A stretch of DNA of 64,000 nt, taken from assembly GCA_043228905.1 (NCBI GenBank), contig JBHGNT010000018.1:17484001-17548000 (forward strand), given 5' to 3'. The DNA comes from Azolla caroliniana. Taxonomy: Eukaryota > Plantae > Polypodiophyta. Shown here one piece after another: positions 1 through 64,000 of this stretch; the first letter of the stretch is position 1; each line of letters starts with the position of its first letter. Under the pieces are notes generated by a model. It made no database searches, was not told where the DNA came from, and saw only the letters and a list, made by a program, of their open reading frames with translations. A program made the translations under genes and the position numbers.

Positions 1-899
1 TGTGGCCTTCTAGGTAAAAGGAAAATCAACACATGTGGTGGCTGTAGAAGTTGTCGGGGTGGAGTAAACGAGACCCCTTCCATTGTTGATCTTTTGTCTT
101 GCTTAGTGTCTACTTATACAAGCCAAGGGCTCTTTCACTATGTCACCTATGGTGGGTTTTTATTCAATCTCCATCCCAAGTTTCTACGAGGAAATGGACA
201 AGAGGAGGTAAGAATACACACATCTTTATCATTCCTTTTGCCTTGTGGTGGGTGGTCGGTCCATCAAGTTTGTCAAGGATTCGTTACGAATGGCAATCTT
301 TGAAGAATGATGCATTTCATACTAACGATTTCCCAATAGACTTTGTCATATTTCGCTACCGTGCATACATTAAGAGTGTTCCATAATATTTAGCTCCCGA
401 GAAGGGTTCTATACTTTGTAGGTAGTAGTGGTGGTGTTTTTTTTCTTTCATAATAGAAGCCAAATCTATACTTTAGAGTAAGTTAGTTACGGAAAGGGGG
501 AGAGAGAAATGGAGGGGTTTTTTCTTTCATTAATACTTTAGGTTCATGCTTCTAAGTTCTTCTCCAGCTGCTTATTCTTCTTCTTCTTCTTCTTCTTCAC
601 CTCTCTCTGACGAAACCCTACAGAAACCCTACAAGGCTACCTGTAATTTGTCGAAACTGCCTCCTCTAAACCTAATCCTAAACTTAGAAAGCAGAATTCG
701 ACGCATCACAGCAAACACTCACTCATGCTACCGTTGCAGCAGATGAAACGACTTGCTACATGCAGCACAAGATGTTTCTGCTTTCGTAGGGTACATGTCC
801 GAAATGATGGGAGTCCAGCTAGAATCGATGGCGACACTGTTCAGGAAGATGGTAACGAAGCAGACGCCGTAAGGAAAGATTCATCAGGAGAAGCCTTTC

Positions 900-2100
900 T
901 CATTGAACCTTCGATGTCTTTTGTTTCTCCCTTCTTTTCAGGTCCCTGTGAATCACTCATCTTCCTATAACTTGGCATTTTTTCGATTGGATCAGAAACT
1001 ATGAGTTACACAAATTCTCCTTTTCCCTCCCTTCGTTATCTGTACAGATAGAAAGAGAACGAGAGGGGAATATCCGTTTGTGTTTTGCCACAAGTTGAAA
1101 AATTGAGTTTGGGAAATATCTTCATATTCAGGTGATATTTTTTTTTGGATTTTTGGACAAAAGGTCATTCCGATTTATCCATTCAGAGACATTTTAGGGA
1201 TTTCCATTTTGCTTTCATTGATTTTCGGATGAAATTTCTTTGGAAAAATCTATTTGATTCTTTCCTCATCCTTTTTTGTGGAGTTTTGGATGACGCATAA
1301 AAGGTAGGTTTTGTTTTTCATTGACGATTGAGGAAACTTGTTGGAGATAATTAATTATTATTTTTCTTTGGTTAATGTTCATGCCATGCTCTCAATCAAC
1401 ATTTGGACCAGCCATCCCTTTGAATTGTATTGTGGAACTCCATTTTTCTTTCATATGAAAAACTAGAGAAATTCCTGTGGGAAAAATCTCTTTTGACTTG
1501 TTTTTGAGTGTTCATGCATGCCATTATGTTTATGGAAGTTCATCCTTTCGAGACATCCAAATGGAAAGGATTCTCGTTTTACTATTCATTGTAAATTGGG
1601 ATATTAGTGTGGGTCTTCCTTTTCTGAATAATACATGGATTTTTGAAGTAGTATTGAATGCCAAGAATAGTATGTGTTATGCCTTGTGTTTTTCGTGGTT
1701 TGTATAGACCAAGAAGTTTGATATCCAAAAGGCAACAAGAAAACATTTTCTTTTTGTCTAGCATTTCTGGAGTTGAGGTAGCTTTTGTTGCTACTCCAGA
1801 AGTTTTCAGATTATTTCACCATATCGTTTATGCGTCCAATCTGTTGAACATGGAAAACCACAAGCTGCTGCTTTTGTGCTCAAAGGATTGCAAGTTCCTG
1901 GCCTGAGAGAGAGAGCGAAGGAGTCAATTGCATGTCTATATTTTATTAATGGGTTAAAGGTAGGTTATTGACCACGTTTTTGGACTTTGCTAATTTCATC
2001 TAAATGTAATTTGCAGATAAAGTGTGCTCCCGTGAATGGTTGTCATATTTGTGGTAATATGTTCCTATATGAGTGTTGCCAAATACAAAGACATATGAGT
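900..2100 (+). other. Conserved non-coding scaffold, copy 1 (putative lncRNA/long leader) leading into the Dof-derived hairpin
   Basis: Colinear homology with 10600-11040 plus 12470-12750 and with the reverse complement of 58860-60330, including a short exon-like block after tttcag (~941-1001) and the block (GA)n...catgtctatattt...aggttattgacca. No conserved ORF. Confidence 0.6.
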
Positions 2101-2689
2101 GTTGCTGGTTCCGCTCTTTCAGCGGAGAATTGAGTGGCATAAAGCACACTTTACAACCGAAGCAAGGCTGAACCACAACTGAGTCTTTGTTTTGTCGTTA
2201 AAATACAGGAACTCTACATTGACATTAGAAGCGCAGAGAGGGCATGGTGGAAATGTCCAAAGGCCTATCTTGAAGGTATCCAGAACCTTGAATTGGGTAC
2301 TGGTCATTGGTGTGGTCAGCCTCTTTTTTAACCCGCCTTCAGCATTTAGGAGGATCGCATCCAACTTTGCCTTTATCACCTCAATGATCGTCGTGCCATT
2401 TGTCTGCTGTTGCAGCTCTTGTAGAACCTTGAAGGCAGCGTTGGATGCGATCCTCTTAAATGCTGAAGGCGGGTTAAAAAAGAGGCAGAGCACAGCAATG
2501 ACGACTATCCAATTCAAGGCTCTAGACACCTTCTTCAAGATGGGCCTTCCGACATCACTACCATGCCCTCTCTACGCATCTAATGTCAATGTAGAATTCC
2601 AATAAGTGTCAGTTGGTTCAGCCCCACTTTGGGTTGCACAGTGTGTTTATGCCACTCCATTATCTGCAGAAAGAGTGGAATTAGCAACA
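2101..2689. ncRNA. Candidate long hairpin RNA locus: head-to-head inverted fragments of a Dof-like gene
   Basis: Arms ~2101-2376 and ~2431-2689 are reverse complements, with a ~54-nt loop. Both strands translate to LDAILLNAEGGLKKR...QFK.LDTF...PCPL.ASNVNVEF, homologous to the last exon at 14808-15659. Transcription is not shown. Confidence 0.7.
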
Positions 2690-2870
2690 GCAGGAGGAGC
2701 ATGTGAATAAGATGAAGAAGCTGGAGTTTACACTTCATGGAAAGGGATTGGAAGTGCTGGCTGGTGCCTATAGGAGCCTCAGTGTGGCTGCAACGTTTCT
2801 GGTCAATGCCACGAGTCATTGAAGTTCTGGAGGCGAACAGATTTATTCTGTGCAGCAGCTGTTGCATGTC
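2431..2870 (+). pseudogene. Dof-like gene fragment (right hairpin arm and its extension)
   Basis: Aligns to ~14880-15335 with a stop at 2603-2605 and a deletion inside the zinc finger. Confidence 0.85.
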
Positions 2871-4427
2871 AGCAAGAAGAAGACCACATTGCTCTAATTA
2901 AAATTACAGTGATTAGGGTTATCAGTACTCTTCAAAGAAAAAATCTTGTAACTCAGATTGCCAGTTATGGAGTTATTATTATTATTATCATTATAGGTTT
3001 CTTGGATCACACACAGTGGTGACGTGACCATTGTGAGTCCTCTCAGATATGATAGAGCTCTCCTCGGATCAAGAAAGATGGATTGTAGAACCAAATGAAG
3101 ATGGGCAACAACTCATTCATGGATACGTAATGGTGGACATGGAAGTGAAATGTCACTGTAAACCAATATATCCATAATCCAAGCATTCATGGTTAGTTCC
3201 ACAAATGGCATATGTAACAAGTGCGGTTGGAATCATTCACTATTTTAAAGACTAGATGTTAGATTTTCCTTCAGCCTTTCAATTATAAGTCACAATATCA
3301 TATTTTTGTGACAGCTTCAAAACTAGGTACTAGGTTTTAGTAGTAGAGCATATGTTATTGTTTAAACCCCTCTCAAGGGGTGGTAGAAATAAAGGACCTT
3401 TGACCTCTCCCACATGAACTTGAATCCATAATAGCATTGCACACAATTTGTGCAAGTTTGGGTTCCCAAAAATTGTTAGTTCCCTATTGGGTAACGAGGT
3501 AAATGATGGATGGCATAATAGTACCTCAAAGCACATCCCCTCCATAGAGTGTGGTCAACACCAGCCATATCAAGGAAAACATAGTTTTGTTCGTAGGACA
3601 TCAAACGAAGGATATAGGCATGTTGTCCCTAGTTCTGAAGCATATGAATGAATGTTGTGGAGGTGAATACTTTGTTGTTGGTTGACAAGTAGAAGAGAAG
3701 CAATAATCGGTTGGCCTCTCTTTGGGCATGACACAACATTTGAAGCTTTGCACTAGGGATGAAAGCACAACGCCGAACCTATAGGTGCATGGTCCTAAGC
3801 ATAGGTTTGAGATAGTACTAATCTTCGCCTCGCACTTTGTGAACTTTTTCTCTTGTTTACTTCGCTTCCTCCTAAAACTTGCCCATGAGCTAAAGTGGGA
3901 AGGATAAATTTACGTTTTCGGCAATAGCTCCCTCCCACTCACCAACATACTTAACTTATCCTTTTGGAAAAGAACATCAAGTTAGGGTCTCATGAGTTGA
4001 AGTGGTGCATAATATTTGGTTGGACATGGTCCATACTCTATTGGTTTATTACTCAATGTGTCCACTTTTTGACTTTCTTGGAAAATACTCTACTTTTGTC
4101 TTGAAAAGCTGGTCTCCCTTTTTCACATTTTTAGTTGCCAAGATGGTTGTACGCTTCGTGATAACCCATATGCATACGTCCACATCCACATCCATATCCA
4201 CACACACACACACACATCCACATACTAATACTCATGCACATACACATACGTCTATACACACATACACACACATATAACATAGAAATACACAATTAATTAT
4301 ACATGCTCATTCACAAGTATACATGAGGGTAGACATACTTCTATATAAATGTATCCACACATACTCCCTAACACACTAAAAAATACAATTACACTAATAG
4401 ACACATTTTTATGCAAACATATATATT

Positions 4428-4510
4428 GTGGTGTACGTTTTGAGCAAGCGCATGCCGTCATGTTGTGGTGTACGTTTTGAGCAAGCGCATGCCGTCATGT
4501 TGTGGTGTAC
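4428..4510. repeat. ~38-bp tandem duplication
   Basis: tgtggtgtacgttttgagcaagcgcatgccgtcatgt occurs twice; the mirror arm (~42260-42305) has a single copy. Confidence 0.85.
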
Positions 4511-5236
4511 CTTTGTTCCTTTGTGCCACCCGTTTAGCATGCATGTATCCAAACCAACCCAAATGGGTATCAACTTATCAACTATAAATTGAGTAAGAAG
4601 TAAGAAGCAAGGCAAGCTTGTTTGGATTCTCTCTATGTGCTTTTCACAATATGCACTTGTATGTGTAAATACAAAATTTATTCATTACATGCACATATTC
4701 ACTACATAGCATTGAAACCTAGTTAGTACACCATACAAGCTCACATGGCTCACATATAATCTAATGCACATATATTATCGATCTGAACCGCATTATTGGT
4801 GAAGGCACAAGCTACAAATGAATCTCTCAAACACGATGAAAGCACCTAGACATGCATCACATCACTTAAAAAAGGAGAGAGGTCATCAAATAAACCAACA
4901 AGTCTGGACATGTGGGCACGTTGGATTGCATTAGGTTGCATATTCCACGACATAGAATAGTTTTATCAACAATAACATTTGATCAATCAAAGTGTAGACT
5001 ACACAATAATAGTGCAAGTCCATGAGTTTGTATATTTGGCTACCGGATAATAGGATTGACAATGAAGATAGGATAGAAGGACCATATAATTGTTGCATAA
5101 ACCAACTTCCATCACTTCATGGATATTGATAGGCCCAAGAAACCCATCCCACTCCATGGTCACGATGAATAAATGCATAGTGTAAGTGACATATTGTATC
5201 TAGGATGAAGATTTTAAAGGAAGATTGGATCAATGT

Positions 5237-8200
5237 TGTTATAGACTAGACTGATAAAAGACTATTAAGCAAGATCAAAGAGCGATTAGATGTTAATCCA
5301 GATCCCTAATCGCATATCAATATAATCTCAAGATAGAGCTCATTGGCTATGATGAATGCCTAGTGCAGATGCACTTAATAGGTTATCTTCTATATTGTCA
5401 GACAATAAGCCCTCAAGATGCCAAAATGATTAAGATACATGAATTTATGACCCAAAAGATGATGGGATACATGCTTACTATTTACATCATTACATGCATG
5501 AGATAGGTATAACATGACTCATTACATGCATGAGTTCATAATACTCCCCCTCATCTCATCATCATTGTTTTAGCTCATCGGCTCTGATAATCTTTTGAGT
5601 CCAAGAGAAGGAATGTTCAGCCATTGTTTTGATGCAGGTAAGCTTTTGGTAAAAATATCCGCGAAGTTCTTGCTTGATGTAATAGGTTGAATGTTGATAT
5701 AATTATCATTGAGCTCACGAGTAAAGAAAAACTTGAGAGAAATATGTTTGATTCAATCACCTTTAATGAAGCCCTTCTTGAATTGATTAATGCAAGCATA
5801 ACTATCTTCATAGATAATTGTTGGTAATGGGGGCCGATAAACCGCAAGAACTTCCATTATGTCTGATTAAGCATTGTAACAATAGGCATTCTCAACTTGC
5901 TTCATGTAATGCCAATATCTCAACATGATTTGAAGGTGTTGCAGCGAATGTTTGCTTTGTTGATCTCCAAGAGATCGTTGTACCACCAACAAGGAGAACA
6001 TAACCTATTTGTGATTTGCCAACATGAGAGTCAGATAAGTACCCATTGTTAGAATAACCGGTCAATTGACTGTGCATAGAACCATTGGTAAAGAAAAGAC
6101 CCATATCTTCAGTGCCTTGTAAATATTAGAAAATCAGCTTAATTCCAGTCTAGTGTCACTTGGTAGGATCGTGACTATACTGAGCCAGCAAATTGACAAC
6201 GAATGAAATGTCCGGACGCGTACAATTAGCCAAGTACATAAGTGCGCCAACAACAACCATTTAAGGGTACTGTGGTCCAAATGCTGACTCGTCAAAAGAT
6301 CTTGGCTAAAATGGGTTACGAGAAGGGTCCAAAGAGCAAACTACCATAGGAGTTCTAGTAGAATGAGCTTGATCAATAGAAAACCGTTTTAATATTTTAT
6401 GGATATAAGAGATCTTATAAGCAAAATGTGGTTAAACCGAGGTCTTTCATTTCAAATTGTTGTACTTCATCCAAATGTTGTACTTCTGGCTTCGGGGTAT
6501 AGGCTTCAGTGGTCAACTTTGACAGTGTAGGAAGCGTCAAAGCCTTGTGTATCGAATTCCCGTTGAAAACACAAGGTTTTCTACTAAACAAACGAACATG
6601 GATATCGATAAAAAAAAGCTAATAAATTGCACCTATGTGGGCAATTTTAGGGTTTATCAACCTAATTATTGCCTATAGTTAAATAATTGGTTTCTTTATC
6701 ATGCTACTACTAAAATATTTATTCTATTTTAGTGAACCTCGCCAAAAAGTCCCCGCCTTCAATCTTAAGATCATGTCTCCTGCGAAAAGGGGTTATGATG
6801 GCTATCAACAAAGCAAATCCCATAGGCTATTTTTCGAGTTTGGTTTACGTCGAGGAAGATGGAGTATTATTCCTAATATTTGCAAAGTCCGAAGGAAAGG
6901 GAAAAATGGATTTAGTCAAGAGCTTCACATACGGTAGACTTCGGAATGTTGAGTACGAAGATAATGACTCACCTAATCTCGTCCTTGATGTAGAAAGCTT
7001 GAATGGGACTAGACGGGTACTCATTGATGAAGGCAACCTGGTGGCTGAGTGTCAAAAACCAAAAAGACTAATCAACCACCTAATTGAGTTGTTTTCAAAC
7101 CCAAATGATTGGGTTTTAGATTTGTTTTCCGGCACAGGTATATAATATAAAACTTGTCGCATCAATTTAGATTAATGTATAGTCTATTCTTTAGTTTGAT
7201 GTTACATGTGCAATTTCATTCTACTGTCAGGTACTACTACAACATGCACCTTAAAGATGTTCAAGAACTCTGTTGCATTGGAGAAGGACCCTTGATAATG
7301 TTAATTTCATCAAAATGAGGATCCAAGGTATCCTAGGACTGTCCAGATCAAGACCAAGATGTTGGGGCAAAGAATATCAATGAAACTAAGATGTTCCAGA
7401 TGACTTCTAGAGAACCTATGGAACCTGTAGTTGAAGAAGCAGGGGACCTTGTTGAATTAGAAGACGTGTTAGAGTTTGAACACACTAATGATTCTATTGA
7501 GCGTACCGACGAAGCCAATGAGGACAATCTTGATGAAGGAGCTAATGCGGAAGAGCCGGCTTTACCAAACCTATTATTGGATTGAATGCATATGGCTTAT
7601 TGTAAAATTTGAACAATATGAATTGTTAAATTTTGATGTAATATATAAGTTGAGCTTATTTATAATTTTCGTGTAACATGCATTGAACTTAGAGATTAAG
7701 TATAATTTGTATGTGTACTTGTTGTTTGAAGTCTCCTTTATTATTTGGGGTTTATATGAGATAAAATTATACTCTATCATTTGCTCGTATGATTGGAATA
7801 CTATTGTAGACTGGTTTATTTCTACATTGACGGTGTCATGTATCACGTGTCAAGGGAATTTTTCTCTCAACATAGTAGTATCTCTTAATTGTCATGTTCA
7901 CAATTTGCTTTTTAAGAAATATTTTATATAAATATACACACATAATTAAAAGAAGTCACTTATTCAGTGGGGTATGCTTTTTAGAATATGCACAATGACA
8001 TGTGTTACTATTATACTTGCGTTGACATCTATACCTTATCTAAGTTTTGGACAAAAACATGGTAGATAGAATATACGTCAGATGATTTTGTTGTCGTGAT
8101 ATTAGTTAGTTCTATTTTTCGCTATGTTTTCATAAACCACATACGCATGCATCGTGCCTTTTTGAAATTCTGCTTAAATAGGGCATTTTTTAACATCTCA

Positions 8201-9451
8201 CTAAGATATGAAAAAGAGAATGTGACATATTACCTATTTCAAATGACCCGGTGTTTACCATATTAGCCTTCGATTTCCTATCTTGACCTTGCTTGCCATA
8301 CTTCTGATAAAGATCAACATGAAACTTAGAAGTTTGGCAAGTATTTGCCTAATACCCTCGTAGACCACATCAAAGACATGAATTGGATGAAGCATTATCT
8401 TGACTTGACTTTGATTGATGGTACATTAGCTTGACTTGATTACTTTTGGGATATTGATTCCTATTGTTCGTCTTCCTCGAATTTGTGCATATGGGTGTTG
8501 ATGACGATGTTGTCGTCTAGAATAATTAATCTCGACATGCGTCAAATCCTTAAATTGTAGAGGAGCCACAAGTTGGCTAATTGGATGAAGTTTATTATTC
8601 TTGAGGAACACTTGGTGGTGTTTCTTAGCGACAAGAAGTTCAGATAAAAGTTCAACATAGGTTTTAAAACCACGATTACGATATTGTTCGGAAAGATTAA
8701 AATTTGAGGGATGAAAACTAGTTAACGTTTTGTTGATTAGATTTGCCTCTTGAACAAGGTTGTCATGACCACAAAATTTAAGTTTAGAAACGATACCAAA
8801 TAGTGAGGAATTATATTCAACAACTGACTTGAAATCTTGAAAATGAAGTTGATTCCATTCATGTAAAGTGTTGGGGCGGAGAACAGTTCATTGATGATCA
8901 AAGCGGTCAAGTTTGATTTGCTTTCGGAGAGTTGATGGATTCTTGATGGAGAAGTATTGATTCTGAAGGCTTAGATCAAGGTGATGAAGGATCAAGATGA
9001 ATGCTTCCGCTCCCTTCTTCCTAGCATTTTAGTTCTCAACATCATTAAAATTATCACTTACGTTATGAAGGAGATCTTTCGTCGTGAGATGGCCTTCAAC
9101 ATGAACCATCCAAGTCATATAATTGGACCCATCGAACGCAAATGGCGAGAATAAGCATTTCTCTATTTGAAGAGCTTGAGAAGCTATACTAATGGTAACA
9201 ATAAGGTAGATTTGTCTAAGAGAATAATTAATTGCAATGGTAGACGTTGATCGTGCTAATAACGTGTTATAGAATAGACTGATTATAGACTATTACGCAA
9301 GATCAAAGAGCGATTAGATATTAATCCAGATCACTAATCGCATATCAATATAATTTCAAGATATAAGCTCATAGGCTGCATACTATTGACATCACGACTA
9401 AGATAGGTATAAGTTTATAACATAAATCATTACATGCATGAGTTCATAACA
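5237..9451 (-). mobile_element. Degenerate Ty1/copia LTR retrotransposon (Bianca-like) with internal foreign insert
   Basis: LTRs 5237-5543 and 9265-9451; PPT (ctccccctc on +) at 5544; PBS-like cgttattagcacga next to the 5' LTR; TSD aatgt/aatgc. Gag remnant FDGSNYMTW; RT FEMKDLG near 6430-6460; RNaseH SQIGYV...ISWRSTKQT...SNHVEILALHEAS. Confidence 0.92.
6733..7585 (+). pseudogene. Prokaryote-type amino (N4-C/N6-A) DNA methyltransferase, C-terminal half, decayed; intron 7138-7230
   Basis: Spliced translation ...ECQKPKRLINHLIELFSNPNDWVLDLFSGT/GTTTTCTLKMFKNSVALEKDP** matches the beta-class N6_N4_Mtase signature (QKP..L...LI...S..GD.VLD.F.G.GTT...E.D). GT-AG phase-1 intron; stops after EKDP; acidic tail to 7585. 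No DPPY/SPPY motif seen. Confidence 0.82.
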
Positions 9452-9569
9452 AATGCAATAAATCAATATGCTAACATGATTCCACTCCTCCTCATTGATA
9501 GCCCGATGTGATCTAACCATCTCTCAAAACAAACTTGGAGAATGACACAATGTGTGAATTTACTAGTAT

Positions 9570-9800
9570 GTTAGGCCATGGCCATATTCCCATCCATGGA
9601 CATTCCTTTATGTCCGTGAATGAAACTCGCGGCATGTGGGCATCAACCCATGCATGACCATCGTGTTTATGCTAGCTAATGCATGGCCATGATATCTCAT
9701 GCATGGCATGGAATCCCATCAACCCACGCATGACCATCATGTTCCATGCATGCGTGACCATGATATCTCATGCATGCCATGTAATCCCATCATCTCATCT
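9570..9800 (+). promoter_or_regulatory. RY-motif (CATGCA/CATGCATG)-rich cluster upstream of scaffold copy 2
   Basis: Many CATGCA(TG) words in short degenerate repeats. Paralogous clusters at 22630-22760, 23940-24075, 24645-24730, 36920-37130, 61410-61500, 61750-61900 and 62150-62270. Confidence 0.45.
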
Positions 9801-10039
9801 CTAGTTAATATGTAATTACACAAACAAAACACAATTCATAATTTGATTCCACTTCATTTATTTATTCATTTAATGACTTGAACGTACGAAAAGCCTGCGC
9901 AAGAAGAAGAAGAAGAAGCTCATCATCTTCTTTCTGCTTCTCCCATTTAGAAACAGCTTTTCTCCATCTCCATCTCCATCTCTGGCTGGTTTCACATACA
10001 TATATTATCACAGTCATCTTGTCATGAATATCTTTTCAG

Positions 10040-12644
10040 TCTCAAGCATTGATTGCTTCCACTCTCAAGCATAAAAAATGTGTACATGAGCCATGACACA
10101 CATAAAAACAAGCTTGCCTTCACCACTTGACTTACGCCTGCAGAGAACGTCTTCAGTCTAAATGCTAGTATTACCCCCTTCCTAAAACAAAGCATTGCCA
10201 AGGCACATGATGGCTTCCGTTGAGAAGAAAGCCACAATCACATTCCCATCAACGAAGCCCAAGAATGCACAGAAATCAAATCTATATAATGCTTTTGCTG
10301 ATATCAAATCGAATGCTGTAGGTAAATCGGGGTGATTTATCGTTCATTGGATAATGTAGGCGGGATGGTTTACACTTTGATGGTACAATGAATGGACAAA
10401 AACTCAGTTTTTGCGTTTATAAAGCTTTTTGTCAAGTGGCATGTGTATGATATGGTATGCACTATTTCAGGTGGTATGAGTATTGATCAACTCAATGTAA
10501 TAATATGCTTGTTTGTTAGCTACTTTAGTAATTAGGCTTCTAAACACACAATGCAAGGGAAACCCCAACAAAAACCCTAAATTCTTGGTCTGTCTTGTTT
10601 TCTCTCATTGAACCATTGATGTTTTTGTGAATCCTTTCTCTTTTCAGGTTCCTTTGCTGTACTCATCTTCTTACAACATCGCTTTCCTTGGCTTGGATCA
10701 AAATCTGTAAGTTAAAAATAAATTCTACTTTCCTCTCTCTAGTCTTTCTGTCTCGGTAAAAAGTTGGAGATAGTGTAGAGAGATTTGAAGAAAAGAAGTA
10801 AACAGGGAAAGAAAGAGAATGAGACGGCCACTTGTCCTAATTCTCATTTAATCATGTTTTTGTCAATGTTGGTGCCATGCTTCCATTGACATTTGGATCA
10901 TTCCCCCCCCCCCCTTTGAATCGTATTATGGAACTCCAATTTTTCTCCCATATCAAAAACTAGGGAAATTTTTGCGGGGAAATATCTCTTTTGGCTTGTT
11001 TCTTAGTGTCATGCCATTCTGTTTATGGATCTGATTTCTTGCGAGGAAACAGATGCCAGAAGGATAAGCATATTGTGGAACCTAATTACTGTTGCCACGG
11101 AAGATGATTTCCTTGAGGTACCATCTTATGTATCACCTCCACTATTTAGTGTCCCATAAATTAAGATGTTAGGAGGATCTCTATTAATCACTAACACAAT
11201 GATTGTATTCAATTCTATAGAATGCTCAAACCATTATAGCCATTCCACACTATATGATAAAGTGGCATGTCTCTACCGTTTTAGCATGGAGAGGCTCGTC
11301 GCTAAAGGAATTGGCAAGGTTCCTGAGGTTAAACAGCTCGACATGGACAAGGCAAAGCTAATGTATGTGCTACTTTTCTGATTAAAATGGGGATTTTTGA
11401 AGTTCCATCAAAGGCAAACATTATGTTACCTGGCATTTGTAGAACTAAGCATGAATGCTTGGATTATGGATATATTGGCGAATGATCGAAGGGAGAGAGT
11501 CTCTGTCATATCTGTGAGGACTTACAATGGTGACTTCACCACTGAGTGTGTGATCCAAGAAACCTATAATGATAATAATAGTAATAACTCCACAACTGGC
11601 AATCTGCGTTATATGATTTTTTCTTGTGGAGTACCGAAAACCCTAATAACTATAATTATAATCAGAGCAATGTGACCTTCTTCTTGTTGAAAGTGTTCTC
11701 TGATCTGCACTTGGTCATTCTAGGTAAGAAGAAGACAAAGCAATGAACGTATGATTCGAGTTGACTTGATATTGGCGTACATTGTAAAAAGGCATGATCC
11801 ACTAAATTCTTTAAACACATCGGAAGTACTCAGGAACCTGTTTTGCATAACTAGAAAAGAATGGCACAGAACAACATCTCCTCGGCTTTTGCATCAACAG
11901 CTTTACAAAGCCATTCAATCTTTGTAGCAGTGTCTCCAACCCTTGCACATGAGATAATGAAATGAATGAGAACAAGAGCAGCAAATTACAAGAACAAGAA
12001 TCCCCACCCTTCGAGGTGAAGAATGCATATGATCACCAGAAGTCGAGACAGTTGATTCGATGCGACTGTACCCCTCTGAGCTGAAAGTTAGGGTTTTCCG
12101 AGTTCAAATTGATTTAGATGCAACCAAAGAATAAAGGCATTAGAGCAATAACAGTTGTCCATGTAAAGGTGCCTAACCTCAGAAACCTTGCCTATTCCTT
12201 TAGCGACAAGACTGTCCATGCTAAGATACTAGGAACATGCCATTTTACCATATAACGTGGAAGGGATTCTATGGGATTCAATAGAATCATTGGTTTCATT
12301 TAGATAATTGGTTAATTACATCAAGATTTGGAGAGATCCACCTAACAGCTTATAAAGACACTAAACTGCAGGTTATAAGGTGATACTACAAGGAGATCAT
12401 TTTCCGTGGCAACATCAGGCTCATCAGAAACTCAGGGAAATGTGTCCTGGCATCCTTATATGTCTTCATTCTTCCTAGAACGCTCAGCAGATCTGAAGTG
12501 TGTCCTTTCTGCATAACATTTATGAAAAACGAGTGACTATGATTGTAAACGTCAATGTTAATACGTAACTCAAATGACTATCTTCTTTGTTGCATTTAAA
12601 ATTTGTCCTACTCAGAAAACCCTAACCTTCAAGCATTTGTACGC

Positions 12645-12680
<36 letters not shown>

Positions 12681-12750
12681 ATGGTGTAAATCACATGTCT
12701 ATATTTCGTTAAGGATTTAGAAGGAGGTTATTGACCATCTCTGCTGGTAA
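10040..12750 (+). other. Conserved non-coding scaffold, copy 2, upstream of Dof-like gene 1
   Basis: Homologous to 900-2100 and to the reverse complement of 58860-60900. Contains an exon-like block tttcag|gttcc...aatct|gtaagt at ~10648-10706. Confidence 0.6.
11091..12413. repeat. Imperfect inverted repeat, arms 11091-11331 and 12174-12413, ~840-nt spacer
   Basis: gttgccacggaagatgatttccttg...gtcgctaaaggaattggcaaggttcctgaggtta pairs with taacctcagaaaccttgcctattcctttagcgac...caaggagatcattttccgtggcaac. Confidence 0.85.
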
Positions 12751-13476
12751 TACTTGGGTACATTCTGTTTGTCCTCCTGTTTGGTTTAGGTTGTGAGATC
12801 ATGTCTTTACCGTATGTCTATTGAATATGTCTATTGCGTGAAACCCCTTTAATAATTGATGGAAAAGAGTGACCTGACTGTTTGAATGATTAGTGAAATA
12901 GAACAATATTAGAATCTACATTAAGCGATTATTAATTGATTAAATGTGACAAGTTCTGGTATTTGTATACATCCTGCATGGATGAATGAGATGTAAGAAA
13001 ACGAGAAAGAGAATGTTCTACTAAAAAAAAGAGAAAAAAAATGGAAAATAAGAAAACGAGTGCATCCCAGCCGTTGATAAAACAAAACATTTCTAGAAAA
13101 ATAAAAGGACGGCATCCAGCCCATCGGAGCCGTGCGCCGTCGGATGGACGTCAGGATCCGACAACCCACGATTGCGTACACAAAACGCGAAACTGTCTTC
13201 TGCCCTTTTTCCGACAGAAGAACAGTAGAGACAAAGCATTTCGAACACAGACAGAAAGAGAAAGAAGAGAGCCTTTGAACACCATCGCCACCCATTCATC
13301 GAGACGGCCTGAACAGCAGTTGCCTTGCAGAGTAAGGAGGAACCCACATTCTTAATATATGGAAATGACAAAATTACCTGCAGAATCGTATCAGACTTGT
13401 CAATCGTATACTAGTTAGTAGGGTAGGACATTACCTGCAGAATCGTATCTGATCAATTGTCGATCGTTCTAATAGG

Positions 13477-15659
13477 ATGGCTCCTGCTGGCGTAGACAGA
13501 GATACCCAAATCATTCCTAATGATGAATTCGCAGGATTACTATTACATGAGACGGAAGTGGAAGACTTCCAACAGTTGGTGCTTCAATTGCTCCACCAAA
13601 CAGAAGATGATGAATCAATCAGGGTTGACTCCTTGGAACTTCCCGTCACATCAACGTCCCACGACAATGTGGACATATATGCAGATGAGCTGGAGCAATT
13701 CCTGCTCCTGCACCAGGAAAATCAAGAGATACCTGAAGCTCTGACATCCGCAGGTCCATTAGGAGCTTCCAATATCAATAAATGTGTGCGAATAAAAATA
13801 GTAAACATGTTTCTGAAATGTTTATGCACGATACAGCTGCAGCGGGTTCCACAGAATCTCCCGTCACATCTGTCTGCATAATTGAAGACAGTCGTGAAGA
13901 TCCACCAGCTCTGAGATCAGCAGGTGAATTAGGAAACTCCTGCTTTCCCATTCTGTTAATATATGCAGAGACCCAATACCTAAATCATTTTCTAACTTAT
14001 ATCATGACGTTGCAGCTGGGCAAATCAATATGGGCAAATGACTAAATCATTTTCTAACTTGTATATAGATTATGAAGCTGGAGCTGGTTCTACAGGGCCT
14101 CCTATCACATCAATTTCAGATATGTATGCAGGGGATCTGGAGGAGCAATTATTACGCCTTCTTGAGGAAGACCAAGAAATAATCGAAGGGATTCCTGAAT
14201 ATCCTTCCCCAGCGACATCAGCAGGTGAATTAATAGCTTCTGCTCATAACTGCAATGTCAATATAATGCATCGATAAATTGAGTACATAACTTTCTAACT
14301 TATATTAGATCGTAAAGCTGCAGCTGGTTCTATAGAGGCTCCCATCAGACCATTTGCTGACAATTATGTAGAGGAGGTAGGGCTTAATGAAGATCATGAA
14401 AGAATTGAATGGAATTTTGAATATCCTCCAGCTCAGACATCAGAAGGTGAATTTGTAGTTTCTGGGCATAAGTACAATCTCAGTCAATATGGGCAAATGA
14501 CTAAATAATCTTCTAACTATTATATAGATCATGATGCTGCAGTTGGTTCTACAGAGCCACCCATCACATCATTTTCGGATATATATGCAGAGGATCTGGA
14601 GCAGCAATTACTGCTCCTACTTGATGAAGACCATGAAATAATGGAAAGGGGTCCGGAATATCCTCAGGCAGTAGCGACATCAGCAGGTGAATTAGTAGCT
14701 TCTGCTCATAACTACAATGTGAATAGGGAGTGCATTGGTAAATTGACTCCATAACCTTCTAACTTATAATAGATCGTAACGCTGCAGTTGGTTCTACAAA
14801 AGCTCCCATGAATAATGCTCAAGATGATTTTCTACTTGAAGAGCTGCAGCAGCAGACAAATGGCACAACCATGATTGAGGTGATGAAGGCAGAGTTGGCT
14901 GCGATCCTGCTAAATGCCGAAGGCGGGTTGAAGAAGAGGCTGAGCGCACCAATGACGACTACCCAATTCAAGGTGTTGGACGCCTTTTTCAAGATTGGTC
15001 TGCCTACATTACCATTATGCCCTCATTGCAAGACGAATGTCCACGTAGAATTCCGATATTTTAACAACCGAACGAAGACTCGGTTGGTTCAGCCTCGCTT
15101 CGGCTGCAAGGTGTGCTTTGCACCACCCCATTCTCCGGAGAAAGAATGGAACCAGCAAAAGCAGGAGGAGAATGTGAATAATAGGAAGAAGCTCGAGTTT
15201 ACTCTTCACCAAGAGGAATTGGAAGTGCTGGTTGGTGCCTGGGGAGGGCTTCACGCGCTGGTGCAACGTTTCTGGTCGATGCCACATGTCATCGAAGTTC
15301 TGGAGGCCAACAAATTTATTCTGTGTAGCAGCCGCCGCCGCAAGTCTGAGAGTCCAACCAATTCATCGCCAAAGAGGAAGAGGAGATCGTGGGAGTCGAA
15401 GCAGGTCAATGATGGTGGTAGTACTGCTGAGAACATGATTGATCATCAGATGCCTCCTATTAGAGATCATCATGATGAGGATATGTTGTGGATGGAATCT
15501 TTTAATTCCATCATCGCAGCAGAGAGGCTAGGTAGTAGTTCTGCTGCCTATAGCCCTAGAAATACTAATCCTAACAATAATGATAGTGATTGGTATCATG
15601 ATTACTATATGAGTTGCAGCAACCTGAACAATAACAACATTGCTGCTTTCACTTGGTAA
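13477..15659 (+). CDS. Divergent Dof-like zinc-finger protein with acidic exon-repeat N-terminus, paralogue 1 (~567 aa, 6 exons)
   Basis: Predicted exons 13477-13753, 13837-13923, 14069-14224, 14309-14446, 14528-14686 and 14773-15659 have GT-AG introns, all phase 1, and join into a 1704-nt open frame. Motif CPHC-x25-CKVC with F.YFNN and QPR; basic PKRKRR. Alternative in-frame acceptors are possible. Confidence 0.82.
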
Positions 15660-17404
15660 CTATCTTCTCAACTACATTAATATAATTACCAAGTTTGCTC
15701 ACAAAGGGGTTGATCTGCTGATGATGTTTGATATCGTTAAATGTTTGATGTTATATATAGATAAAGGTTTGACCTGCTTACTTTTACAATGATCAGTCAT
15801 TAATTCTTTTCTTATATTTATTTTACGGCTACTTGATTGCAGTACATATATACATGATATGATGTGTTCCTTGCAATTCTTTGTTTCTTAATCGCATCCA
15901 TTACTTCTGTTAAACTCTTCTTTTCATAACTGATTATCAACTGCATCTTCTTCTTCCAGAAATACGGGTTAGGTTTTTGTTAATTCATTAAAGAAGGCAT
16001 TTCAGCTAAATATATATGTATAACACATTCTATTTGCTCTTGCTCCTGGAAATCTTCAGTTCAGTATAACCCCCCCACAGGTCAAACGACAGACTGAAAT
16101 GTACAATAATTTTAAACTTTGAAATTTTCAATGCTTGCAGGAGGATGCAAGGTGTGGTAATGTCTTTACTGTTGATATACAATATGGTAGCCATGGAATT
16201 ATACAATTACCCTGTATTGTTAAAGATACAATATGGTAACCTTGCAGTCATAGCATCTGGTGACTCTGGAATATGGAACCACCTCATAACATCTAGCCGT
16301 GATTGTTTCACATCCAATATGTCTGTTCAAGCTGCAAATACCATACCGCGTATAGTATCCAATATGCTCTGTGTTGTATCTTGAACTTCGCAACCACCAT
16401 CATATAATTGAGGGAGAGTGGCTGAGCAAATCCATGAGTCCTGCAGAGATCATGGATGGGGTTGCTGGCCGTGTCAACCATGCCATCTCTACACTTGAAA
16501 TGCTGATGTTGATTCTTATTATTTCAACATCTGGACCAAGCCAGGTGGTGCCCATACAGTATGTGGCTCAAAAGTCTGCCTGATATCATTTCCTTTGCAA
16601 TGCAGACAGAGCTCACAAGAATAGGTCTGTCATAGAAAGAAGAGAAGTGGAGCCACATGAGGAGAAGAAGTAGTAACAGCAGAAGTAGGGGAAAGAAAGA
16701 AAAAGTATGCAGGAAAGAAAGAAGAAGTATGCAAGATTTGGACTGATGATGATGATGATGATGATGGTATGAAATCTGCAGCTGTTTTGATCTGGGGCAG
16801 CTCCAACAAGAACCATAGAATCCTTCCTTGCTGTTGTGACCTGTGTAGCAACTCCAGCTGAGAATAATTAATTCTAACTGTAAATAAATTAGTTATATGG
16901 GCAGCAAGAAGGAGGTGCTGATTGCAGCAAGAAGCAATGTATATGATTTTGGAAATCGTAATTTTTAGATTTTCCCTAAGATGGTCTTGTTTTGCTGAAG
17001 CCCAAATATCATGGAAGGATATGTATACATATTTGCATGACTCCCTAGAATAAAGTAGGACATTTGGCCTTAGGATTGATGCAACCAGGGACGTGTTCTC
17101 AGAAGATATAGCTCCAACAATCATTTGTGATCACGTCCATTATGACCGCAAGACATGTAGAATTTGCATTTTATCTTATTTGCGTGAATAAATTACAATC
17201 TCATAATCATGTTTATCAATAAGGTCATTTGGGTGTGATTTTGAAGAGTGATTTCAACGCAATGGATTAAAGATATCGGAGACTTGAATTGAGTGGAAAC
17301 AAAATCAACATCATGTGGGAAGCATTTAAGGTTTACCATAACGTATATTGTGTGGTTAGTGCATATATGGAGCCAACATCTACCATTGATGGATGTTGAC
17401 ATAT

Positions 17405-18015
17405 TGACCCTTTGAGCCCTTATTGAGGAGGGCAAAGCCCATAGTAAGGGGATTTATTGTTGATTTGTGGATTTCTAAAAAAACCTTGACAATGAGACAT
17501 GCTCGCAGCTCATGCAACAATTAGATGCCCTCAACATCCTTATAAATATGCAATGGGGAATCTATCATTGCATGACTATGGTATCAGAAACAGAGCGGTC
17601 TCATGGTGGTCAGATGATGTGGGTAGCACAATTGAAGTAAAACAAGGATACCGTTTGTTACCTACTCTCTTTGGTCTTTATATAGATGAGGTGTCACATT
17701 ACATAGAGAGATTGAACAATCCAAGAGCATGGCTAGCATATATATCCATACAAATATTACTATATGTTGATGATATTGTGTCGATGGATAGATTGATAGC
17801 ATGTATATCCATATAAATATCTGTTGGGGATATTATGTTGTTGACACCCCCGAAAAGACTACAAAGGTATCGAAATGCCTTAAAAGTATTTTGTATGGAT
17901 AAAGATATCTAAATAAAACTAAAGTGATGGTATTTAATGCAACACGAGCATGAGGAACAAGATCAACCCCATAATTCTTCGTGGGTGAGGAAAAGGTAGC
18001 ATACGCACAATCCTC
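17405..18015 (+). mobile_element. LINE reverse transcriptase remnant
   Basis: VKQGYRLLPTLFGLYIDEV...ILLYVDDIV, with frameshifts; homologous to the reverse complement of 32180-32760. Confidence 0.85.
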
Positions 18016-18029
18016 CAAGCACCAAAGAA

Positions 18030-20800
18030 TCCTTCTTGGAAGAGGAAAAGGTGGATCTCCGGACCTGAGTTCTAACGATGAGGTCAGCGAGGCTAAAATG
18101 CCTCCGGATGACAATGAAATCAAGACCCTCGACGAGAGTCCGATTTCATTTAGGCTAAGTGGACCGAACGAGCGACTGGGTTGGTTTGACCAGTCCAAAG
18201 AAGAGTCGGCGAGTAGTGGAGACTCAGCCGTGCATTCCCTGCGCAGGAAGCCAAGGAGACGGTTTACGCGAAAGGAAAAAGGGAAGAAGAAGATGCTGGA
18301 GTACGGCACGGATAAGGGCAAGTCGGATCGACACAAATCCGACTACGAGAAGAGAGATGACGGACCTTCGAGAGCGAAGTCCACGTCAGCCAAGAAAGCC
18401 TCAACATCGGCTAATGAGCAATTACGTCGATCTACCCGCCAGAAGAACCTTGTTGTGCGGTTCGAATACAACGAGTACATGGCGCATCACTATGCATACA
18501 TGACACATGTAGCGGAAGTGGGTGAGCCGGAGAGCTACGCAGAAGCGGCGAAGGACACAAATTGGCATGCCGCAATGGAGGAAGAGATGCGCGCATTGGC
18601 GAAGAATGAAACCTAGGACCTAGTAGACGCACCGAAGGGTGTGAAGCCGATCGGATGTAGGTGGGTGTACAAGGTCAAGTACAACACTAACGGCTCGATC
18701 AACTGATACAAGGCCCGGTTAGTAGCGAAAGGCTATGCGCAGCAATACGGCATCAACTACGATGAGATGTTTGCGCCAGTCGCAAAGATGACGACCGTCC
18801 GTGTTTTGCTTGAGGTAGCTACGGCGAAGGGGTGGCACTTACATCAGATGGATGTCAAGAATGCGTTCCTGTAAGGCGAGCTTGAGGAACAGGTGTACAT
18901 GGTACAACCCCCCGGATTTCACTTCGAAATGAACACCTTGGCGGTCTACCGGTTGAAGAAGAACCTTTACGAACTAAAGCAAGCCCCACGTGCTTGGAAC
19001 AGGAAAATCACTCAGCGATTGCGTCGGATGGGATTTGCAACGTCCAAATCGAACTCTTCCCTGTTCATTCGGCAAGGTTGACTCGGGCCGGTTAGTATTT
19101 TACTTTATGTTGATGACTTGGTCATCACCGGCGCCGACCTAGGTGAAATTGACCGTGTAAAGCTCCAGCTTGCGGCATCGCTGGACATGAAGGACCTGGG
19201 GGACCTTCACTACTTCCTCGGGATCGAAGTGATCCGTACCCCCAAAGGCATATTGATCAACCAACGACATTACGTGTTGGGTATGCTCTTCAAGTTTGGG
19301 ATGGCAGATTGTAAGTCAGTCTCGACTCCTCTAGATAGAACCGTCAAGCTTCGCCCCGACTTTGGAAAGGTTTGCGACCCAACGAGGTTCCTACAGATTG
19401 TCGGAAGCCTCATCTACTTGACTATCACTCGACCAGACCTCAGTTAGTCGGTCGGTGTGATTAGTCAGTTCATGGTGCGGAAAACTGAGGAGCCCCTACA
19501 GTGCGCACAACGCATACTCTGGTACGTCAGTGGCACAAAGGACGAGGGCCTACTATATCGGACCGATATTGCCGCGCAGTTAGTCAGTTACACCGATGTT
19601 GATTGGGCCGGAAACGCCGGCGATTGGCGATCCACATCCGGATTCGCGTTCTCTCTTGGGAGTGCTGCGATCGCGTGGAGTAGCAAGAAGCAGCCGACAG
19701 TTGCATTGTTGAGCACCAAAGCCGAGTATAGAGGAGCCGTTGTCGCAACATGCGAAGCCATCTGGCTGAAACGGCTACTTAAGGATTTGCGGATGGAGGT
19801 GTCCGATCCGACGACGATCTATTGCGACAACCTCAGCAACATCCAATTAGCGAAGAACCCTATCTTCCACGCCCAGACTAAGCACATTGAGGTGCACTAC
19901 CACTTTGTCCACGAGCGTGGCCTCTCTGGTGAAGTCGAACTTCAGTATGTTCCAATGGCTTGGCAGACTGCCGACATTTTCACCAAGCCTCTTGGTCTTG
20001 ACAAGTTGTGGCAATTCTCAGGTGCATTTGGGTTGTGACACCTTGATGTGCTGAACTTGAGGGGGAGAGAAGTCCCGGAAGACCACATAAGGGAGCAGGA
20101 AAGGAGCAGAAGAGACCATGACGCCGAGTCGGATGACGAATTCGATTTCGGGTCGGTTGAAGAAGCCGAGGGCGGATCCACGAAAGAGTTCAAAAGCGGA
20201 CGTGAGGGCAGCAGTCGAATGAAAGAGCCGAAGCCAACCAAGCATGGGGGAGATGAAGCTAACTCGAATGAGAGCGAAGACCGATCAGAGGAAGCCGATT
20301 CGGTTCGGAGACGCCGAATCAACCGAGGGCCAAGCGTAAGAAAGGGCAACCGAAGAGGCGCCAACACCGCGACAACAAGGGAGCTGAGAAGTGCTTGAGG
20401 GGGAGTGTTGCAATACAAGCTCAACATTGGCCGGATCGGCTGTGCAAGCTAAGAACCGGATCGGTTGGGACCGATCAGTTAGGCCAAACCGGGTGCACAA
20501 ACTGGTGCGCAACAAGAAGTCGGAGCGATGCGTAAACCGCGAGGCCGTTGGAAAGATATTACGCGTAGGAATATATTTTGGAAGTTAGTGTGAAGCTCAT
20601 TTATGAGCATTGAAGTACGCGTCAATACTTCTGTTAGTCCATATGGACTTGTATAAAAGTGCTCATTGAGCACATTCTATGTACAAACTGAGTATTATTT
20701 TTTGAACAAATTGTGTGTGTGTGTCCAAGCTCTCCATTAAACCTGTGTTTTCCTACGTTCTGCTTCTGTTGCTTCCGCATGTTGTTCTTTTCACAAAATT
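18030..20800 (+). mobile_element. 5'-truncated Ty1/copia element (RT-RNaseH, PPT, start of 3' LTR)
   Basis: EPESYAEA, AMEEEM, LKQAPRAW, YVDDL, MKDLG, YTDVDWAG...RSTSG, KHIEVHYHFV, QTADIFTKPL, with in-frame stops. PPT gagggggag at 20397-20405, then TGTTG at 20406. The right boundary is approximate. Confidence 0.93.
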
Positions 20801-21070
20801 AAACAAGGGAAAGACAACTTAGTAGAGATCAAGATCGAGAATTGAACAATACACCGAGAGAGAGAGAGAGACTCAAAGAAGTAGACAATGTCACTGTATT
20901 ATTCCTAAAGTTACTACAAAATGACAACACTCACATCATCATCATGACTTGAGGAATGTGTTTCTTTTGTTTGATGGAATTGGAACATAGTATGTGTTTC
21001 CTTTGTTCCATTTGAATTGGTGTGTAGGGTGGGATTGAGTTTGTAGGGTGCCATTGGAGGCCAATTGTGA
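20800..21070 (-). repeat. Fragment of the LTR-like family also at 44100-44914, 1-345 and 63830-64000
   Basis: Reverse complement of ~44513-44820, including the (GA)n tract. Confidence 0.75.
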
Positions 21071-22156
21071 TATTTTGCTACTGTACATACATTAAGAATG
21101 TTGTATAATATTTAGCTCCTGAGAAGGGTTCTATACTTTAGTAAAGTTAGTTACGGAAAGGGGATGAGAGAAATATTGTTGTATTTCCTATTTTTCTGAA
21201 CAGAACTGACGAAGGAAATAGAATGTCAATTTGCTAACCTAGGCTTCTGAACATACAATGTAGGGCCATCACAATTATCCTCAATGCTTTGTTCCTGTTT
21301 TTATTATTATGAATTATGAACAATTTGTAAGTTGGAGTTTGCCATTGCATGCAACAATACAAAGGTGTTAGATTAGAACACAGAATGACCAACCATGAAT
21401 GGGTACTAATTCGTAACCATGCAGGAAAAATGTGGTATTTAACTCACACATTGGTAGACAATGGTGGAAGCCACAATAAATTTGCATTGGAGACATGACC
21501 ACGATTTTCCTGTGGTAAAAATACATTTCAAGCACAACATGCACAATAACTTCCAATGGCGTCGAGTCGTACCTAGTGCTGGCGCGCTCGCTACAAGAGT
21601 TGACCCACCACAAGACAGAGTCTCGACGTAGTGAACAAGATGATGAAATGAGGGTAGCTATGCCTCTTATTTATAGCGATACCCAAGGCCCCCAAGCAAG
21701 TTCACACTTGGCCTAATGGGTTGTCTCAATCCCGAGGATTAAAAGTAATCCTCCCCTTCTTTACGCTCTCGTTTAACCCTCACACTTATCCACATGTATA
21801 GAATGCATAGTCTAAGTGACATATTGTATCTAGGATGAAGATTTTAATGGAAGATTGGATCAATGCAACTGAATTGAATAAATTAATATGCTAACATGAT
21901 CCCATTCCTTCTTATTGATAGCCCAATGTGATCTACCATACGTGCATTCGCATTCGAGAATGATTCAATGAAACGTGTATGGTAAATCATTTCAAAGTTG
22001 GGAAAAAAATAAAGATTGGAATTTCAAAAAAATAACTATGGTCTATCTTATATATTGATTGAATAAAAAATTGAAAGTTCAAAACTTAGGAATTACTTAA
22101 CTACTAAACATTAGAAAGCACAAACATAAAAATCAAATAATTCAAAGACATAATTG

Positions 22157-22473
22157 TATTGATGATGAGCTCATCTTGCAATTATCGATTTTCTCATCTT
22201 GCAACTAGTGAAGGTATCAATTTCTTCACTTTAGAACTTTACAAAAAAATGAGTATGAACTATAGAGATTGAATAAAAAGATGTCATTATACATTATAAT
22301 CAAATGTTCAAAAACTCATAAAACGTATAAGAAAACATGAGGCTAACATAAAAATTTATTATGACATCACACTAAAGAGAGAGAGATAGGGAGAAAATTG
22401 GAATTCGAACCCAAGACATACATAAGTGATAGTAGCACAACAACTTACCACTAGGGTGAGCTCATCATCAATA
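22157..22473. mobile_element. MITE-like element bounded by perfect 17-bp inverted repeats (mirror copy ~62425-62741)
   Basis: tattgatgatgagctca ... tgagctcatcatcaata; the outer TA may be the TSD. Confidence 0.5.
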
Positions 22474-23252
22474 ACACAAAAGGATAAATAAGAAAAAACA
22501 AGAAACACCTAAATTTCCCGTTTCAAACGTTTGTATGCTTGTATGAACACGTTTATTACTTTATATGGATCTAACCATCTCTCAAAACAAACTTGGAGAA
22601 GGTAACAATGTGTGAATTTACTAATATGTTAGGCCATGGCCATATTGCCATCCGTCGACTTTCCTTTATGTCCACGAATGTGAAACTCGCGACATGTCCA
22701 TGATATCTAATGCATGTCCATGATATGTATCTCATGCATGGCATGCAATCCCATCATCTCATTAATATTTACACAAACAAAAAATATTTCAAATGATTCC
22801 ACTTCATTTATGTATTTCATGTATTTATTCATTTAATGGCTTGAACGTACGAAAAGTCTGCGAAAGAAGTAGCAACAGAATACGAAGAAGAAGTAGCTCA
22901 TTATCTAGTTCCTGCTTTTCTCCATCTCCATCCCCACTGATCCTCCAAATCATGATAATAGAGATGTTGTCACAAATGGATTAGCAAGTACATACCCTTA
23001 GTATCTTTAGCTATAAATACTTTAATGTTGGTGCTTGCATACTTGATTGACTAACGCCTCTAGTATGCCACTTCTTTCAAAATACGAGAGAATGCTCCTA
23101 ATTTAGGAGTTGAGAAGTATTCTAGGTTTTTGTTAACCACTAGGAAATAATTTTGGAAAGTCATACGATTCTCGTCTTAGGTGGAATTTTCATGTATTCC
23201 CTCATCCTGCTCTCTTGCACTTTCTTGCATCGCTTGAACACACCTCCACAGA

Positions 23253-23550
23253 AGCTTTCTCTATTCCTCCTACTTCATCTTTCTTGCTTATATTGGTGTG
23301 TGTGCTAATGCATTTATCATCGTGGAAGAATACTAGGAACAAGGACAAAAGTGAAGGGATTTAATGTCAATCACATATTTTAACGTGTTGGAAGTAAGCT
23401 TAAGCTTTCTCTATTCCTCCTACTTCATCTTTCTTGCTTATATTGGTGTGTGTGCTAATGCATTGATCATCTTGGAAGAATACTAGGAACAAGGACAAAA
23501 GTGAAGGGATTTAATGTCAATTACATATTTAAACGTGTTGAAAGTAAGCT
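23253..23550. repeat. 150-bp tandem duplication
   Basis: agctttctctattcctcctacttc...aagtaagct starts at both 23253 and 23403. Confidence 0.92.
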
Positions 23551-24747
23551 CAAACTTGGAGTATGGAAATATTGCCATAAGACTAGACCAATCAAAGTTT
23601 GGATTAAGTAATCACACCTTGAGTGATTGGTTTGTATATTTTCTTGCATACGATTCGAGGGAGATAGGGTCGAGGGGACATATAGTAAGTACTTCATGGA
23701 TTGACAGTCCCAAACACCAAACATGATGGGCATGATGACTGCATGAATAATCAAGTTGCATATCTCGTCTAGGATGCAAGATGACTCACTCTATAGGTAA
23801 AATGATAACAGGAACCTAGTCCTCCTTAAAGCCCTCCCGACCAAATGAAATCTCAAAACACATCGCCCACACAGACACACACACACACACACACACACAA
23901 GCAAATGTCCTCGAAACTCATGCTTTTGCTCATGTCTCCTCATGCATATTGATATAATAAACCATCTCATGCATGCATGCATGACCATGATGACCCATCT
24001 ATGCATGGGGGTAGATTGTAGGTACATCATGATTCATCATCCCTAGTTAATACATACATACATACATGCATGCATAACATATGTACAAAAGCAAAAGCAA
24101 ATAACAGTTTCGAATGAATGATTCCTCTATCTCTCTCTCTCATTCACATTCAATGAAATGCTTTGCCGCCCTTCATTCATTTCTAATTCTTCTTCAAACC
24201 CATGAATGATGAAATGCCTGCAAAATATGCTACCTGCCATAGCCCGTACCCCCCTAGAAGAAGATGTCATTTCTCTCTCTATCTCAGTCTCTCAGAGAAC
24301 ATACCATCGCATTCTCTGTCACCGAAGATGATCAAATCCAAGCATTGAAGTGTACATGACAGCCACACCAAGTGGAGGTCGACTAACTCCTTTGTTGGCT
24401 AAAGAATCTGCAGTTAGTAACAGTCATTATATGCATGTATCCATTCTTCCTAGTCGTATCAATAAAAGGTCTTGAGAGAGACCCTCAGAAGATCATTTGA
24501 ACAATTGCCCACTGCTGAGCCCGCCATTGCCATGATCATCATCTCCCCACAATTTGTGACCATATTGCCCATTCATCGGCCACACACATGCACATTTATA
24601 ATGTACGCAAGGATTCCTTTATAATGTCACTGAAACTCATGCCTCCTCATGCATATTGATATAAATTTATAATATAAACCAGCTCATGCCATGCATGCAT
24701 GACCATGATGACCCATGCCATGCATGGGGGGTGGATGGTAAGTACAT

Positions 24748-24847
24748 NNNNNNNNNNNNNNNNNNNNNNNNNNNNNNNNNNNNNNNNNNNNNNNNNNNNN
24801 NNNNNNNNNNNNNNNNNNNNNNNNNNNNNNNNNNNNNNNNNNNNNNN
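24748..24847. other. Assembly gap (100 N)
   Basis: Run of n. Confidence 1.
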
Positions 24848-25215
24848 AATAGAGGAGAATTGGATCCTTGATGGGAACACCCAGATCCTTCAAGATTATC
24901 TTGAGCCAAACGGCTTCACATGCAGCGATGACGGCGCCCCTCTATTCGGCTTCGGTGCTCAACAATGCGATTGTCAGTTGCTTTTTGCTGCTCTAGGAGA
25001 TGGCTCCAATCTCGAGGGAGAAGACGAACCCTGAGGTTGATCGTCTGTCGGCTTTGTAGCTGGCCCATTCGGCATCTGTGTACCCTTCGAGTCGTATTGG
25101 TGTGTCTGATTTGTAGCGGATGCCGAACTCCATGGTTCCATTCACATACCTTACCACTCGCTTAACACAGTCAAGATGAATGTCTCACGGAGTTTGCATG
25201 AACCGACTAAGGAGG
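24848..25215 (-). mobile_element. Ty1/copia RT-RNaseH remnant
   Basis: Minus-strand translation GYTDAEWAS...DRRSTSGFVFSL...KKQLTIALLSTEAE*RGA...CEAVWLK.ILKDLGV. Confidence 0.85.
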
Positions 25216-25884
25216 CCAACAAGGTAACTCAGGTCGGGTCGGGTAATTGTGAGGTAGATGACGCTTCTGGCTAACTGACAATAGAGCGTCGACTCACACT
25301 CTCTTGTGCCTGAGTCGGTCTTTGCTTTTCCATAAGATGGTCTTTGCTTGGTGAGGCCCAAATATATGAAAGGAATATGCGGCTATGCCAAAGGTCGTCA
25401 CGCAAAGCAGTCTTGGAAAGGAGAACTGATTCCTTGAAATATGTATATGATGTGGATTGTCATCATGATGTAGTATCTAGAATGAGTGGTTGACTAGTGT
25501 TAGGTTGCCACGAAAGATTCCTTGATTGTGGCTCTTGTGTGTAGTCCATATAGCCAAGTTGTGAGAGTGTGAATACAGGAGGAAGGGATCACTATAATAC
25601 AGGATTATTCATGCTTGGGAGCTACTTATTCCCCAAGTACCAGCATGACTCCTAGTTATGGAGTAGGACATTTGGCATTGAGTTGATGCAACATGTTCTT
25701 GAATGATATAGCCCCAAGAAACATTTGTCAGTATGTGTTCATTATGATCACACCACATGTAGAATAAATTTGTAGCAAGGAGAATGGTTTGCATTTTTTA
25801 TTGTACACAATGCACCCTATGTTCCAAGCCCTAACTCCGAAATTTGAACAACGTGAAAATACAAAAACATTTGCTTGTACAAGT

Positions 25885-26340
25885 TGTTACCCATTCCTTT
25901 GGGTGAACACCTTTGATAGATCTGTGTCTATCGGTCTTCAAGGGCGTGGTACGTGAAGGCTCGTAACAGAGGCATCGAGAGAGATACAGGGCTCAGAGAG
26001 AAAACACTAGCGAGGTCTTGATGGACGTGGCGGCGTGAAACTCATAGGTATGGATCAAAGCACAGACTCATGCAGCAAAAATAGGCACAAATCAGATATA
26101 TTACTATGACAAAAAAGATTACAGAACACAGCCTATGGCCGGTGACCTTACGAGTTTATCTAATTACGAAGGACTAAGCTAGTGCTTCCGCCTATAGTTT
26201 TCTTCTCTCCCTCTCTGAGGTACTGGTCCTCGTTTAAATAACTTTTCCCCTAATACACAGCCGAGCCGTCGGTGGCCCGTGATACTCGAACTCGGCGTTT
26301 GCTAATTTCCTAATTTTACATTTCTGTCCTCTGGACAACA
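25885..26340. mobile_element. Solo LTR
   Basis: TGTT...AACA termini flanked by the 5-bp direct repeat caagt (25880-25884 and 26341-26345). Confidence 0.8.
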
Positions 26341-28350
26341 CAAGTAGTATTTGTGTGGATAAAGTACAACCTCATAATCTTTTGAACTATCAATTAAGGT
26401 TGTTTCAGTGTGAGTTTGAAGAACTATTTTAATACAATGGATTAAAAATGTCAAAGACTCAAATTGAGTGGAAGCATGTAAGAAAAAAAATCAACGTCAT
26501 GTGAGAAGCATTTAAGATTGACCATAACGCAATATTGAATGGTTAATGCATATGGGGGCCCAATATCTAGCATTGATGGATGTAACATTTCATGTGTTGT
26601 AGAGAAGTGATGGCAAGTTTAAAATATCACCCTTGGAATGGATCTACCTAGTAATAGGAATGAGGCAAATGCACACTTATGATTCTTAGTTACTTCTGTA
26701 AGTATGGCTTGTTGTTGGTGGCAATGTTTAGCAATGCAAATAAATGGAAAGATACTAGGAACTAATTTATTGAGGTTATTGTTTAATTACCTTGAGGTCG
26801 TTATTTTCATTCTATTGATTTGGATGTCTTATTGGTGTTGCCTTTTCATAAACAAAGTTTGATATTCAAAACTTGATGTTCATTGATAAACCATCCTTAA
26901 TATGGCCTTATGCATTTGTCATTTGGGCTTTTATAGCTTTTATTAGCATAGCTACTTTAAAGATATGATTTAGTTGAGGTTGAAGACAAGATGTGACTAC
27001 GGAGTAACATACTTTTAATCCATCGATTAGTTTAGGGTTTAGGGTTTAATTAATCCCAAACCTATCAAATGTTTGATTTCATACAATCTCTTAGTTTCGT
27101 CTATTGAATTCGTTGTTCATTTATGGCTCTGTGAAGCACAAAGTTCTACTCCAGGCCAGGGCCACTTGTGAGAGATAAATCTCCCTTCTATTTACTCCTT
27201 TTACACAGAATTTTGCTCCCACGATCTTTTTCTTTTCTTGACGATAACCTGAGCCTCACATAAACAACAATTTAATCTGGTCAATCTTCATATTTTCATG
27301 TATTCTCATGCATAGATTCTAAAGCAATCTTTCTCAAAGCTGGACGTGCAGGTACATCCATATTAACGATAAAATTGGTCTGTTGGTTTTTTTTCTGCTT
27401 GATTTGGTTTTATAATTTCAAACAAGAAATAATCTGGGGACTAAGGCTAGGAAGTTTTCATCCAAGAATATTAGGATTCTTCATAAATTTTTCGTCTATG
27501 TCCTCCTCCATCTGTACAGCGCGCATTCTATTTGGTGTAAGAAGTCAGTGTTTGTCCGTCTCCTTGCTTTAAGGATAGGGGTGTACGAGAGAAGATCGAT
27601 GCTGCCATTGCTGCGACCTTTATTCATGGAACTAAGTTCTCTCATTTGAATGTTTTCTGATGGTGTAAAAATTTGAACATTCAGCCTCGCTCGCTTATTG
27701 AACTGAGGTTGGGAAGGTGAGGAGGAGGAAAGAATCCCAGGGTCTCTACTCATCTATTGAAACATCATTTCGTTCCCATGAGCTGTGTTATGATTTCTAC
27801 TCATACGGAAGTTACAAATAAACTTAGACACAATCAAAAGTAAAACAAGTAACACACGATTTACGTGGAAAACCTTGATTTCAGGGAAAAACCACGGGAA
27901 TAAGAAATTTCCACTATGAGATAAACGAAATAAAAACACAGAATGATAGAACCTGATTTGGTAAGGTTGCACTCTAAAACCACAAATTCAACCAAGTGCA
28001 CCCAACCCTAACTCGCAGGTGTCTATCTCTTTCGAAGCCTTCAAGCCTTCTTGACTTGTCTTTTCCTTTTCTTTCTGTTACACTCTTCTTCCTTTGTTTC
28101 CTCTCACGCTCAACTTTTGAGCTATGGCACCCGCACAACCACTACTGTGTTTTTACTCTCAGTCGTTCTCTGTCACGCTCTTCCCTTGCAATATATATTC
28201 AAATATGTCTCACGCGCTCGCTTTTTCACTTAAATATACTTTCACACTTTTTCGCACACTTTTTACTCTCAGCGAGTTATCCCACATACAAACGTAAACG
28301 CAGCTAGTTCCACTCTTACTATATGTATATACTAGCCCATCTCATATACA

Positions 28351-28385
<35 letters not shown>

Positions 28386-28556
28386 GTATATGTTTGTTTG
28401 AAGTTCTATTAGGCCGACTCCCATTTGACCGAAATACCATTTCGGAGTCGGCTTCCCAACCGATTTCGGCCAGATCTGTTGGCTCCTCAACTGATTTCGG
28501 CCAGCCGACTCCCCCAAAAAGGAAGGACTATCTACATAACAAGCTGCACATAAACT

Positions 28557-28712
28557 TATAGAGGGAAAGGAAGGGCATAACGTTGCATGAAAGGTAGGAA
28601 TGAAGAACACATGAAATTATAGAGAGAAAGTAGGGGCATAATGTTGGACGAAAGCTTATGAATGAAGAACACATGAAATTATAGAGGGAAGCAAGGGGCA
28701 TAGTGTTGCACG
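28557..28712. repeat. ~61-bp tandem repeat, ~2.5 copies
   Basis: ttatagagggaaag..gggcataa.gttg...gaatgaagaacacatgaaa repeated. Confidence 0.8.
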
Positions 28713-29703
28713 CTCAAAGACAACAGAGAAACACAACATGAGGAGGGGATGATGAAACGTTTAACCTAGAGAAGCGTATGAATTTGTATATGATCATGAA
28801 ACGTTTGACAGAAAGTTAATGAGGAATCAGAGTTTTATTGAGGAGGCTGAGGCGTACACCAAATCCATCGCGCCATGCTTTCATTCATCATTCGCCTGTA
28901 GAATTAAAAAGAACTAGGTTAATAGATACACATGATCTCTTCGACACTAGGCTCTCTCAGGTGCATATCAGACACATACTGAAGAGTGTTTTTATGAGGA
29001 AACATATAGTGAAAGAGACAAGTCGACCGGATCAAGTCTTGTTATGTTCACCTGCAGAAAGAAGAAAAGCCAGGTTAGTACAGATTAGCATTCCTCGATT
29101 TTACGTAAACCAATGGAACCTGGACCTGTACTGAACAAAGAGAGCATCAAGTTGAAGAGGAAACTTCTTCAAAAGAACATTTGTAGTCATGAGGAATGTT
29201 CACGTTAAATCTGCAAACACTTCATAGGAAGGCTATATATATATATATATATATATATGATGACGATGAAAATCAGGAGTAACAAGCTGCACCGGCTGTG
29301 TACAACAAGCACAACATTCAGGACGATCAAGATGAAACCTAGAGAAATGCAGACAGGTACATCGGAGGGTCTGGATCGTTCATGAACCATGGATCTTCAC
29401 TGCATAATATAACCAGTTCTGCATTAATAAGCTAGATGAAGCAATGGAGCGATACGGAAATCCTAATCAGAAGTCGATGTGGATCCCCCCTGCCATTGAA
29501 GCAGAATGAATGAAGAACTATCAGCTGTAGAGTAGGTTTGTTGAAATCTGGAGGAAACGGAACGAGGATCACCTCTATTGCGATCAGATTAAACAAAATA
29601 TGAAGTTTAGGAGTGGCGGGGATACCAGAAAACTTAAAAAGACAACCTAATCGTTATAATCGATAAGCAGAAAATGACCTAATCGTTGTAACCAGAAGCA
29701 AAC

Positions 29704-29851
29704 GAAGAAGAAGAAGAAGACGAAGAAATGTATAAATGAAGACATTGAATCTATAGCAGTAATTCGTTAATTTCCTCGAAGAAGAAGAAGAAGAAGAAGA
29801 AATGTATAAATGAAGACATTGAATCTATAGCAGTAATTCGTTAATTTCCTC
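29704..29851. repeat. ~73-bp tandem duplication
   Basis: (gaa)n atgtataaatgaagacattgaatctatagcagtaattcgttaatttcctc occurs twice. Confidence 0.9.
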
Positions 29852-30079
29852 CCTCGTTTTAGTTTTCTTCCCTTTTTAAGCGTTCGTTCTTGTTTTAGGA
29901 TTCTTCCCTTTTTAAGAAAGGCAAAAGCACCAGTTTAAGATGCAAACTTATGCTTGTGTGCCTTTTCATTTAGTGAAGAGTATTAGTTTTATAAAAACAA
30001 AAACAAGAGGCTTTCCTTGAGTGCAAGAGAGAAAAGAGAAAACACTTCTTCCTTGGAATGATTGAAGGAGCTTTGAATA

Positions 30080-30580
30080 GACATGGAAGGAACTACTCTG
30101 TGAAGCGCTTTGAACAGAAGGGTTAGAGAAGGAGACAAGAAGCATTTGCGTATTTGCATGCACTTAAGACATGCAAGAAACAACTCTGTGAAGAGTTGTG
30201 AATGCAAGGGTTGGGAAAACAAACGGGGAGCATGCGAGTATGTATATGCATGCATTTAAGACATGGAAGGAACAACTCCGCGAAGAGCTGTGAATGCAAG
30301 GGTTAGAGAAGGAGGTGGGAGGCGTGTGAGTATATGCATGCATTTAAGACATGGAAGGAACAATTCCGCGAAGAGTTGTGAATGCAAGGGTTAGAGAAGG
30401 AGATGGGAGGCATGTGAGTATATGCATGCACTTAAGACATGGAAGGAACAACTCCCTGAAGAGCTATGAATGCAAGAATTGGAGATTCTGAAGGAGACGA
30501 GAACCATGTGAGTAAATTCTCTAAATAGACATGAAAGGAACAACTCTGTGAAAAGTTGTGAATGCAAGGGTTGGAGAAGT
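30080..30580. repeat. ~90-bp minisatellite, ~5.5 copies
   Basis: Unit gacatggaaggaacaactc.g.gaagag.tgtgaatgcaagggttagagaaggag...gcatgtgagtatatgcatgca.ttaa. Confidence 0.9.
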
Positions 30581-31124
30581 GGCATTAGTGGATTTAGTAA
30601 CGCACGATGTCACAAATGAGGTATCATTTGCCTTTGACAAAACATAGTATTTGGCAAAATCCTTATGTGACACTAATCCTATGTATTTTGCTGTAAGTCT
30701 CATTTTGCATTTAGCAAGGAAGAACAAAGAAAGATACAAATCAAACTCTTTTAAGAGGGCAAGATGGCATGTAAGACCAAACAAGAGGTAACATCTTAAA
30801 ATGTTGTCTCATCTTTGAGAATAGCAAACCAAAATAAAGTGTCACTAAATAAAAAAAGTAAATGGAAATATAATTAGATGCTACTAAAGATTTTTGTCAT
30901 CTATATATTTAAGATTTTCAAGTAAGACATGTTATATCTTTTGCGTTTGGATGATCTCTACCATAGATCAATCTAGAATCGAAAGGTTCCAAAAGTGAGG
31001 GAAGGACCTACGATGATGGGAGATAGTGGCCTTTATTTAGTGATGACAAGGGTGGTGATATTGTGGTTAGGAGGTCGAAGGCTACAAACACAATGAATTA
31101 TTATTGCTTGATTTGTTGTAACCC

Positions 31125-32765
31125 GTTCAAAATCTCTTGGTTGGGATCCCATTTGTGTAGCCTTTGATTGACTTGTAGCACGAGTAAGAGCGATAGGTAA
31201 AGAAAGTTATGATTATTCTTTGTTCATTAGCTTGTGTGGGTATGTTGTTTTCTATGAACTTCTCCCTGTGTCTCTTGAGTTCTAGCAAGAAAACGCTCAA
31301 GCATTGTTGGTCCTCATATTCCATTACTCTACATAGTAGGCCAAAGCCTTGCTTAAAGAGGCAATGTTATCTCCCCCTTATTTTATAAAAAAAAGCACAA
31401 TGACAAACACAATGTATTTTAGATTCCACTCCTTGATGACACAACTGGCAAATTCTTTCTTCTAGAGGTATTTGTGCAATATATCTACCTACTTCAATCT
31501 TTGATTGGTGTGAAGAGGTTTGCAATTGCATTATCACACTAATCCTTTAATGCATGTAAAAGTTTGTCTTACAATGGGCCATCTTATTGCCAAGCGATAT
31601 TGTGGGTCTAATCCATGTTATTTTGTTTTCCAACTTGGTAAATGTCAGTTCGAATCATTCTATTCTTTCCACATTGGTCATGTTCAGATGGAGATAATCC
31701 AAGATATACTCAAGTGTAGGCAATGCATTGATGTTTATGCCATGTGACTCAAACTATTATTGGGTTTCAACATATCAACAATGAATATCTCCATGTTCAG
31801 TAAGTTGTTTTGATGACATAAGTGCCAACCTTGAGTACCTAGGGAGCTCCCATGCCTCAATGATTAATGGAGCCCTATATGTGATCGAATTATATCATGG
31901 GATTGATGCTTTGTTTGTTTTCATGCAACCAATCATTGAGACTAAAGGTCTATCTAAATCTTTCTCTAAGTTATTTTCCTTGTTAAGACTCTATCCCCAA
32001 GTTTCTACTCCATTAAGTGTATTGAATAGCCACAATTGAGTTTGTGGCTCTTGGAATTGTAAATGAGCATATTGTCTTTCATGAGCACAAATGACTCCAT
32101 ATCCACGAGGGGGTTGACCATAAGCAACCCTTCGTGAGGATAGTCCAACCCCTTTTGATTGCTACTCCTTGGTACTTTTAGGATTGTGTGTATGCCACAT
32201 TTTCCTCTCCCAAGAAGAATGATGGGTTTGATATTGTTAATCATGCTTCTGTTGCATTAAATACCATCACTTTAGTTTTATTTGTGTTTACAAAAAAAAC
32301 TTTATCCATACAAAATACTTTTAAGGCATTTAGATATCTTTGTAGTCCTTCTGGGTGTCACAGATCAACATACTATCCTCAAGATATAGTAATGGATATA
32401 TGTACACGCTAGACATCGACACAATACCATCAACATATGATATTTGTATGGATATACATTCTAGCCATGCTCTTGGACTGCTAAATCTCTGTGTGTAATG
32501 TGACACCTCATCTCTCTAGGTAACAATGGGCATCCTTGTTTTACTCCAATTCTCCATCCAACCCATATCCTTCGACCACCATGAGACCGTACCTTTAATG
32601 ATACATATTCATACAATGGTAGATTCCCCATTGCATATTTATAACGACATTTGAGGGTTTCCAATCGTTGTATGAGCTGAGCTCATGGCACATTGTTGAA
32701 GGATTTGTGGAAATCCCCTTACTAATGGCTTTGCCCTCAATACTTAGGGCTCAAAGGCTCAATAT
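31125..32765 (-). mobile_element. Degenerate LINE (RT through C-terminal Cys/His domain)
   Basis: GVKQGCPL at ~32530; C-terminal PLEERICQLCHQGVE near 31420-31470; many stops. Confidence 0.85.
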
Positions 32766-34039
32766 GTGATCCAAAGTTATGAACCCTTTTTGAAAGCTTT
32801 CTAGTCTAGTTGAATTGCAACCATTTCTCCTTGTATCACGATATACATTCCTCATAATACTAGTTGTTATCATTTGGCATCGCTTTATGCAATGACTTGA
32901 ACAATCCTTGTGTAACTTGGCCTATAGGGGTGCAAAAGGATCCAAGTCTAGAATGTTATTATATACTCCACAACTATACAAATCAATTGTCTCCCATGTA
33001 AATAAGTACTTGTTATACATTTCCAACAACCCTGAGAATTGTGTTGGTGCACAAGAGACAACTTACATGTAAGTGAAACAGGAAAAGATAGCCATGTGGT
33101 TTAGTGATTTGGTTGAGTTTATTTTCTTAAGTGTATTGTTAAGTATATTGGGTAGCTTCATTTGATTCTAAACTAAGTTCTTTATGAGAGTTTTAGAGTT
33201 AGATTAATGAATGGTTTGTTGGCCATGATTAACATCCCATTGGTGGCTAGCAATAGGGTAGATGCAAAATTAAAACCCCAAATGATGATCTTGGTGTGAG
33301 AAGAACCCCACTAATTGAGGAATGTGTTGGAAAAATCTTACACACATTGGCCAATCCAGTATTCTTTTTATCATATATATATATCCCTTGGGGATCCATC
33401 CTACACCTCAAAAGTAGGGACTCTCTCTCTATGTATTCACTGTTCGAAATGCTTTGTCTCTACTGTTCTTCTGTCGGAAAAAGGGCAGAAGACAGTTTCG
33501 CGTTTTGTGTACGCAATCGTGGGTTGTCGGATCCTGACGTCCATCCGACGGCGCACGGCTCCGATGGGCTGGATGCCGTCCTTTTATTTTTCTTGAAATG
33601 TTTTGTTTTATCAACGGCTGGGATGCACTCGTTTTCTTATTTTCCATTTTTTTTCTCTTTTTTTTAGTAGAACATTCTCTTTCTCGTTTTCTTACATCTC
33701 ATTCATCCATGCAGGATGTATACAAATACCAGAACTTGTCAAACCCCCTAATCATCCACATTTAATCAATTAATCATCGCTTAATGTAGATTCTAATATT
33801 GTTCTATTTCACTAATCATTCAAACAGTCAAGTCACTCTTTTCCATCAATTATTAAAGGGGTTTCACGCAATAGACATATTCAATAGACATGATCGTGGA
33901 AGACATACGGTAAAGACATGATCTCACAACCTAAACCAAACAGGAGGACAAACAGAATGTACCCAAGTATTACCAGCAGAGATGGTCAATAACCTCCTTC
34001 TAAATCCTTAACGAAATATAGACATGTGATTTACACCAT

Positions 34040-34075
<36 letters not shown>

Positions 34076-34306
34076 GCGTACAAATGCTTGAAGGTTAGGG
34101 TTTTCTGAGTAGGACAGATTTTAAATGCAACAAAGAAGATAGTCATTTGAGTTACGTATTAACATTGACGTTTACAATCATAGTCACTCGTTTTTCATAA
34201 ATGTTATGCAGAAAGGACACACTTCAGATCTGCTGAGCGTTCTAGGAAGAATGAAGACATATAAGGATGCCAGGACACATTTCCCTGAGTTTCTGATGAG
34301 CCTGAT

Positions 34307-35629
34307 GTTGCCACGGAAAATGATCTCCTTGTAGTATCACCTTATAACCTGCAGTTTAGTGTCTTTATAAGCTGTTAGGTGGATCTCTCCAAATCTTGAT
34401 GTAATTAACCAATTATCTAAATGAAACCAATGATTCTATTGAATCCCATAGAATCCCTTCCACGTTATATGGTAAAATGGCATGTTCCTAGTATCTTAGG
34501 ATGGACAGTCTTGTGGCTAAAGGAATAGGCAAGGTTTCTGAGGTTAGGCACCTTTACATGGACAACTATTATTGCTCTAATGCCTTTATTCTTTGGTTGC
34601 ATCTAAATCAATTTGAACTCGGAAAACCCTAACTTTCAGCTCAGAGGGGTACAGTCGCATCGAATCAACTGTCTCGACTTCTGGTGATCATATGCATTCT
34701 TCACCTCGAAGGGTGGGGATTCTTGTTCTTGTAATTTGCTGCTCTTGTTCTCATTCATTTCATTATCTCATGTGCAAGGGTTGGAGACACTGCTACAAAG
34801 ATTGAATGGCTTTGTAAAGCTGTTGATGCAAAAGCCGAGGAGATGTTGTTCTGTGCCATTCTTTTCTAGTTATGCAAAACAGGTTCCTGAGTACTTCCGA
34901 TGTGTTTAAAGAATTTAGTGGATCATGCCTTTTTACAATGTACGCCAATATCAATTCAACTCGAATCATACGTTCATTGCTTTGTCTTCTTCTTACCTAG
35001 AATGACCAAGTGCAGATCAGAGAACACTTTCAACAAGAAGAAGGTCACATTGCTCTGATTATAATTATAGTTATTAGGGTTTTCGGTACTCCACAAGAAA
35101 AAATCATATAACGCAGATTGCCAGTTGTGGAGTTATTACTATTATTATCATTATAGGTTTCTTGGATCACACACTCAGTGGTGAAGTCACCATTGTAAGT
35201 CCTCACAGATATGACAGAGACTCTCTCCCTTCGATCATTCGCCAATATATCCATAATCCAAGCATTCATGCTTAGTTCTACAAATGCCAGGTAACATAAT
35301 GTTTGCCTTTGATGGAACTTCAAAAATCCCCATTTTAATCAGAAAAGTAGCACATACATTAGCTTTGCCTTGTCCATGTCGAACTGTTTAACCTCAGGAA
35401 CCTTGCCAATTCCTTTAGCGACGAGCCTCTCCATGCTAAAACGGTAGAGACATGCCACTTTATCATATAGTGTGGAATGGCTATAATGGTTTGAGCATTC
35501 TATAGAATTGAATACAATCATTGTGTTAGTGATTAATAGAGATCCTCCTAACATCTTAATTTATGGGACACTAAATAGTGGAGGTGATACATAAGATGGT
35601 ACCTCAAGGAAATCATCTTCCGTGGCAAC
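34307..35629. repeat. Mirror copy of the imperfect inverted repeat (arms 34307-34546 and 35389-35629)
   Basis: Reverse complement of 11091-12413. Confidence 0.85.
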
Positions 35630-37237
35630 AGTAATTAGGTTCCACAATATGCTTATCCTTCTGGCATCTGTTTCCTCGCAAGAAATCAGATCCATAAACA
35701 GAATGGCATGACACTAAGAAACAAGCCAAAAGAGATATTTCCCCGCAAAAATTTCCCTAGTTTTTGATATGGGAGAAAAATTGGAGTTCCATAATACGAT
35801 TCAAAGGGGGGGGGGGAATGATCCAAATGTCAATGGAAGCATGGCACCAACATTGACAAAAACATGATTAAATGAGAATTAGGACAAGTGGCCGTCTCAT
35901 TCTCTTTCTTTCCCTGTTTACTTCTTTTCTTCAAATCTCTCTACACTATCTCCAACTTTTTACCGAGACAGAAAGACTAGAGAGAGGAAAGTAGAATTTA
36001 TTTTTAACTTACAGATTTTGATCCAAGCCAAGGAAAGCGATGTTGTAAGAAGATGAGTACAGCAAAGGAACCTGAAAAGAGAAAGGATTCACAAAAACAT
36101 CAATGGTTCAATGAGAGAAAACAAGACAGACCAAGAATTTAGGGTTTTTGTTGGGGTTTCCCTTGCATTGTGTGTTTAGAAGCCTAATTACTAAAGTAGC
36201 TAACAAACAAGCATATTATTACATTGAGTTGATCAATCGGTGACATGCAATACTCATACCACCTGAAATAGTGCATACCATATCATACACATGCCACTTG
36301 ACAAAAAGCTTTATAAACGCAAAAACTGAGTTTTTGTCCATTCATTGTACCATCAAAGTGTAAACCATCCCGCCTACATTCTCCAATGAACGATAAATCA
36401 CCCCGATTTACCTACAGCATTCGATTTGATATCAGCAAAAGCATTATATAGATTTGATTTCTGTGCATTCTTGGGCTTCGTTGATGGGAATGTGATTGTG
36501 GCTTTCTTCTCAACGGAAGCCATCATGTGCCTTGGCAATGCTTTGTTTTAGGGAGGGGGTAATACTAGCATTTAGACTGAAGACGTTCTCTGCAGGCGTA
36601 AGTCAAATGGCTCATGTACACATTTTTTATGCTTGAGAGTGGAAGCAATCAATGCTTGAGACTGAAAAGATATTCATGACAAGATGACTGTGATAATATA
36701 TGTATGTGAAACCAGCCAGAGATGGAGATGGAGATGGAGAAAAGCTGTTTCTAAATGGGAGAAGCAGAAAGAAGATGATGAGCTTCTTCTTCTTCTTCTT
36801 CTTCTTGCGCAGGCTTTTCGTACGTTCAAGTCATTAAATGAATAAATAAATGAAGTGGAATCAAATTATGAATTGTGTTTTGTTTGTGTAATTACATATT
36901 AACTAGAGATGAGATGATGGGATTACATGGCATGCATGAGATATCATGGTCACGCATGCATGGAACATGATGGTCATGCGTGGGTTGATGGGATTCCATG
37001 CCATGCATGAGATATCATGGGCATGCATTAGCTAGCATAAACACGATGGTCATGCATGGGTTGATGCCCACATGCCGCGAGTTTCATTCACGGACATAAA
37101 GGAATGTCCATGGATGGGAATATGGCCATGGCCTAACATTGTGTCATTCTCCAAGTTTGTTTTGAGAGATGGTTCGATCACATCGGGCTATCAATGAGGA
37201 GGAGTGGAATCATGTTAGCATATTGATTTATTGCATT

Positions 37238-40200
37238 TGTTATGAACTCATGCATGTAATGAGTTATGTTATAAACTTATACCTATCTTAGTCGTGATGT
37301 CAATAGTATGCATGCATCCCATCACCTGGTGGGTTATAAACTCATGTGTCTTAATCATTTTGGCATTCTATAGAAGAGCAAGAAGAGCATAGCCTATGAG
37401 CTTATATCTTGAAATTATATTGATATGCGATTAGTGATCTGGATTAATATCTAATCGCTCTTTGATCTTGCGTAATAGTCTATAATCAGTCTATTCTATA
37501 ACACGTTATTAGCACGATCAACGTCTACCATTGCAATTAATTATTCTCTTAGACAAATCTACCTTATTGTTACCATTAGTATAGCTTCTCAAGCTCTTCA
37601 AATAGAGAAATGCTTATTCCCGCCATTTGCGTTCGATGGGTCCAATTATATGACTTGGATGGTTCATGTTGAAGGCCATCTCACGACGAAAGATCTCCTT
37701 CATAAGGTAAGTGATAATTTTAATGATGTTGAGAACTGAAATGCTAGGAAGAAGGGAGCGGAAGCATTCATCTTGATCCTTCATCACCTTGATCTAAGCC
37801 TTCAGAATCAATACTTCTCCATCAAGAATCCATCAACTCTCCGAAAGCAAATCAAACTTGACCGCTTTGATCATCAATGAACTGTTCTCCGCCCCAACAC
37901 TTTACATGAATGGAATCAACTTCATTTTCAAGATTTCAAGTCAGTTGTTGAATATAATTCCTCACTATTTGGTATCGTTTCTAAACTTAAATTTTGTGGT
38001 CATGACAACCTTGTTCAAGAGGCAAATCTAATCAACAAAACGTTAACTAGTTTTCATCCCTCAAATTTTAATCTTTCCGAACAATATCGTAATCGTGGTT
38101 TTAAAACCTATGTTGAACTTTTATCTGAACTTCTTGTCGCTAAGAAACACCACCAAGTGTTCCTCAAGAATAATAAACTTCATCCAATTAGCCAACTTGT
38201 GGCTCCTCTACAATTTAAGGATTTGACGCATGTCGAGATTAATTATTCTAGACGACAACATCGTCATCAACACCCATATGCACAAATTCGAGGAAGACGA
38301 ACAATAGGAATCAATATCCCAAAAGTAATCAAGTCAAGCTAATGTACCATCAATCAAAGTCAAGTCAAGATAATGCTTCATCCAATTCATGTCTTTGATG
38401 TGGTCTACGAGGGTATTAGGCAAATACTTGCCAAACTTCTAAGTTTCATGTTGATCTTTATCAGAAGTATGGCAAGCAAGGTCAAGATAGGAAATCGAAG
38501 GCTAATATGGTAAACACCGGGTCATTTGAAATAGGTAATATGTCACATTCTCTTTTTCATATCTTAGTGAGATGTTAAAAAATGCCCTATTTAAGCAGAA
38601 TTTCAAAAAGGCACGATGCATGCATATGTGGTTTATGAAAACATAGCGAAAAATAGAACTAACTAATATCACGACAACAAAATCATCCGACGTATATTCT
38701 ATCTACCATGTTTTTGTCCAAAACTTAGATAAGGTATAGATGTCAACGCAAGTATAATAGTAACACATGTCATTGTGCATATTCTAAAAAGCATACCCCA
38801 CTGAATAAGTGACTTCTTTTAATTATGTGTGTATATTTATATAAAATATTTCTTAAAAAGCAAATTGTGAACCTGACAATTAAGAGATACTACTATGTTG
38901 AGAGAAAAATTCCCTTGACACGTGATACATGACACCGTCAATGTAGAAATAAACTAGTCTACAATAGCATTCCAATCATATGAGCAAATGATAGAGTATA
39001 ATTTTATCTCATATAAACCGCAAATAATAAAGGAGACTTCAAACAACAAGTACACATACAAATTATACTTAATCTCTAAGTTCAATGCATGTTACACGAA
39101 AATTATAAATAAGCTCAACTTATATATTACATCAAAATTTAACAATTCATATTGTTCAAATTTTACAATAAGCCATATGCATTCAATCCAATAATAGGTT
39201 TGGTAAAGCCGGCTCTTCCGCATTAGCTCCTTCATCAAGATTGTCCTCATTGGCTTCGTCGGTACGCTCAATAGAATCATTAGTGTGTTCAAACTCTAAC
39301 ACGTCTTCTAATTCAACAAGGTCCCCTGCTTCTTCAACTATAGGTTCCATAGGTTCTCTAGAAGTCATCTGGAACATCTTAGTTTCATTGATATTCTTTG
39401 CCCCAACATCTTGGTCTTGATCTGGACAGTCCTAGGATACCTTGGATCCTCATTTTGATGAAATTAACATTATCAAGGGTCCTTCTCCAATGCAACAGAG
39501 TTCCTGAACATCTTTAAGGTGCATGTTGTAGTAGTACCTAACAGTAGAATGAAATTGCACATGTAACATCAAACTAAAGAATAGATTATACATTAATCTA
39601 AATTGATGCGACAAGTTTTATATTATATACCTGTGCCGGAAAACAAATCTAAAACCCAATCATTTGGGTTTGAAAACAACTGAATTAGGTGGTTGATTAG
39701 TCTTTTTGGTTTTTGACACTCAGCCACCAGGTTGCCTTCATCAATGAGTACCCGTCTAGTCCCATTCAAGCTTTCTACATCAAGGATGAGATTAGGTGAG
39801 TCATTATCTTCGTACTCAACATTCCGAAGTCTACCGTATGTGAAGCTCTTGACTAAATCCATTTTTTCCTTTCCTTCGGACTTTGCAAATATTAGGAATA
39901 ATACTCCATCTTCCTCGACGTAAACCAAACTCGAAAAACAGCCTATGGGATTTGCTTTGTTGATAGCCATCATAACCCCTTTTCGCAGGAGACATGATCT
40001 TAAGATTGAAGGCGGGGACTTTTTGGCGAGGTTCACTAAAATAGAATAAATATTTTAGTAGTAGCATGATAAAGAAACCAATTATTTAACTATAGGCAAT
40101 AATTAGGTTGATAAACCCTAAAATTGCCCACATAGGTGCAATTTATTAGCTTTTTTTTATCGATATCCATGTTCGTTTGTTTAGTAGAAAACCTTGTGTT

Positions 40201-41532
40201 TTCAACGGGAATTCGATACACAAGGCTTTGACGCTTCCTACACTGTCAAAGTTGACCATTGAAGCCTATACCCCGAAGCCAGAAGTACAACATTTGGATG
40301 AAGTACAACAATTTGAAATGAAAGACCTCGGTTTAACCACATTTTGCTTATAAGATCTCTTATATCCATAAAATATTAAAACGGTTTTCTATTGATCAAG
40401 CTCATTCTACTAGAACTCCTATGGTAGTTTGCTCTTTGGACCCTTCTCGTAACCCATTTTAGCCAAGATCTTTTGACGAGTCAGCATTTGGACCACAGTA
40501 CCCTTAAATGGTTGTTGTTGGCGCACTTATGTACTTGGCTAATTGTACGCATCCGGACATTTCATTCGTTGTCAATTTGCTGGCTCAGTATAGTCACGAT
40601 CCTACCAAGTGACACTAGACTAGAATTAAGCTGATTTTCCAATATTTACGAGGCACTGAAGATATGGGTCTTTTCTTTACCAATGGTTCTATGCACGGTC
40701 AATTGACCGGTTATTCTAACAATGGGTTCTTATCTAACTCTCATGTTGGCAAATCACAAATAGGTTATGTTTTCCTTGTTGGTGGTACAACGATCTCTTG
40801 GAGATCAACAAAGCAAACATTCGCTGCAACATCGTCAAATCATGTTGAGATATTGGCATTACATGAAGCAAGTTGAGAATGCCTATTGTTACAATGCTTA
40901 ATCAGGCATAATGGAAGTTCTTGCGGTTTTATCGGCCCCCATTACCAACAATTATCTATGAAGATAGTTATGCTTGCATTAATCAATTCAAGAAGGGCTT
41001 CATTAAAGGTGATTGAATCAAACATATTTCTCTCAAGTTTTTCTTTACTCGTGAGCTCAATGATAATTATATCAACATTCAACCTATTACATCAAGCAAG
41101 AACTTCGCGGATATTTTTACCAAAAGCTTACCTGCATCAAAACAATGGCTGAACATTCCTTCTCTTGGACTCAAAAGATTATCAGAGCCGATGAGCTAAA
41201 ACAATGATGATGAGATGAGGGGGAGTATTATGAACTCATGCATGTAATGAGTCATGTTATACCTATCTCATGCATGTAATGATGTAAATAGTAAGCATGT
41301 ATCCCAGCATCTTTTGGGTCATAAATTCATGTATCTTAATCATTTTGGCATCTTGAGGGCTTATTGTCTGACAATATAGAAGATAACCTATTAAGTGCAT
41401 CTGCACTAGGCATTCATCATAGCCAATGAGCTCTATCTTGAGATTATATTGATATGCGATTAGTGATCTGGATTAACATCTAATCGCTCTTTGATCTTGC
41501 TTAATAGTCTTTTATCAGTCTAGTTTATAACA
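37238..41532 (+). mobile_element. Mirror copy of the Bianca-like copia element
   Basis: LTRs 37238-37503 and 41226-41532, PBS-like cgttattagcacga at 37504, PPT gagggggag before 41226, RNaseH ORF 40664-40876. Confidence 0.92.
39183..40035 (-). pseudogene. Mirror copy of the N4-C/N6-A DNA methyltransferase pseudogene
   Basis: ECQKPKRLINHLIQLFSNPNDWVLDLFSGTG, with the same intron and stops as 6733-7585. Confidence 0.82.
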
Positions 41533-43859
41533 ACATTGATCCAATCTTCCTTTAAAATCTTCATCCTAGATACAATATGTCACTTACACTATGCATTTAT
41601 TCATCGTGACCATGGAGTGGGATGGGTTTCTTGGGCCTATCAATATCCATGAAGTGATGGAAGTTGGTTTATGCAACAATTATATGGTCCTTCTATCCTA
41701 TCTTCATTGTCAATCCTATTATCCGGTAGCCAAATATACAAACTCATGGACTTGCACTATTATTGTGTAGTCTACACTTTGATTGATCAAATGTTATTGT
41801 TGATAAAACTATTCTATGTCGTGGAATATGCAACCTAATGCAATCCAACGTGCCCACATGTCCAGACTTGTTGGTTTATTTGATGACCTCTCTCCTTTTT
41901 TAAGTGATGTGATGCATGTCTAGGTGCTTTCATCGTGTTTGAGAGATTAATTTGTAGCTTGTGCCTTCACCAATAATGCGGTTCAGATCGATAAATATGT
42001 GCATTAGATTATATGTGAGCTATGTGAGCTTGTATGGTGTACTAACTAGGTTTCAATGCTATGTAGTGAATATGTGCATGTAATGAATAAATTTTGTATT
42101 TACACATACAAGTGCATATTGTGAAAAGCACATAGAGAGAATCCAAACAAGCTTGCCTTGCTTCTTACTTCTTACTCAATTTATAGTTGATACGTTGATA
42201 CCCATTTTGGTTGGTTTGGCTACATGCGTGCTAAACGGGTGCCACAAAGGAACAAAGGTACACCACAACATGACGGCATGCGCTTGCTCAAAACGTACAC
42301 CACAATATATATGTTTGCATAAAAATGTGTCTATTAGTGTAATTGTGGAGGAGTATGTGTGGATACATTTATATAGAAGCATGTCTACCCTCATGTATAC
42401 TTGTGAATGAGCATGTATAATTAATTGTGTATTTCTATGTTATATGTGTGTGTATGTGCGTATAGACGTATGTGTATGTGCATGAGTATTAGTATGTGGA
42501 TGTGTGTGTGTGTGTGTGTGGGGGGGGGGGGATATGGATGTGGATGTGGACGTATGCATATGGGTTATCACGAAGCGTACAACCATCTTGGCAGCTAAAA
42601 ATGTGAAAAAGGGAGACCAGCGTTTCAAGACAAAAGTAGAGTATTTTCCAAGAAAGTCAGAAAGTGGACACATTGAGTAATAAACCAATAGAGTATGGAC
42701 CATGTCCAACCAAATATTATGCACCACTTACACTCATGAGACCCTAACTTGATGTTCTTTTCCAAAAGGATAAGTTAAGTATGTTGGTGAGTGGGAGGGA
42801 GCTATTGCTGAAAATGTAAATTTATCCTTCCCACTTTAGCTCATGGGCAAGTTTTAGGAGGACGCAAAGTAAACAAGAGAAAAAGTTCACAAAGTGAGAG
42901 GCGAAGATTAGTACTATCTCAAACCTATGTTTAGGGCCATGTACCTATAGGTTCGGCGTTGTGCTTTCATCCCTAGTGCAAAGCTTCAAATGTTGTGTCA
43001 TGCCCAAAGAGAGGCCAACCGATTATTGCTTCTCTTCTACTCGTCAACCAACAACAAAGTATTCACCTCCACAACATTCATTCATATGCTTCAGAACTAG
43101 GGACAACATGCCTATATCCTTCGTTTGATGTCCTACGAACGAAACTATGTTTTGCTTGATATGGCTGGTGTTGACCACACTCTATGGAGGGGATGTGCTT
43201 TGAGGTACTATTATGCCATGCATTATTTACCTCGTTACCCAATAGGGAACTAACAATTTTTGGGAACCCAAACTTGCACAAATTGTGTGCAATGCTATTA
43301 TGGATTCAAGTTCATGTGGGAGAGGTCAAAGGTCCTTTATTTCTACCACCCCTTGAGAGGGGTTTAAACAATAACATATGCTCTACTACTAACACCTAGT
43401 ACCTAGTTTTGAAGCTGTCACAAAAATATGATATTGTGACTTATAATTGAAAGGCTGAAGGAAAATCTAACATCTAGTCTTTAAAATAGTGAATGATTCC
43501 AACCTCACTTGTTACATATGCCATTTGTGGAACTAACCATGAATGCTTGGATTATGGATATATTGGTTTACAGTGACATTTCACTTCCATTTCCACCATT
43601 ACGTATCCATGAATGAGTTGTTGCCCATCTTCATTTGGTTCTACAATCCATCTTTCTTGATCAGAGGAGAGCTCTATCATATCTGAGAGGACTCACAATG
43701 GTCACGTCACCACTGTGTGTGATCCAAGAAACCTATAATGATAATAATAATAATAACTCCATAACTGGCAATCTGAGTTACAAGATTTTTTCTTTGAGGA
43801 GTACTGATTACCCTAATCACTGTAATTTTAATTAGAGCAATGTGGTCTTCTTCTTGCTG

Positions 43860-44082
43860 ACATGCAACAGCTGCTGCACAGAATAAATCTGTTCGCCTCC
43901 AGAACTTCAATGACTCGTGGCATTGACCAGAAACGTTGCAGCCACACTGAGGCTCCTATAGGCACCAGCCAGCACTTCGAATCCCTTTCCGTGAAGTGTA
44001 AACTCCAGCTTCTTCATCTTATTCACATGCTCCTCCTGCTGTTGCTAATTCCGCTCTTTCTGCAGATAATGGAGTGGCATAA
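43860..44082 (-). pseudogene. Residual Dof-like gene fragment (hairpin deleted)
   Basis: Reverse complement of ~2648-2870. Confidence 0.8.
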
Positions 44083-44096
44083 TTAGAGCAATGTGG

Positions 44097-44709
44097 TCTA
44101 TTGGGAAATCGTTAGTATGAAATGCATCATTCTTCAAAGATTGCCATTTGTAACGAATCCTTGACAAACTTGATGGACTGACCACCCACCACGAGGCAAA
44201 AGGAATGATAAAGATGTGTGTATTCTTATCTCCTCTTGTCCATTCCCTCGTAGAAACTTGGGATGGAGATTGAATAAAAACCCACCATGGGTGACATAGT
44301 GAAAGAGCCCTTGGCTTGTATAAGTAGACACTAAGCAGGACAAAAGATCAACAATGGAAGGGGTCTCGTTTACTCCACCCCGACAACTTCTATCGCAACC
44401 ACATGTGTTGTTTTTCCTTTTACCATTAGAAGGCCACATCAACCCTTTCCTTCATCTAGGGGAACAGTTGAGCACCTTCAGCATTTTGTTGACACTCCTT
44501 GTCCTTGGCCCATCGCAATTGGCCTCCAATGGCACCCTACGAACTCAATCCCACCCTACACACCAATTCAAATGGAACAAAGGAAACACATACTATGTTC
44601 CAATTCCATCAAACAAAAGAAACACATTCCTCACGTCATGATGATGATGTGAGTGCCGTCATTTTGTAGTACCTTTAATAATAATACAGTGACATTGTCT
44701 ACTTCTTTG

Positions 44710-44768
<59 letters not shown>

Positions 44769-45660
44769 ATTGTTCAGTTCTTGATCTTGATCTCTGCTAA
44801 GTTGTCTTTCCCTTGTTTAATCTGTTCATCTTGGTTTTGTCTCTGTCATCATCTTGTTGATCTTCTTACTATAGTGTTGTTCTTGTTTCCACACTGACGA
44901 CCTTGACTCCAACATTTGGTATCAAAGCGAAGGTTCTTCAATCAGTTGTTGGTCGTCTTTTGTCTTCAATAACACTGAATTTGACAACACACCCTTTGGA
45001 GACCCCAAGTTGATCTGACTCTTGGAACAGACTCAAGATCTCTGTCGGACAGAGATCTTTTGATCGGCAACTACGGTTGAAGTTAGCAATGATGGACTTA
45101 GGTTCAGCTCGACACATACTCAGAATGAAGATTAGTTGGCACCGAAATTAACGACAATTGTTGTTGTCTCAAGCCAAATACATCAAACGTGTCTTGGAGC
45201 GCTTCAACATGCAATCAACCAAATCTGCTTCAACCCAGCTCCCCATTAGCCTTCGGCTATCTCAACGAGACTATTCGACATCCACTCCGGAGGGGGAAAT
45301 GATGAAGTTTGTACTGTATGCATCAACAGTTGGCTCCTTGATGTTCACGATGGTCGCAACATGGCTAAACATAGCTCATGCCATAGGAGTCGTCAACAGA
45401 TTTATGAATAACCCTAGCCGACCACATTGGAACACAATCAAGCATGTATTTAGAGACCCAGTGGGCACACAAGACCTTGGTATCCTCTTTGTCCCCAATA
45501 AGACCTCAACCATAGTAGGCTACACCGACTTAAACTTTACTGGTTGTCATACAACTGAAATTCAACTACCAGTTACTTCTTCTGATTCGGCACTAGAGCA
45601 ATATCGTGGAAGTCGAAACTTTAGGAGTGCACAACCACCTTGACCACCGAGGCCAAATGG
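44097..45660 (+). mobile_element. Internally deleted Ty1/copia element: LTR-like segment, PBS, RT-RNaseH remnant
   Basis: LTR-like end ccaaca at ~44914 followed by tggtatcaaagc (tRNA-Met PBS-like); MMDLGSARHIL...LSQAKYIKRVLERFNM...HWNTIKHVFR...GYTD. The left boundary is uncertain. Confidence 0.8.
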
Positions 45661-46325
45661 ATAGCCGAAAGTCAACTACCATTGGAGCAATATCGTGGAA
45701 ATGGAACTTCAGGAACATATTGGCCCCATTGGCATACATGTAACAAAGTAACCATCCTCCCTTCACATCTCTCATAATGTGTTCTACACTATTGAGAGCC
45801 ATATCGATATAAGGTGTATAATACATAATTTAAAAGACGTCGGTAATGATCTAAATGACTGAACGAAGACTAGCTAACAAACTAAACCCCCACCAATTGC
45901 TAGTTAAGTATAGAAAATAAAGGCTATAGAGGTATAACCTCTTAAATTCAAAATGTTGATCTTCTTATTCGAAAGACCATTAATCTTCTTTGAGGCACCA
46001 ACATCGCATCTTTGACTGTTACCTAACCCAATCTAACCATTCGCTGAAATTGAAGGTTAAGAAGTTGTTCACCTTCCCACCTCAACAACCTTGATGTTAT
46101 CAAAACCTCCATTTATATGGATTTGGCACATCGCCCATCTTGTGGGGGATACCATTGCACATCCTCCATTTGATTGACTTGTAGCATGAGTAAGAGCGTT
46201 GGGTAAAGAGAATTATGATTGTTCTTTGTTCATTACCTTGTGTGGTTGTGCTGTTTTCTATCAACTTCTCCCCGTGTCTCTTGAGTTCGAGCAAGAAAAG
46301 CCTCAAGCATTGTTGATCCTCATAT

Positions 46326-46328
46326 TGT

Positions 46329-46365
<37 letters not shown>

Positions 46366-47261
46366 ATTGAATGGAAAGTATTATATTGCACTATAAGACA
46401 GATTACAAAGAGTAGGCAAAACAAGGAGCTCTAGAATGGTGTTAAACCAATTTGGTTTTGCGATGATTAATAATTTCCTATTTATATGTCCCTATAGGGT
46501 ATTCTCGAAGGTTCTCGAATATAGCGTACTCTAGACGGTTCTAGAATATAAAACACGCTAGAATATTCTAGAATACAAAGTACACTAAAATATTCTTATG
46601 ATATTCTATATATTTATGTTATTTATACAAACATATTATTACAATGGCTAAGGATTTGATTTGTATAGAATAAGGTTGTGGGTTCAAATCCTTTTGAGGG
46701 ATCATGTGAGTGTCATCATGACAAGGCATCATCATTATGTGAGTGGCATCATGATGCTACCGGCCTAACGTAACACGGTGTTGGATACTTGTCCTTTAGT
46801 ATCCGACTCAAGGTCTTGTGCTCGGGGAGTCACAATGGGATCCTCTCGTTTTTGAACCGATAGTAGTAACCCATGTAGGAATCAAAGATTGTGTGACTAT
46901 GGAAATGAACACAAGCTGGCTACAATCGAATGGTTATGAATGCGTTACGCATGAACATAAGGATTTGACACAAATCAATTATGACACAATACACAGTGTA
47001 TGAGGTAACATAATTTTATTATGGAAGATCCAATTGATACAATACTATTTGACTCGTTTTTACATGCTTTCCATGTCCCTTTTTATACAGATCATGGGTG
47101 GTTACGAATAGAGCATGAACCACTGCTACTAATAATAATTATTTCCGTTTTAAGTTCGGCTTTCTTTACTGCTTCGCTCGGCCCCGCTCGTCTTTAGTTA
47201 AGCCCGTAACCATTTATTAGTCTTTTCACACTTGGTCGTCCGAACCTGCCAACACATGACA
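46326..47261. mobile_element. Solo LTR inserted in a LINE remnant
   Basis: TGTCA...TGACA termini with 5-bp TSD catat (46321-46325 and 47262-47266); removing it restores tcctcatattccatta as seen at 31311. Confidence 0.85.
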
Positions 47262-47920
47262 CATATTCCATTAGCTTGCATAGTAAGCCAAGGCTTTGCT
47301 TAAAAGAGGCAATGGTATCTCCCCCTTATCTCACCCAAAACCCTTCAAAATCTCTTGGTTGGGATCCCATTTTTGTAGCCTTTGATTGAATCATAGCATG
47401 AGGAAGAGTGATGGGTAAAGGAAGTTATGATTGTTCTTTGTTCATTAGTTTGTGTGGTTGTGTTGTTTTCTATTAACTTCCCCCATGTCTCTGGAGTTCT
47501 AGCAAGAAAAGCCTCAAGAATCGTTAGTCCTCATATTCTATTACCTTGCGTAGTAGCGCAAAGCCTTGCTTAAAAGAGGCAATGGTATCTTCCCTTATTT
47601 CATAAAAAAAAGCACAATAACAAATAGAATGTTCTTCGGATTCCACTCCTTGATGACACAAGTGGCAAATTCTTTCTTCTAGAGGTATTTGTGCAATATA
47701 TCTACCTACCTCAATCTCTGATTGGTGTGAATAGGCATTTAGATATCTTTGTAGTCCTTCCACGGGTGTTAGCAACTTAATATCCTAAACATATAGTAAC
47801 ATTTGTATGGATATAAATGATAGCCATCAACATAGTATCATAAACATATGATATTTGTATGGATATACATGGTATCCATCAACACAACATCATCAACATA
47901 TAGTAATATTTGTATGGATA

Positions 47921-48494
47921 TGTTAGGATTGGAACCAGCCACAACCGATTACTCGTACGTGTGTTCCGGTGCAAAGAATCGACAATGACAGTGCATAGAG
48001 GAGCAGAAATAAAAAACACAAAAACGAGACACATGTATTTAACGTGAAAACCCTGATAGGAGAGAAAAGCACGTGGAGTCCACAAACTCTAGAAAAAAGA
48101 TCACTATGGGGAAAGAAGTACAACAAGACGATTCAAGGCAACGACCTTGAGCTCTTCTTTATCAAGTGACAACTACACAGTTACACACTCTTTCACTTTG
48201 TATCACTCTCACTAGTTACAAAGGCAACTACCTTCGCTAACTATGTCACTATACAACGATAATGATCTACTACACTTCTTAAAGTTTGCCCTAGTTGTTT
48301 ATATACTAAAACAACTTTCTGGCTATTTACAAATATATCCCACTAGGGTGACATTTGGACTATTTATAAATATAGTCTTCCGAATCGGTCATAAATCAAT
48401 TCTCCATTTCGAAAATCAAAATTTGGCCTCACCGAGCTCTTCTAACAATTCGACTCTTCTCTTCATCCCATCCGGAGGGACATGTTTCCTAACA
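47921..48494. mobile_element. Solo LTR (copia-like) inserted in a LINE RT
   Basis: TGTTAGGA...TCCTAACA termini with 5-bp TSD ggata. Confidence 0.88.
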
Positions 48495-49287
48495 GGATAT
48501 GTATGCTAGCCATGCTCTTGGATTACTCAATCTCTCTATGTAATGTGACACCTCAACTAAGGGTATCCTTGTTTTACTCTAATTGTGTTTTACTCTAATT
48601 TGCATGACGACCTTTGGCATGGCAACATATTCCTTTCATATATTAGGGCTTCACCAATCAAAGACCATCCATCTTATGGAAAAGCTAGACGTATGTTTCC
48701 AAAAACATATCCATTATTTTTCAATAAGCTTGGATGCCAAGCCCAATGAGCAACTCTTCTTGGTTACATCAGCACTTAATGCATGGAGATGGCATACTAG
48801 ACCATCCAGTCATGTCAATCGGCATGCTCAGTCCATTGACATGAAGTATATCTTCATGCACGAAATGCCTTACTTTAGACCAGGAGTCATGCTGGTGCTA
48901 ATGACACCATTTCACTTATTTTGCAGTTTTTTTGTGGCAGCTTCCACACTCATGGAAGAACTCTTCGTAGATGTCAATTGCTCACATATCCTTCCATGAT
49001 ATTTGGGCTTCATCAAAACATGACCATGATGGTAGATGGAAAACCTAAATTACGATTTCCAAAACCATATATACACACAGTAGAGAGGATCCAACTATTC
49101 CTCTTCATGCTGCCCATATAACTATTTTGTTTACAGTTATAGTTAATTATTCTCGTTGGAGATGTTGGCCCATATAACTATGGTTCTCGTTGGAGCTGCT
49201 CCAGATCAAAACCGATTCAGATTTCATATCATCATCACCATCATCATCCATGGGATGGATTTATTGGTTTCCCAGAATTTCCATCGC

Positions 49288-49515
49288 TCATGTCCCATTG
49301 ATAAGAAACTGGAACGCCATCCAGCCAGTCCAAATGTTCATCCTGCATACCTTTCCAACCAAATGAGCTTTGGAATGGCAAATCGTACAATGAGTACGTA
49401 AACTGCATTTCATCATCGAATGGCCGGTGTTGAGACAGGTGGTACATTGCACCGCTTGTCGGAACCGCAAATCTTCTAATGTAGGGAAATTTCTGTGTAA
49501 TGTTGACATATTCAT
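49288..49515 (-). mobile_element. Gag-like zinc-knuckle remnant
   Basis: CTTCLNTGHSMMKC...CTICHSKAH: one full CX2CX4HX4C knuckle and a second partial one. Confidence 0.6.
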
Positions 49516-50641
49516 ACTATTATTAGTACAATCAATTGCTCAAGCTTTATCTATCACCTCCTCTAGTGATTGATTCCAAAAATTGAGCAACGCTAGAGAT
49601 GTTGGGAAAGGCTCATGTATCACGTCCAAGAAGATGTCCTTCAGCTCTTCTTCTGGAATTCGTCGTGAAATTTGGACTCGCAAATTTTGAAACCGAATCA
49701 CGAATTGTGACTTCTTTCTCCTATTTCTGCTGTTACTACTACTTCTCCTCATGTTGCTCCACTTCTCTTCTTTCTCTGACAACGGTCTGATGTTTCTTGG
49801 TCCAGATGTTAAAATAACAAGAATCAACATCATCATTCCACGCGAGGAGAAGTTCACCGTACAACACAACCATATTGGACATTACATATCTGAGTATAGT
49901 ATTTGCAGCCTGATCAGACATCACCTATATATTTCACCTCTAATATATATATATATATGTTCACAAAAGTTGGACTGCCATCATGTAGTTCTGTTTCCGA
50001 GCTGCTTGATGTGAAACAATCACGGCTAGGTGGTAGCCAGATGTCCATGAAAGTGTGGGAGATATCTTTAACAATACAGGGCAATTGTACAATTCCATGG
50101 CACACATATTGTACATCAACAGTAAAGATACTACCACTCCTTGCATCCTGCAAACATTGGAAAATTCAAAGTTTAAAATGTATGTACGTTTCAGTCTGTC
50201 GTTTCCCCTGTGCGAAGTTTATAATGAACAAGATTGTCAGAAGCAAGACCAAATAGAATGCGTTGTACATATATATTTAGCTGAAATACCTTCTTTAATA
50301 AATTAACAAAAACCCAACCAGTTGACAATCAGTTATGAAAAAAAACATTAACAGAAGTAATGGATGAGATTAAGAAAGAACGAATTACAGGAAGCTTGAG
50401 GAACACAACATATCTTGTATATATTACTACAATCAACTAGGCAAGCAAGCGTCACACACAAGACCGTAAAATAAATAATACTTAATATAAGAAAAGAATT
50501 ACTGACTGATAATTCTGAACTAAGTAGGTCAAACCTTAACTATATATAACATCAAACATTTAGCTATATCAAACATCATTAGCAGATCAACCCCTTTAGT
50601 GAGCAAACTTGGTAATTATATTAATGTAGTTGAGAAGGTAG

Positions 50642-53476
50642 TTACCAAGTGAAAGCAGCAATGTTGTTATTGTTTAGATTGCTGCAACTCATATAGTAAT
50701 CATAATACCAATCGCTATCATTATTGTTAGGATTAGTATTGCTGGAGGTATAGGCAGCAGAACTACCTTGCCTCTCTGCTGCGATGATGGAATTAAAAGA
50801 TTCCATCCACAACATATCCTCATCATGATGATCTCTCATAAGAGGCAATTGACGATCCATCACGTTCTCAGCAGCAGTACCACCATCATTGAACTGCTTC
50901 GACTCCCACGATCTCCTCTTCCTCTTTGGCAATGACTTGGTTGGACTCTCAGACTTGCAGCGGCGGCTGCTACACGGAATAAATTTGTTGGCCTCCAGAA
51001 CTTCGATGACATGTGGCATCGACCAGAAACGTTGCACCAGCGCGTGAAGCCCTCCCCAGGCACCAACCAGCACTTCCAATTCCTCTTGGTGAAGAGTAAA
51101 CTCGAGCTTCTTCCTATTATTCACATTCTCCTCCTGCTTTTGCTGGTTCCATTCTTTCTCCGGAGAATGGGGTGGTGCAAAGCACACCTTGCAGCCGAAG
51201 CGAGGCTGAACCAACCGAGTCTTCGTTCGGTTGTTAAAATATCGGAATTCTACGTGGACATTCGTCTTGCAATGAGGGCATAATGGTAATGTAGGAAGAC
51301 CAATCTTGAAAAAGGCGTCCAAAACCTTGAATTGGGTAGTCGTCATTGGTGCGCTCAGCCTCTTCTTCAACCCGCCTTCGGCATTTAGCAGGATGGTATC
51401 CAACTCTTCCTTCATCTCCTCAATGATGATCGTGCCATTTGTCTGCTGCTGCAGCTCTGCAAGTATAAAATCATCCTGGGCATTATTCATGGGAGCCTCT
51501 GTAGAACCAGTTGCAGCTTTACGATCTAATATAAGTTAGACGGTTATGTAGTCAATTGATCGATGCCACTATAATGACATTTTAGTTATGAGCAGAAGCT
51601 ACTAATTCACCTGCTGATGTAGTTGATGGAGGATATTCAGGGCTCCCTTCGATGATTTCATGATATTCATCAAGAAAGAGCATTAATTGCTGCTCCAGAT
51701 CCTCTGCATACATATCTGAAAATGATGTGATGGGAGGATCTGTAGAACCTGCTGCAGCTTCATGATCTACATATAAGTTAGAAGGTTATTTAGTCATTTG
51801 CACATATTGATTGATATTGTGCTTATGCGGCAAAGCTACCAATTCACCTGCAGATGTTGGAGCTAGAGGATATTCATAATTCCATTCAATTCTTACTTGA
51901 TCTTCATCATGCCCTAGCTCTTCTACAAAATTTTCAGCAAATGGTCTGATGGGAGCCTCTGTAGAACCAGCTGCAGCTTTACGATCAAATATAAGTTAGA
52001 AGGTTATGTAATCAATTCATTGATGCGCTATATTGACATTGCCATTATGAGCAAAAACTACTAAGTCACCTGCTGCCGTAGTTGACTGTGGATATTCATA
52101 ACTCCCTTCGATTATTTCATGCTCTGCATCAAGTAGGAGCAATAATTGCCGCTCCAGATCCTCTGCATACATATCTGAAAATGATGTGACGGGAGGCTCT
52201 GTAGAACCAGCTGTAGCTTCATGATCTATATAATAGTTAGAAGGTTATTTAGTCATTTGCACATATTGATTGAGGCTCTACTTATGCGCAGAAGGTACTA
52301 ATTAACCTGCTGATGTCGGAGCTAGAGGATATTCATAATTCCATTCAATTCTTTCGCGATCCTCATCATGCCCTAGCTCTTCTAAGAAATTGTCAGCAAA
52401 TGGTATGATGGGAGCCTCTGTAGAACCAGCTGCAGCTTTAAGATCTAGTATAAGTTAGAAGGTTATGTGGTCAATTTATCGATGCAACTATAATGACATT
52501 TTAGTTATGAGCAGAAGCTACTAATTCACCTGCTGATGTAGTTGATGGAGGATATTCAGGGCTCCCTTTGATTATTTCATGATCTTCATCAAGAAGGAGC
52601 ATTAATTGCTGCTCCAGATCCTCTGCATACATATCTGAAAATGATGTGATGGGAGGATCTGTAGAACCTGCTGCAGCTTCATGATCTACATATAAGTTGG
52701 AAGGTTATTTAGTCATTTGCGCATATTGATTGAGGTTGTACTTATGTGCAGAAGCTAGTAATTCACCTGCTGATGTCCAAGCTGAAGGATATTCATAACT
52801 CCATTCCATTCTTTCACGATCTTCATCGAGATCCCGCTCCTCTGCATAATTGTCAAAAAACGGTCTCATGCGAGGCGCTGTATAACCAGCTGCAGCGTCA
52901 TGATATAAGTTAGAAAATGATTTAGGTATTGAGTCCATGGAATATATTAACAGAGTGGGAAAGCAGAAGTTCCCAATTCACCTGCTGAGCTGGGAGCTGG
53001 AGGATCTTCAGGACTATCTTTAAGTATTTCGTGATCCTCATCAAGCATGAGAACCAGCTCCTCTGCATAATTGTTGCAGAAAGATGTGACGGTAGATTCT
53101 GTGCAACCCGCTGCAGCTTTATCATCCATAAAAAATTCAGAAACTTGTTTACATTTTTTATTCGCACACATTTATTGATATTGGAAGCTCCTAATGGACC
53201 TGCGGATGTCAGAGCTTGAGGTATCTCTTGATTTTCCTGATGCAGGAGCAGGAATTGCTCTAGCTCGTCTGCATATAAGTCCACATTGTCGTCGGAAGTT
53301 GATGTGATGGGAAGCTCCAAGGAGTCAGTCCTGATTGATTGATCTTCTTCTGTTTGGTGGAGGAATTGAAGCACCAACTGTTGGAAGTCTTCCACCTCCT
53401 TCTCGTCTAATAGTAATCCTGCCAATTCATCATTAGGACTGATTTGGGTATCTCTGCCCACGCTAGCAGCAACCAT
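50642..53476 (-). CDS. Divergent Dof-like zinc-finger protein with acidic exon-repeat N-terminus, paralogue 2 (~713 aa, 9 exons)
   Basis: Predicted exons 53476-53200, 53110-52982, 52889-52767, 52685-52530, 52444-52307, 52225-52070, 51970-51848, 51766-51611 and 51525-50642 have GT-AG introns, all phase 1, and internal lengths that are multiples of 3. Zinc finger identical to paralogue 1. Some acceptors have in-frame alternatives. Confidence 0.8.
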
Positions 53477-54399
53477 ATTCTGGGTTGGATTGATTGTCAA
53501 TTGAAGCTGAGGCAGGTGAAGGTGATGTCCCACCTACTAACTAGTATACGATTGATCAGATACGATTCTGCAGGTAATTGTCATTTCCATATAAGAATGT
53601 CGGTTCCTCCTTACCCTGCAAGGCAACTGCTGTTCAAGTCGCTTCGATGAATGGGTTGAGCAGGGTTCAAAGCTCCTTGCGCGCTCTCTCTCTGTGAGTG
53701 TTCGAAATTCTTGCAACTGATGTTTCTCTGTCAGGAAATGGGCAGAAGACAGTTTGCGTTGTAAGTAAGCAATCGTGGGTCGTTGGATTCTCACGTCCAT
53801 CCGACGGCGCACGGTTCCGATGGGCTGGATGTTTTTTCTCAACGGCTGCGATGCACTCGTTTTCTTATTTTTCATTTTTCTCTTTCTTTGGACCGTAGAA
53901 TAATCTCTTTCTAGTTTTCGTCCGGTAAAAAATTATTCTGTCTTTCTAGTTTTCGTCCGGTCTAATTGTCTCAGAACCGAGCAAATCGCTTCCACTGAAT
54001 GTGTGATCACTGAGGAAGCAAATTGCCAGTTCTGATGTGAAGAATTTACTTGCTCATATCCATCGACTGGCTCACTGTGTTCTTTTGATCTTCGCCTTAT
54101 TAACATTAACACAGGGCAGGTGGCCAAACTAGTCCTGAGATTAGAGCCAGCCGCAGGTTAATGTTAACGACTTGTAAACTATAGCCTATGCCTTTATAAA
54201 ATCACAAAACACGTGCCCTTATCATAATTTAATTCTTATTACCATACAAAACAATTATATTTGTAGTGTCTAAAGTTGACAAATAATGAAAGTCAAGTTT
54301 GTGTTTGCCTAGCACTAATCAAGACAATCCTCTGCAATAAATGCACAATCCATGTCGTCGTCGCAACCCAACATGTGAGAGTTTACAATCGACAAACTG

Positions 54400-57300
54400 G
54401 CAGACACAAATTATCGAATATGGTAGGGAAGATTAGAATTACTCTTTAAATATAATAAACTATGGGACATCATTTCAGGATCATCAACAAAACCTGAAAA
54501 AGACCTATGGGCAAGAATGGAAATTCTAATGCATGTAAGTGACGGCATCGGCAAAACGTACGGAAAATGGATACGGCCCAAAAAATGTGAAAGCTTTTGC
54601 AAACTATCGACGAACCAAAAAACAATGCCCAACGAGTTCATACACTTCAAGCACTCGTCAATTACAAAATGATTGACGAACAACCGGTTGGTGAATTTCT
54701 TTAAATATGGCAAAAGAAATTCGATGATGTGTTAACTTAGGGATTAGAAATCCATGGTAAATTACAAAAGATTCTCCTTCTTGGTGCTCTTCCTCACTCG
54801 CAGCCCACTTTCAAAACCACCCAAAACTCTATAAATTGTTCAATAAAGTTGATCTTCTTGCAAATATTAGACAGGAAGAAATAATGCGTTCACAAAGGAC
54901 TTCAAATTCAACTCCAAGCATGGCAATGGTAGCATACAAAAATAAAAGCTACAACCAAAGAGGAGAAAGCTCAAAGCCAAGGATAAAGAAAGATCAAAAC
55001 ACTCAACTACGAGGAATGCGGTTCAACAATACCTATTATAAAATATGTAAACGTACTAATCATACAACAAAAGATTGACACTCAAAGTCAAGTTTCAAGA
55101 ATTATCAACCTTGGAGGCATGTACAAGCCCATCTTGTTGAAGAAGAAATGGATGATGATAAGGGATATCAAAATGGTGACAAGTATGACGGTGTTCTTCA
55201 AGCATTCACTGTCGAATCACTTCCCGTCATGACACCAAATCCAAGCAATGAAAAAATGACATATGGTATCTTGACATTGGTGCTACGAACCACATAACTC
55301 ATGGAAAAGATTGGTTATCTAATTATATTGAAGTTCAACCCCTTATCATAGTAAGATTTGGTAACAATGGGACTCAACAAGGTATTGGCAAGGGTAAAAT
55401 TCCTTTGGAGCTCACAAGAGGAAGACATTTCACAATCAATGAAGCTCTCTATGTCCCAGGAATCACCAAACACGTGCTATTGGTTAGTCAAGCAACGACA
55501 AATGGTACTATCATAGAATTTCATTGTAACCCTACTATTACTAAACATAAAGCCACAAATGCAAAACTTATTAGAACTTGTTGCAAATGAGGAGGATTAT
55601 ATCCTATAAAATGCATTTCTATCTCTCATTTAGATGCACATCATTCTACCCCAATACAATCCTCCATATCTTTAACCAATCTTCATTCTCTTTCTTCTCT
55701 ATGGCACTTTCGTCTAGGCCATATGCATTTCAATGCTCTAAAAACATTACAATGTAATAATCTAGTCCATGGTTTGCCAAAAGAACCTTTCAAGCCCATC
55801 TCTTTGTGGGAAAGTTGTATCCTTGGGAAAATGCCCCAACAATCCTTTCCAAAACATTGATCTAGAGCCTCTACCCTTCTTGCCTTAGTAAATAGTGATC
55901 TATGTGGACCTTTTCCAACCCCTTCTCTTAGTGTAGCCAAATTCTTCATTAGCTTTATAGATGACTTTAGTCGCTTTACAATCTTGTATTTTCTCAAGTA
56001 TAAAAGTCAAGCGTATAAAGCATTTAATGAATACAAGGCTCGAGTCGAAGTGCAAACATCAACAAAGATTAAAAACCTTCAAACCGATAGTGGTGGTGAG
56101 TATATGTCTCATGAATTTCAAACATTCTATCAAAATGAAGGCATACATCATAGAGTATTAACATCACACAAACCACAACAAAATGATGTATATGAAAGGA
56201 AGAATAGAACACTTCTCAATATGGCTCGGAGTATGTTACGACTTGCTCAATTATTGCCTCAATTTTGGGAGGAAGCGGTTTGCACCACTTGCTACATTCA
56301 AAATCAAGGATTGCAAAGATCTTTGGGGCTCCAAACCCCTTATGAACTATGACATGGTCACAAACCTAACCTAAGTAACCTTCGTATTTTTTGTTGTGAT
56401 GCTTATTCTTTTGTGCCAACTGTTGAAAGAAACAAGCTAGATCCAAGAGCTACAAAATGAATTTTTATTGGATATGGAGAAGCTTCGAGATACAACGCTT
56501 ACAAGCTATATGATCAACAAAAGTGAAGAATATTCTTTAGTCGCAATGTGTTATTACAAGAAAACGGGCTTGCTACAAAGGTTTTTCCTTCCCATCTCTC
56601 TTACCTACCTCCTTTATTAGCTACACCTACTCACTTACAACCATCCTCCTCAACCATCTCCAAATTTAAAAAATCTATCGGCCAAAGATGCACTTCGGGA
56701 TTGGATTCTATCAAATGGAGAAAGGCTATGGAAGAAGAAATGAAGGCTTCAATTAAAAATGGTGCGTGGACCCTCATTGAGCCTCCAAAAGATCTTCAAA
56801 TAATTGGTTCTAAATGGGTCTTACGCATCAAGTGTGATGGTAATGGGCAATCCAATTCGCTTGAAGGCTCGTGTACTTGTGCGAGGTTTTTCTCAAGTAC
56901 CATGTATTGATTTTCGAGATACATTTAGTCCAACCCGAAAAATATGTGATTTTCGAATGTTCGGTGCTCTTGCCGCTCAACATGATCTAGAGTTGCATCA
57001 CTTCATGGGCATTTAGATGAAGAACTTTATTTACAACCACCACAATTTTTTAACGATCCAAGTCATCCGACACATGTTTGTTGACTTCTTTAAATCTATT
57101 TACATCCTTAAGCAATCTCCACGAATATGGTATCACAAACTACACTCTTTTCTTATAAAAGTTGGATATCATCATCAAAACAATGAGCCAAATATCTATA
57201 TTAGAAAAGTCAAATCCATTTTTGTTATCATTGGTGTCTATGTCGATGATTTGCACTTGATCTCTAACTCTAAATCTTATCTAAATAATGCAAAGAAGGA

Positions 57301-58000
57301 ACTTGCATAAGCCTTTCCTATCACGGATTTAGGCCCTATGACACATTTTCTTGGCATTAAAGTAACTCAAAATGGAACAAATCATACTATCTCATTATCA
57401 CAATCAAACTATATTAATCCCATTCTCCAAAGTTTTGATATGCTCCATAATAAGCCTATTAGTACTCCGCTTACCTCTCCTTGTAAACTCTCAAATGATG
57501 ATTCTCCAAAAATAGAACGAGAAATTTCCGAAATGAAGGATGTGCCTTATAAACAAATCCATAAATGTATAAGATACCTAGAAAGATGCACACGTCCATA
57601 TATTTGTTTTGCCATTGGTTTTGTTTCTCGTTTCATGGCCAATCCAAGACCAAAGCATTGGATCGCGGTCAAGCGATTACTACGATATTTGAAACATATT
57701 CAACATTATATGTTGACTTAATCGGCCACACAATCTGAGTAAACCACACTTGTGCAAGGATGGACAAACCCCTCCAGTCAACAAATTGGTTGGTGTTACT
57801 CCGATTGGGGGGTAGATGTGGATGACCGCAAGTCAACAGGTGGTTATGTTTACACAATAGCTGGCGATGCAATTTCGTGGAAGTTGAAGACATATACTAC
57901 CGTAGCTTTGTCATCCACCAAAGTTGGATGTGTTGTCGCGGCTTTAGCGGCTAAAAGAAGCATATGGATAAAATCAATACTCGAGGAATTTCTCCAACTC
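54400..58000 (+). mobile_element. Degenerate Ty1/copia gag-pol
   Basis: Knuckle remnant YKICKRTNHTTKD, protease WYLDIGATNH, LWHFRLGH, integrase SDLCGPF/LQTDSGGEY/ERKNRTLL, RT LKQSPRIW and YVDDL, RNaseH SDWGVDVDDRKSTGGY. Copia domain order; many stops and frameshifts; LTRs not identified. Confidence 0.93.
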
Positions 58001-58258
58001 TTGCATCAGTCTTGCGGTAAAGACATATGCACATCATTGCAGCTCAGTCAAGTCACTCTTTCCCATCAGTCCATGAGGTTTCCAAACCCCTGAATGATTC
58101 CAAAACTTGCATCAGTCTTGCTGTAAAGACATATGGACATTATTGCAGCTCAATCAAGTCACTCTTTCCCATCAGTCCATGGGGTTTCCAAACCCCTGGA
58201 TGATTCCAAATCTTGCATCAGTCTTACTGTAATGACATGCACATCATTGCAATTCAGC
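58001..58258. repeat. ~106-bp tandem repeat, ~2.5 copies
   Basis: ttgcatcagtcttgc.gtaaagacatatg.acat.attgcagctca.tcaagtcactctttcccatcagtccatg starts at 58001, ~58108 and ~58214. Confidence 0.9.
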
Positions 58259-58859
58259 AGGAAAATCAACCCCAATATTAATACAATGCTCTAGGACAAT
58301 ATCTAAAAGGTTCCTCAATTCAAAACCTTCATTGAAAAATGTTTCAATCATTGAAGTATGGTAAACACCCTCAAAGTATGGTAGATACCTAACTTTTGTA
58401 TTCCTTATTTATTATAAGGTTTTTTTTTTTTAAGGTAAAAACTACAAGGTATTCCTTATTGATAACATACACATCCATTTGCATTCGAATGAAGAAGAAT
58501 GTTTCCCAATGCATTCGAGTGTATTACGTACTATGGACCATTACTCTACAAGGTAATTTATGTATTTCCAATAATTATATTTCTGTGGATAGAAAACACA
58601 AGACTTCCATTCTTAAAAAATGAGTGTTTTCTTGGTTCTCAATTATCTTCAACAAAGAATTGAAGGCCTGCCACCAACATGTTGAGTCTCTTAATTTTGA
58701 ACTTCAACATGGGCTAGACACGACATCTATCATGCACTTGAATGCTTCCATTCTTGGTCATTACATATAATTGCTAAGCCATGACATCTATCCCTAAAAA
58801 TGTGCATGAGCTGGTTCAAATGATAGCATACTCAACCAAAGAACAACCATTCAGTCCCA

Positions 58860-60900
58860 GTCCCATACAGGAACATATTACCACAAGTGGGACAACCATT
58901 CAGCCCCATATCCAAAAAACATTTTCACAGGGGCACACTTTGTCTGCAAATTACAAATAGATGAACCGAGCAAGTAACAAACATGTGGTCAACAACCTCC
59001 CTTTAAGTCATTAATGAAATATAGACATGGTACTTACTCCATCGCTCTCCCTCTCCCTCTCCCTCTCTATCTTTATTATGACACGAACGAACATGCTATC
59101 CTTCAGCACAAAAGCTACAGCTTGTGGTTTTCCAAGCTCAAAAGATTTGAATGGAACAAAAAATACAGGCATTAGAGCAAAATACCAGTTACGCATATAA
59201 TGTTGACAATAGTAGTCACTCGTTTTTCAAAAATGTTGCACAGAAAGGACACATTTCTGATCTGCTGGATGTTAAAAGAAATAGATGCCATGACCTTTTA
59301 TTGATACAACTAGGAAGAATGAAGGCATACATACAATGATCCTTACTAACAAATGATTCTTTAACCAACAAATGAGTTATTCCTGTTGCATAAACATCAC
59401 GTACAAGGAACAAATTTTCCACTCTTTCATTGATTATTTATTTAGCATAAAGGCTGAGGGTCAAGTATATGCACAAGCTAGGAAGATTGGAGGCATAAAT
59501 GATATGGTACAATAATCTGAAAACCTATGGATTTCTAGTAACAGCAAATATTAAATACCCAAACTCCAGACATGTTAGACAGAAAGAGCCTATTATCTTG
59601 TTGTCTCCTGGATATCAAAGTTCTTGGTTTATACAAACCATCAAAGGCATACAACAGGTCATTGTTGACCTTCAATCAAACGGAGGCATAAATGAATAGC
59701 AAAACGAGAATCCTTGATATGTCTCCATTTGGACGGATGAACATCCATAAACAGAATGACATGCATGAACACACGAATTTCCCTAGTTTTTCATATGAAA
59801 GCAAAACGGAGTTCCACAATACGATGCAAAGGAATGGTTGGACCAAATTTTGATTGAGAGTAATGCATGAACATTACCAAAAGAAAATTCATATGAAAAG
59901 AAACTCAAACGAGTGTCTTTATCTTCAATGAGAACATACTCTCCACAAAATAACATGAGGAGAAAATCAAACAGAGTTTTCAAAAGAAATTTTTCTCGAA
60001 TAATCAATGAACGCCAAAAACGAAAATCCTTAAAATGCCTCTGATTGGATGGATCAAAACGACGTTTTGTCCAAAACTCCACAAACAATATCACCCGAAT
60101 GTAAAGAGATAAATCAAAGAAACTTCCCAAACTCAAATTTTGACTTGTAGTAATACACGAACGGAGATTTCCCTCTCGTTCTCTTTCTTTCTGTACAGAT
60201 AATGAACGGAGGGAAAAGGAATTGTTTTTTACTTACAGTATTTTATCCACGCGTAGAAAAGTGATGTTATAAGAAGATGAATAAATCAAAGGAACCTGAA
60301 AAATGAGGGGAACAAAAAAACATCGAAGGTTCTATGAGAGAAAATCGAGAAAGATCTCCGTTGGGGTTTATCCAAAAGATGGTGCAAAGGACAATACCTT
60401 GTCACAGGAGATGGGGAAGTAGAGCTTGTTAGACTTGATGCGCTTGAGATAATCTCATTCAGAAGTAGAAGAAGAAGATATTTACATCCATCTTTATGTT
60501 GCAGAAAATGGGAAGGTTCGTTTAATCACTCCGTTGAATTCGTGCGAAATAGTGTTGAGCATTGGGGAAAAAAAAGTGAGTAGAAAGTGCTGCAGGAGAT
60601 TTCACGTTCACGAGTGATGGAAAGCTGGTTCTACAGGTTCAGGCAAAGGCAAAAACCAAGTTCTTGGTCCTCCAATTGTACCCTCAAAACTAATTTCTTC
60701 TCTGAAACCGAAGCCAATAGTCTTATGGAGGCACTGTGATGCAAATAAGACTGAAAGAGTTTTCTGCGTAAGTCAAGTCGCGAGGAGAAGCTTGGTAAAT
60801 GATGGAGGAGTTAGTAGACCTCCACGTTGTCTATCTGTGTGTGTGTGTGTGTGTGTCATGTACAGTTTAATGCGTGGATTTGTTCTTGACGTGAGGAGGA
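58860..60900 (-). other. Conserved non-coding scaffold, copy 3, upstream of Dof-like gene 2 (separated from it by the copia)
   Basis: Reverse complement is homologous to 900-2100, 10040-11040 and 12470-12750, including the exon-like block tttcag|gttcc...atact|gtaagt at ~60295-60237. Confidence 0.6.
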
Positions 60901-60990
60901 TCATACTGCAGGTAGGTTTAGGAGATCAACAACTGTATCCATTTGAAGAAGAAAGAAGAAAAGGCACTTGGCTTGATCGATCAATACTAA

Positions 60991-60992
<2 letters not shown>

Positions 60993-61083
<91 letters not shown>
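60993..61083. repeat. Compound (CT)n(CA)n microsatellite
   Basis: Read directly from the sequence. Confidence 0.98.
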
Positions 61084-61086
<3 letters not shown>

Positions 61087-61139
61087 TGGCTCCAATCAAT
61101 GGCCACCTCACCTCCACTGAAACACAGAGAGAGAGATGA

Positions 61140-63825
61140 TGATGATGATGATGACATCTTCTTCATGGCAGACAGAATGCTGCAGCAGGCATTTCATGGG
61201 ATTGAAGAAGAATCAGAGATGAATGAAGGGCGGCAAAGCATTTCATTGAATGTGAATGAGAGAGAGAGAGAGGAATCATTCATTCATTCGAGACTATAAT
61301 TTGCTTTTGATTTTGTAGATATGTACGTATGTATTAATTGCATGTATGTACATATGTTTGTATGCATTAAGTAGAGATGATGGGATGGATGATATATGTA
61401 CTTACCATCCACCCCCCATGCATGTCATGGGTCATCATGGTCATGCATGCATGGCATGAGCTGGTTTATATTATAAATTTATATCAATATGCATGAGGAG
61501 GCATGAGTTTCAGTGACATTATAAACGAATCCTTGCGTACATTATAAATGTGTGTGTGTGTGTGTGGTCGATGAATGGGCAATATGGTCACAAATTGTGG
61601 GGAGATGATGATCATGGCAAATGCGGGCTCAGCAGTGGGCAATTGTTCAAATGATCTTCTGAGGGTCTCTCTCAAGACCTTTTATTGATACGACTAGGAA
61701 GAATGGAATCATTCATTCGAAACTGTTATTTGCTTTTGCTTTTGTACATATGTTATGCATGCATGTATGTATGTATGTATTAACTAGGGAACTAGGGATG
61801 ATGAATCATGATGTACCTACCATCTACCCCCATGCATAGATGGGTCATCATGGTCATGCATGCATGCATGAGATGGTTTATTATATCAATATGCATGAGG
61901 AGACATGAGCAAAAGCATGAGTTTGTGACAACATCTCTATTATCATGATTTGGAGGATCGGTGGGGATGGAGATGGAGAAAAGCAGGAACTAGATAATGA
62001 GCTACTTCTTCTTCGTATTCTGTTGCTACTTCTTTCGCAGACTTTTCGTACGTTCAAGCCATTAAATGAATAAATACATGAAATACATAAATGAAGTGGA
62101 ATCATTTGAATTATTTTTTGTTTGTATAAATATTAATGAGATGATGGGATTGCATGCCATGCATGAGATACATATCATGGACATGCATTAGATATCATGG
62201 ACATGTCGCGAGTTTCACATTCGTGGACATAAAGGAAAGTCGACGGATGGCAATATGGCCATGGCCTAACATATTAGTAAATTCACACATTGTTACCTTC
62301 TCCAAGTTTGTTTTGAGAGATGGTTAGATCCATATAAAGTAATAAACGTGTTCATGCAAGCATACAAACGTTTGAAATGGGAAATTTAGGTGTTTCTTGT
62401 TTTTTCTTATTTATCCTTTTGTGTTATTGATGATGAGCTCACCCTAGTGGTAAGTTGTTGTGCTACTATCACTTATGTATGTCTTGGGTTCGAATTCCAA
62501 TTTTCTCCCTATCTCTCTCTCTTTAGTGTGATGTCATAATAAATTTTTATGTTAGCCTCATGTTTTCTTATACGTTTTATGAGTTTTTGAACGTTTGATT
62601 ATAATGTATAATGACATCTTTTTATTCAATCCCTATAGTTCATACTCCTTTTTTTGTAAAGTTCTAAAGTGAAGAAATTGATACCTTCACTAGTTGCAAG
62701 ATGAGAACATCGATAATTGCAAGATGAGCTCATCATCAATACAATTATGTCTTTGAATTATTTGATTTTTATGTTTGTGCTTTCTAATGTTTAGTAGTTA
62801 AGTAATTCCTAAGTTTTGAACTTTCAATTTTTTATTCAATCAATATATAAGATAGACCATAGTTATTTTTTTGAAATTCCAATCTTTATTTTTTTCCCAA
62901 CTTTGAAATAATTTACCATACATGTTTCATTGAATCATTCTCGAATGTGAATGCACGTATGGTAGATCACATTGGGCTATCAATAAGAAGGAATGGGATC
63001 ATGTTAGCATATTAATTTATTCAATTTAGTTGCATTGATCCAATCTTCCATTAAAATCTTCATCCTAGATACAATATGTCACTTAGACTATGCATTCTAT
63101 ACACGTGGATAAGTGTGAGGGTTAAACGAGAATGTAAAGAAGGGGAGAATTACTTTTAATCCTCGGGATTGAGACAACCCATTAGGCCAAGTGTGAACTT
63201 GCTTGGGGGCCTTGGGTATCGCTATAAATAAGAGGCCTAGCTACCCTCATTTCATCATCTTGTTCACTACGTCGAGACTCTGTCTTGTGGTGGGTCAACT
63301 CTTGTAGCGAGCGCGCCAACACCAGGTACGACTCAACGCCACTGGAAGCTATTGTGCATGTTGTGCTTGAAATGTATTTTTACCACAGGAAAATTGTGGT
63401 CATGTCTCCAATGCAAATTTATTGTGGCTTCCACCATTGCCTACCAATGTGTGAGTTAAATACCACATTTTTCCTGCATGGTTACGAATTAGTACCCATT
63501 CATGGTTGGTCATTCTGTGTTCTAATCTAACACCTTTGTATTGTTGCATGCAATGGCAAACTCCAACTCACAAATTGCTCATAATTCATAATAATAAAAA
63601 CAGGAACAAAGCATCGAGGATAATTGTGATGGCCCTGCATTGTATGTTCAAAAGCCTAGGTTAGCAAATTGACATTCTATTTCCTTCGTCAGTTCTGTTC
63701 AGAAAAATAGGAAATACAACAATATTTCTCTCTCCCCCTTTCTGTAACTAACTTTACTAAAGTATAAAACCCTTCTCGGGAGCTAAATATTATACAACAT
63801 TCTTAATGTATGTACAGTAGCGAAA
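61140..63825. repeat. Right arm of second inverted duplication
   Basis: Reverse complement of ~21075-22976 joined to 23917-24125 and 24440-24747. Confidence 0.93.
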
Positions 63826-64000
63826 TATGACAAGGTCTATTGGGAAATCGTTAGTATGAAATGCATAATTCGTCAAAGGTTGCCATTCGTAACGAATCCT
63901 TGACAAACTTGATGGACCACCACGAGGCAAAAGGAATGATAAAGGTGTGTGTATTCTTACCTCCTCTTGTCCATTCCCTTGTAGAAACTTGGAAGGGATA

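What the first reader, a model, noticed from the sequence alone, without database searches (positions are those of the whole stretch)
6733..7585. Intron-containing bacterial-type N4-C/N6-A DNA methyltransferase inside a copia element
Seen: motif X (QKP..LI), motif I (VLDLFSGTGTT, split by a GT-AG intron) and motif II (ALEKD), in the C-terminal arrangement typical of beta-class amino-methyltransferases, followed by an acidic tail. The stops after EKDP (tga taa tgt taa) are what C-to-T decay of cga caa tgt caa would give. Established: this family is mostly prokaryotic (restriction-modification, CcrM-like); eukaryotic N4-cytosine methyltransferases of bacterial origin are known from bdelloid rotifers and Marchantia. 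Inference: an intact, domesticated or TE-borne parent gene probably exists elsewhere in this genome, implying possible 4mC/6mA activity.
Basis: partly seen in the sequence, partly recalled or inferred. Interest (0 to 1): 0.78.

Follow-up and report, generated by a model that had tools for sequence, protein, structure and literature searches.

The report
Dead Sola1 transposon with ParB-methyltransferase remnant
This is a broken 1.8-kb remnant of a multi-copy plant cut-and-paste transposon that landed inside a copia retrotransposon; intact relatives carry a conserved bacterial-type DNA methyltransferase fused to a predicted ParB-like domain, which likely marks adenines in the element's own DNA, a gene pairing already published for a brown alga.

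Summary
The methyltransferase piece is real (Pfam PF01555, E 1.6e-8; motif I split by a 93-bp GT-AG intron), but it is neither copia cargo nor a host gene. Bases 6463-8255 are the wreck of a Sola1-type DNA transposon of about 7.6 kb, inserted into the copia behind its gag zinc knuckle. What remains: 84 bp of transposase, half a palindrome, an N-terminal domain joined by a 2.26-kb deletion to the last third of the methyltransferase, and the right terminal inverted repeat. The ParB-like domain and catalytic motif IV are gone. The stops after EKDP are off-frame products of a 1-bp insertion, not C-to-T decay. Relatives in 80 public loci carry the whole gene head-to-head with a DDD transposase (10 of 10 loci long enough), keep DIPY in 43 of 43, show dN/dS near 0.05, and hold GATGC-N3-GCATC palindromes. 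DIPY and the nearest solved structures favour 6mA over the 4mC of Marchantia and rotifer enzymes. The layout is published for Ectocarpus Sola1-1_Ec32 (PMC12477816); I found no land-plant description in 8 searches. This scan has noted the same family many times on other DNA. Activity is untested.

The parts
6463..8255 (.). Remnant (1.8 kb) of a Sola1-type DNA transposon of about 7.6 kb; left end lost
   Evidence: Pieces map in order onto L005, L001, L011, L008 at 70-82% identity; L005 runs 180-7773 between 37-bp inverted repeats
6463..6546 (-). 84-bp piece of the transposase gene, fused to the copia RT
   Evidence: 80% identity to L005 1623-1706; tblastn E 9e-10 with the L005 transposase
6547..6566 (.). 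Right half of the element's internal palindrome; a deletion of about 1.9 kb ends at the palindrome centre
   Evidence: Aligns to L005 from 3649, the centre of the 3629-3669 palindrome, and to L011 from 565
6733..7051 (+). Start of the long exon of the ParB-methyltransferase gene: N-terminal domain, with a 107-nt frameshifting deletion near 6842-6852
   Evidence: Matches P0001-P0023 and P0062-P0068; 107 nt missing against L011 and L080
7051..7052 (+). Junction of a deletion of about 2.26 kb that removed the ParB-like domain and methyltransferase motif IV
   Evidence: L001 1053 to 3316; an exact contig of run X3 spans it (6933-7207)
7052..7137 (+). Methyltransferase motif X to motif I (QKP..LI, VLDLFSGT)
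   Evidence: PF01555 E 6.8e-8
7138..7230 (+). 93-bp GT-AG intron, phase 1, inside motif I
   Evidence: same donor position in 36 of 40 relatives
7231..7585 (+). Last exon: end of motif I, motif II (ALEKD), acidic tail; broken by extra bases at 7293 and 7332-7333 and a nonsense codon at 7334-7336
   Evidence: Alignment to L001
8219..8255 (.). Right terminal inverted repeat (ends GGTGTT)
   Evidence: 95% to the left end of L005; 43, 42 and 63 listed contigs in runs X1, X3, X9 leave the window sequence at 8255-8257 with unlike flanks
5598..6460 (-). Host copia: decayed RT C-terminus and RNase H
   Evidence: Translation; motifs recalled, no Pfam hit
8256..9240 (-). Host copia: decayed gag with zinc knuckle; the transposon sits directly behind it
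   Evidence: Retrotran_gag_2 E 0.0038, DUF4219 E 0.017; contigs that continue the copia without the insert (X3 1, X9 4)
5351..5416 (+). Second, 66-bp transposase piece lodged in the copia's left LTR-like stretch
   Evidence: tblastn 82% over 22 aa, E 2e-6; a contig skips exactly 5352-5417
38513..40305 (-). Duplicate of the whole remnant (coordinates approximate) within an inverted duplication 2647-13247 / 33441-44082
   Evidence: 97-99% identity, same lesions

Best explanation
The stretch is a dead, repeatedly deleted copy of a Sola1-type DNA transposon inserted into a copia element, and intact members of its family carry a ParB-like plus beta-class amino-methyltransferase gene that likely binds palindromes inside the element and likely writes N6-methyladenine on the element's own DNA. 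Shown: element anatomy, nesting, lesions, head-to-head transposase in relatives, conserved catalytic motifs, purifying selection, palindrome arrays. Predicted: ParB/Srx fold of the middle domain. Inferred: order of events (insertion behind the gag zinc knuckle, then deletion of the transposon's left end together with the copia's middle, then the inverted duplication), palindrome binding, adenine as the target, and a benefit to the transposon such as escape from 5mC silencing or control of the divergent promoter.
For: Nesting: a terminal repeat with dozens of unlike flanks at 8255-8257 and copia contigs without the insert; exact contigs span the junctions. Carrier: 10 of 10 loci with 3 kb or more upstream hold an opposite-strand transposase, DUF7869 E about 1e-52, with conserved D, D, D positions; its TIR resembles that of Cibotium Sola1 cluster_4009. 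Enzyme: DIPY 43 of 43, DLFSGT 38 of 40, median dN/dS 0.038-0.055 in three methyltransferase exons and 0.042 in the ParB block. The nearest solved structures of the Ginkgo relative are RsrI, MboIIA and CcrM. ParB: all 9 Foldseek hits at E<=0.001 are ParB or Noc; VIA Z 9.5, rmsd 3.0, 100 residues to PadC. Palindromes: GATGC-N3-GCATC 73 times in 27 of 80 loci; other spacers 0-1; shuffles 0-2. Precedent: PMC12477816.
Against: No methylation, binding or expression data. No RNA holder was listed, and the one guessed-RNA contig on the gene keeps intron-sized spacing. DIPY departs from canonical DPPY and the motif IV exon profile finds CcrM only at E 1.8. The ParB block reads GGSHSAEARR where ParB CTPases have an arginine patch (recalled), so clamp-like loading is not assured. 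14 of 56 covered ParB blocks have in-frame stops. dN/dS rests on 11-26 non-independent pairs, and collapsed repeat contigs favour intact-looking genes. No target-site duplication was found at the two-ended loci examined. Intact genes come from other, unnamed organisms' assemblies.
Confidence: 0.6

Rival explanations
1. Same transposon and gene, but the enzyme writes N4-methylcytosine, as rotifer N4CMT and Marchantia DN4MT1 do.
For: PF01555 covers both marks; the Ectocarpus paper leaves both open; motif IV does not fix specificity absolutely (recalled).
Against: N4CMT has SPPY and DN4MT1 TSPPY; this family has DIPY/DIPH; the named top PDB hits are adenine enzymes.
Confidence: 0.12
2. The fusion protein is kept for binding rather than catalysis: it grips the palindromes and regulates or shields the element, and methyl transfer is weak or absent.
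For: Non-canonical DIPY; DIRS-borne MTase domains were judged inactive (PMC4738411).
Against: The D of motif IV and the SAM-binding FSGTG are nearly invariant and under strong purifying selection.
Confidence: 0.15
3. The methyltransferase is cargo of the copia family and was spread by retrotransposition, its introns kept because it lies antisense.
For: It lies between gag and RT on the opposite strand.
Against: It ends in a DNA-transposon TIR and has transposase pieces; other copia contigs lack the insert; summed contig depth over 6540-6847 is 307-489 in X1, near the 210-248 of exact junction contigs and below the 1,450-2,400 over the copia RT (depth is a rough hint only).
Confidence: 0.03
4. 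The parent is a domesticated single-copy host gene giving the plant genome-wide 4mC or 6mA.
For: Spliceosomal introns; annotated gene models in Ginkgo (5) and Ceratopteris (1); low dN/dS.
Against: Every relative with enough flank sits beside a transposase (10 of 10); the five Ginkgo models are near-identical, partial copies. Purifying selection is expected of a useful transposon gene too.
Confidence: 0.1

Closest known systems
Sola1-1_Ec32 of Ectocarpus (PMC12477816; passages and supplementary table rows seen, figures not)
   Same: Sola1 transposon with an opposite-strand gene for a ParB-like domain plus a 4mC/6mA methyltransferase; termini AACCG-CGGTT against AACAC-GTGTT here; self-modification proposed there.
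   Different: Brown alga, 21.5 kb, 1104 aa; here a land-plant family of 6-8.6 kb with an extra N-terminal domain. Sequence homology to the Ectocarpus protein was not tested.
Plavaka elements of Bostrychia with PAG2/PAG3 (bioRxiv 10.1101/2025.02.11.637652; section 8 read)
   Same: DNA transposon with a putative N6-adenine methylase, a ParB-like protein and tandem inverted-repeat arrays beside the ParB gene.
   Different: EnSpm/CACTA-type transposase; ParB is fused to a 2OG oxygenase and the methylase to a SET domain, in separate genes.
Fern Sola1 cluster_4009 of Cibotium barometz (PMC12973397, Table S2 row; sequence cell cut) and Physcomitrella Sola1 (PMC9033089, Table 1)
   Same: TIR begins AACACC and contains CATTTGAAA as here; Sola1 is known from ferns and moss.
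   Different: The row lists only the Sola1 domain; 'methylase', '6mA' and '4mC' do not occur in that paper's main text.
Beta-class N6-adenine methyltransferases M.RsrI, M.MboIIA, CcrM
   Same: Motif order IV...X-I-II; best PDB sequence hits, E 2e-6 to 5e-6.
   Different: Stand-alone prokaryotic enzymes with DPPY (seen for RsrI); no introns, no ParB fusion.
Rotifer N4CMT (PMC8885841; passages) and Marchantia DN4MT1 (bioRxiv 10.1101/2021.02.12.428880; passages)
   Same: Eukaryotic PF01555-type beta-class enzymes of bacterial origin.
   Different: Host genes with SPPY/TSPPY that write 4mC; this family is transposon-borne with DIPY. No tree was built against them.
DAM-carrying DIRS and LTR retrotransposons (bioRxiv 10.64898/2026.05.21.726589; abstract, outline and term search)
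   Same: Transposons carrying prokaryotic-type adenine methyltransferases, with raised 6mA on the elements.
   Different: Retrotransposons; 'Sola' and 'ParB' do not occur in that text. The copia here is only the landing site.

Membership tests
Beta-class N4C/N6A DNA methyltransferase (PF01555) | PF01555 score above the curated cut-off | tested here: met
   35.2 bits against 26.7 for the window piece; 65.7 for Ginkgo P0045
Beta-class N4C/N6A DNA methyltransferase (PF01555) | Catalytic motif IV upstream of motifs X-I-II, in the window copy | tested here: not met
   Removed by the 2.26-kb deletion; the copy is a fragment
Beta-class N4C/N6A DNA methyltransferase (PF01555) | Motif IV upstream of X-I-II, in intact relatives | tested here: met
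   DIPY in 43 of 43 covered loci, upstream of DLFSGT
Beta-class N4C/N6A DNA methyltransferase (PF01555) | SAM-dependent methylation of DNA | not testable with these tools
   Needs an assay or long-read kinetics
Eukaryotic 4mC enzymes (N4CMT, DN4MT1) | SPPY catalytic motif | tested here: not met
   DIPY/DIPH against SPPY/TSPPY
Sola1 DNA transposons | DDD-type transposase | tested here: met
   IDGMD, QLDN and GHTHDHID invariant in 3 of 3 aligned relatives, DUF7869; assignment of this pattern to Sola is recalled; no Sola1 reference protein was aligned
Sola1 DNA transposons | Terminal inverted repeats | tested here: met
   Terminal repeats in L005, L025, L041, L065, 4 of 17 long loci examined; similar to Cibotium Sola1; right TIR in the window
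Sola1 DNA transposons | 4-bp target-site duplication | tested here: inconclusive
   Window copy lacks its left end; flanks of L005 and L065 do not match, L041 matches only if the ends are drawn two bases shorter, L025 has no left flank; contigs may be joined across copies
ParB/Srx-fold proteins | ParB N-terminal fold | tested here: met
   On a predicted model of a relative (mean pLDDT 72.6); Atlas ParB_N cluster at 0.92, family on 35% of members. No Pfam or PDB sequence hit. Deleted in the window
ParB/Srx-fold proteins | Binding to palindromic parS-like sites, CTP dependence | not testable with these tools
   Palindromes shown, binding not
Copia-borne gene | Insert shared by independent copia copies | tested here: not met
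   Copia contigs without the insert and low junction depth

The most novel reading that the evidence does not exclude
Land-plant Sola1 transposons run a bacterial parS/ParB-like self-recognition system: the fusion protein loads at GATGC-N3-GCATC arrays between the two genes and writes 6mA across its own element, giving ferns and gymnosperms a genuine, enzyme-made, transposon-specific adenine mark that counters 5mC silencing.
Probability: 0.3. Interest if true: 0.78.

Novelty: new member of a known kind. Interest (0 to 1): 0.36.

Why it matters
This copy is dead and tells little by itself. The family matters: land plants are reported to have few N6-adenine methyltransferases (PMC4738411, passage), and self-modifying transposon proteins are known mainly from VANDAL (as stated in the Bostrychia preprint). 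A conserved, multi-copy ParB-methyltransferase on fern-type and Ginkgo elements, with a defined candidate binding site, makes the self-marking idea proposed for algae directly testable in plants with existing long-read data and in Ceratopteris.

Tried and rejected
No whole genome is held, so intact copies in this genome were not counted. Word-indexed search of the window peptide among longer proteins: none. Ginkgo query in metagenome contigs: none; alignment query in viral contigs: none of 70 candidates. No RNA holder listed; this is no evidence on expression. The one X12 contig on the gene keeps intron-sized spacing. Sequence profiles did not find ParB in Pfam, PHROGs or PDB; the gp41 rows are chance matches on an acidic linker. 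Atlas gave nothing for the N-terminal domain. Target-site duplication not resolved. A deletion-size tally across loci returned nothing, so the 2.26-kb figure rests on L001 and similar gaps. No tree against DN4MT1 or N4CMT: no tool returned those sequences. The original Sola paper is not held; Iyer et al. 2011, cited by the Ectocarpus paper for similar algal proteins, was not read. Rejected: C-to-T origin of the stops, copia cargo, one continuous methyltransferase ORF, assembly artefact (exact contigs span the 6462, 6546, 7051 and 8255 junctions; these runs may include the assembly's source).

Full report
Observation. The + strand frame 6714-7142 ends in QKPKRLINHLIELFSNPNDWVLDLFSGT and hits Pfam PF01555 at E 1.6e-8, above the curated cut-off. 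A 93-bp GT-AG intron (7138-7230, phase 1) splits motif I, and the next exon reads GTTTTCTLKMFKNSVALEKDP. An acidic tail ends at 7585. Copia remains lie on the minus strand on both sides. The whole region recurs at 97-99% identity in an inverted duplication (2647-13247 against 44082-33441) with the same lesions. No genome is held for this window.

The frame is a chimera. An HMMER search of 1.84 billion representatives gave 54 hits. Most match only the first 100 residues and continue into a different sequence; a second group matches only the last 40. Full-length relatives carry both parts in one gene: Ginkgo Gb_37443 and four further Ginkgo models, Ceratopteris KP509_1Z236600 and unnamed assemblies. 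The order is N-terminal domain, acidic linker, ParB-like block, helical part, methyltransferase, acidic tail.

The carrier. An alignment of these proteins found 133 confirmed loci in metagenome contigs, of which the best 80 were kept. Window 6836-7051 and 7052-7636 map to places about 2.26 kb apart in L001, so the ParB-like block and motif IV are deleted. Window 8219-8255 matches both ends of L005, a 7,594-bp unit with 37-bp terminal inverted repeats. L005 holds an 897-codon opposite-strand frame with DUF7869 (E 1.7e-52) and conserved acidic residues in a DDD pattern. All 10 loci with 3 kb or more upstream of the gene hold this transposase head-to-head. The TIR resembles that of the fern Sola1 cluster_4009, listed with a 4-bp duplication in PMC12973397 Table S2. 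Window 6463-6546 is a transposase piece fused to the copia RT, and it joins at 6547 to the centre of the element's internal palindrome.

Nesting. In three runs of contigs, 43, 42 and 63 listed contigs leave the window sequence at 8255-8257 with unlike flanks (agreement 0.38-0.52; the table was cut, and both ends of an element can count), while 1 contig in X3 and 4 in X9 continue the copia without the insert. Exact contigs span the junctions. Summed depth in X1 is 307-489 over 6540-6847, about 1,450-2,400 over the copia RT and 10,000-41,000 over 7156-8387; the tool warns that this is no copy number, so it is a hint only. The simplest history, inferred: a Sola1 element inserted behind the copia's gag zinc knuckle, deletions removed its left end with the copia's middle and two internal stretches, and the region was then duplicated.

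The stops. Against L001 the window has one extra base at 7293 and one at 7332-7333; contigs lacking these bases occur in X1, X3 and X9. Of 35 relatives, 0 have CGA CAA after EKD-x and all 35 have TGG where the window has TAG. A 107-nt deletion near 6842-6852 shifts the frame earlier still. The copy cannot encode an enzyme.

The family looks functional. Of 30 loci that cover all five blocks, 28 have no in-frame stop in them. Motif IV is DIPY in 43 of 43 covered loci and motif I DLFSGT in 38 of 40. Median pairwise dN/dS is 0.038 (motif IV exon, 14 pairs), 0.055 (26 pairs), 0.053 (17 pairs), 0.042 (ParB block, 11 pairs) and 0.151 (N-terminal domain, 24 pairs). Blocks under 90% covered, blocks with stops (1, 1, 3, 14 and 8 respectively), near-duplicates and pairs with dS outside 0.1-1.5 were dropped; pairs are not independent, and collapsed contigs favour intact genes. 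A model of the long exon of L005 (37-row alignment, mean pLDDT 72.6, pTM 0.57) has ParB or Noc as all 9 Foldseek hits at E<=0.001, with low whole-chain TM-scores, and PadC at Z 9.5, rmsd 3.0 over 100 residues. GATGC-N3-GCATC occurs 73 times in 27 of 80 loci, mostly upstream of the long exon, against 0-1 for other spacers and 0-2 in 20 shuffles. The nearest solved structures of the Ginkgo protein are RsrI, MboIIA and CcrM, whereas the 4mC enzymes of rotifers and Marchantia have SPPY and TSPPY.

Mechanism. Most likely the transposon expresses a fusion protein whose ParB-like part recognises the palindrome array between the two divergent genes and whose catalytic part methylates adenines in the element, to the element's benefit. 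Binding, the base modified and the benefit are inferred, none shown. Rivals: 4mC, a binding-only role, copia cargo and a domesticated gene, in the fields above.

Known or new. PMC12477816 describes Ectocarpus Sola1-1_Ec32 with an opposite-strand gene for a ParB-like domain plus a 4mC/6mA methyltransferase and proposes self-modification (passage; table row). The Bostrychia preprint describes Plavaka elements with a methylase, a ParB fusion and inverted-repeat arrays (section 8). Eight searches found no description of the land-plant family, but the library lacks most subscription papers, bioRxiv supplements are closed, and Iyer et al. 2011 was not read. Earlier notes of this scan report the same family: 217 notes in this genome fit 'methyltransferase' and 233 findings in at least 8 genomes hold the words Sola1, ParB, methyltransferase and Ectocarpus; 16 were shown. 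They gave me the Sola, palindrome and Cibotium leads, which I tested. The host was not identified; a fern or other seed-free plant is likely from the named relatives and those notes.

Verdict. Real feature, dead copy, new member of a known kind. Interest 0.36, carried by the family rather than by this locus.

Noticed in passing
window 5351-5416: A 66-bp transposase piece sits in the copia's left LTR-like stretch, in the opposite orientation to the piece at 6463-6546; it looks like filler DNA copied during break repair.
   Followed up: partly
window 6546-6547: One deletion ends at the exact centre of the element's palindrome, which suggests breakage at a hairpin.
   Followed up: partly
window 6843-7051; L005 3997-4330: The gene's N-terminal domain has no Pfam match; its model resembles PH-like folds weakly (Z 4-4.8), below the level that the tool calls reliable.
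   Followed up: partly
L005 510-1100 (- strand), L025, L037: The transposase ends in a conserved beta-rich domain (GMLVA...PFWIAKI...VHWY) that recalls Tudor/PWWP/BAH chromatin readers (recalled, not tested).
   Followed up: no
L025 3690-3990, L040 6450-6810: Some subfamilies use the variant palindrome GATAC-N3-GTATC; both forms together give 151 sites in 41 of 80 loci, spaced about 51 bp apart in L052 and L040.
   Followed up: partly
L029 3279-4440, L008 3963-4052, L045 4033-5955: Copies of this family are nested in one another, and L029 holds another internally deleted copy.
   Followed up: no
window 14763-15659 (+) and 50645-51535 (-); fragments at 2100-2860: Two 297-298 codon frames with a divergent Dof-like zinc finger (E 3.9e-5, below cut-off), preceded by tandem acidic repeats, in an 87% inverted duplication.
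   Followed up: no
window 1-64000: The window is built of nested inverted duplications of different ages (2647-13247/33441-44082 at 97-98%; 21065-22976/61922-63833 at 98%; 12997-16228/50063-53919 at 79-87%).
   Followed up: no
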